NCBI GenBank assembly: GCA_002269645.1
Contig: NIVC01004550.1
Span: 1 to 42,267 of the forward strand
Origin: Macrostomum lignano
Taxonomy: Eukaryota
Length of the DNA stretch: 42,267 nt
Direction: 5' to 3'
Shown: positions 1 to 42,267 of the stretch, in pieces
How the letters are laid out: every line of letters begins with the position of its first letter
Position numbering within the stretch: position 1 is the stretch's first letter
The notes under the pieces: generated by a model
Database searches by the model: none
Told to the model about the DNA's origin: nothing
Seen by the model: only the letters and a program-made list of their open reading frames with translations
Position numbers and translations under genes: made by a program

Positions 1-61
1 GGCTGACAGACAGGCAGACAGACAGACAGACAGACACGAAGACAGACAGACATACAGACAG

Positions 62-94
<33 letters not shown>

Positions 95-105
95 CTAAGA
101 CAGAC

Positions 106-137
<32 letters not shown>

Positions 138-240
138 CAGACAGACAGACAGACTGACGACAGACAGACACTAAGAGCAGACAGACAGACAGACAGACAG
201 ACAGACACAGACAGACAGACAGACTGACGGACAGACAGAC
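1..240. repeat. (GACA)n/(CAGA)n degenerate microsatellite
   Basis: Continuous gaca/caga tetramers with scattered variants from the window start. Confidence 0.95.
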
Positions 241-442
241 ACTAATACACCAAGATATGAAGACACCGAGACACCAAAACAGCAAGACACTAATACACCA
301 AGATATGAAGACACCGAGACACCAAAAGAGCAAGACACTAATACACCAAGATATGAAGACACCGAGACACCAAAAACAGACAGACACTAATACACCAAGA
401 TATGAAGACACCGAGACACCAAAACAGCAAGACACTAATACA
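239..442. repeat. 48-bp tandem repeat, ~4 copies
   Basis: Unit ACACTAATACACCAAGATATGAAGACACCGAGACACCAAAACAGCAAG repeated; gives the 16-aa periodicity of the 257..502 ORF. Confidence 0.9.
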
Positions 443-1350
443 CAGACGAACAAGCGAACGAGGCAGTTAAGACCGTTGCCCTACTCAAGCCGCCAATTCT
501 AGCAGTTGCAATATAATTTGGCCGAACGCAGAACACTCGATTTGCGCTGGATGCGAATCAGAATGTCTGAACTCATTTATGCATGGGGTCATTTCTTCCA
601 ACTTCTAAGCAAAAATGTATTTTTATATATAAATTTAGCATAGCATATCCCGGGCTTACTCGCTAATCCCGTTGTCAAAATCCCACGACTCCATAATAAC
701 GCTGCTGCACTAAACTCGATGTGAGAGCGCGATGTCACTTTGCTTGCATTGCGTTTATAAAAATTGGTACATTATTAACTTTACTGTTGGAATTGATTTA
801 TTCATATTCGTCCCGCATTCAGATAATTATATTTCGTTAAGGTTGACGAGTGACGGTGGACTCTCGCTTCGCTTGAGCATCAGTTCTGTTCTGAGTAGTG
901 AAAAACGAAGTCGGATAATTTTTTTCAAAGAAGTTTTTAAAAATACAGCAAATGTTCTCTGATACTACTGCTAAATATTTATTGGCTGATAGGGTTTTCT
1001 GGTCAGTAATTATCTGGTCAGTAATCCGGTCAGTTTCTCCTGACGCAGAATTTGATTTATCAAAGTTTGACTTAAAAATTGTTCAAATTTATAGATCGTT
1101 TCATCGAACTATTGGCAAGTTATCAGAATTCGAAAAAAATATTTTAACCGATATGTATCGAAAAAATATAACACTGAGAAAATTCCGGCTTACGGTACTC
1201 TCCATTCCAAGTAAAAAGTAGCATATTTTTAAAACTAAAAGAGCAGATATTTAAACAAGGTACAATATTTCATATTAAAACGTTAATTTCGGTAGGATGA
1301 TTAGCAATAAGTACAAATGGAATAATGAACGGCGTTAAAACAAAAGAATT

Positions 1351-1440
1351 TCCGGTGAGGCGGATTTGAACCACCGACCTAAGGATCACTGCACATTTGC
1401 ACTCTACAGTCCTCCGCTCTACCAACTGAGCTATCACCGG
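1351..1440 (-). tRNA. tRNA-Tyr-GTA: tRNA-Tyr(GUA) with 17-nt intron (1387-1403)
   Basis: Minus strand CCGGTGATAGCTCAGTTGGTAGAGCGGAGGACTGTAG-[AGTGCAAATGTGCAGTG]-ATCCTTAGGTCGGTGGTTCAAATCCGCCTCACCGGA. Acceptor stem CCGGTGA/TCACCGG, anticodon GTA (1407-1405), intron at the canonical 37/38 position, A and B boxes, and TTTT runs just downstream (Pol III terminator). Confidence 0.96.
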
Positions 1441-1580
1441 GGCTGACCAGAGGGAAGTTTATCCATATGTTTAAATAAGACTGTATACTATTTTCACTTG
1501 CAGATCTTGAGCTGGCTTGTACTTGTTGTCTGAGAATGCCGCCGCAACAGTCAAATTTGTGAGAGGCTAGTTTATCAAGC

Positions 1581-1910
1581 ATGACTCAGCAAATTTCCTA
1601 CTCAACCGTTGGATGGTTATTCCTATTCCTTGTGCTGTTGGCGGTAGTAGGCATTCTGCATCAAACGTGCACGACCAAGTCGCCGCTGATGCACACGTCG
1701 CCGGCTCTGATGCCGCAGTCGGCGTTGGCTGCGATGGTCGAGAGCGAGGCCCAAGAGGAGGAGGAAGAGGACATTCGAGTTCGTCGCTTACCTCAAGCCA
1801 TCGTCATCGGGGCCCGGAAGTGCGGCACCAGGGCGCTGCTTGACTTCCTGGAGGTGCACCCGCGGGTACGCGCGCTCGCGGGAGGTGCACTATTTCGATC
1901 GCGAGGAGAG
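1581..1910 (+). CDS. HS3ST: Heparan sulfate glucosamine 3-O-sulfotransferase, coding exon 1 (apparent frameshift at ~1881)
   Basis: N-terminal hydrophobic anchor (VGWLFLFLVLLAVVGIL), then RRLPQAIVIGARKCGTRALLDFLEVHP (5'-PSB loop). The family motif EVHYFDREER continues in a shifted frame from 1882 and ends at donor AG|GTGAGG (1911). Confidence 0.9.
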
Positions 1911-1950
1911 GTGAGGGTGTTGTGCTTTTTGTGAACTGCAGTTCCTGTTT

Positions 1951-2014
1951 GAATGTCCTCAGGGTGCACTCTGTCATCAGCACTGTGTTCAGGGGGTGCT
2001 GTCCTCAGGTCACT
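1951..2014. repeat. Degenerate ~16-bp minisatellite (CACTGTCCTCAGGGG), left block in HS3ST intron 1
   Basis: About 4 imperfect tgtcctcagg-like units; same motif as 2755-2873. Confidence 0.65.
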
Positions 2015-2754
2015 ATCATTAGTCGGCAATGTACACTAGCCTCTCGTTAGTGCTGCGCAATGTCAGTTTGAAAAGTTACTATACTCGTATAGATACTCCG
2101 GTGATAGAAAGTTGCTATGAGCAGTATATACATGTCCGAAGCCTCAGGCCAGTTGCATTCCAGGTTGCATTCCAGCTTGTGTCATGTCCTGAGTCATTTG
2201 GTACGATACCGTTATCCTCTGCGGCATGGTTTTAAATGAAAAAAAACTGTACCCAATATGTCCGGGTCAAATTTATCCGGGGGAGCACTATTTATAAAAA
2301 GTTCCAATTGCACCTAACAGTAAGTGAACTTTACTTTCTACCCCCACGCAGCACTTTGGGCATGTCCTGTTCTTGTAAGGAATCTTTGGTCTCACAGTCC
2401 TCATAAGTGTTTCGCAGGCTGGTTTATGGATTGCTAATCTAACCTGTGACAGGGTGCGCTTGAATTCTTGATTAGAGATCTCCTGTACATAATTTTCGGT
2501 TGAGTAGCAGCATTGGAAGCTTTGTATTGGAGAAGCGTGTCTTTCAAGGGTCATTAACCTTGGAGACGCCCTCGTGATGACGCCAAAACCAATGATCGCC
2601 ACTCACTTGCTTTAGTCTTAGCATACTGTAAGTAGTGCCATTGTTACAAATAGCCATGTTTATAATGTTTATTTAAAAATTGCAACTAGGCACATGTCAA
2701 ATGTTGTCCTAACTTTTTACTTTTGGCCCAAAAATTAACTAGTTAAATATTTCA

Positions 2755-2873
2755 ACACTGTCCTCTGGGGGAAGCAATGTCCTCAGCTGGCATTGTCCTC
2801 AGGGGCACTGTCGTCAGGGGACACTGTCCTCACGGGGCACGGTTCTCAGAGGGGGGCACTGATCTCAGGGGCG
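2755..2873. repeat. Degenerate ~16-bp minisatellite (CACTGTCCTCAGGGG), right block in HS3ST intron 1
   Basis: About 7 imperfect units such as cactgtcctctgggg, cattgtcctcagggg and cactgtcgtcagggg. Confidence 0.7.
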
Positions 2874-3043
2874 CAATCGACCAATAAGCAGACTGTTCGA
2901 ATTCGAGACTATTTGGCACAATAGGTACGAGGTAAATTGGTAAATTGCAATCATCAAATCGTTGCTTATGCTTGGTCTATATGTTCCCGTAAAGCCAATC
3001 GAACTTACCCGACACTCGGGCATCTCCCGACTGGTATCCGCAG

Positions 3044-3382
3044 GCACAACCTTGGCCTGTCGTGGTACCGCGGCCAGATGCCGCTCAGCCGACCCGGCGA
3101 TGTCACCTTGGAGAAGTCACCAGCCTATTTCGTCACCGAGGCTGCCCCAGCTCGGGTGTGGCGCATGAACACCAGCATCCAGCTAATCCTCATTCTGCGC
3201 GATCCCGTGGACCGCGTTGTCAGCGACTATGCGCAGCACGTGCACCGGCGAGTCTCCAAGGACTTGCCGCCCAAGCCGATCGAAAGTCTCGTGCTGACGC
3301 GCAACGGCGATGGCCGGGTGAATTCGAACGCCAAGATGGTGCAAACATCGCTCTATCACAGACATCTGCGGCGGTGGCTCAG
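3044..3382 (+). CDS. HS3ST: HS3ST coding exon 2
   Basis: Acceptor CAG (3041-3043), phase matches exon 1. Encodes GLSWYRGQMP, EKSPAYF and LILILRDPVDRVVSDY (3'-PB motif). Donor AG|GTGAGT at 3383. Confidence 0.93.
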
Positions 3383-3679
3383 GTGAGTAAAATCGAGTGG
3401 CTTATTGGTTACCCGTCTGACTCGTATTCGTGTAACATGTGTGAGTTCAAGGCTTAGCGCAATTGGCTCCGCCACCACTTGTCTCGTGGCTCGTGGTTCC
3501 CTCAAAAGTTACTGAATCTTAATCACATTGCTTAACCAGTTCGTAACTCCTGAACCAGGTGACTTCGTGACGCGTTCTTCTCATGAGTTTCGACTTATCG
3601 CCAACTGTATTTGGGTTTCTGAACGCTTTGAAAAAGTTTTTCTTAACAGTAAAGCCAATTGGTTTCTCATACCGCTCAG

Positions 3680-4043
3680 GTACTTCAAGCCCGACCAGAT
3701 CCACCTGGTGGATGGCGATCGGCTGGTCAGTCAACCGCACTCGGAGCTGCAGCAGGTCGAGGACTTTCTCGGCTTAAAGCGGCACATTCGTCCGGAGCAT
3801 TTTGTCTTCAACGCCACCAAAGGCTTCTACTGTCTGGCTCCGTCTGTTAGCAGCGGCCGAGGTAAAAAACGCAGACAGCGCTGCCTCGGCTCCGAGAAAG
3901 GCCGCCGACACCCGAGCGTGGCTAATTCTACTCTGACGGCGCTGCGCCACTTTTTTGCTGGACACGACGAACGCCTCGTCCAGCTGACTGGGCGCACTTT
4001 TGATTGGATGCGACGGAACGCCCAGCAGTTTGGAGAAGAGTAA
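3680..4043 (+). CDS. HS3ST: HS3ST coding exon 3 (terminal)
   Basis: Acceptor CTCAG (AG at 3678-3679), phase 2. Encodes YFKPDQIHLVDGDRL, FVFNATKGFYCL and CLGSEKGRRHP; stop TAA at 4041-4043. Confidence 0.93.
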
Positions 4044-4358
4044 ACGGTGGTGAAGCCTCTTTCAATAGCCTAATTATTAGCCGAATTCCGCTTGCTTGTC
4101 TAGAAAATAAGAATCCATTGCCATTCGGGACGCATCGAACTTTAATAAAGAGACTCAAAAGATATGGCTTTTAGAAACTAAAGGAAAGGTTTTCCATGGA
4201 AATAAACTGCCAATAGGATGGAACAGTCGTAAACGGATGATGCTTAGAGCTCAAGATAACGCAAAACAAACATTGCTGACTCAGATTACAACTCAATAGT
4301 ATTCCACCGTTTGCACTGGTGCTGTTGTCCATGGTCAATATTTTGTTAGCGCAAGTGC

Positions 4359-5230
4359 GCAGATAAGCGAAATCTCACACTAAACCATAGACGTCTGCAC
4401 CAGTGCAGATAAGCGAAAACTTACACTAAACCATAGACATCTGCACCAGTGCAGATAAGCGAAATCTCACACTAAACCATAGACATCTGCACCAGTGCAG
4501 ATAAGCGAAATCTCACACTAAACCATAGACATCTGCACCAGTGCAGATAAGCGAAATCCCACACTAAACCATAGACATCTGCACCAGTGCAGATAAGCGA
4601 AATCCCACACTAAACCATAGAGATCTGCACCAGTGCAGAAAAGCGAAATCTCACACTAAACCATAGACATCTGCACCAGTGCAGAAAAGCAAAATCTCAC
4701 ACTAAACCATAGACATCTGCACCAGTGCAGATAAGCGAAATCCCACACTAAACCATAGACATCTGCACCAGTGCAGATAAGCGAAATCTCACACTAAACC
4801 ATAGACATCTGCACCAGTGCAGATAAGCGAAATCTCACACTAAACCATAGACATCTGCACCAGTGCAGATAAGCGAAATCCCACACTAACCATAGAGATC
4901 TGCACCAGTGCAGATAAGCGAAATCCCACACTAAACCATAGACATCTGCACCAGTGCAGATAAGCGAAATCTCACACTAAACCATAGACATCTGCACCAG
5001 TGCAGATAAGCGAAATCCCACACTAACCATAGACATCTGCACCAGTGCAGATAAGCGAAATCTCACACTAAACCATAGACATCTGCACCAGTGCAGATAA
5101 GCGAAATCCCACACTAACCATAGAGATCTGCACCAGTGCAGAAAAGCGAAATCTCACACTAAACCATAGACATCTGCACCAGTGCAGATAAGCGAAATCC
5201 CACACTAAACCATAGTCATCTGCACCAGTG
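4359..5230. repeat. 46-bp minisatellite, ~19 copies, with a palindromic core
   Basis: Unit GTGCAGATAAGCGAAATCTCACACTAAACCATAGACATCTGCACCA head-to-tail; each junction forms ATCTGCAC-CA-GTGCAGAT. Confidence 0.96.
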
Positions 5231-6050
5231 GCTATCGCAATTGTGCACCCACTGGCTTGACGAGTTTCAGTTCCGTTGTGGATCTAGATGAATTCTTGAT
5301 TGCTGATGCAGACGCACGATAAAACTGTGCTGCGATGACTTTTTGTTTCTTGGAATATGAACGCACATGTAAAATCTGATTTACATGTTACTTGAATCTG
5401 ATTTCTCTGCAAGTATTGAATTATTGATTTATTGTTTAATTCAATTTCTTCGTATTGCTGTGGTGTTAAAGCAATCGGTTAAACAGCTTTCGCCATTTGT
5501 AATTAACTTTTGTTTAAATGAGAGCGATCGATTTACCCTGGCTACCTATGACAGTTTTGTCAGTTGTAAATAATTTTGTTTGGTTGGTTAGCCTTTCACT
5601 TCCGATGTTTGCCCTCATTCTTATAGAAAACGAATTGTAATTGTTTCTGAATGTATACGACAGTTTTATTTCCTGTATTAAAATCGCGCTCTCACTCTCA
5701 CATCGCGCTGCTTTTGCACTGCCAGAAGTTTATAGTTTCATCCAGCCTATTGCGAGTTTGGTTTTCACTTGACTTCATTCAATATTCGTTGGAGTAAACA
5801 TTCTGTTATATAAAAATACAATCAAAAAGTAACGTGATGAGCCCAGTGATATTCTCAGTTACGTTTGTGTACTTGCTAAATATTAACTAGATCTGAATCT
5901 TTGTTACCTGACGCAACTTTGACGCTCATTTAATAGATTTTTAGCAGAGAGCTCAGAAAGTGCGAACCCGGGTTCCCTTCCCTGAACTGCCCGCCTGCGG
6001 CTTCATGATGAAGGGACAGCAGCGAGACATCGTCTATGGCCAAGCGATAG

Positions 6051-6243
6051 CCATTGTCGGCTGATTTTCCATGCAAGAATGGCATTCTTGCACTCTTTTG
6101 CGTGCAGGAATGGATGTCTATGGTAAAATCTCACTGAAAAAGCATTAGGCGCAGAAATGCATTCCTGCACGGTTTTGTGCATTCCTGCACGATGAATCAT
6201 CCGACAATGGAATTCCTTCACGTTCACTCGTGCGTGAAGGAAT
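6051..6243. repeat. Cluster of short inverted repeats (MITE/foldback-like)
   Basis: CCATTGTCGGCTGATT (6051-6066) vs AATCATCCGACAATGG (6195-6210), 15/16 inverted match; TGCAAGAATG-G-CATTCTTGCA (6072-6092); ATTCCTTCACG/CGTGAAGGAAT (6212-6243). Confidence 0.6.
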
Positions 6244-6259
6244 ATATCAGTGTCTGCGG

Positions 6260-6576
6260 CACCAAAATGAGTGCCTGAATGCGACACCAAAATGAGTGCC
6301 TGAATGCAGAGCCAAAATGAGTGCCTGAATGCGACACCAAAATGAGTGCCTGAATGCAGAGCCAAAATGAGTGCCTGAATGCGACACCAAAATGAGTGCC
6401 TGAATGCAGAGCCAAAATGAGTGCCTGAATGCGACACCAAAATGAGTGCCTGAATGCAGAGCCAAAATGAGTGCCTGAATGCAGAGCCAAATTGAGTGCC
6501 TGAATGAATGAAGAGCCAAAATGAGTGCCTGAATGCAGAGCCAAATTGAGTGCCTGAATGCAGAGCCAAAATGAGT
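6260..6576. repeat. 25-bp minisatellite, ~12 copies, with a 50-bp dimeric higher-order portion
   Basis: CAAAATGAGTGCCTGAATGC followed by GACAC or AGAGC; the first 8 units alternate strictly. Confidence 0.95.
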
Positions 6577-7318
6577 TTTTTCATTTTCAGATTAAAAAAT
6601 TATCAGCAAATTGAATTTCTCAATGCAGTATACATTGAATTCTACGAAATATTCGCATACCCTAAGTCCTAAACTATAGCTCAGACTCAATTAAGCGTTC
6701 ACGCAGTTTTTTGATACTTTGAAACCTATAGGAATTCACGCGCTGTCCATCTGCTGCGCTACTGACCAACTTTATCAACTGAACAAACAACTAACGAGCT
6801 GGTTTAAACGGGATCCCTACCAAGAAGCTTCAGAAGCTGAGCAATCCAAAAGCCTGCTTTAGTTCCTCCAGAGAACTTAAGACTGGCGATCTACATGTAA
6901 CGATGCCGCAGCCACATGCTTTACATTCGACGGCTGTGCACAGACTTAAGAAGCTCGGATCTTTCAACTGAACCTCGATTGCTATAAAATAACAGCCAGG
7001 TTAATTGCATCTCAGCTTGATTTGTCGCTCTCCTCAAAGCGGCTTTCACGAAGCAGACAAACTCAGCAACTGACAGCCAATTAACATGCTTAACTTTTCT
7101 TTTCGGACGGCAAAAGTGCTAACAAACTGAGCACAGCCGGTAGAAAAAAGGGACAGAAAATAGCCAGAGTAATAACCAGAGAATAACAGAAATTTTTTCA
7201 ATAAAGCAAAAGATAAAAGGAAATAAATATTAACTTGATGCTCGAAAATGTTTTGAACATTCTGTCAGTCCACGAGTCAAGCAGTTCAAAGACCCTGCAA
7301 TCAGACTCGGTCCGAGTG

Positions 7319-8410
7319 CTAACGCACGCTCTGTCGATTGCTGGCCGTCGAGCTGCTGCCAGAAGCGCCCGGTCGACGACGGCAGGAGGCGCAGCAGCAG
7401 CAGCACAGGGACAGCCACACTCGGCAAAACGCCTCTCGAAAGTTCCGTCCCATCAAGTACGTCACCCAGCACAGAGCGTTGTTCGCGTACAGCAGCGAGT
7501 TGAAGTGCCGCATCATCAATATGAAGAAGTTCAGTCCGAGCTTATTTAGAATTTGGACTTCGAGCAGAGCGCCGATGCTCCACGGCAAAGACGTGATCAG
7601 AAAGAAGACGTTGATGAAGACCAGCATGAGGCTGATCCGAACAAGCGACCTCTGTCGCTCTCGGTTGCTTCGCTGCTGCTGCTCAGAGCCGGCCGTGTCG
7701 GAGTGCATTCGCCGAGCGGTCCTGTTGTTCCAGGCCAGCAGCACGCAGATGACCACCGTGCCCGACGTCAGCGCCAGAACGAGGAACACCCTGCCGAAGT
7801 AGAACTCGACCGGCTGGTACACGAACATAAGGTAGTTCATGCTTCGTAATCCGCAGGTGTTTGTGGAGTCGTTCCACGTTCTATTCGCAATGAACATGAT
7901 CGGCAGTAGAAGTGACATTGCAGTGATGAGGCTCAGCATTACCCAGCTTCTCCGATGTGTCAGAATCACCTTGGCCTTCATCGGAACCGCTACTGCAATC
8001 AGCCGATCTACCGTGAGACCCAGTTGAAAAAACTGGGATCCCGCTAGCGCATAGTATGTAAAGAAGTCGTACACAATGCACCAAGCGAGTCTCCAGCCTC
8101 TCGGATCGGTGAACCAAGTCTACTTGTTTGTCTTCACGTAGAATGCCATGTAGCCAAAGTAGTGAGTGCTCACCTTGCACGTGAGAATGAGAAAGTCACT
8201 GGCAGTGATGATGGTGAGGTACTGCCTGGTGACGTAGGGAAACGACTTCCTGTTGGACACGATCACGTAGAAGGAGACGGCGTTCGCGACCGCTCCGACC
8301 AGACAGAGCAGCGGAAAGAGCCAGACGAAGACGTTCCAGATGAACCAGTTCCAGGTGGGGTCGTGGAACCAGGGCTCACTTGCAGCAGCTGTTGTATTGG
8401 TGCCCTTCAT
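7319..8410 (-). CDS. Intronless class A (rhodopsin-family, peptide-receptor-like) GPCR, 363 codons including one in-frame TAG at 8122-8120
   Basis: ORFs 8120..8416 and 7319..8074 are in the same frame, joined by TAG plus TWFTDPRGWRLAWCI. Seven hydrophobic segments; TM1 GAVAN, TM2 ASD, TM3 Cys and DRLIAV, ECL2 Cys (NTCG), TM6 LITSLP, TM7 ANNALCWVTY, helix 8 RNFR and a Cys cluster; N-terminal NTT sequon. ATG at 8410. Confidence 0.88.
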
Positions 8411-8439
8411 TATCACCTGTGGCTAGCGGTTTGAATCCA

Positions 8440-9010
8440 TGCAAAAGTAAATTTTGCGATACCCTGGTACGTGCTGTTGGAATAATAAATTCGCATCTTT
8501 GATGAGAAGAGTCAATTTTTTAAGGCAAGGTTTCGTTCAGTGACAGAGACGAGTCAGTTTTTGCATTCGATTTGCACTGGCCAATCACATGTATTTGCAG
8601 TTTTTGAGAATACATGTTTGCCAGGATAGTAGAATGCAGTTGAATCTCATGCCAGTTGGATACATATTTGCTTATAGCTTATTCGTTTCGTTTAAGAGTT
8701 AAAATATTGCAATGGTTGTAGACGCGGCCAGAATTGTCAGTGAATTTTTCTCACTTGTATGGACAAACATCCGTGAAACGGATTTAATTCTAGCTAATCC
8801 ACTCTCACTTGCAGGCAACTCGGTTGCTTCCAAAACAAATTTGCATAACCATGGCTTCTTTCCCGTTTGGTGAGCGGTAGCCAGCGCGACGTGTGGCAAA
8901 ATATCTTTGCAATTTAGCTATTTCCGCTTAGCTTCGCCACCAGAGGACGGCTTTGCAAATGGGCTGCAATTGAGACAAAGTTGGATCGTAAAATCATTAG
9001 TAATTTTTTG
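8440..9010 (+). repeat. Non-coding block 'R', copy 1
   Basis: Shares runs such as GCTGTTGGAAT..AAGAGTCAATTTTT..TTTCGT..GACAG.GACGAGT and TGGTTGTAGACGCGGC..CTAATCCACTC.CACTT.CAGGCAACTC with 14962-15610 and 28689-29400. Confidence 0.75.
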
Positions 9011-9706
9011 TACATGTACGTTTCCATGCACTAGTTCTAATACATGTAGCCTAAATAGAACAGAATAGTTGCACTACTGTGGAAGCTCAGTAGCGCTTCT
9101 GACTTTCGATGGAGTTCCGGGATTCGATTAAATCATGATTCATCCGCTGAGTTGGACCTGGAGTTGGTCGTTCTGCAACGCAATCGAGTGCCAAACACCA
9201 AGACGCTGGTGTACATGCCTGACGAGCGAGTGCATGCTCAGTGGACATAACTTCTTGCCACCTCGCCGCCACAAACAAGTAACAGAATAAGCAAGGACAA
9301 GATGCACTCTAAAAAATGTCACTGCCCATTCTGCTGACTCCTCCTGAGCACATAAAAGAACGCCAATACTGAACGCAAGCACGCACTCAAAAACACGTTC
9401 ACACAGGGTGCCTCCAGCAACACCTGCACAGGCCATGGGAAGTGAAACTAGCGATGGAGAGACGTCTGTAGCCCACACGAGCTCAAACCCTTGAAAATGT
9501 GCATTTTTTGTGTTGTTTTTGCGTGCGCTCTAGGCGGCCATCCCAGACCAGTTCTGGCTGGTTGGGGGGGGGGGGCGCTCGTCCCGGTTTGAGTCTTTCC
9601 CCGCGGCGGCCACTGGTTGGCTGGGCTTTTTTTTTTCTAGCCCCATTCAGTCGGATCTGCTCGGCGGGCGCGCTGATTGGCTGAGAGGTCATTTCTTATG
9701 TTTGGC

Positions 9707-9709
<3 letters not shown>

Positions 9710-9747
<38 letters not shown>
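9710..9747. repeat. (CT)n microsatellite
   Basis: Perfect CT dinucleotide run. Confidence 0.97.
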
Positions 9748-9752
<5 letters not shown>

Positions 9753-11327
9753 CGGCCCCTCTACCCTGTTTATGTGGTATATAGTGCTCATGCCTGGCCC
9801 AGCCAGCTCCCCGCGTTTGCGCCCCGCGCCTACTTCTTCAAACTAAACTAGAGATACTCAAACGAGCCGTATCGACGGTCTCTTACTGCGAAGACTCAAT
9901 TTATTGCATGCGAGCCGTGTCTAGACGGTCTTTTACTTCGAGGACTCAATTGATTGCTAGCAAAATAAAGCAGTCAAGTGGTGGCGATATTCGAACGAGC
10001 TCCACAGTTTCTGGCACCGGTAAGAGCCCCGAGTTCATTCGCTTCCTTAGCTTTTCTGAGGCCTTGCCGTAGCAGTGGTTTGATAGCTAGAGCGTCATCA
10101 CGCCAGCGACTGTGACCACTGCAGCACAGCAGCGTTGTATATTGTGTATTATTGTAGTACTGTACCGGTTACTTTATATAGTGTGTACAACCTACAGTGT
10201 CGAAACTAGAAGCACTCGAGAGTGTCGCCACACCTCGAGCCGCAGCGTGAACTCTGAGTGTCACAACACCAGAGGGATCGACCCATTATCGCAGAGCGTC
10301 GTCACGCCTGCTCGTATCCATAAAAGCACAGGCAGAGCGTCACTACGCCTGTCGTATTACGTATAAAATATTGTACTCGGGACTGTGCACCCAAACCGAC
10401 CCGGGTTACGACAAAAATTATACTCTTTCTGAAGATCTTTTAAACGCTTGGTCCTAACTTTCAACCAAACTAATAGACTTCGAAATACGGAAGCGCAGAA
10501 GCATAGTAGAAAGCTTCTCGATTAGTCTCTTTTTTAAATGTCAAATAGGTCAAATGAGGAGAGTCAATGAGTAAATGTGTGCTTGATTTATAACAATTTC
10601 TTCCAAGAGACTGAATATCTGACAGTAGTTGCAGCTGAGACTGCTCACAGAATAGGTATAGTTTCAGGGCCCTGATCAGGCAAGGTCCGACCACCAGCAC
10701 AATGGGTTGTTCAATGCCTGTCTGCACTTGTACCAGCTTTGTAGAGAACTGTTAAAATCATGCCATAATGTGCTACTTAAGGGTAACACTGTAAGAAAGT
10801 CAATTTAAATCTGCCACCTATTTTTTAAAATAGATCATGGGCAAACAGAGTGACTCAGAACCCTACAGAGGACCAACGTTTGTTTGTTCAAGGAACCGGA
10901 TTTCAACAGCTATATTGGCTTAACCCCACATATGGTAATGCTTTAATGCTCACCTACACCCTTCAAGACCAAGACGTCTGACCAAGCAAGTTATCTGATT
11001 TTGCATATACCTCGGCACTTGTCCCCCAGTGTCTACGCTCGTAGAAGTGGGAGTTTTTGAGTGACTGATCACCACTCTTAAATTCTTCAGCCTGCAAGCT
11101 TGCTGAAAAAGATTAATTTAGAAGCAAACATATGCATTGTTTAACTGCGAGCGTAGTATCAAATTATGGGTTATAAATGTAAGCATCAGTATAGCATATT
11201 AAATAGCACTACACAGAAGTAGAATTGGCTATAACTTAGCAACTCCAGTCCAAGTGGGAAGATTTTTTTAAAACAGAACCTCTCAGCCAGAGCGATCGAC
11301 TAAATTTTAGTTTGCATAGCCTGCAGA

Positions 11328-11600
11328 GAAGGGATTGTAGCCTAGTGGTTAGAGCGACGACTCACGAATTGAAGGTCGGGAGTTCGATTCCCGATCACAC
11401 TGGAACAGTTTGTGTCCAAGACACTGAACTCTGCATTGCTTCAGTTCACCCTGCAGTAAAATGGGTGCCAGCAGTCGCTGGGTAATTGAGGCTGTGTGTG
11501 GCGACCCCCCAGTCCTTCGACTGAACAGCCGTACGCAGCCATCAGATGCGCTGAGCTGTCGGTTGCACATCTGGCCCAATTGGGGCAGGTGTAATAAAAA
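11328..11600 (+). mobile_element. tRNA-derived SINE (CORE-like central domain), copy 1
   Basis: tRNA-like head with A box TAGCCTAGTGG and B box AGTTCGATTCC; central TGTGTCCAAGACACTGAAC...GTAAAATGGGT resembling the CORE domain; AATAAAAA tail; 10-bp TSD AGCCTGCAGA at 11318-11327 and 11601-11610; second copy at 26488-26802. Confidence 0.85.
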
Positions 11601-12134
11601 AGCCTGCAGAATCGTCTTCCAGATCCTATCAGTAGCACAGCTACATGTATAAATCTCCATCATAAATAAGGTATTGCTTAGAGCATACTGGTCCTATGAG
11701 TCTCCTCTAGTGAGACATGCACTCTCCCTGATTTCTGTGGTCTAGTGGCTAATGTCTGCATTTTGACGCTATATTTTGTTTATATGCTTGCAACTGCTGG
11801 ATCTGGGAAGAGAGGCTCATGGTGGGGAGAGGATTCGGGAGTGTCCTCGCGTTGCCCGTGCCCCGTACGTTGCTCTCTGTCCCCCACGCGCCCCGCCCAC
11901 AACTAACCACACGCCTCACTGTACGGTCCTGTTCCAGGTCCACTGTACGGTCCACTGTACATCCGTGGCTACCTACCCCTGCACACTGCATACTGATGGA
12001 TGGTGAAGAGATGGGGTGAGATGTGGGGTGAGAAATGGAGAGGCAGGGTGAGCGTTAGGGGGAGAGGTAGGGGGCGCCTGGGGTCATACATATCGGCGCT
12101 CGTGCTGTGGCTCTTGTTTAATTCACCGCTCCCA

Positions 12135-12520
12135 TGAGGAGAGGAAATGAAAAATGGAACAGATCAGCGTTAACACAACTGCCCTAGTCTGTAAGATTCA
12201 TATTATAACGGAGCCAAATTGCATCAATTTTTTAATCCACGCTCTGGACGTCCGCTATGCGTCTGTTGGGCTTGACTTTGATGCATTGAAGCCCAGAAAT
12301 GCTGGGAAGACACTGGCCCACACGGCAATTTTATAAATAGAACCAGCATCTATTCCTTTGTCCACAGTTTCCTCTGTTCCAGCTGCTTCTTTTTTGCCAA
12401 TCCCAATCACCATCCTCGCGCTGTGGTTCCTGCTTAATTCACAACTGTCCTGCTCTGCTCCGTCAAAATCGATAATATACCGGAGCTGCATAGAGTCAAT
12501 TTAAATTTTCCAAAGCTAAA
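12135..12520 (+). repeat. ~390-bp segment with an inverted copy at ~21700-22085
   Basis: For example TTATAAATAGAACCAGCA..ATTCCTTTGTCCACAGTTTCCTCTGTTCCAGCTGCTT is the reverse complement of 21839-21895. Confidence 0.85.
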
Positions 12521-13491
12521 AAGTAGGCTATGTGGCGTAGAATTTGAAGCTTAATCCCACTCACTGCATTTATGGACAGGGCCAAGTTAATTTGCCTTTC
12601 TTCTTCAGTTCGTTATTTTGTATATAATTGCTTTAACTTAACACGAAGCGTGGATATTTTGCACATAAAATACGCTGCTCCGAGCAAAAAGCAAACCTCA
12701 ATACAAGTTGCTCATTGTTGTTAAAGTACAACCTAGCTGTTCATTATAATGATTCGCTGTGTACACTTTTATTTCTATTTTCAGAGGCCATTTGGAGCAA
12801 GAATTTGGTCTCGCGCTTTCCGGACGCATAAAATACTCTCTAATATTTTTTAGAGCCGCCTTATAATATGCAGAGTTGTAGTAGCTTAATGTAGCATCTT
12901 TAATTATTACTCCACACCTCGAAACCAGTGGTTTTTTAGTAAAACATCACATTTTTCTATTTGGGGCGAGAACTTTTGAATGTGCTGGGATTCCTTCCCT
13001 CACTGGTATTTGGATTTCATCTTGAGAGACATCTTGGATCATATTTAGCTATAGTAAAATAATAGCTTGTCGCTAGTCATATGTACTAAAAATGAAAATC
13101 TTGCTTGCTTGATTTTCCATAGCGTGATTCACTGGTAGACTAAAAAAGAAGCGAGTAAAAGTATGATGTTAGAATTAAAGATAAGATGCCATTGTTGATT
13201 TTGCAATTGCTTTGGGAATGATAAATATAGAGTTAATGGGATTGTGGAGGAAGTGAAAAACTTTGTACTAAAAGCCCCCCCCTATCCTGACAGCTATACT
13301 GTTCTGGGATGGTGTCCATAGAGACGAGGACAACAAATTCTATTCGCTGGATAGCCCAGCCAGCCAACAGGAAAATACAGCTGAGACATTATATTTAGAG
13401 CTGCAACTGCTCACTGGCTTAGCGACTTTCCTGGCTTAGAAGCATCTACCAATCTACCTCGACAACCAAGCCCTGCTGTCAGCGTCTTGGA

Positions 13492-13924
13492 ATGACACTT
13501 CACGAAGTTGCCATAACCTTGGCAGTGCTGATTTCATTCACCGACGGTACATCTTTTGTCTTCGACAAGAGGCCGGACCTGTGCCACAATGCTAGCACTG
13601 CAGCTGACGGTCCGCGCAAACTGCTGGGCGTTGCCGATCCTCGAGTGTGCGCTGTCGAATGCGCGAGCAACACGACTCTGTGCTCAGTGTATGAGTACTC
13701 GCCTAGCAACAGGTCATGCATTCTTGGAAACAGCTGCGACCTGCTGCTTTTCTGGCAACTCAGCGGCGGACCGGCCTGCAACACGCAGGTGCTGCGAGGC
13801 GCAGCAGACTGTGAGACTGCGTCAGTGACTCCAACTACGACTTCAATTCCGATTACGACTCCTACAACGACCACTACGACTCCGACTACAACGTATTCAA
13901 CTCCTGCTCCACTAGCACTAACAG
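13492..13924 (+). CDS. Secreted PAN/apple-mucin-glycine-rich protein, copy A, exon 1 (signal peptide, PAN/apple domain, short Thr-rich linker)
   Basis: MTLHEVAITLAVLISFTDG signal-like N-terminus; Cys pattern C...CAVEC.....LCSVYEY....SCIL of PAN/apple domains; TPTTT linker; donor ACAG|GTAAGC at 13925, phase 1. Confidence 0.8.
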
Positions 13925-14224
13925 GTAAGCATAAAAACAAGTTTACCGTACGGATGTATCTAACTTTCCAGCTTTTCCATGATGAACCACTGGTTTTGCA
14001 TCTGACATTAGTCCGATTAAGTGCGTAAAGAACAAGAAGGAATAGACTTGCAGAACCAAAAGGTGGTCGTCTGGTATTGTGGTTTGCAGGCGTTAACCTC
14101 ACATTTCTCACAAGAGGAGACTCAGAGGGCCTATATGCTCTAAGCAATAACTCTCGGCGGAGTTTTCTGGGTTTGTAGCATAAGGAGGGTTGCCAATTTT
14201 CTCCTTTGCGACATAAATTTTCAG

Positions 14225-14961
14225 TGCCAACCTCGGGTTCAAAAGAACATGGAACGCCGGTGACCTACACGCCCCCTGTGGACAATGCCTGCTATCGGTT
14301 CGAAGCGCGTGGCGCCAAAGGAGGTTCCGGAAGCGCAGCTGGTGGAAACGGGGCTATAAAAATTGCCCACTTTATCCTGAACAGCTCTCAAACGTTGACT
14401 ATTGTTGTCAGAAAATCCAGAAACGATGGCGATGGCGGCGGCGGCGGAGGCGGCACTTTCGTCTACACGAGTGGCGGCAGTCCCGTCCTGCTGCTGGCGG
14501 CCGGAGGAGGAGGCGGTGGAGGAGGCGTCAGTTCGGCTACAGGCAGCCCTGGAATCAGTTCGACCGGCGGCTGCTCCGGAAACGCGGGAAGCAACCCGTC
14601 CGGAAATAACTGTGGCGCCGGCGGTGCAGGATGGCAATCACCTGGAACTTCACCCGGAGGCAACCATTGTGGCTCAGTTGGAAGTAACTTGGCAGGAGGT
14701 GATGGTGGATCAGGAGGCGGCTTTGGTGGCTACGGTGGTGGAGGCGGTGGAGGCCGAACAAATGGAGCAAATAAGGCCGGAGGCGGCGGCGGCGGTGGCT
14801 ACTGCGGCGGCTCCGGCGGCGAATCGGGCAGTCCGGGTGGCGGCGGCTCCAGCTATGCAGCTTCTTCAGCTAAGCAAGTTTCAGGATCGGATGGAGGCAA
14901 CACCGAATCTGATGGCAAGGTAGACATATCTATCGTGAATGGCTCCTTCTGCACACCGTGA
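14225..14961 (+). CDS. Copy A, exon 2: ALK/LTK-type glycine-rich (TNF-like/polyglycine) domain, terminal
   Basis: Acceptor TTTTCAG (ends 14224) joins in frame (G+TG=Val). Motifs YRFEARGAKGG, AHFILNSSQTLTIVV, GGGGGGTFVY, LLLAAGGGGG, GGFGGYGGGGGG, GGGGGGYCGG and DGKVDI match the ALK/LTK ectodomain glycine-rich module. Stop TGA; spliced product 389 aa. Confidence 0.82.
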
Positions 14962-15610
14962 TCACCCGTTGAAAACGTTACCGGGACAGAATCGCTAAAA
15001 ACACATACAAACAACCCTATAGCGACTATTGTAAATTTTAGAACTGAAACAACTGTAATTCAACGTAGAGGCGACTGTGAAATCACAAGCGCGTCACGTG
15101 AGTGTTAGATTCTTATAAGAGTCGCGAAAGAGTCGCCCACAAGTCATTTTTTTCAATAAACGCTGTTGGAATGATAAAGGCGCGGATTTGAAGGAAAGAG
15201 TCAATTTTTGAAGACAATGTTTCGTCGTATGACAGGGACGAGTTAGCTTTCACATTTGATTTTCATTGATACATTTGTGCCGTCGTGTATTAGCATGTAT
15301 TACAGTCGTTAAGAATGCATGTTTGACAGCATTGGAGAAAGGCAGTTGAGTCACTGCTCGTTGGATATACCAGCAGAGGGTGAGGGTGTTTCAAAATTAA
15401 CGATAATTTTTTATAACTTTTGGCTGAAGGAACGTACGATCTCGTACATTTGTTCATATGTTATTCCTCTCGCGCTAGAATTTATTTTTAGAGTAAAAGT
15501 ATTGAATGTGTATGGACGTGGCTATATTCCTCTGTGACATTCTTTACGTTTTCATGGACAATAAGCTTTCTCCTGTTTCAACGCAAACGGATTTGATTCT
15601 AGATAGCTCC
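14962..15610 (+). repeat. Non-coding block 'R', copy 2 (3' of gene copy A)
   Basis: Colinear with 28689-29300 and partly with 8440-8890. Confidence 0.75.
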
Positions 15611-15628
15611 ATGTGCAAAGCCACTCTT

Positions 15629-15876
15629 TGCTGCTGGCCTGGAACAACAGGACCGCTCGGCGAATGCACTCCGACACGGCCGGCTCTGAGCAGCAGCCGC
15701 GGAGCAACCGAGAGCGACAGAGGTTGCTTGTTCGGATCAGCCTCATGCTGGTCTTCATCAACGTCTTCTTTCTGATCACGTCTCTACCGTGGAGCCTCGT
15801 CGCCCTACTTGAAGTCCCAAATCATAAAAATACTCAAACTCAACTCATTCATATTGATGATGCGGCACTTCAACTC
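15629..15876 (+). pseudogene. Internal GPCR fragment (ICL3-TM6-start of TM7)
   Basis: LLAWNNRTARRMHSDTAGSEQQPRSNRERQRLLVRISLMLVFINVFFLITSLPW is nearly identical to the 7319-8410 gene; no 5' or 3' remainder. Confidence 0.92.
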
Positions 15877-16541
15877 CACACTTCAACTCCAGTAGCAGAT
15901 TGGAGTCAGCCAGTCGATTAAAATGTTGTAAATTATCTTGTTATTTTTGGTGCATATGAGCGTAGAAGGCTGATAAATATTAATGCCGACAATATTTTTA
16001 TCATCGAATATCTTCAAACATAATAGTTTTTACCGGCTTAATCTACTAAATGAAAAACTCTCAGAACAGACTTTTCTACAGCCTGCTGATTAAATCTGTA
16101 AAGAAATCGAAAATTTATCTTAATAATCTTATTCCTTAAAATGTATTAGCATACTACTTTTACAAACTACTTGCTCAATCCTCTTATTGTTCAGTAGAGT
16201 TTATACTTTGAACAAGTTTTCTGTACGAGGCAAATGGAAAGCAGGCTGTATACTCAGACTTTTTCAGAGCTGGCGGAAAAACTATCTTGATTTTATTTAA
16301 CTCTGTCAATGAAAATCGTTAGTATAAAACTCTTCGCCGTTATAACCCACCCCGACTTCATCCTCAGTCTCAAACTGCAAAGCGATCTCACGGTCGAATC
16401 TATTCAATGCCTAAAACAACTTTCTTAACTTTCTTAACCAGTATTTCAAATATTGCATCCTGGTCTCAACGAAGTAGCTAGTAGACCATGCAGCATATCA
16501 TGCAGTTTGGAAGCTTTAAAAAGCATATTATCTGTACAGAG

Positions 16542-16678
16542 TAGGGGTGTTCGGGTTTTTTTCGGGTTCGGGTACCCCGAAACACTGACCCCGAACCCGA
16601 AACCCGACCCGGACCGAAACTCGACTTGACCCGACCCGACCCGACCCGACCCGACCCGACCCGACCCGACCCGACCCC
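16542..16678 (+). mobile_element. Possible orphan DNA-transposon terminus (hAT-like) with a (GACCC)10 run
   Basis: Begins TAGGGGTGTTCGGG (fits the YARNG terminal consensus), followed by clustered CGGGT/ACCCG motifs and GACCC repeats at 16628-16677. No partner end found. Confidence 0.4.
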
Positions 16679-17893
16679 AAACTTTCCCTGAACGGAGAAC
16701 GCTTCATCTCAGGCTTTCTGTGATGATCTTTTTTCCAAGAATGACGACTGAAGGAATTACTCGTCCTGAGGTACCTCTAGTAGTCTACTTCTCGTTCTCA
16801 TTTGCAGTCCTGACTCCTTAGCTCCTATTTTAGTAAGTACAGAGTTGATTAGGCTGCAAAGAAAACGATATACGCTTCAGCTATCAGTCTATCAAAAACA
16901 GTATTATCAAAATCAGTATTTCCGAAATCTTGGCACACCAGCCCGACATGGACTCCAACATTCAAAATCTTTCTTTTGCTGTTTAAATGAACAGTAGGAG
17001 TCAAATAAAAACTTGTACAGTATCAAAACTATTTGTATTTAAGTTCACTTACTATTAGAACCTCTATCATTTCATAAAAATGCTTGTGAAATAAGAAAAC
17101 CAAGTTTTAAACTAACAGAAAGCCAATGTATAATGTACAAGCATGATGAGTCATAGTACTTCACCATGGCAGCCCAGCAGACATTTTAGATGAACATGGA
17201 AGATTGGAGACATGGCACAACTGAAATGAAACCAATGTGAGATTAGTATAAATATATGATTCGTAAAGGACAACAAAATATAATCATTTTTGCATACAGT
17301 ATAGCAAGTTTTAAACGAGTTGCAAGGTTGCATATAATGACATAAGTACTTTCAGCACGTAGTTTTAACAAGTTAAAGCCATAATCAATTATAAACACAC
17401 CTATTCTGGAGCTTCTGAGGCTCAAATATAGTGCAGGCTCTTTAAAACAGTCGAGTAGAATGCTTTTCTGAAGACAAGTACCACTAAATACACGTTTGTA
17501 TACAGTTTGTCCCCGGGACAGAAGTGAGGTAAACTCGCTGTTGTCGGTGGCATCATTAGAGTCTGGTGCGTCAGGGGCAGAGATCAGACTCTCCTTTATT
17601 GTTAAATAGCCATAGGTGTAGTACAGGTACGCCTTCTCATCTTCCGTGATTTCGCTTATCCGTTCGGGAACTTTGTCCATCGTATCCATCCCAGAATCTG
17701 TCATTGAAACGATGCTTGATGCTATGGATACAACACCTCTGAGTTTAAATAACTGAAACTATGACTGTGACTATAGGATATGGTAAATGATAGGAAATGA
17801 TATCTCAACTACTACAGTTAAAGTACACCAGGTAGACAATCAAATCTACGCATGTGTGCGCCTCCTCAACTCGCTTCACTAATGGCAGACCGG

Positions 17894-19319
17894 TGTTATG
17901 GTTTAGAATCTCCGGGGGTCCGGTCAGTTTAGGGTCTCCCCTGGAGACTTCTAACGGTTATGGGTCTCCGGGGTAGGAGATCTGAAACCGTTTAAGGGTC
18001 TCCGGGGCATTTTCAGGTCTCCGCACCCGGAGATCTTAAACCAGTTTCTGATCTCCCCCCAGGAGACTCTAAACCAGTTTCAGCTCTCCGTCAGGGCCGC
18101 AAAAACAAAGTCCTGGTTTAGGATCTCCGGTTTCCGATCTCCCCCCCCCATTTGTGTAAAACCAATGGTCATGGTATTGAACGCGTACATGTATAAGAAG
18201 TGGAAAGGCATTTTTATCATCAAGGTAGCATTAGTTTTATATGTATATGCTCGCACAACTGTGTATTTAAATGGAAAACTGTTTACTGTTAAAGTAATGA
18301 AGTAAATGTCCGCTTAGTGAAAAACCGGTGATGCACTTTCAGCCGGTGCTTGGAGGAAGCATCTCTTGAGGTGTTTCCCATTGACACACCTGGTTAGTCC
18401 TCCTAGCCTGTACACGTTTTGACCAAGACACCTGGTCACGATGTAGACTTGCTGACTCCAAGGGTATCGCATCTTACCACCCTTCCGATCGTCCCTGCGA
18501 AGATTGCGAAGCCTAACTCTGTCCCCTCGCTTCAGATCCTGAACCCCAGCTGCTCCCACGGTGTGACCAGCTCGCACCTGTCACAAGACTCGACCACTGC
18601 CTTGGCAATCGGTGTGACGGGGAGGTCAGCATAGTATCGTGCAGTAAAAAGGCTCACTGTGCTGTTGACACCCACGTGACTTCCTTGCGAGTGAAGGCTG
18701 CGGATCTTATCCCGTACCTCTTCCTCTGTGAAAAGTACTCTGCGATGGTCTTCAGGCCGCATTCGCTGACTGTCGTCCTTATTAGTCACCCTGTGGTAAA
18801 GCGCTCCGTCATGGATGGAGAAACGCTTGCTTTTTTCTCTAATACGTCTTTTTAAGTTGGCCTTATCTTTGGCGTCCAATCTGGCTGGTACCTGCGTATA
18901 TTCATTGTTTAGGACGTAGAAAAATATTTGATTGAGCGAAGCCATCAAGCTTTGAAATGCAGAAATCGACGAAAATCACACAGCACAAACCTTTCTTATC
19001 ATCTGCCCAATATAAATGTTTACAGCGCTTCCCGCCACCCATAAAATATGAGTACAAAGCTGATCTCCAAAATGTGCAAAGCCTATTGAAAGTTACGCAA
19101 GACTGCTCACACTTTGGGGTGCCAATCTCGATGTACATAGAAGTAGCGATAATTTTCATATAGAAAAGAACCGCGGAGATCCTAACACGGCGGAGACCTG
19201 TAACTCTATCTTATGTTATGGTTTCCGATCTCCGTGTGGGCGATCTTAAAATGACACAATTTTCAGTTTGTGATCTCCGGGCCGGAGACCCTAAAACGCG
19301 GAGATCCTAAACTCTAACA
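17894..19319 (-). mobile_element. Ginger DNA transposon, internally deleted (non-autonomous) copy, 1426 bp
   Basis: TGTTA...TAACA termini; CCGG TSD at 17890-17893 and 19320-19323; many GGAGATC/GATCTCC subterminal repeats; both ends homologous to the 29984-35504 element. Confidence 0.92.
18314..18945 (-). pseudogene. Ginger integrase remnant: N-terminus plus H2C2 zinc finger fused out of frame to the C-terminal domain; DDE core deleted
   Basis: MASLNQIFFYVLNNEY...LHSQGSHVGVNSTV...CDRC, then KRGDRVRLRNLRRDDRKGGKMRYPW...VNGKHLK in another frame. Confidence 0.9.
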
Positions 19320-21699
19320 CCGGCCATAAAGACATTTTCTCCCGACTAAGTAGTTCTACCTCCTGTTAAAATGAGCGATATGACTAGTGGTCCTTGACAT
19401 CGACTCAAAATATCGGGTACAGCTCTTGTTACTGCAATGTTGTCATGGCTATTCCACTATTCTTTTTGTAGCCAGGTCCGCTACTTCATTCTAATAAAAT
19501 TTACTAATCTTGTTTTTTGACAAATCATCATTTTGCGGCAATGCAGGGTAGAGATACGAGCTATCATTGATCTCACGCTGAATTGATCAAATTAACGTTC
19601 CATGAACATAGCGCCCTAGGCTAGTCGCAATTATCATGCTGAATATACAGGTAATGTACCCCTTAGATTGCTAGAGGAGCCCTCTTTGATGCACATTTGT
19701 GTCTAGTGTCACAATCCGCTCATCTCTATACACGAACTGGCTGTGTAGGCAACATCAATGTCCTTCTCAATAGTCTTCAGAGTATTCTACTTTTAATGCG
19801 GTCTTTGGTTCAATGGTTTCAAGATACAGCTTCACGCCAGCTAGTTTGACCTCCATCAACGTGGTCAGCTTCTGTCCAAATTCCTCAATCTGGATCATCT
19901 CTAGTCAACCTAAATGAGCAGCTAAAGTTGTTTGTCAATTGATTGAGGCTTATTGCAGAAACCACTCATAAATCTCAAAGGTACAAAATATCTACAGACC
20001 TATACAGTGGATAAAGTGGTTCTGGCCCCGGTCATTCTCATCCCCTTTCTGCTTTCTATTGGGGATGAACCCAGCGCTTCTTTGGGGTTGGGCGGAAATA
20101 TTTCCGTGAAAAAGCCGCGGACAGAACAGCCCATTGAAGGCAAAACATGTCGTGATTCATGTATTTCTGTTCTGTTCTGTAAATTTCTCTGTGCAAAACT
20201 AATATCTTCAGTGGCAAGCACTGGTCCTATTGGGTAGATTGGTCGCTCCAAGTCTCCCTGCTCCTGTTTCTTCTACATTTCACCTGGGAAAGTCAATTGC
20301 ATTGATTTGTTAACTAGAAAGCGTCTCCTTTCTTGATGTTCCTTTGCATCTTTTATAGGGTGCAGGCTGACTTCATTGTTGCTTAATGACTTCCTGCTGT
20401 TTTTCTTAGCAACCAAAGTAACCGGGATCCTTAATAAAGATTTATTTGTAGGCACTTCTTATGCAGGTGCTTTTTTCCTGAAACGAGATGGCTGTCTTGA
20501 AAAATAAGTCGACAGAATTTTTAGCTTGATCAGGAAAATTAGGGGGTGGTCACCCTGACTACCAAAGTAAACTGTCGCTGCATAATACCTAGTATAGTGC
20601 TATAAGTTCACAAGGTTGGATAAAGTGGGTTGTTTAATCCCATCACATTGCATTATTGCCAAAACCTGCTCTGTTTAATGTCATGATGGCAATTTTTTAC
20701 AATTTCAGACTTGCTACCGGAATCATCACAGCTTTATGGGGTTAGAGAAACTCGGTGGTGTTTGACGGCGGTTGGCTGGGTATTTTATCAGTATAATTTA
20801 GCTTATAATATGGATGAGGCTTGAGAGATTTGGGTGATTGAGGATTGGGCTTATTTAAAGGCAGCATTCGTGTGCAACACATAATAATCAGTCGGATTTC
20901 TTGATACAGCTGTCTAGTTATCTGATAACTGCATGTCTTCTCAATATCTAGATAAATACCATGATAACAGTTACAAAGTCACACTGTTCTCTGCGTTTTG
21001 TGACAGCTGTGGCGGCCAACAAAGGGCAGTCCGTTATCATTGACGAAAGCTGTGGGCCTCTTTAACGAAAGACTGGAGATGCAAAGAATTTTATCCAGAG
21101 CCGATTTGATCGCCTTCACAGCTCATTCAATTATGCTCAATGTTTTACGCTTGATTGTCAGCAAATAAAAAACTTTGTGACCAATTCGCAAATGGATTCA
21201 CTCGATTCTTATATGAATCCACAATTCCACAGCAAGATCTGCGGCAGGTTTTAGAAGCGAACAGATCGAAAGTCTGTGCTTGCGGTTTTCTTTTTCCGGA
21301 AAATAAACTTCGTATAGGGAGGTAAAATCCAGTCGGATGAACAGGTTAAACGCGAGGTTGGCTCAAGTACGAGTGTGTTTTGTTTACTGCAAGCTTCTAA
21401 CCCAACTGGCTCGGCTGCAGTACTGAAAGCTTCAATTTCCTTTCTGAAGGAAAACGCGATTCTTATTCAAAATGAGTATGAAACCAAACCGGATGCAAAC
21501 TCACGGACCGACCAAACACCTCAACTACCACACCTCGCAACCCAACTAAATGCCAGAAGCTGCTGCATCTTGAGTTGCTCCTTGGGGTCAATACGGCGGC
21601 TTCTGATGATGTTTCGATGGTAAGTCAGGAACATTCTTTTGTGCCAGCAGTGACTCAGGTGATTAAGCTTTCAGATTCTACAGTCCTACGAGTACAAAC

Positions 21700-22085
21700 A
21701 CAGCATGGTAGCTTAGAAAAAATTTAACTGACTCTTTGCAGCTACAGTAAATTATCGATTTTGACGGAGCAGGGCAGGACAGTTGCGATTTAAGCAAGAA
21801 CCATAGCGCGAGGATTGTGTTGGGATTGGCAAAAAATAAGCAGCTGGAACAGAGGAAACTGTGGACAAAGGAATAATTGCTGGTTCTATTTATAAAATTG
21901 TCGTGTGGGTCAGTGTCTTCCCAGCGTTTCTGGGCTACAATGCATCAAAGTCAAGCCCAACAGACGCAAAGCGAAGCTTGGATGAAACTAATCGATGTAA
22001 TTAAGCTCCTGTGCAATATGGATTTTTACAGAGCAGGGCAGTTGTGTTAACGCTGGTCTGTTTCATTTCCTTTATCTTCATGGGC
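21700..22085 (-). repeat. Inverted copy of 12135-12520
   Basis: Reverse-complement similarity over ~390 bp, judged by eye. Confidence 0.85.
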
Positions 22086-23154
22086 GCCGTGGATTAGGCA
22101 ACAGCCGCAGTACGAGAAACGGCCTCTTAGCATTTCATTCGGAAGTTGCGAGCGTACCTCAGCTACCATTCCCCCCTATAGCTACCTTTAATTGTACGCT
22201 TGTATAACATTGGCTTTGGGAGTCGGTGATTAAGCAAAAGAAGCATTTGCGTATCAAAAAATTCAAGCCCAATAGGCGGAACGCTGGGGTTCTGTGCTTG
22301 GATGAAGCCATTCGGCAACGGTGTAATATCGATTTTACAGAACAGGGATCGCATGCCCATTTGTTCTTTTTTTGTTATTTTCAAAACAACTAAGCAGGCC
22401 TGAAGCCAGCTGATCACTGGATTTATGGATAACGCCAAGCTGATTTGCCTGTCTTCTTCAGCTGTAATTTTGTAAATAATTTTATAACACAACCCTAAGC
22501 CCAGATATTCTGCACATAAAATAGGCTGTGCGAGCTACAAGTAAACTCTTCAAAAAAACAGCTATATATTACTTCAGAGGTACAACCTAGCTGTTCTGAT
22601 TGTCAGTGTGCACTTTCTTCCCCATTGTCATTGATTGTCCCCTTCGTAATATGCAGAGCTGTAGCAGCTGACATAATCATTAATAGTTACTTCATACCTT
22701 TGAAATGAATGGGCTGTGAGTGTCTGATTGATATTAAGAACATTAATTTCTTCTTGAGCCGAGAACTTTGTATGCACTAGGTGCATTCTTTCTTGCAGTG
22801 GCATTTTGATTTTTACAGTAGGTGAGGTTGGATTCAGGTAGGAGCCTGGTGAGAATATTTTATTTCAGGATTTTAGGGATCATAAATATTAAAATATTGG
22901 AATTATGGAGGAAGTGAAAAACTTTGTACTAAAAGCCCCCCCCCCTATCCTGACAGCTATACTATTCTGGGATGGTGTCCATAGAGACGAGGACAACAAA
23001 TTCTATTCGCTGGATAGCCCAGCCAGCCAACAGGAAAATGCAGCTGAGACATTATATTTAGAGCTGCAACTGCTCACTGGCTTAGCGACTTTCCTGGCTT
23101 AGAAGCATCTGCCAATCTACCTCGACAACCAAGCCCTGCTGTCAGCGTCTTGGA

Positions 23155-24223
23155 ATGACACTTCACAAAGTTGCCATAACCTTGGCAGTGCTGATTTCAT
23201 TCGCCGACGGTACATCTTTTGTCTTCGACAAGAGGCCGGACTTGTGCCACAATGCTGAGACTGCAGCTGACGGTCCGCGCAAACTGCTGGGCGTTGCCGA
23301 TCCTCGAGTGTGCGCTGTCGAATGCGCGAGCAACACGACTCTGTGCTCAGTGTATGAGTACTCGCCTAGCAACAGGTCATGCATTCTTGGAAACAGCTGC
23401 GACCTGCTGCATTTCTGGCAACTCAGCGGCGAACCGGCCTGCAACACGCAGGTGCTGCGAGGCGCAGCAGACTGTGAGACTGCGTCAGTGACTCCGACTA
23501 CGACTTCAATTCCGATTACGACTCCTACAACGACCGCTACGACTCCTACAACGACCACAACGACTCCTACAACGACCACTACGACTCCTACAACGACCAC
23601 AACGACTCCTACAACGACCACTACGACTCCTACAACGACCACTACAGTTCCGACAACGACCACTACGGCTCCTACAACGACCACAACGACTCCTACAACG
23701 ACCACTACAGTTCCGACAACCACCACTACGGCTCCTACAACGACCACAACGACTCCTACAACGACCACTACAGTTCCGACAACGACCACTACGACTCCGA
23801 CAACGACCACTACGACTCCTACAACGACCACTACGACTCCTACAACGACCACTACAGTTCCGACAACGACCACTACGGCTCCTACAACGACCACAACGAC
23901 TCCCACAACGACCACTACGACTCCTTCAACGACCACTACGACTCCGACAACGACCACTACGGCTCCTACAACGACCAAAACGACTCCTACAACGACCACT
24001 ACGACTCCTTTAACGACCACTACGGCTCCGACAACGACCACTACGACTCCGACAACGACCACTACAACTCCTTCAACGACCACTACGACTCCTACAACGA
24101 GCACTACAACTCCTTCAACGACCACTACGACTCCGACAACGACCACTCCGGCTACTACAACAACCACTTCAGCTGCAACTACGACTCCGGCCACTACGAC
24201 TCCGGCTCCACTGGCACTAACAG
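23155..24223 (+). CDS. Secreted PAN/apple-mucin-glycine-rich protein, copy B, exon 1 (long Thr-rich mucin stalk)
   Basis: First ~125 aa nearly identical to copy A, followed by ~30 PTTTTTT-type heptads; donor ACAG|GTATGC at 24224, phase 1. Confidence 0.82.
23500..24200 (+). repeat. Coding 21-bp VNTR (CCTACAACGACCACTACGACT), Pro-Thr6 heptads
   Basis: Direct inspection; variant heptads end in T, V or A. Confidence 0.95.
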
Positions 24224-24629
24224 GTATGCATAGAAAGAAGTTCAGGTAGCCAAGGTAGACGAGTAGAGGAGCTCAACTTTTGCCTATTCACCGTCATAAG
24301 AGACAGGCAACCTGCTAAGACAGCAAATATAGGCGCACTTCTGGACTGCGGCCCCTCCAATTAAAATTGCTGCGTACGCACTGACCAGCGATCAGTTATC
24401 GGTCCCTGTGGCTTCCGTCAGCGACCATTCGTTGGGCCTATTTCTTTCGTACCTGATTAATTGAAAATTCTTTTTTTCGTCACGGTTTCTCAAGGGTTCT
24501 CAAATATTAATGCAGATCCCATAAAGCAATTTGCATATTTTAAAAGCTCAAACTTCGTAATTTTAATCTGTACGTTGCTAAACACTCCGACGTGTGGTCA
24601 TGATGCATTTTAAATTCGTCTTGATCTGA

Positions 24630-26345
24630 CTTGACTTAGCGACAGGGGTTTCCGGGCATCCGGATACAGCAGGGAGGGGTCGCCCATTCCGCTAACCGCT
24701 GGCGACCACGGGCAGCTGGTGCTGGGGTGTCGCGCAGGGAGATGCGGTGTGCCGGTGTCTCTGTCCGCCGGGAGAGTGGTTCGGTGGGCCTAGCTGCGGT
24801 GCGGCACGTGGGAAAGAGCTGGTGAACATGGCGTCCAGCAATTTCCTGGGTTCTCAGAAAGCGGGCCATCCGGTCTTTTAATTACTAAGAGAGAGCTTTG
24901 ACATTTTTGAGAGTGAGAGCCTCGATCACGCGTCATCACGGGTGGGTGCCTTCTGACTCCGCGCAGTATTGGCGCCACTTGTCGGACTTGGCTTTCCTCG
25001 CTCTTCTTCGTCGCTATTAGTACCCAGAGAGGAACATCACGAGCACAGAGAGGCAAAACAATGGCCTTAAAAGCCAAGACGAGCAGAAAACAAAAAAGGG
25101 AAAAAAACTTAAACCAGCAACGTTAGCAGGAGACGCAAAAGAAAGTAGGTAACGCCGTTAAAACTGGACATAGACCCCCCCGAGCAAAGGAAGCAGACGC
25201 CGCCACCGCCTGACAGAGCTGCGGCAGGTACCGCTGCACCGCACTGCTCCTCCAGTCCCCGATGCGCATGACATCCGACACGGGCGGACCCAGCGCCGAC
25301 ACCCAGGTCGCACCCCCCGCCGCAGGCTGTGGGTGGAGAAAAACTCGCGATTGAAATCGGCCGCGGCCAGCTTGCTGCTGAGAAAGCGGTCCAGCTGCGG
25401 GCCTGTCGGCAGACGCCGGTTGCCTCGGGCATCGCATAACGACCAGAGGGGCTGATCGGCCGACACCAGCCGATTCTCACAGATGTGTCGCTTGAGGCAG
25501 CGACAGGACACAGTGCCAGCCGTCGAGCCAGCCTTGGGAGAAAAACCAGATGCACGCCGCTCCTTAAACTGATGGTCTTCCGAATCGCAGCGCAGGGCAA
25601 GGACCCTGGGGTACCTCTGCGTTGCATGAGTGCTCGGCCCTTAGATGTTCGACGGAGCAGGTTAGACTTGCGGAGCATAACCGCCAGCAGCAGTTGACTG
25701 TCGCCCAGCATGCTAGCTGAAACTTGGCCCCGTCGACTTGGTGCTGCAGATCCACCAGCATGAAGAGGGATACCGGCCACTTCTTGGTAGCTGGAAGTTC
25801 CAACTCGCGTTTGGCGCCACGTGGAAGCAGTGCCGTGGCAGCATGGTTGGTCAGGTCTAGCGCAGAGTTGACTCAGAACCAGAGCGACAGGGAGCTGGCC
25901 ACAGAGGAAACACCGCTGAAGGAGCGCATCCGGGTGCCCACAAGGTCAGCCAGATAGTTGAGCAGAGCTACTACAGGACAGTGGACCGAGTCCCAATCAA
26001 ATTGCCGGCAAAACTCACGCCGACAAATTGTTGGCGCATACGAGGCGCTCAGCAGCAAGGCGTCGCGGTGGATGAGTGGGTCCGGCGCATCTTGGCGGCC
26101 TGTAAATGAAGGGAGGCGGTGGTGGCGGGGCAGAAAGGCATGCATCTGCAGAGTCGCCAGCGTCCACTGGCACAAAGAAGCATGTCAACGGAGTAAAAAA
26201 GTTTAACAACTGGCTAGGCTCATGCAGCCGAGAATTCGAATCCGCAAAAAGCTGGAACTCGCCCGATATGTGAAAGGCACAAACACTCATCCCAATGCGC
26301 AGTCATTGCCTTCCTCTTGAAGGTCTGAGGCCCTGTTGTCCATCC
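24630..26345 (-). mobile_element. DIRS/Ngaro-type tyrosine-recombinase retroelement, 5'-truncated and frameshifted, inside the intron of gene copy B
   Basis: RNase H end HISGEFQLFADSNSRL, then YR N-terminal region (LLSASYAPT...HCPVVALLNYLADL), ALCPVAA, FFSTHSLRRG (25340-25314) and GGATWVSALG...MRIGDWRSSAVQRYL, spread over several frames. The 3' boundary is approximate. Confidence 0.82.
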
Positions 26346-26487
26346 ATTTCGATTATGTTCTGAGTAGCGGCAGGATTTGAGTGAGAGTCCACCGGAAGTT
26401 CCGGTGTTGCAAATGTCTGATCGAGCCGCGGTACCAACCTCGGTTGGCGTTTCAGCAGCATCAATAGACGTGCTAGAAGTAATTAAT

Positions 26488-26802
26488 ATGATAATAATAA
26501 TTGATTAGACCTATCTAATTGGGCAGATGTGCAACCGACAGCTCAGCCGCAGCTACTGTGCGGCACATCTGAAGGCTGCGTACGGCTGTTCAGTCCAAGG
26601 ACTGGGGGGTCGCCACACACAGCCTCAATTACCCCAGCTAGCTAATGCTGGCGCCCATTTTACAGCTGGGTGAACTGAAGCAATGCGGAGTCAAGCGTCT
26701 TCCTGAAGGACACATATTGTTCCGAGTGGGTCGAGAATCGAACCCCCGATTCCAGTCCTACCAATCGTGAGTCCGACGCTCCAACCACTAGACTACAACC
26801 CC
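26488..26802 (-). mobile_element. tRNA-derived SINE (CORE-like), copy 2
   Basis: Minus strand GGGGTTGTAGTCTAGTGGTTGGAGCGTCGGACTCACGA...GGTTCGATTC; body colinear with 11331-11590; (TTA)n-like tail. Confidence 0.85.
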
Positions 26803-27944
26803 AAATTACAGGAAGCAATTAGAATACTCAATGAGTCGCTGAAAGGCGAATGCGTACTAAAGGTGAGAGACTGCTAGGCCGTAACCCCAAACCCAACAGC
26901 CAGCCAAAAGATAGCGACCGGGGGTGGCCTAAGCCCTTACCGGCCCAACCGCTAGCAACCGAGAAGCTCCCCAGCTAAGAGCCCCGCTTGTAGAAACCAG
27001 AAGCCGAACCAAAGGTCCACCAGCGCGGTGCTACTCTGGGCCCTCGAGGGAGACAAGAGGGCTGTCTCCGGAGACTGGGACTGGTCGCATACCCTGTTAG
27101 GTCAGAGGGTGATAACTGTTTCTTAGAGCCGTAACCAGATGTGCCTCATAGGCACAAATTCCCTTCCGGGCAAAGCCGGTACCCAAAACGGCCAAGCCAA
27201 GGCCACGGATGGGTTGCCGCCGTCAATCCAGCAGCCCTAGAGCTGCCTTGAACACATGCTGTTCTGGAGTTCCATTTCTATATAATTTAGGGGTTTTTCT
27301 TGTTGTCTACTCGTAATTGTACATGCATTTTATCTCTTTAATGTACATGAGCCATCCGCTCTCTCTTCTGCTTAACCCACCCCACGTTAAATCTCGTAAA
27401 AAGGCACGATATTTTGATTAAGTGCATTTTAGGTGTTTTTTATGCCTGCGCGAGATCGCAGGATTGGTGAAGGCAAAACCTTTTAAACATCCGATTTTTC
27501 TTTGTTTATTTTTTGTTCTGAAAATATTATTCGATTGAACATGTGGGATGGGAACGCCTGGGTCAACTTGTGGGTCAGCTTAGAGAGAGTTCTCCCGCCA
27601 TTCCTGCACGAATGGAGAGGAGTGGGAACGAGATAAAAGAGGAAAGTAGATTAAAAAGAAAAGAGCTGAGAAGAGGCACCAGCCTTGAGCAGACGGTATA
27701 GAGGATTCAAGCACCGGATACAGAGACTTTGCGGTCGGATGTTTGGCGACCCCTGATTAAAATAGACAAACGCTGCACACGCAATTCGCACAATTCGTTT
27801 TAAGCTTTCTCTGCTGCATTCGCGAGATATATGATATTCACACGTTTTCTAGCTCCAAGCTTCCAAAATTTCCCCTCTGGACTTCCGAATTTCAAATTCA
27901 ATTTAAATCAATTCAATTTTCTCCTTTGCGACATAAAATTTCAG

Positions 27945-28688
27945 TGCCAACCTCGGGTTCAAAACAACATGGAACGCCGGTGACCTACACGCCCCCTGTG
28001 GACAATGCCTGCTATCGGTTCGAAGCGCGTGGCGCCAAAGGAGGTTCCGGAAGCGCAGCCGGTGGATGGGGCTATAAAAATTGCCCACTTTATCCTGAAC
28101 AGCTCTCAGACGTTGACTATTGTTGTCGGAAAACCCGGAAACAATGGCGATGGCGGCGGCGGCGGAGGCGGCACTTTCGTCTACACGAGTGGCGGCAGTC
28201 CCGTCCTGCTGCTGGCGGCTGGAGGAGGAGGCGGTGGAGGAGGCGTCAGTTCGGCTACAGGCAGCCCTGGAATCAGTTCGACCGGCGGCTGCTCCGGATT
28301 GGCCAATCAAAACGCGGGAAGCAACCCGTCCGAAATTAACTGTGGCGCCGGCGGTGCCGGATGGCAATCACCTGGGACTCCACCTGGGGGCAGCCATTGT
28401 GGCTCAGTTGGAAGTAACTTGGCAGGAGGTGATGGCGCATCAGGCGGCTTTGGTGGCTACGGTGGTGGAGGCGGTGGAGGCCGATCAATGGGACCAAATA
28501 AGTCCGGAGGCGGCGGTGGCGGAGGCTACTGCGGCGGCTCCGGCGGGGCGCAAGACAATCCAGGTGGCGGCGGCTCCAGCTATGCAGCTTCTTCAGCCAA
28601 GCAAGTTTCAGGATCGGATGGAGGCAACACCGAAGCTGATGGCAAGCTAGACATATCTATCGTGGCTAGCTCCTTCTGTACACCGTGA
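27945..28688 (+). CDS. Copy B, exon 2: ALK/LTK-type glycine-rich domain (apparent 2-nt deletion at ~28067)
   Basis: Acceptor TTTCAG (ends 27944) with ~30 bp of intron conserved with copy A. GGTGGA-T-GGGGCT here versus GGTGGA-AAC-GGGGCT in copy A shifts the frame; the rest is open to TGA at 28686-28688. Confidence 0.8.
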
Positions 28689-29400
28689 TCACCCGATGGA
28701 AACGCTACCGTGTCAAGGATCACAAAACACATAAAATTCTAGTAACTTTGTGGCGACTCTTGTAAACTTTAACGACTCAAATGACTGTAATTCGACGTAG
28801 AGGCGAATGTGAATTCAGAAACGTGTCATGTGAGTTGTAGCTTCTTAAGAGTCGCAAAAGAGTCGTCCATGAGTCAATTTTAACAATAAACGCTGTTGGA
28901 ATGATAAAGGCGCATATTTGAGGGAAAGAGTCAATTTTTGAAGGCAATGTTTCGTCGATAGACAGAGACGAGTTGGTTTTTACATTTGATTTTAATTGAT
29001 ACGTTCGTGCCAATCACGTGTATTGCAATCGTCGAGAATGCCATGTTTGCCAGAATGGGAGAAAGGCAGTTGAACTTCCTGGCAGTTTCCTGCCACATAT
29101 TTGCTTGTAGTTTATTCGTTTTGCACACGGTTTCGCCTTAGAGTAAAAATACCGTATTGGTTGTAGACGCGGCTACATCTATCTGTGAACTTTTTTCTCG
29201 CTTTTATGGACAATGTTTGTGGACACGCATTTGATTCCAGCTAATCCACTCACACTTACAGGCAACTCTGTTGCTTTCAAAGCAAATTTACACACTGTAG
29301 GCAGTCAGTCAGTCTCGTGGCTCTTTCCCACTATGCTTTGCTAATGGAATGCAATTAAGAAAAAGCTGCATCGTAAAAGTCTTAGTGATAGTTTTTTCCC
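28689..29400 (+). repeat. Non-coding block 'R', copy 3 (3' of gene copy B)
   Basis: Colinear with 14962-15610 and 8440-9010. Confidence 0.75.
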
Positions 29401-29779
29401 AGAGACAGACCTGATAGACAGAGGCTCTGCGTTTGATGGACTCGCTCGCTCAACAAGTCAACATGCCACAGGGGTTATAAAGTTATCGATGAGGACAGCC
29501 TTTATTGACCGTTTGTCAAAGCTGAAAAGGCATCCTGGACGAGTCGCTGTGCTCGCAACACGGTCTGAAGCTTCTGAAAATTTAAAATAAATTTAGATAA
29601 TTCTCCGGTGTTATACATACGCAGGTTGAAGTTCATGTAAAATTGAGTGGCGCTACTGTCCACAGCTGACTCGTGCGATCATGACTTAATGCAAATTAAA
29701 ATAACGAGTTGACTTTCTAATCTGTTGGCGCCTTTTGCTCTTCCTAACTCCTTTCCTGTCTTGCTAAATATAAAAGATG

Positions 29780-29983
29780 TGTCGCAAATCGGACATGGAT
29801 TGACGTCACTAATACTTGCGGATTAAGAAGTGTAAACTACCTTAAGCTCGTGTACCAACCGGCCGAGTTCTACTTCGGCAGGGTGTTCCTCGTTCTGGCG
29901 CTGACGTCGGGCACGGTGGTCATCTGCGTGCTGCTGGCCTGGAACAACAGGACCGCTCGGCGAATGCACTCCGACACGGCCGG
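29780..29983 (+). pseudogene. GPCR paralogue, part left of the Ginger insertion (ECL2-TM5-ICL3)
   Basis: ANRTWIDVTNTCGLRSVNYLKLVYQPAEFYFGRVFLVLALTSGTVVICVLLAWNNRTARRMHSDTAG, ending in the CCGG TSD. Confidence 0.92.
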
Positions 29984-31281
29984 TGTTAGGGTTTCTGCTC
30001 TCCGGAGTTAAGGATCTCCGGCCCGGCGATCCAACCAAAAAAATTACGCGATTTTACAATCGCCCTCACGGATATCAGGAACCATGACATAAGATAAGGT
30101 TACAGATCGCCGCCATGCTAGACTCTCCGGAGTATTATTATCTTAGAAAATTGGAAGATAAGAGATAAATTACATTTCTCTGTTTCTAGAAAGCACAGCT
30201 CGTGAGCAGCCTGTAGCTTGCGCAACTTTTTCGATGAGTTCATCCATCTAGTGCATCGTACATTTGCATGCCCTGTGAGGGCTAAATTTAGAGTTGGCCA
30301 GACTTGTGCATCATTTTTCGTCTCTGTGCATTTGTCGAGGGATTTGATTGTCATATATAAGCAGTGAAATAAAACATATTGTGAGCAATTGTCTGTTTGC
30401 GGTTATCTTTACTTTCTACTTGTCAAATGGCTACTTTGAATCAAATATTCTTTTATGTACTGAACAATGACTGCGCACAAATTCCTGTTGACTTGAACTC
30501 GAGAGAGAAAAGCAATTTGAAGAGGCGCATCAGGTAAAAGAGCAGAAATTTTAGCATTCACGATGGAGCATTGTTTTACATGGTGAAAAATAAAGATGGC
30601 AGTAAGCGCATGCGGCCCGAAGACAGACGCAAGGTGCTGTTTACCGAGCAAGAAGTGCAAGTAAAGGTTTTGAGCCTTCATTCTCAAGGGAGCCATGTTG
30701 GCTTGAACAGCACCGTGAGTCTTTTCACGGCAAGGTACTATGCCGATATACCTGTAACACCGATTGCCAAAGCTGTGGTTCAGGCGTGTGCGAGGTGCGA
30801 AATGGTCAACAAGAAGTTTTCTTCAGCGCAGAAGGAGCTGCATCCCATTGAAGTTTCCAGGAATGCAGAGCGCCTCTTCGGCTTTTTGTGCATGGACTGC
30901 ATCACAATGGAGGGCTCATCGGAAGTCAGAGTTTAAGGCAATGGCCTAATTGACACTCGCGGCTACCGCTAGTGTCGCTAGTGTAGCTACCGCCGCTCGT
31001 GTCAAAGGCCATTGCCTTAAACTCTGACTTCCGATGAGCATCATTGCTTAAAATTTCAAAACTCTTACGTAATCTACGCACTTTATGTACACTATCGTGA
31101 ATTCTTATCAGTCGATGCTGCTAAGGGGGTTTGAGATAAGGTTGCCTCCACCTCGCCTATGTCTCACCTTTAAGTCGCGCACCTGAAGTCAGCCACCCCT
31201 TACTCTGCACCCACCCCTAAATTAATTAAAAATATAAATATTTGCGTGTCTAGAGGTCAAATCTCAGATAGAGAAAAGCGG

Positions 31282-33479
31282 ATGGCTGCAGAGATGGAGG
31301 CACCGCTTATTAATTGGAAGTATTTGCCCTGCAGTGAGCTGGGCAACGTGACCAAGGACGAATTAAATTTTGTTTCGGAGGCTTCTTACAATGACAGAAG
31401 GGACGACGAGTTCGCTAGATTCTCGAATTCATTCAAAAGGAGCCCGAGCCCGATGAGCATCTGCCGCTCCTGCAGGAAGGCGGCGTAGATATCAGCGCCA
31501 TGGACATCGCCGAGATTGACAGCCTACCAGCAGACAGCAGGAAGCAGATGGACAGCGGTTCAAGACATTCCTCACAGAGGAAAATCTTCAGCGCAATTTA
31601 CAAACCATTCCGAATTCGGTGCTCAACCAATACATTCGCTACTTCTACTTTAAACTGAAGAAGATTGACGGCGAACCCTACTCGCCCGCATCGCTGGTGT
31701 GCATCAGGGCTGGACTGCAGCGCTATTTGCGGATGATCGAGAAGCTAACCGTTGACATCATCAATGGAGAAGACTTTTCTTCTGCAAATAGCATGCTGCG
31801 TGTGAAGGTTCGAGACTTTCACCAGAGTGGTGGGAGGACGCAGCAGTTTGAGCCAATCGAGGAGGGGGACATGAGGAGCTGATGATCTACTTCCAAGGCA
31901 GCACAGCTGAAGTTGAGCAGGACAAATTCTTATTCTACATCATATACAGCTTTGGCGAGCGAGGCCAGGAGCACCTCAAGTTCTTGAAGGATAGAAGCTC
32001 ACTTCAATTGCACGTCGACTCTGATGGAAAGCCGTACTACTGTCTGCCTCCGTTGCCCTCGAAAAATAAGTCAGCAGATCCAGAGAAGGCCAAGAAGCAG
32101 CCCGACAACAAGCAGGCCAGAATTTACGACGTGGAAAAGGTGGAGAAATACCTCAAGCTGCTTCCAGTTACAACGAAGGACAACAATCTGTTTCCTCGTC
32201 CTTTGGCCAGCCGCAACGATGGAGGCCCTGTTTTCTCCTCGAAGCAGAACCGTGGAGAGAATTATCTGAGTGGCTTCATGAGAAACTTGAGTACGAAGGC
32301 GGGACTTGCGAAGACCTACCAAGGACGACTTAAGTAGAAGGACGGGAAACCTCGTTTCTTAGAAAATTTTTGAAGGCACTTTTTCCCGAAAAAATACACT
32401 GCGGAGATAGGAAATTTTCATTTTTTCAGCACAAAAATTGCTATAACTTTTGATAGGAGGCAGATCCAGTGTTGATCTTTTGATATGTTGTGCCTTTTTT
32501 ATTGCTCTATCGATATTTATAAAGCTTTCCGTTCAGAAAATTAGGATTGTATGTTAATTTTTTATTCTACGTATATTTTCATGTGTCTTGTGCTTGAAAT
32601 ACATTAGAATGCCACGGCTCGGCTCTTTGGTTTTATGAGTCTATTTTATCCTTCTTACCTGACTGTATAGCAAATAGTCGTAACATAGATGATAAAATAG
32701 ATTCATAAAACCAAATATTAGAGCTGTGTCATGCATTTTTGTGATTTTTAGATACAGGAAATATCCGTAGAATAAAAAATTAACATAGAATCCTAATTTT
32801 CTGAACGGAAAGCTTTATAAATATCGATAGAGCAATAAAAAAGGCACAACATATCAAAAGATCAACACTGGATCTGCCTCCCATCAAAAGTTATAGCAAT
32901 TTTTGTGCTGAAAAAATGAAAATTTCCTATCTCCGCAGTGTATATTTTTTCGGGAAAAAGTGCCTTCAAAAATTTTCTAAGAAACGAGGTTTCCCGTCCT
33001 TCTACTTAAGTCGTCCTTGAGACCTACACGAATCATTGCATTCGGTAAGACTGATAAATTAATAATAGTAACTTTAATTATGTTATGATACATGTTATGT
33101 TACCAATTACTCATGAATCCAACTATATAAATTTGCACTCTAAAACAGGGTCACGCGAATATGCGATCTCGAGGCGGCAGGGCACAGAATGAGCGATATA
33201 ATGAGCATTACTGGACAGCTGAGCGAGCGAGCGACTAGGAGGTACCTAGCCAAGCGTCGCGACCGGTCGCTTCAAAAGACGAGTGAGTCTGTTCAAGTGG
33301 CATTGAATCGTCATGATCTAGAGCAAGAAGCTGGGCCACCCGAACATGCTGATGCTGTTGAGATCGTCGGTGAGACTGTAGTATCGACGGAGGTTAGTGT
33401 TAGCACTGAAGCTGCCTATTCTGTTGATACGAAGTTTGCCTTCAACAATTGCACCTTTCACGGATGTTCCTTTAATTAG
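31282..33479 (+). pseudogene. Crypton-type tyrosine recombinase (DUF3504-like), frameshifted and interrupted
   Basis: KKIDGEPYSPASLVCIRAGLQRYL; FGERGQEH (catalytic R); SKNK; GLAKTY|TNHCIR after removing the foldback; intron 33045-33148 (GTAAG...ACAG); VTRICDLEAAG..IMSITGQLSERATRRY (catalytic Y); C-terminal FNNCTFHGCSFN. Frameshift at ~31875 and further indels 5'; start position approximate. Confidence 0.85.
32320..33019. mobile_element. 700-bp non-autonomous foldback element (hAT or P superfamily), ~265-bp TIRs, 8-bp TSD
   Basis: CAAGGACGACTTAAGTAGAAGG... and ...CCTTCTACTTAAGTCGTCCTTG; arms pair almost perfectly to ~32588/32752; TSD AGACCTAC at 32312-32319 and 33020-33027. Confidence 0.95.
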
Positions 33480-34639
33480 GCATGCAATCTCTACTTCTAC
33501 AGGAATCAGCAAATTGTACTCGTAGAATTACTGAAAGAATAAGAACGACAGTCTAGTATAATATTTTTTATTTAATGACTTTTAGTACTTTGCTCGACCA
33601 GTATGATGTTCATCACCGACAAAAATTTACATGATATACTGACACTGTGCTTTTTGTACTGTCGATTTTGCAATTCCTGTGCCAGTTTAATTATTTACAT
33701 CTTAAAATAAACGTTTTGAATTGACTGATGCAAGATACGCTTTGCAAGATGCTGGATAAAAACTGGCTTGAATTAATTGGTTGCATTGAAATTGGAATTC
33801 TAGGCAATGGCCTGCCATCGCCATGGGTCATTGCCATGAGGAGAAATTTTGGGCAATGCCGACTACCACACCAAACGGTTCGAAATATATCCTGACTGTA
33901 TGCTGCAAGTTTACAAAATTTTCCATTTTTCGGGCGTTGCCGAACATCAAAGCGCTGACTATCGCAGCCGAGTTAAAAAGCATCTTCGCGCTTTTTGGCT
34001 GGCCATTTGTCATTCTCAGCGATCAAGTACGCGAGTTTTGCAACTCTGTCTTGGACGCCCTGCTGCAGTCCGGAGGAACGAAAAGAAGAGTGACCAGTGT
34101 TTACTACCCACAGGTAACCTTAACAGTAATGTTTTATGCTTCTGATATTATGTAGCAGTGGTGCATCATTTTTAAGTACGAGTAAATAACTAATTTTCTC
34201 CAGACAAACGGTCAGACTGAGCGCCTCAACCAAACGTGCATTAATCTACTGAGAAAGCGGTGTGATTCTGAGGAACCAACTAACTGGGATTCCATGCTGA
34301 ATGATGTTCAACTCGCATACAACAGCCGCCGACATTTGGTGACAGGCTTCTCGCCGTGCAGGTAAAATATGAAAGTAATAAAGTTTATAGAGAATCAAGT
34401 ATATTTTATAAAGCATATTTCTATACTGTAGCAGACAATGTTAGTTCATATGCCTCCATTCATCTTTAGAGCCGCCTTTGGCTTTGAGCCATTGCTAGGC
34501 GATCATGCCGCAGCACTGGCTTCGGTTCCGGAGCCGATGGAAATCAACAGGCGATTGCTTGCCAACAAGGACAAGAAGCGAGCCGCAGCGCGAAAACTAA
34601 TTGCGCGTAGAATCAAGATCGCTCAAGAAAAGATGCGAC

Positions 34640-34650
34640 CAAGGACCTTG
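34640..34650. mobile_element. 11-bp collapsed remnant (CAAGGACCTTG) of the same foldback family
   Basis: Flanked by the 8-bp duplication GATGCGAC (34632-34639, 34651-34658); consists of the two termini of the 32320-33019 element; removing 19 bp restores the integrase frame. Confidence 0.8.
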
Positions 34651-35504
34651 GATGCGACAGCGTCACTTGGTTTCGGCTGCTGGAGCTCAAGAGCTAAAGC
34701 GAGGAGACAGAGTTCGGCTTCGAAATCTGCGGAGGAATGATCGAAAGGGTGGCAAGATGCGATACACCTGGAGTCAGCAGGTCTACATCGCGACGAGGTG
34801 CCTCGGTCGCAACGTATATCGATTAGGAGGTCTCACTAGACGTGTCAATGGCAGGCATCTCAAGAAGTGCTTTCTACAAGTACAATGGTTGAGCAAATCT
34901 CCAGTTTTTTATTAGAATCGCATGCGGGATTCTGAACTGACAGCACTCGTACGAGTATTTATCAAAGGTTTCCAGCTCGTATTTTTGCCCTGGTATGGTG
35001 CATCACAGCTGCAAAATATACTGGCTACAGTGAAACGTTAAACTACGATCTTACGGAATGTAAAATGTCTTGAAATGGAAAAAATGACTGACATTGTTAG
35101 CGATTTTTACTACCTTTTATGCTTCGATGAAAATTGTTAAACGGTTAAGAGAAGGAAACTACAACAACACTCGTTGCACGATTACGATTTCGGACTTTAT
35201 AAAAATGGGGAGATCGGTAACCGGAGATCCTAAACCAAACCTTAGTTTTTGCACTCGTGACGGAGATCGGCAAACGGTGTAGAATCTCCGAGGGGATAAC
35301 AGAATCTGGTTTTGCATCTCCGGATAGGGAGACCTGACCATGCCCCGGAGATCCCACAACGGTTACGGATCTCCGATTGTGGAGATCCCTAACCGTTTGT
35401 ATTCTCCGAAGGAGATCCTAAACCCTTTAAGATCTCCGGTCGGAGATCCCAGCCCGTTTGCAGTCCAAAACTGACCAGAGCCCCGGAGTTTCTAAACCGT
35501 AATA

Positions 35505-35824
35505 CCGGCTCTGAGCAGCAGCAGCGGAGCAACGAGAGCGACAGAGGCCGCTTGTTCGGATCAGCCTCATGCTGGTCTTCATCAACGTCTTCTTTCTGAT
35601 CACGTCTTTGCCGTGGAGCATCGGCGCTCTGCTCGAAGTCCAAATTCTAAATAAGCTCAAAGTGAACTTCTTCATATTGATGATGCGGCACTTCAACTCG
35701 CTGCTGTACGCGAACAACGCTCTGTCCTGGGTGTGACGTACTTGATGGGACGGAACTTTCGAGAGGCGTTTTGCCGAGTGTGGCTGTCCCTGTGCTGCTG
35801 CTGCTGCGCCTCCTGCCGTCGTCG
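35505..35824 (+). pseudogene. GPCR paralogue, part right of the Ginger insertion (ICL3-TM6-TM7-Cys tail), with small indels
   Basis: Near-identical to the reverse complement of ~7370-7695; truncated after CCTCCTGCCGTCGTCG. Confidence 0.92.
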
Positions 35825-37955
35825 CTCCAATTTTGCGTAGAGGGTAAAAATATAGCGCTGAACTAAAATTTCATGTTGCTGAATTAGTCACAATGAGCGT
35901 AGATGGCTTATAAATATCAAAGAAGACAACATTTTTAGTAAAAAAATAATATTTTACTGCATTGTCGATTCAGCTCTGTCCAAATATTGGTCATAGCGTT
36001 TCCAGCTGATATCGGCAAAAGAGTGTGTTTGAGCACGTCAGGAGTCGGGATACGACATCTTAGTGAGCTAGCTACTAGTGACCTAGCCTGAAGGTTAAGC
36101 TTCAGGCTTAGGTATAGAAATCAAGGTTTTGCATAGGGTTTAGGTTTTAGGGTCAAAGCAGTAAAATTGTCTCGGTAAGGTCAGACAGGTTCACAGATAA
36201 TAAATTACTAGATATTTCACTCTGCATTGAGTTAAGCCATTTTTGTGTTATAGTCTGTGGCTCAAAAAGTGTCTACTCTTTGGATGAGCGTCAGTGTGCG
36301 CATAGCAAGAAAAATTGCTAGTTGCTCCAAAAAGAATTTTGACGCAAGGCACTGCGTGCCTACGGGTGCACGCATCCATGTTCGTTCACGCTACTAACCA
36401 AAGAGTAGTTGCAAAAATCTAAACAAGAGTGAACTATCTAGGGTTATTGTATCTGTGGACAGGTTTAGTTGTTTAGTTGCATTTAGAATATATGCACCTT
36501 TTTTCATTTAAATTACGTCCAATCCTTTAGTACTGGTTTTAAGCTGTCATTATGGAATCTCTCAAGATTGGTTGCCTAGGTTTTACGAGTTTAGAGAGCC
36601 AGATAGCAAGAGATTTAAACTTGTAATACATAGCGTCTAATTGACACAATCTGAAGTTTGACAACCTCGTATAAGAGTCATCTAATCGAGCAAGTGCATT
36701 TTTGAACTGTTGACTGCCTTTATGCTTATCTTTCATCGATACAAAGTGTTAAGGTCAGATTCTCCATAAGTGCACAGAAGCTACAGCAGCCAAGAAAGTT
36801 TGGCGCTGACAGCGAAGAAAACCTGCAATAAATTCTTCATGACACGATTAGACCTTTTATTTGAGTAGGCCATCCTTGTGTCAAGGCCAAAGTATAGACC
36901 AATTTGAGTTCAGTTCCTCCATGCCTTTAGCTCGGATATAGTATTAAGTCGGAAGAACGAAACCGCGGATAGCAAATATCGTCCATAAATGTGATTATCA
37001 GCTTATCAGCTGCCAAAATTGTCACCTTAACTCAGCTAACGTACATGTAGAACCAGAGGATTCCGCCAGCAAGACATTATTTGTAGCCGATCTGGAACTT
37101 AATTGGTCTAAAAGTATAGCTATAACCACAATGGATCAAGAGGGCCAGAGAACTTTAATTGCAATAATAGCGAGGGTACCATAGATGGAAATTGCGGAGG
37201 TGACAGAGAAGAACAAAAGAGTCATTAAACACAGTAGATAGTACGTTTGGATGCCTTCGATACCGAGCTGATATGAGCGAGGACAAGAAAAATTTATGAA
37301 ACAACTTTGCAAGCACCGTATCGAAACAATTGTTGTGTGCTGCACTTCGGTATACTACAAGGGCACTCCGTCCTATGCGTGTACTCTTACTGGATTTTCT
37401 TTGTTTATTTACTCTAATTGTTTTGGCGTCTCGGCTCTGGCTGGTTGGCGGCGGGCCCCGGGCTGAGACTTTGTGACTTCCCCGTCAGGTGTCGCCAGCT
37501 GATTGGTTGAGCCAGGCGTTTTTGTCTCTCCCGCTGTTACTGTAACTTTTTTGCTGCTCTCTGATTGGCTAGGGGTGATGGGCGCTGGGTGTCCCTCCCC
37601 CCGGGCAGGGTGGTGGGCTGGAAGGTGTGAGCCGTTTTTAGATCCGTACATGCTGTTGAAACCCGCGGATTTTGAACCCGTGGAATTCTAATCCTCGGAA
37701 CTATTTTTGCATGTATTCTAGAATCTGAAGTCATACTAAAAAAAACTTGTTAATAGTTAGGATAGAGGTACGTAAATATAAAATGGTGTAAATTCGTGCA
37801 AAATTAAAATTTTTGGCAAGCATTGATCTCGTTGGCTAGGGTGCTGCGCAGAATGTCAGGCAATGTCTGTCTAAAACATGTACGAGCTATTGGCAAACTC
37901 TGGCCTCTGCCTCTGCCTGTACGTCCCTCGGATCCTTGAAAACTTCTATCCTCTC

Positions 37956-38050
37956 TAGGGAATCGTCCCTGGGGACACTCGCCGGGGACCCCGGGGAATT
38001 TTCACAAAAACCTACCCGGGGAATTCGTATCGGGGACCCCGCGGGCAAAT
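37956..38050 (+). mobile_element. Possible orphan hAT-like terminus
   Basis: Starts TAGGGAATCGTCC, followed by repeated GGGGAC/CGGGGAATT motifs; no partner end or TSD found. Confidence 0.3.
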
Positions 38051-38559
38051 AGGAAAGTGAAGTAGTCACGGAAATTGATGTAGCAACATTGTTAAAGCTG
38101 TGTGCAATTAATTTTAAATGATAATGCATATACATAGTAGTGTGTACTCGTAGATTAAAAATTGCCTTAATATATAGCCGTGAGTTAACAACTTCGGGTT
38201 GGCAATCTGCAGTACATATAACAGCATGACAGTCTATAAAGACAATAGCTATATTTTACTCAGACTACGCTCCATACTGTTTTTTACTCATCATTCAATA
38301 TTCTTCTCATTTAACTTTTGTAGTTTTTTACTGCTTCTAGCAAATCTAATAAAATTCTAACAATGTATATGTTGTTTAACCTGTGTGAATAGTAATTTTT
38401 CGTTTTTTGCTTGCAATCATTTAAGATCGGTGACTGACTAACTGTCCAGTGTCCAGTCCCAGTGTCCACGCGTGCAAATGCAAAAAAATTATCTCAGAAG
38501 AGATAAAATTTCTACATCTCTACAGTACCTAGCCAGCCTTCCCATACGCCGGCGTTCGC

Positions 38560-41005
38560 TCGCGCTGCTGGTGACCGTCATTGCGGAGTCCGCGGCCGGC
38601 GGCTGCGTGGTCTGACGCAGGCGGAAGGACTCCAGTACGCCCGTCGCCCTCAAGGACACCGAGGTTAGGGGTCAGGAATACAACCACAGCCGGCGCCTGC
38701 GGCCGGTCTCGCCTGGATGCGGTAATTGACCTCGCCCAGGCGCCTCAGGACTCGGTACGGCCCCTTCCATTGGCGCTCAGGCACCGCGTCTGGCCGCGCT
38801 TGACGACGGAGTTGCGCAGCATCACGAGCTGGCCCTCTTCGAACGGCACCGAACCGAGAGTCCTGGTTGGCCAGCCGGTGGCATCGAACCTGGGCGCTCC
38901 GCAGTCTGGTGTCGAAAGCGCTCTGCAGGTTCTCCTGAGTCGTGCAGGAAGCCGTGATTCCACGTCGGCTACCTCACGGTCGCCGCTTATCAGCCAGCTG
39001 TCGAGATCCACTCGGTGGCCAGCCGTGGAGGACCTGGTACGGACTGAGGCCGGTGGTGCTGTGCACGGAGGTGTTGTAGGCCCAGGTCACATACGGCAGC
39101 TTGCTGTCCCAATCCTGCTGGTTCTCGGCCACCGTCGTCGCCAGCATATCGCCGAGCGTCCGGTTGCCTCGCTCGACGATTCCGTTGCCACTCGGATGAA
39201 ACGGCGACGTGCGCGTCTTTAACGCCCAGCTGGTCGGAGCCGGTCGAACATCTCGCTCAATTTCCCTGGTCACTGTGCAGCCCTGAGGAGCGCCGGACGC
39301 ACCAGGCGACAGAGCATCATCAGCCAGTCACCGCTCGATCTCCGCCAGTGAGCGCCGCTCCATCACTTGGGAAGAAGGCGAACATCTCAGGATGTTCACT
39401 TCCATCAGAGTACGCGGAAGCTCGCCCTTTGATGTCGACTGCACAGCTGCCACGAGCCGTCGGCTGTCAGTCGCTGGCGGCGCCTTCTGCGGCGGTGGAC
39501 ACTTGGCAGGCAGCTCGCGAGCTGGGCAAGTTCTCGACGTCCCGTCGCAGACCAGGCCACCAGCAGCGCTCAGACAATCTCGCTCCGGTCCTGTCGACGC
39601 CGAGGTGTCCGCTCTGGTCGCACGAGTGCGCCTGCTGCAGGAAATGCGGCCGCAGGTGACCGGGAATGACTGACCGCCACCCACCAGCAGGACACCCGCC
39701 GAGCTCACCGAGGCCTCGTCCAGCAGCTCGCGAACCTGCGCCGCCCACGAATCGGACAGGCTGTCAATCCTTCGGTCAGTGCCTGGAACGCCTTGCTCAG
39801 CAGCGGGTCTTGCAGTTGCTCCTCGTGCAGGCGGCTGTCGTCCCACCGAGGCTGCAGGCGCGTGCGGCCACCCGGCTCAGCGCATCCGGCACGACGTTGT
39901 CCCTGCCAGGCCGGTACAGCAGCTCGAACGAAAACTGCTGCAGCGTAGAAAGCCATCGCGCCAGCCGACCTTCGGGGTCCTTCGTTGTCAGCAGACCTTG
40001 CAGTGGCCGGTGGTCCGAGTAGACTCTGAAGCTCGGGACACTCAGCAGGTACGTCCTGAAGTGCTTCAGACTCCAGACCAGCGCCAGCAGCTCGCGGTCG
40101 GTCGCCGAGTAGTTGCGCTCGGCCTTGTTGAGGGTGCGAGAGGCGAACGCCACAGGCAGCTCGGCGTCACGTGCAGCTGGCTGAGCACCGCGCCGACGGC
40201 GAACTGACTGCTGTCGCAGCTGAGCACGAACTGCTTGGTAAAATCCGGCAGCCTCAGCACCGGAGCCGTCGTCAGCCGGTCCTTCAACTCGCGGAACGCT
40301 CGCTCGCAGTCGCTGCTCCACGCGAAGTCCCTCGATTTCACGCTGACGTCGTGCAGGACCCTCGCCGTCTGGCTGAAGCCTGGGATGAACCGACGGTAGA
40401 ACCCCAGCATTCCAAGAAACCGCTTCACCTCCTCGGTCGTCGTTGGGCTGGGCATGCTGCGAATGCATCGACCTTGCCGGGATCCGGGCAATGCCCTGCT
40501 CGCTGATCAGGTGTCCAGGTACAGCCCCGGCGATGGCCGAACGCGCACTTGGCCTTGTGCAGCTTGAGTCCCGCGTCTCGCAACCGCTTAAAACTTCCGC
40601 CAGCCTCTCTAAGTGCTCGTCGAACGTCCTGCTGAAGACAATGATGTCGTCGATATAAGTCAGCACGGACTCCCAGGACAGGCCGGACATCACCAGCTCC
40701 ATGAGCCGCTGGAACGTCGCCGGGGCATTGCACATCCCGAAGCCCATCTTGCAGAATTGCATCAGGCCGCGCGTCGAATAGAAAGCCGTCTTGTACCGGT
40801 CCTCCTCCGCCACCTCCACCTGGTGGTAGCCCTGCCGGCAGTCGATGGTGGAGAACCAGGAGCATCCGACAAGCGCATCCATGGCCTGCTGCAGGTGCGG
40901 CAGCGGGTACGCATCCTTGACCGTGCAGGCGTTGAGCTGCCACCAGTCGCGTGCACAGTCTGATGTCGCCGTTCTTCTTGCGGACCACCAGCAGGTGCTG
41001 TAAAC
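38560..41005 (-). mobile_element. Gypsy/Ty3 LTR-retrotransposon pol relic (RT-RNase H-integrase), heavily frameshifted, no LTRs identified
   Basis: VVRKKNGDIRLC; YPLPHLQ..FSTIDCRQGYHQ..KTAF..NAPATFQR..YIDDIIV; FVLSCDSSQFAVGAVL; RNYSATDRELLA; SDHRPL; RLARW; HSCDQSGHLG zinc finger; LHSDQG; HPSGNGIVERGNRTL; YNTSVHSTTGLSPY. Domain order RT-RH-IN. Confidence 0.93.
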
Positions 41006-42267
41006 CATCTTTTCGCAGCCTCGCAATGTTTTTTTGGTGTTCACCTCTGTCGAGTGCTTCGATCACAAGCCAATGGTTCAACAGCCTAGCACATGGTCCA
41101 CAATTCTGGGGCTGATCTTGCTCCTCCGCAGCAGTTGCAAATGAAGCTATGGACCGAATTGATGCTTGTTGGATCAAATGAAATGCTGCTGTGCCAGCCT
41201 TGCTACCATAGACAAAAGCTCCGTTACATTGGCAAACCTATCTTGGATTAACTCCAATGCGCGTAAGCCCAAATGGGCTACAAAAAGCTATTTTTGTGTG
41301 ATTCGTAAACCTAAGCTGCAGCTTTTAGAGGAAAACCAACACTAATTAGCACCTAATACACTGTTCCCTGTAAATAACTTGATGCTATATTCTAATGATA
41401 TTCATCGACTCTATCAACTGATTTATGCAACATTTATCCAGGACTTACAGCCATTACTATACAAAAAGTCAGTATCCATGCCTTTTTGCGAGCGCGTAAA
41501 AACCCTTTAACAATGAGAGTTTTATTCAGTCCAAATGCATAAATTTTGCTCCAAGTGAGCGGTTAAAAGAAAAAATCTGCGATTACTTTTTTGGAAAAGA
41601 CTTTCAGAAACTTTTCCTGATGAAGACAAAAATCTGGTTCCGTCAGAATTGAACGGCAAACAGTCCGCTTGTCAGCATTGTCCGCCCAACTCCGGATAAA
41701 CCGGCTGAATCGTTCTTAGCAAAGTTTTTTCTCTCCGGCTTGTATCGATTTATACGTTTGTTTTACTAGGCCATGCTTCCTGTGGAGTTCAACTTTTGAG
41801 CAACTCAAGTTTCTGTTGACGCACGATTAACTGACTCTCTCGCTGACGCGTCAATTAAAACTTATTTGCACCAATGAGGAAGTAATTTCTAAAGACAAAT
41901 AGTAACCTTTAAAAATGACGATTTGTCGAATGCTGAGATAATTTCCGTAGCATTGTCGCAGCCTGACTTACGACTGATTCCGTCGTCGTCAAGCTAAACA
42001 GCTTTTTGTGTGCCGCACTGCCACCTACCCAAGCTTGTCTTCCAAGCGACCCCTATCATCTTCGTCCGTCTTGTTGATTGAAGTTCAAGACTTGCACAGC
42101 AGCCGTGGCAACTTGTACCTACCTGTGAGATCAAGGTGGGTCGATGATTTTTGCAGCCATCTAAGGCCATGCATAGCTTGGAGCGCGCTTTGCGCGAGGC
42201 TCTGTCTGCAGTTTATTTCGTTCTTTCTGATCGTTTCTGTCTGATTTCTGTTTTAGTTCCTTCGTGG

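Follow-up and report, generated by a model that had tools for sequence, protein, structure and literature searches.

We asked what is encoded by a gene at positions 13492-14961 (+) of a 42,267-nt stretch of Macrostomum lignano DNA (the window), and what its product may do. The question arises from an unusual domain content: an earlier note, made from the sequence alone, had described a secreted protein in which a PAN/apple module and a threonine stalk precede a glycine-rich domain (GRD) of the ALK/LTK type, with neither a transmembrane (TM) helix nor a kinase. This domain is chiefly familiar from the cancer-relevant receptors ALK and LTK, where it forms the ligand-binding head, and it is also found as the receptor-binding tip of phages. 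We call the gene copy A, to tell it apart from a tandem copy in the same window (copy B, 23155-28688, +).

Copy A is a real two-exon gene. Its spliced coding sequence of 1170 nt gives a product of 389 aa, and the exons, the junction and the length are exactly those claimed before. Exon 1 (13492..13924, +) is an ATG-initiated open reading frame that ends at the donor CAG/GTAAGC (13924/13925); it encodes aa 1-144 and the first base of codon 145, that is, the signal-like segment, the PAN-like module and the bulk of the stalk. The intron (13925..14224, +; 300 nt, phase 1, GT-AG) ends at the acceptor TTTCAG/TG (14224/14225), and an unspliced read-through would run into a stop codon at 14026-14028. 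Exon 2 (14225..14961, +) contains the end of the stalk, the entire GRD and the TGA stop codon (14959-14961). Since other frames of this GGN-rich exon are open as well, the length of the frame is weak evidence, and the reading frame used here is the one picked by homology. Residues 52-84 of A0A1I8GWL7 (P0002), a public Macrostomum lignano gene model, are identical to the frame-3 translation of nucleotides 354-452 of the spliced coding sequence. This segment spans the junction at 433/434, so that the exact splice junction is reproduced in the public model; in the paralog P0005, an intron likewise lies at the PAN/GRD boundary.

The flanks of the gene are conserved between the two copies. The region 13211..13491 (+) aligns at 96% identity with 22872-23154, which precedes copy B, and is a putative promoter and 5' UTR, with a TATA-like TATATTTA at 13391-13398 and no ATG from there to 13492. 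On the other side, a pattern scan finds an AATAAA at 15155..15160 (+), 194 nt past the stop codon, which is likely to be used for polyadenylation; the 3' flank is shared with copy B as far as 15349. The neighbours of copy A are a GPCR, a sulfotransferase and retroelements.

The product begins with its sole hydrophobic segment, which reaches 1.77 in a 19-residue Kyte-Doolittle window (aa 6-24). A signal peptide is predicted for aa 1-19 (MTLHEVAITLAVLISFTDG; 13492..13548, +), with cleavage presumably after TDG. Analogous N-termini are present in the Macrostomum paralogs, and the signal peptide of the earlier description is retained as a prediction.

The next segment, aa 31-107 (13582..13812, +), is a PAN/apple-like module with eight cysteines, at positions 31, 53, 57, 64, 76, 82, 96 and 107. 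Their spacing (C53-x3-C57-x6-C64-x11-C76, with the outer C31 and C96/C107) fits C-x3-C-x(5-6)-C ... C plus an outer cysteine pair, which we take to be the canonical PAN pattern. C53, C64 and C76 are invariant in four sequences of the Macrostomum family, and in one of two alignments of this family C57 and C96 are invariant too. The profile evidence is divided: against PAN_1 (PF00024, cut-off 21.4 bits) the exon 1 product alone scores 22.8 bits (E 8e-5), but the full protein scores 20.0 bits (E 6e-4). The match covers only profile positions 14-51 of 76 (aa 40-78), and the paralogs reach 14 bits or do not match at all. When the exon 1 product was modelled with AF2 on a four-sequence alignment, the result had a pLDDT of 43.7 and was too poor for a fold search. 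We thus keep the PAN/apple assignment, which the conserved cysteines and the exon 1 score support and the score of the full protein does not, as a marginal identification.

The stalk (aa 111-146; 13822..13924, +, with V145 and P146 completed at the start of exon 2) was recognised by its mucin-like composition. It has 17 threonines and 7 prolines in 36 residues, as expected from the threonine stalk described before, and is homologous to a 31-copy, 21-bp repeat of copy B. Such a composition suggests O-glycosylation.

Is the C-terminal half a GRD? Glycine makes up 81 of its 243 residues. A search with the whole protein returned one match, with poly-Gly words saturating the candidate list; with a heavily X-masked alignment just three Macrostomum proteins came up, and sparse, staggered X-masking of the glycine runs gave 64 relatives. 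With phmmer, 407 relatives of the GRD were found at E<=1e-3 among 1.84 billion representatives. A direct match to the profile ALK_LTK_GRD (PF12810) was not obtained, either with the full protein (E<=10) or with the exon 2 product (E<=0.01), and NCBIfam gave no match for the GRD. Probably, filtering for biased composition hides the PF12810 match, and the profile does match 30 of the 61 aligned relatives (best E 3.6e-45). P0004 and P0008, two of the relatives that phmmer links to copy A (E 4.8e-20 and 2.3e-14), themselves match PF12810 at 1.5e-17 and 3.9e-32. With a family profile that includes copy A, the chains of ALK/LTK are found at E~2e-27, and SCD-2 follows at 6e-9.

The structural check that had been proposed, AlphaFold with Foldseek against ALK/LTK ectodomains, was positive. 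The AF2 model of the GRD has a pLDDT of 84.7 and a pTM of 0.87 and consists of eight strands, contributed by the N- and C-terminal parts, with a glycine-rich core between them that is neither helix nor strand. In a search of the PDB with this model, the top 21 matches are all GRDs of ALK, LTK or SCD-2 (E 4e-10, probability 1.00, TM 0.6-0.68). Homology, AF2 and Foldseek together firmly confirm an ALK/LTK-type GRD at aa ~155-386 (14254..14949, +), in which a poly-Gly region is inserted into a TNF-like beta-sandwich.

The domain is, on the other hand, a short form, so that the earlier claim of a complete module is only partly right. Copy A does not have the ~45-aa N-terminal TNF-like segment ('FTxCGxxGxxGPxxxQC...') of ALK/LTK and the long-form members. 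This segment is part of the consensus of the family alignment (A4) and is missing from all Macrostomum paralogs as well as from copy A, where exon 2 begins ~12 aa ahead of the strand equivalent to 'GIQxWTVP'. We considered a hidden exon for the segment and rejected it, since the 300-nt intron has no such open reading frame and the paralogs are without the segment too. There is also no EGF-like module after the GRD: only three residues lie beyond the last conserved strand and Cys387, and the stop codon follows directly after the GRD in copy A, in copy B and in the paralogs. The absence of a TM helix and a kinase was correctly described, as the whole protein has no hydrophobic segment apart from that at the N-terminus and none of the six frames of the window contains kinase motifs.

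To place this domain, we compared it with known GRDs. The human ALK/LTK and C. elegans SCD-2 GRDs (PDB 7LRZ, 7MZY, 7NX1, 7NWZ, 7LIR) have the fold in common with copy A, and also the motifs GAxGG, VGQxG, GGGGGxF/YV, AAGGGG, GGFGGGGG and GGGGGY. The sequences are 21-26% identical, and copy A starts without the first ~45 residues of the TNF-like part. A TM helix, a kinase and EGF-like, MAM or LDLa modules are likewise missing from copy A, and human ALK itself is matched directly with only 18 bits (E 0.008). The closest sequences outside Macrostomum are instead bacterial GRDs, from stand-alone or surface-type proteins, with 50-57 bits per domain and 38-48% identity, such as the 'glycine-rich protein' WP_162038014 of Chengkuizengella sediminis and GRD proteins with PEP-CTERM or TIGR02543 repeats. 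Many of them are of the same short form and start at the strand 'xxQxxTVPxTGxYxIxAxGAxGG'. In sequence, the GRD of copy A is thus far closer to the bacterial short-form GRDs than to ALK/LTK. The bacterial domains occur in contexts with PEP-CTERM, PKD, Ig-like modules or Listeria-Bacteroides repeats, and have no PAN module, mucin stalk or introns. Bacterial contamination as the source of copy A is ruled out by the spliceosomal intron, the PAN exon and the flanking GPCR, sulfotransferase and retroelements.

At the level of the fold, viral proteins are equally close. The search of BFVD with the GRD gave a match as strong as that to ALK (E 7e-10, TM up to 0.69), and fold-level matches include GRD proteins of phages and giant viruses. 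The tail-fibre tips of cyanophage Pam3 (gp24) and Salmonella phage S16 (gp38) combine a TNF-like with a glycine-rich domain, as copy A does. For Pam3 gp24 the authors ascribe the recognition of the host receptor to these two domains (PMC9608196). Trimeric fibres, helical shafts and dependence on chaperones are features of the phage proteins.

An architecture resembling that of copy A is found in a coral. The 'leukocyte tyrosine kinase receptor-like' protein P0187 of Acropora millepora (409 aa) has a signal-like N-terminus, a PAN_1 match (E 9e-4) and a GRD, and neither TM helix nor kinase. Unlike copy A, it has no stalk, and its GRD is of the ALK-type long form with a direct ALK match at E 2e-11. 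Orthology of the two can be rejected, as their GRDs match with only 6 bits and their PAN modules show no detectable relation. Judging from these scores, the two PAN-GRD architectures were probably assembled independently.

The nearest relatives of copy A are other Macrostomum lignano proteins, which UniProt has automatically named 'Apple domain-containing': PAA61162/PAA91998 (BOX15_Mlig019850g1/g2), BOX15_Mlig028980g1, and A0A1I8IMG2, A0A1I8GWL7 and A0A1I8J935. The features that they have in common with copy A are a signal peptide, a PAN-like cysteine module, a short-form GRD that ends in a conserved cysteine, and an intron at the PAN/GRD boundary; in all, at least five Macrostomum lignano relatives show this architecture. 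The in-frame parts of A0A1I8GWL7 are almost identical to copy A. In general, however, the GRDs of these relatives are only 46-47% identical to that of copy A over the matched stretches, and P0003, P0005 and P0006 are without the threonine stalk. The exact protein was absent from the databases searched. Copy A is a member of a lineage-expanded Macrostomum family: it is uncharacterised, as the earlier note had suspected, but already public in the form of unnamed or automatically named proteins. The Macrostomum literature that we searched contained nothing on apple/PAN or glycine-rich proteins of this family or on their gene identifiers, a seminal-fluid in situ screen with its supplements (PMC5977470) mentions no such protein, and our literature search linked no expression, localisation or binding data to copy A or its paralogs.

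Copy B allows us to see how such genes change. Its exon 1 (23155..24223, +) encodes the same signal and PAN segments (96% identity) and a stalk of ~246 aa, compared to 36 aa in copy A. This long stalk is built from a 21-bp (7-aa) unit that occurs 31 times, in an array detected by TRF (23517-24168). Exon 2 of copy B (27945..28688, +) encodes the GRD; with the 3' flank it is 88% (BLASTN) or 92% (MAFFT alignment) identical to exon 2 of copy A. Near 28065-28067, two base pairs are deleted, which shifts the frame towards a stop codon ending at 28339; either a pseudogene or an assembly indel would account for this. The tandem arrangement, the variable stalk and a dN/dS of 0.56 in the GRD form a pattern that suits secreted interface proteins.

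Which function would fit these properties? We favour, with about even confidence, a secreted and probably heavily O-glycosylated binding protein with two heads, belonging to the lineage-expanded PAN-GRD family and acting outside the cell. The signal peptide would direct the protein into the secretory pathway, and the PAN/apple-like module would bind a partner, either a protein or a carbohydrate. Between the heads, the Thr/Pro stalk, longer or shorter depending on the copy, may serve as a stiff glycosylated spacer. At the other end, the GRD, with a putative poly-Gly lattice packed into the TNF-like beta-sandwich, would offer a rigid recognition surface; phages use this fold as the receptor-binding tip of their tail fibres, and ALK/LTK use it as their ligand-binding head. 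Two heads and a spacer would enable copy A to bridge or coat extracellular targets, and these might be mucus, matrix, gland secretion or microbial surfaces; signalling would not be involved. What the analysis establishes is the structure of the gene, the GRD (firmly) and the PAN module (marginally), the lack of a TM helix and a kinase, the membership in a family, and the affinity of the GRD to short-form, bacterial-like domains; secretion, glycosylation, what the two heads do and where the protein acts are inferred. No function is known for any GRD outside receptors and phages (PMC4859500).

The earlier note had offered two roles, and the mucus, adhesive or immune cross-linker fits better as a candidate than the ALK decoy. 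In the latter case copy A would be a soluble decoy or ligand carrier, whose free GRD captures the ALK ligand of the worm and so modulates the activation of the receptor. We consider this very unlikely. The fold is that of ALK/LTK and the protein is soluble, without TM helix and kinase, as such a role would have it, but the 18 bits to human ALK stand against the 50-57 bits per domain to bacterial GRDs, and two parts of the receptors, the TNF-like segment at the N-terminus and the EGF-like module, are absent. Nor does the locus look like that of a conserved regulator of signalling, for it holds a tandem family of several copies that changes fast, varies in its stalk and has one copy broken. We find nothing that links the gene to ALK signalling. 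A quite different idea is that of a purely structural, glycine-rich material protein without any specific binding head. It could appeal to the glycine content of one third in the C-terminal half and to one relative that UniProt has automatically named 'Loricrin', yet the glycine-rich part is not mere low-complexity sequence: its motifs align one after another with those of the GRD family, and a confident prediction gives it an ALK-type globular fold, which makes this idea, too, highly improbable.

A more serious doubt concerns the state of copy A itself. The block VVRKSR (aa 205-210; 14404..14421, +) differs, as had been noticed before, from the canonical VVGKPG of copy B, which is also found in P0002. 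By column conservation in alignment A4, R207 (AGA, 14410-14412) occupies a position of the 'VGQxG' motif at which at least 90% of the 61 relatives have glycine. R207 may impair the GRD, and the pLDDT falls to 80 in this block. Copy A could then be a decaying, non-functional paralog, damaged by G207R, P209S and G210R, with the functional gene elsewhere in the genome. Three non-synonymous transitions within 12 nt, the frameshift in the adjacent copy B, and the dN/dS between the copies (0.56 for the GRD; for the PAN region 1.9, a value based on very few changes) can be read in this way. On the other hand, the frame of 389 codons is fully open, the splice sites are intact, the promoter flank is conserved and a polyadenylation signal is present; AF2 still folds the GRD confidently, and exon 2, with its dN/dS below 1, seems to be under some constraint still. 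Taken together, we regard decay as a minority possibility, to be taken seriously but improbable, and keep the two-headed binding protein as our working interpretation.

The PAN-GRD family is also of interest for the assembly of the ALK ectodomain. In copy A the GRD cassette lies on a single exon, is of the short form and resembles the GRDs of bacteria or phages. That a single phase-1 exon holds the whole GRD, beside an adhesive module to which it is not related, shows that the GRD can act as a shuffled cassette. Since it is close to the short-form GRDs of bacteria, a horizontal origin comes into question, but this does not settle the matter. In a speculative and rather improbable scenario, the flatworm family would be an animal use of the GRD binding head independent of ALK. 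The domain would be either a retained free-standing ancestor of the ALK module or a horizontal acquisition, which exon shuffling, by way of the phase-1 intron, combined with a PAN module and a mucin stalk of variable length; today it would be part of a secreted molecule for recognition or adhesion, with microbial surfaces as one possible target.

Macrostomum lignano is a worm in which in situ hybridisation, RNAi and transgenesis are routine, and a multi-copy family of secreted PAN-stalk-GRD proteins in it would be a tractable system for the role of free animal GRDs. Even if copy A should turn out to be only a decaying paralog, the locus still records a fast turnover of genes of this kind, with the expansion of a stalk, a frameshift and the change of a conserved motif.

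Copy A (13492-14961, +) is split into two exons. Exon 1 (13492-13924, +) begins with the ATG at 13492 and ends at a consensus donor (CAG/GTAAGC at 13924/13925), and a 300 nt phase 1 intron with the acceptor TTTCAG/TG at 14224/14225 leads to exon 2 (14225-14961, +), which is open to a TGA at 14959-14961. The spliced CDS of 1170 nt yields the same 389 aa protein that the earlier note had proposed; reading through the intron runs into a stop at 14026-14028. An AATAAA is found at 15155 (+), 3' of the gene. Two further frames of the GGN-rich exon 2 are open as well, so ORF length alone is weak evidence and the choice of frame must rest on homology, which does select the frame of copy A.

The closest database protein is the Macrostomum lignano entry P0002 (UniProt A0A1I8GWL7, automatically named "Loricrin"), an intron-less version of the copy A gene in a frame-scrambled translation. 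It is identical to copy A in long in-frame stretches (up to 67 aa), and its residues 52-84 are the frame-3 translation of nt 354-452 of the spliced CDS, across the 433/434 junction; this support for the junction is that of a public gene model, not of read-level RNA evidence. Together with a shared repeat, the near-identity to P0002 points to Macrostomum lignano or a very close relative as the source of the window. In the paralog P0005 (BOX15_Mlig028980g1, contig NIVC01002498.1), too, the PAN/GRD boundary is interrupted by an intron, and a single exon encodes the glycine-rich domain (GRD). P0002 switches frame several times, and in both P0002 and P0011 (A0A1I8J935) the Thr stalk is translated in the wrong frame ("DYDSYNDHYDSDY"). 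An indel-rich assembly seems to underlie both models, which makes the automatic names "Loricrin" and "receptor protein-tyrosine kinase" misleading.

A signal-like segment and the Thr stalk that had been described are there: the only hydrophobic stretch is N-terminal (aa 6-24), with a presumed cleavage after TDG19, and of the 36 residues of aa 111-146, 17 are Thr and 7 are Pro. The PAN/apple module found marginal support. The cysteine spacing C53-x3-C57-x6-C64-x11-C76, together with outer cysteines, fits such a module, and the cysteines are kept in the Macrostomum paralogs. PAN_1 gives 22.8 bits (E 8e-5) with exon 1 alone, covering only the core of the profile, but 20.0 bits with the full protein, just below the cut-off of 21.4. 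The AF2 model of exon 1 (pLDDT 43.7) is too poor for judging the fold. We call the module PAN-like, a marginally supported assignment.

For the C-terminal half, PF12810 gave no direct score with the copy A sequence, which formally speaks against the domain assignment in the earlier note, but the other tests for a GRD were positive. An exhaustive phmmer search with copy A returned 407 relatives, including bacterial proteins that match PF12810 at 1e-17 to 4e-32, and a profile of 46 sequences (copy A included) picked up C. elegans SCD-2 at 6e-9 and the ectodomain chains of ALK and LTK at E~2e-27. The AF2 model from a 61-sequence alignment (pLDDT 84.7, pTM 0.87) draws eight strands from its two ends, with the Gly-rich core placed between them. 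Its 21 best Foldseek matches in the PDB are all GRDs of ALK, LTK or SCD-2 (E 4e-10, TM 0.6-0.68), so the proposed ALK/LTK-type fold holds; next in rank, at E 0.03, is a phage tail tip. Among predicted viral structures, GRD proteins of phages and giant viruses match the model as well as ALK does (E 7e-10, TM up to 0.69).

That the module is complete is only partly right, since the GRD is of a short form. About 45 extra N-terminal residues are present in the family consensus, in ALK/LTK and in many bacterial GRDs ("FTxCGxxGxxGP..."), whereas in copy A and all Macrostomum paralogs the domain starts directly at the strand equivalent to "GIQxWTVP". Copy A has no TM, kinase or EGF-like module and ends 3 residues past the last conserved strand; copy B and the paralogs terminate at the same point. 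Every frame of the window is free of kinase motifs, in line with the proposed absence of a kinase. In per-domain phmmer comparisons with the copy A GRD, Macrostomum paralogs score 58-76 bits, bacterial GRDs 50-57, a Trichomonas protein 22.6, human ALK 18 (E 0.008) and the coral PAN-GRD protein 6. Among the relatives from bacteria are WP_162038014 (Chengkuizengella sediminis), several PEP-CTERM proteins and one protein with TIGR02543 repeats.

The plan of a PAN-like module plus GRD is common to five Macrostomum lignano database proteins, mostly auto-named "Apple domain-containing protein" in UniProt, with one "receptor protein-tyrosine kinase". The literature searched does not mention these five. 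The claim that this is not a characterised family stands insofar as the family is unnamed and unstudied; its parts are of known kinds and its members were already deposited. In a nematode-adhering fungus, too, PF12810 has been noted in stand-alone proteins of unknown function (PMC4859500). The architecture is not unique to Macrostomum: the 409 aa Acropora millepora protein P0187 (NCBI "leukocyte tyrosine kinase receptor-like") likewise combines a signal-like N-terminus with PAN_1 (E 9e-4) and a GRD and lacks TM and kinase. Unlike copy A, it carries a GRD of the ALK-type long form, which matches ALK directly at E 2e-11. Neither of its domains is detectably close to its flatworm counterpart, and the two pairings probably arose separately. 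We found no description in the searched literature of the PAN-stalk-short-GRD combination, of a bacterial-like GRD on a single phase 1 exon or of the tandem turnover.

In copy B (23155-28688, +), exon 1 (23155-24223, +) encodes signal and PAN as in copy A, but the stalk consists of 31 copies of a 7 aa unit (21-bp repeat at 23517-24168, +). A repeat-laden 3.7 kb intron precedes exon 2 (27945-28688, +), where a 2-bp deletion near 28065-28067 shifts the GRD frame into a stop codon ending at 28339, reflecting either a pseudogene or an assembly indel. The frame of copy A is intact. The reported difference between VVRKSR in copy A and the canonical VVGKPG in copy B is real: R207, S209 and R210 face G, P and G in copy B and P0002, and R207 takes the place of a Gly that at least 90% of 61 relatives retain. 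Over the 281 nt 5' of its ATG, copy A shares 96% identity with the flank of copy B, which lies 9.7 kb further downstream. Between the copies, dN/dS is 0.56 in exon 2 (14227-14958 vs 27947-28685; 16 synonymous and 25 non-synonymous changes) and about 1.9, from 8 changes only, in the PAN part (13492-13830 vs 23155-23493). Because dS is about six-fold lower in the PAN exon (0.014 vs 0.088), the sequences suggest that gene conversion acted on the 5' half once the duplication had taken place.

While the anatomy of copy A is plain, we infer secretion, glycosylation and binding; that it is a secreted, O-glycosylated, two-headed extracellular binder has about an even chance of being right. The stalk, a spacer whose length differs between copies, would hold the PAN-like head and the rigid GRD head apart, and the protein could act in mucus, matrix, gland secretion or on microbial surfaces. 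A decoy or ligand carrier, the free GRD acting in ALK signalling, had also been proposed; the fold is shared with ALK, but support ends there, and the short, ALK-distant GRD, the missing EGF-like module and the turnover of the family make this role very improbable. Slightly less probable still is a purely structural glycine-rich material, given that the Gly-rich half is predicted to be a confidently folded domain.

Decay is a real, if minority, possibility for copy A specifically, as it carries R207 and sits next to a broken copy. With similarly modest odds, the GRD may be an ALK-independent cassette, possibly horizontally derived, that was domesticated as a secreted recognition head.

The window is eukaryotic in content, with spliceosomal genes, a rhodopsin-type GPCR, a sulfotransferase and retroelement remnants. 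The GPCR ORF (7319-8074, -; 7tm_1, E 1.5e-12) has a near-identical partial fragment directly downstream of copy A (15613-15921, +). Since a 55-nt exact match to this fragment lies downstream of copy B (29929-29983), the duplicated unit seems to include the GPCR piece. In the copy B intron, a GC-rich insert (~25100-25800, -) contains overlapping ORFs with "HSLRRG" and "GDWRSSAVQRYL" motifs, reminiscent of a tyrosine-recombinase (Crypton/DIRS-like) element; these ORFs gave no Pfam match. Close by, a 250-nt repeat (26554-26802) has further copies at 11331-11551 and in an M. lignano contig (L001). An LTR-retrotransposon pol remnant (39797-41177, -; RVT_1 and RT_RNaseH, GC 63-65%) is broken into overlapping frames, and apart from it a fragment with an integrase H2C2 zinc finger is found at 18532-18948 (-). 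Two ORFs at 2937-4043 (+) jointly span a Sulfotransfer_1 domain (profile positions 57-148 and 148-231) and are probably the two exons of a carbohydrate or heparan-type sulfotransferase gene. An Rfam tRNA match at 1351-1440 (-; 60 bits, full model, over 90 nt), where ARAGORN calls no tRNA, could represent a tRNA with an intron or a repeat derived from a tRNA. Satellite arrays occupy 5-443 ((GACA)n, then a 48-bp unit), 4359-5230 (46-bp unit, 19 copies, 95% matches) and 6262-6576 (25-bp unit, 12 copies), the last underlying a spurious repetitive ORF at 6003-6584 (-).

What the first reader, a model, noticed from the sequence alone, without database searches (positions are those of the whole stretch)
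29980..35508. Four-level nested insertion series that can be undone to the base
GPCR paralogue < Ginger (CCGG TSD; empty site visible in two other GPCR copies in this window) < Crypton-like YR element (removal gives in-frame MDCITM|PTTT) < 700-bp foldback (removal gives AKTY|TNHCIR). After also removing the 19-bp remnant and two introns, the Ginger ORF is 1323 nt (440 codons plus stop) with one nonsense codon. This yields a relative chronology of three rarely co-reported DNA-transposon types, and each insertion hit the catalytic region of its host.
Basis: seen in the sequence. Interest (0 to 1): 0.8.

Follow-up and report, generated by a model that had tools for sequence, protein, structure and literature searches.

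The report
Nested transposons in a flatworm pseudogene
Three DNA transposons sit one inside another in a broken receptor-gene copy of a Macrostomum-type flatworm; every junction can be undone to the base, but such nests are ordinary in repeat-rich genomes.

Summary
Window 29980-35508 holds a Ginger1 element (29984-35504, CCGG duplication). It sits in a truncated, frameshifted GPCR fragment whose two paralogues carry one uninterrupted CCGG.

A 2,949-bp Crypton (30910-33858) lies inside the Ginger1 integrase gene. It encodes only a tyrosine recombinase, makes no target duplication, and has CAATG at both ends.

A 700-bp foldback (32320-33019, 8-bp duplication AGACCTAC) lies inside the Crypton, two codons before its HxxR motif.

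New points:
- The 19-bp remnant is a footprint of a second foldback of the same family. It has two intact 8-bp duplications around CAAGGA+CCTTG, which fits P-element-like excision better than hAT.
- The Crypton ORF has three frameshifts, so it was probably already defective when it inserted.
- The host is only the 3' part of a GPCR gene.

The "catalytic region" remark is coincidence. The chronology orders the joining events, not necessarily events at this locus.

Verdict: real, a tidy textbook example, new members of known superfamilies, low-to-moderate interest.

The parts
29784..29983 (+). 5' flank: truncated GPCR pseudogene fragment (TM5 and start of intracellular loop 3)
   Evidence: 90.5% identical to 7888-7689 and 100% identical over its last 55 bp to 15629-15683; 7tm_1 match
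29980..29983 (.). Left copy of the CCGG target-site duplication of Ginger1
   Evidence: Single CCGG at the empty sites 7689-7692 and 15680-15683
29984..35504 (+). Ginger1-type DNA transposon (5,521 bp as found; 2,553 bp without the Crypton and the 19-bp remnant)
   Evidence: CCGG duplication; termini TGTTA...TAATA (the second copy has TAACA); 16/24 terminal inverted repeat; rve integrase ORF
35209..35448 (+). Subterminal GGAGATC repeats of Ginger1 (about 10 copies, both orientations), likely transposase binding sites
30427..30909 (+). Ginger1 integrase exon 1, first part (H2C2 zinc-finger motif, first catalytic Asp at 30895-97); TAA nonsense codon at 30535-37
30910..33858 (+). Crypton-type tyrosine-recombinase element (2,949 bp; 2,241 bp without the foldback and one duplicate). 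CAATG lies at both boundaries (30905-09 in the target, 33854-58 in the element); there is no target duplication
30914..31039 (+). 126-bp terminal hairpin of the Crypton (34-nt perfect arms containing GGCAATGG)
   Evidence: I4; -57.5 kcal/mol, z = -15.5
31282..33044 (+). Crypton recombinase exon 1, interrupted by the foldback. Frameshifts: 1-bp deletion near 31422, roughly 10-bp deletion after 31550, 1-bp deletion near 31877
   Evidence: tblastn against intact relatives P0001, P0007 and P0004
32312..32319 (.). Left copy of the 8-bp duplication AGACCTAC of the foldback (right copy at 33020-33027)
32320..33019 (.). 700-bp non-coding foldback element. Termini are CAAGGACG...CGTCCTTG. The outer ~254 bp of the arms are ~99% identical; the centre is degenerate; 33% GC
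33045..33148 (+). Crypton intron (GT-AG), at the same position as in the related Logan contig L001
33149..33479 (+). Crypton recombinase exon 2, carrying the catalytic Tyr (..RRY..)
33788..33835 (+). Third copy of the hairpin-arm motif, plus a small inverted repeat GGCAATGGCC-N13-GGTCATTGCC near the Crypton 3' end
   Evidence: D5, I6
33859..34915 (+). Rest of the Ginger1 integrase gene: exon 1b 33859-34113; intron 34114-34203; exon 2 34204-34361; intron 34362-34469; exon 3 34470-34915 (second Asp, Glu, SH3-like C-terminus)
34632..34658 (.). Footprint of a second foldback copy: GATGCGAC | CAAGGA CCTTG | GATGCGAC. Removing 34640-34658 (19 bp) restores the frame
35505..35830 (+). Right CCGG copy and 3' flank of the GPCR fragment (loop 3, TM6, TM7). 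1-bp deletion at 35532/33 and 2-bp insertion at 35731-32 relative to the paralogues
   Evidence: 97.2% identical to 7692-7374
7319..8074 (-). GPCR paralogue 1 with the empty Ginger site (CCGG 7689-7692)
   Evidence: 7tm_1 E = 1.5e-12; alignment
15629..15876 (+). GPCR fragment 2 with the empty site (CCGG 15680-15683). It is the counterpart of the host within the segmental duplication 13211-15876 / 22872-35699
17894..19319 (-). Second Ginger1 copy: a 1,426-bp deletion derivative, also flanked by CCGG (17890-93 / 19320-23)

Best explanation
The interval is a stack of mobile-element insertions in a dead 3' fragment of a rhodopsin-type GPCR gene. The genome is that of Macrostomum lignano or a close relative. 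Four events are recorded.

Step 1 (shown). A Ginger1 cut-and-paste transposon inserted at a CCGG in the TM5-TM6 loop. Its integrase-like DD35E transposase makes a 4-bp staggered cut, which duplicated the CCGG.

Step 2 (boundaries shown, mechanism inferred). A Crypton joined the Ginger1 integrase ORF four codons after the first catalytic Asp. The likely route is conservative tyrosine-recombinase crossover between CAATG in the element (probably as a circle) and CAATG in the target. This leaves CAATG on both sides and no duplication. The copy carries three frameshifts, so it was probably non-autonomous and moved by enzyme supplied in trans.

Step 3 (shown). A 700-bp non-coding foldback inserted two codons before the recombinase HxxR motif and made an 8-bp duplication.

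Step 4 (shown as a scar, mechanism inferred). Another copy of the same foldback family entered the integrase 3' exon and was later lost. It left both 8-bp duplicates plus 6 + 5 nt of its two ends. That is the scar expected from staggered cleavage inside the element ends, as in P elements.

Nothing suggests a function for the host. It is a record of recent DNA-transposon activity.
For: Excisions and ORF.

Ginger1:
- The Ginger1 criteria are CCGG-specific 4-bp duplication, TGTNR termini, 0-4 GT-AG introns and a Gypsy-like integrase (PMC2836005).
- They are met by two copies in the window.
- The integrase matches Pfam rve at 32.7 bits.
- D157, D216 and E252 are invariant in the alignment with rve proteins.

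Crypton:
- Relatives are named Tyr-recombinase proteins of M. lignano.
- 8 of 11 family members match PF00589 and 5 of 11 match DUF3504.
- The best solved-structure match is XerA.
- R139, K173, H261, R264 and Y296 are conserved.
- The 2.2-kb element holds only this ORF.
- Short terminal direct repeats and the absence of a target duplication fit the description in PMC3212892.

Foldback and footprint:
- P elements have 8-bp duplications and a 17-nt staggered cut (PMC7776569).
- hAT and MULE elements form hairpins on the flanking DNA (PMC5499845).

Organism: the second Ginger copy is 96% identical at protein level to an exonised stretch of an M. lignano protein.
Against: - No other copy of any of the three families at more than 80% DNA identity could be retrieved. 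Boundaries therefore rest on this locus plus protein alignments, and family ages are unknown.
- The Ginger1 terminal inverted repeat is short and imperfect (16/24; the 3' end reads TATTA, not TGTTA).
- The integrase has no OTU or Ulp1 domain, and its YPYY and GPY/F motifs are not clear.
- Pfam does not match the window's own Crypton translation to PF00589. It gives only a weak QRICH1 hit at 21.9 bits, below the cut-off.
- The Crypton has a long terminal hairpin and repeated subterminal motifs, whereas animal Cryptons were described as lacking terminal repeats.
- The superfamily of the foldback is inferred only from the duplication length, five terminal bases and one footprint.
Confidence: 0.85

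Rival explanations
1. The nest was not built in place. At least one composite moved as a unit by enzyme supplied in trans: either Ginger1 already carrying the Crypton, or the Crypton already carrying the foldback. The geometric order would then differ from the order of arrival at this locus.
For: Both carriers keep the ends needed for mobilisation. Non-autonomous relatives exist: a 1.4-kb Ginger1 derivative lies in the same window, and non-autonomous Cryptons are known. The Crypton ORF carries more lesions than the ORF it interrupts, although the GPCR flanks are still 97-100% identical to their paralogues.
Against: No second copy of any composite was found in the window or in the retrieved loci. 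The lesion counts (3 against 1) do not differ significantly.
Confidence: 0.25
2. The foldback and the 19-bp remnant belong to a hAT-type (or other) family. On this view the remnant is not a transposase footprint. It is what remains after a long palindrome was deleted by hairpin or cruciform processing or by replication slippage.
For: An 8-bp duplication and a CAAGG terminus also fit the hAT consensus as I recall it (own knowledge; not found in the paper library). The remnant is itself a perfect small palindrome, CAAGG-A-CCTTG, as expected from symmetric loss of a foldback centre.
Against: hAT excision makes hairpins on the flanking DNA and leaves no element ends. Both 8-bp duplicates are untouched, which fits cuts inside the element.
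Confidence: 0.4
3. The middle layer is a remnant of a tyrosine-recombinase retroelement (DIRS or Ngaro type) or a cellular DUF3504-type gene fragment, not a Crypton.
For: The window's own translation matches only the QRICH1 domain, and weakly. The element has inverted repeats around the ORF (I6). These repeats recall DIRS-like elements (own knowledge).
Against: - There is no RT or RNase H reading frame within 30910-33858.
- The insert is bounded to the base and restores the integrase frame.
- All catalytic residues are kept, whereas DUF3504 genes have lost them.
- The intact relatives are contigs of 1.8-2.0 kb that carry only this ORF.
Confidence: 0.05
4. Assembly artefact: the palindrome or one of the junctions was created by chimeric long reads or by a collapsed repeat.
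For: Long near-perfect palindromes are a known artefact of missed SMRTbell adapters (own knowledge). Two of the three Crypton frameshifts are 1-bp deletions, the kind of error long-read assemblies make.
Against: - Each junction has the exact signature of its transposition chemistry: 4-bp duplication, 8-bp duplication, and 5-bp identity with no duplication.
- Each removal restores a conserved reading frame.
- The foldback centre is not palindromic.
- A footprint of the same family lies 1.6 kb away.
- One Crypton lesion is a deletion of about 10 bp, not a homopolymer error.
Confidence: 0.03

Closest known systems
Ginger1 DNA transposons (Bao, Kapitonov & Jurka 2010, PMC2836005)
   Same: CCGG-specific 4-bp duplication; TGTNR terminus; cut-and-paste element encoding a single Gypsy-like integrase with an H2C2 motif and DD35E; GT-AG introns; size near the lower end of the reported range (2.55 kb against 2.6-7 kb).
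   Different: The integrase is only 440 aa and has no C-terminal OTU or Ulp1 protease domain (as in Ginger1-1_BF). The terminal inverted repeat is ~24 bp and imperfect, against 40-270 bp. The host phylum, Platyhelminthes, is not among the four species of that paper.
Animal Cryptons (CryptonA; Kojima & Jurka 2011, PMC3212892)
   Same: Only a tyrosine recombinase is encoded. It has an intact catalytic set and DUF3504/QRICH1-type similarity. There is no target duplication. A short (5-bp) direct repeat at both ends can serve as the crossover substrate. Non-autonomous copies exist.
   Different: It carries a 126-bp terminal hairpin and three or four copies of a GGCAATGG-containing motif near both ends. 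Two relatives share this layout. The paper reported no terminal repeats in animal Cryptons. Flatworms are not among its six phyla.
P-element-like (THAP9) non-autonomous elements, with hAT MITEs as the alternative
   Same: 8-bp target duplication. Short conserved terminus. An excision scar that keeps both duplicates and a few bases of each end, as expected from staggered cuts inside the ends.
   Different: The whole element is one long foldback (arms of about 330 bp). No transposase partner was identified. The superfamily is inferred, not shown.
Nested-insertion chronologies of transposons (maize intergenic nests; mammalian 'defragmentation' studies) - own knowledge
   Same: An interrupting element is taken as younger than the element it interrupts. 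Nests can be peeled back by their target duplications.
   Different: This is a single locus made only of DNA transposons, with two coding sequences serving as base-exact rulers.

Membership tests
Ginger1 | 4-bp target-site duplication, specifically CCGG (75%) or CCGT | tested here: met
   CCGG flanks both copies (29980-83/35505-08; 17890-93/19320-23). Two empty sites carry a single CCGG.
Ginger1 | Termini follow TGTNR...YNACA | tested here: met
   Copy 2 has TGTTA at both ends. Copy 1 has TGTTA at the 5' end and TATTA (one substitution) at the 3' end.
Ginger1 | Terminal inverted repeats of about 40-270 bp | tested here: inconclusive
   Only about 24 bp are recognisably inverted (16/24 in copy 1, 19/24 in copy 2). 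Beyond that there are subterminal GGAGATC repeats.
Ginger1 | Transposase with H2C2 zinc finger and DDE core like Gypsy integrase; no RT, RNase H or LTR | tested here: met
   Pfam rve at 32.7 bits (cut-off 32.6). D157/D216/E252 have 35 residues between the second Asp and Glu. HSQGSH...CARC is visible in the translation, although Pfam did not match the H2C2 model at E < 0.01. The remaining sequence of the element is non-coding.
Ginger1 | YPYY motif upstream of the zinc finger, and GPY/F motif | tested here: inconclusive
   The region is present, but the four conserved residues cannot be placed without the published alignment. The GPY/F position reads WSQQVY.
Ginger1 | C-terminal OTU or Ulp1 protease domain (all but one described family) | tested here: not met
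   The ORF ends at residue 440. No further Pfam domain is found, and no coding room remains before the 3' repeats. The published exception is Ginger1-1_BF, so this feature is not strictly defining.
Crypton | Encodes a tyrosine recombinase with the R-H-R-Y catalytic residues | tested here: met
   R139, H261, R264 and Y296 (plus K173) are conserved in an 11-sequence alignment. 8 of 11 members match PF00589. XerA is the best solved-structure match, E = 0.012.
Crypton | No reverse transcriptase (distinguishes it from DIRS and Ngaro) | tested here: met
   The 2,241-bp unit holds only the recombinase ORF, its intron and untranslated ends.
Crypton | No target-site duplication; 4-6 bp direct repeats at both termini | tested here: met
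   CAATG lies at 30905-09 and 33854-58. Removing 2,949 bp leaves one CAATG and an uninterrupted integrase frame.
Crypton | No terminal inverted or long direct repeats (animal Cryptons) | tested here: not met
   There is a 34-nt-arm hairpin 4 bp from the left end, and a 26-nt related copy 45 bp from the right end. L001 and L002 have a similar layout. These repeats are subterminal, not terminal.
Crypton | Moves through an excised circular intermediate | not testable with these tools
   Indirect hint only. Right end to left end of the window copy is colinear with end to start of contig L001.
P superfamily (non-autonomous) | 8-bp target-site duplication | tested here: met
   AGACCTAC x2 and GATGCGAC x2. 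hAT shares this feature.
P superfamily (non-autonomous) | Staggered cleavage inside the element ends, so that scars keep terminal bases | tested here: inconclusive
   A single scar keeps 6 + 5 terminal bases between intact duplicates. Palindrome deletion could give the same result.
P superfamily (non-autonomous) | A THAP9/P-type transposase partner with the same termini | not testable with these tools
   There is no other copy in the window, in the fetched loci or in the metagenome scan.

The most novel reading that the evidence does not exclude
The Macrostomum Crypton family may be recently or currently mobile, and this locus may capture one integration at base resolution. On this reading, crossover occurred within CAATG between a coding target and a circular element whose joined ends recreate the motif GGCAATGG. 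That motif is also present in a terminal hairpin and near the 3' end. If so, this would define a candidate recombination site for an animal Crypton. It would also show that these elements, unlike those described so far, carry structured subterminal repeats. Separately, the foldback footprint would point to an active P-like transposase in a flatworm.
Probability: 0.3. Interest if true: 0.5.

Novelty: new member of a known kind. Interest (0 to 1): 0.3.

Why it matters
The locus adds no new principle. It does give clean, curated reference examples of three DNA-transposon types in a flatworm that is used as a regeneration and transgenesis model.

Practical uses:
- Exact ends, target rules and intron structure are now available for building repeat libraries.
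- The near-identical foldback arms, the intact duplications and flanks 97-100% identical to their paralogues suggest these families moved recently. That bears on genome stability in Macrostomum lines.
- The Crypton junction comes with a known pre-insertion sequence. It offers a concrete substrate for testing the still unproven circular-intermediate model of Crypton transposition.

Tried and rejected
- Exact look-up of ten window ORFs, including junction-spanning ones, in the protein collection found none. No alternative haplotype or empty Crypton site could be retrieved.
- A homologue search with the GPCR paralogue gave no hit.
- A metagenome scan for the foldback terminus gave 0 hits. A scan for an 18-mer of the Crypton hairpin gave 13 hits, all 18-24-nt chance matches in unrelated contigs.
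- A literature search for the terminal consensus strings of hAT and P elements found nothing usable. That criterion rests on my own knowledge.
- No held paper describes Ginger or Crypton in flatworms.
- The 126-bp hairpin was considered as a separate, fifth inserted element. I rejected this because it has no duplication and relatives carry an equivalent hairpin at the same place.
- All Crypton frameshifts were considered as sequencing errors. I rejected this for the roughly 10-bp deletion.
- Contigs of P0004 and P0007 were fetched to compare element ends. They are too divergent or partial to help.

Full report
**What is there**

I read 29500-36200 and compared the interval with the rest of the window. 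The sequences flanking 29984-35504 continue without a gap in two other places. These are 7888-7374 on the minus strand (90.5% and 97.2% identity) and 15629-15876 (100% over 55 bp, then 89%).

A three-way alignment shows one CCGG at 7689-7692 and one at 15680-15683. The interval itself has CCGG on both sides, at 29980-83 and 35505-08.

The paralogue at 7319-8074 matches the rhodopsin-type 7TM model (E = 1.5e-12). The insertion point lies in the loop between the fifth and sixth helices.

The host copy is not an intact paralogue.
- Homology starts only at 29784.
- It carries a 1-bp deletion (35532/33) and a 2-bp insertion (35731-32) relative to both other copies.
- It belongs to a segmental duplication, 13211-15876 against 22872-35699.

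**Outer layer**

The inserted 5,521 bp begin TGTTAGGGTTT. In reverse complement they end TATTACGGTTT, with 16 of 24 terminal bases inverted. About ten GGAGATC repeats lie in the last 300 bp.

A second, 1,426-bp copy lies at 17894-19319 on the minus strand. It is also flanked by CCGG and has TGTTA at both ends. It is an internal-deletion derivative that joins about 30808 to about 34660 of the long copy.

I then removed the Crypton (30910-33858), a 19-bp segment (34640-34658) and two GT-AG introns (34114-34203 and 34362-34469). The reading frame from 30427 to 34915 is then exactly 1,323 nt. That is 440 codons plus stop, with one TAA at 30535-37. The second copy has GAA at that codon.

The protein has these features:
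- It matches the integrase core model rve (32.7 bits).
- It shows HSQGSH...CARC.
- It aligns with rve proteins so that D157, D216 and E252 are invariant, with 35 residues between the second Asp and the Glu.

The published definition of Ginger1 is a CCGG- or CCGT-specific 4-bp duplication, TGTNR ends, a Gypsy-like integrase, 0-4 GT-AG introns and a length of 2.6-7 kb (PMC2836005). The element fits these.

Three features depart from it or remain unclear:
- There is no OTU or Ulp1 domain, as in Ginger1-1_BF.
- The inverted repeat is short.
- The YPYY and GPY/F motifs are unclear.

GingerRoot has a 6-bp duplication. Ginger2 targets AT-rich sites and, according to PMC6839031, has a 6-bp duplication. 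Neither fits.

**Middle layer**

Deleting 30910-33858 (2,949 bp) joins MDCITM to PTTTPNGSKYILT. The distance from the catalytic Asp to YILT is then the same as in homologues. CAATG occurs at 30905-09 and again at 33854-58, and nothing is duplicated.

Without the foldback the insert is 2,241 bp and contains one gene. Its parts are an ATG at 31282, an intron at 33045-33148 and a stop at 33479.

The closest proteins are 'Tyr recombinase domain-containing' proteins of Macrostomum lignano, together with unnamed Logan and JGI proteins (44-69% identity).

Evidence that the gene encodes a tyrosine recombinase:
- In an 11-sequence alignment R139, K173, H261, R264 and Y296 are conserved.
- Eight of the eleven members match the phage-integrase model, and five match DUF3504.
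- The best solved-structure match of the profile is XerA.
- The window's own translation gives only a weak QRICH1 hit.

Alignment to intact relatives shows three frame-breaking lesions: a 1-bp deletion near 31422, a deletion of about 10 bp after 31550, and a 1-bp deletion near 31877. The intron position is shared with the genomic Logan contig L001.

These properties match the description of Cryptons (PMC3212892): recombinase only, no reverse transcriptase, no duplication, and a short direct repeat at both ends.

One difference stands out. A 126-bp hairpin with perfect 34-nt arms lies 4 bp inside the left end (z = -15.5). A related 26-nt copy and a small inverted repeat lie near the right end.

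The relatives L001 and L002 (M. lignano NIVC01002014.1) have comparable hairpins upstream of the gene and matching repeats downstream. Animal Cryptons were reported to lack terminal repeats.

If the two ends are joined, the junction reads GGGCAATG|GAGG. This recreates the GGCAATGG motif of the repeats. The joined sequence is colinear with end to start of L001. I treat this as a lead, not a result.

**Inner layer and the 19-bp remnant**

The foldback is 32320-33019. Its outer ~254 bp per arm differ at two or three positions and one 2-bp indel. Its centre is degenerate, and it is 33% GC.

The foldback is flanked by AGACCTAC on both sides (32312-19 and 33020-27). Removing it with one duplicate gives AKTY|TNHCIR, two codons before the HxxR motif.

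The 19-bp remnant reads GATGCGAC-CAAGGACCTTG-GATGCGAC (34632-58). That is an 8-bp duplication around the first six and last five bases of the same foldback termini. This layout occurs only at these two places in 42 kb, and never in 200 shuffles.

The remnant is therefore the scar of a second foldback copy. P elements make 8-bp duplications and cut 17 nt inside their ends (PMC7776569). hAT-type enzymes form hairpins on the flanking DNA (PMC5499845). A scar with intact duplicates and retained element ends thus fits a P-like element better.

Deletion of the palindrome by the host cell remains possible. No coding partner was found.

**Order and age**

Geometry shows that each carrier existed before it was interrupted. 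It does not show that the events happened at this locus in that order, because Ginger1 and the Crypton both keep the ends needed for movement in trans.

No close copies were retrievable.

The proxies available point to recent events:
- All duplications are perfect.
- The foldback arms are about 99% identical.
- The GPCR flanks are 97-100% identical to their paralogues over most of their length (the first ~60 bp of the 5' flank are more divergent).

The inner Crypton ORF has more lesions (three) than the outer integrase ORF (one nonsense codon). The difference is not significant. It is most simply explained by insertion of an already defective copy.

**Organism**

The second Ginger copy encodes a peptide identical at 100 of 104 positions to a stretch of an M. 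lignano gene model, A0A1I8JB73. The Crypton relatives are also from M. lignano.

Neither the GPCR nor the window ORFs are in the protein collection. The source is therefore M. lignano or a close congener. I found no paper describing Ginger or Crypton elements in flatworms.

**Verdict**

The locus is a neat but ordinary nest of known transposon kinds.

The modestly new points are the flatworm host, the structured Crypton ends and the P-like footprint.

Noticed in passing
window 17894-19319 (-): Second Ginger1 copy, a 1,426-bp internal-deletion derivative with a CCGG duplication. The same derivative appears to be exonised in an M. lignano EGF-like gene model (A0A1I8JB73; 100 of 104 residues identical).
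   Followed up: partly
window 13211-15876 and 22872-35699: Segmental duplication carrying a PAN/mucin-like gene, a Gly-rich gene and the GPCR fragment. The second copy is expanded by a PTTTTT repeat array, about 3.6 kb of extra GC-rich DNA and the Ginger nest.
   Followed up: partly
window 30914-31039 and 33788-33835; L001 8-123 and 1919-1963; L002 5617-5745 and 7547-7569: Three related Cryptons share a layout. A hairpin of a 20-36-nt motif lies upstream of the gene, and further copies lie downstream. Published animal Cryptons were said to lack terminal repeats.
   Followed up: partly
L001 (Logan SRR28338156 contig, 1,963 bp), ends: End to start of this contig aligns colinearly with right end to left end of the window Crypton. 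The contig may derive from a circular or tandem form, or may be permuted.
   Followed up: partly
window ~25120-25510 (-): Frameshifted remnant of another tyrosine recombinase (..STHSLRRG.. and ..GDWRSSAVQRYL.. in adjacent frames). Pfam PF00589 gives only E = 0.01 on a hand-joined peptide.
   Followed up: partly
window 39797-41177 (-): Frameshifted Gypsy-type reverse transcriptase and RNase H, in a block of 63-65% GC. This is far above the window average.
   Followed up: partly
window 4359-5230: Tandem array with a period of about 92 bp, about 96% identity between units. It lies downstream of a split sulfotransferase gene (1581-4043).
   Followed up: no
L002 6001-7350: The M. lignano Crypton relative P0006 is encoded without the intron that the window copy and L001 have after HCIR.
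   Followed up: no
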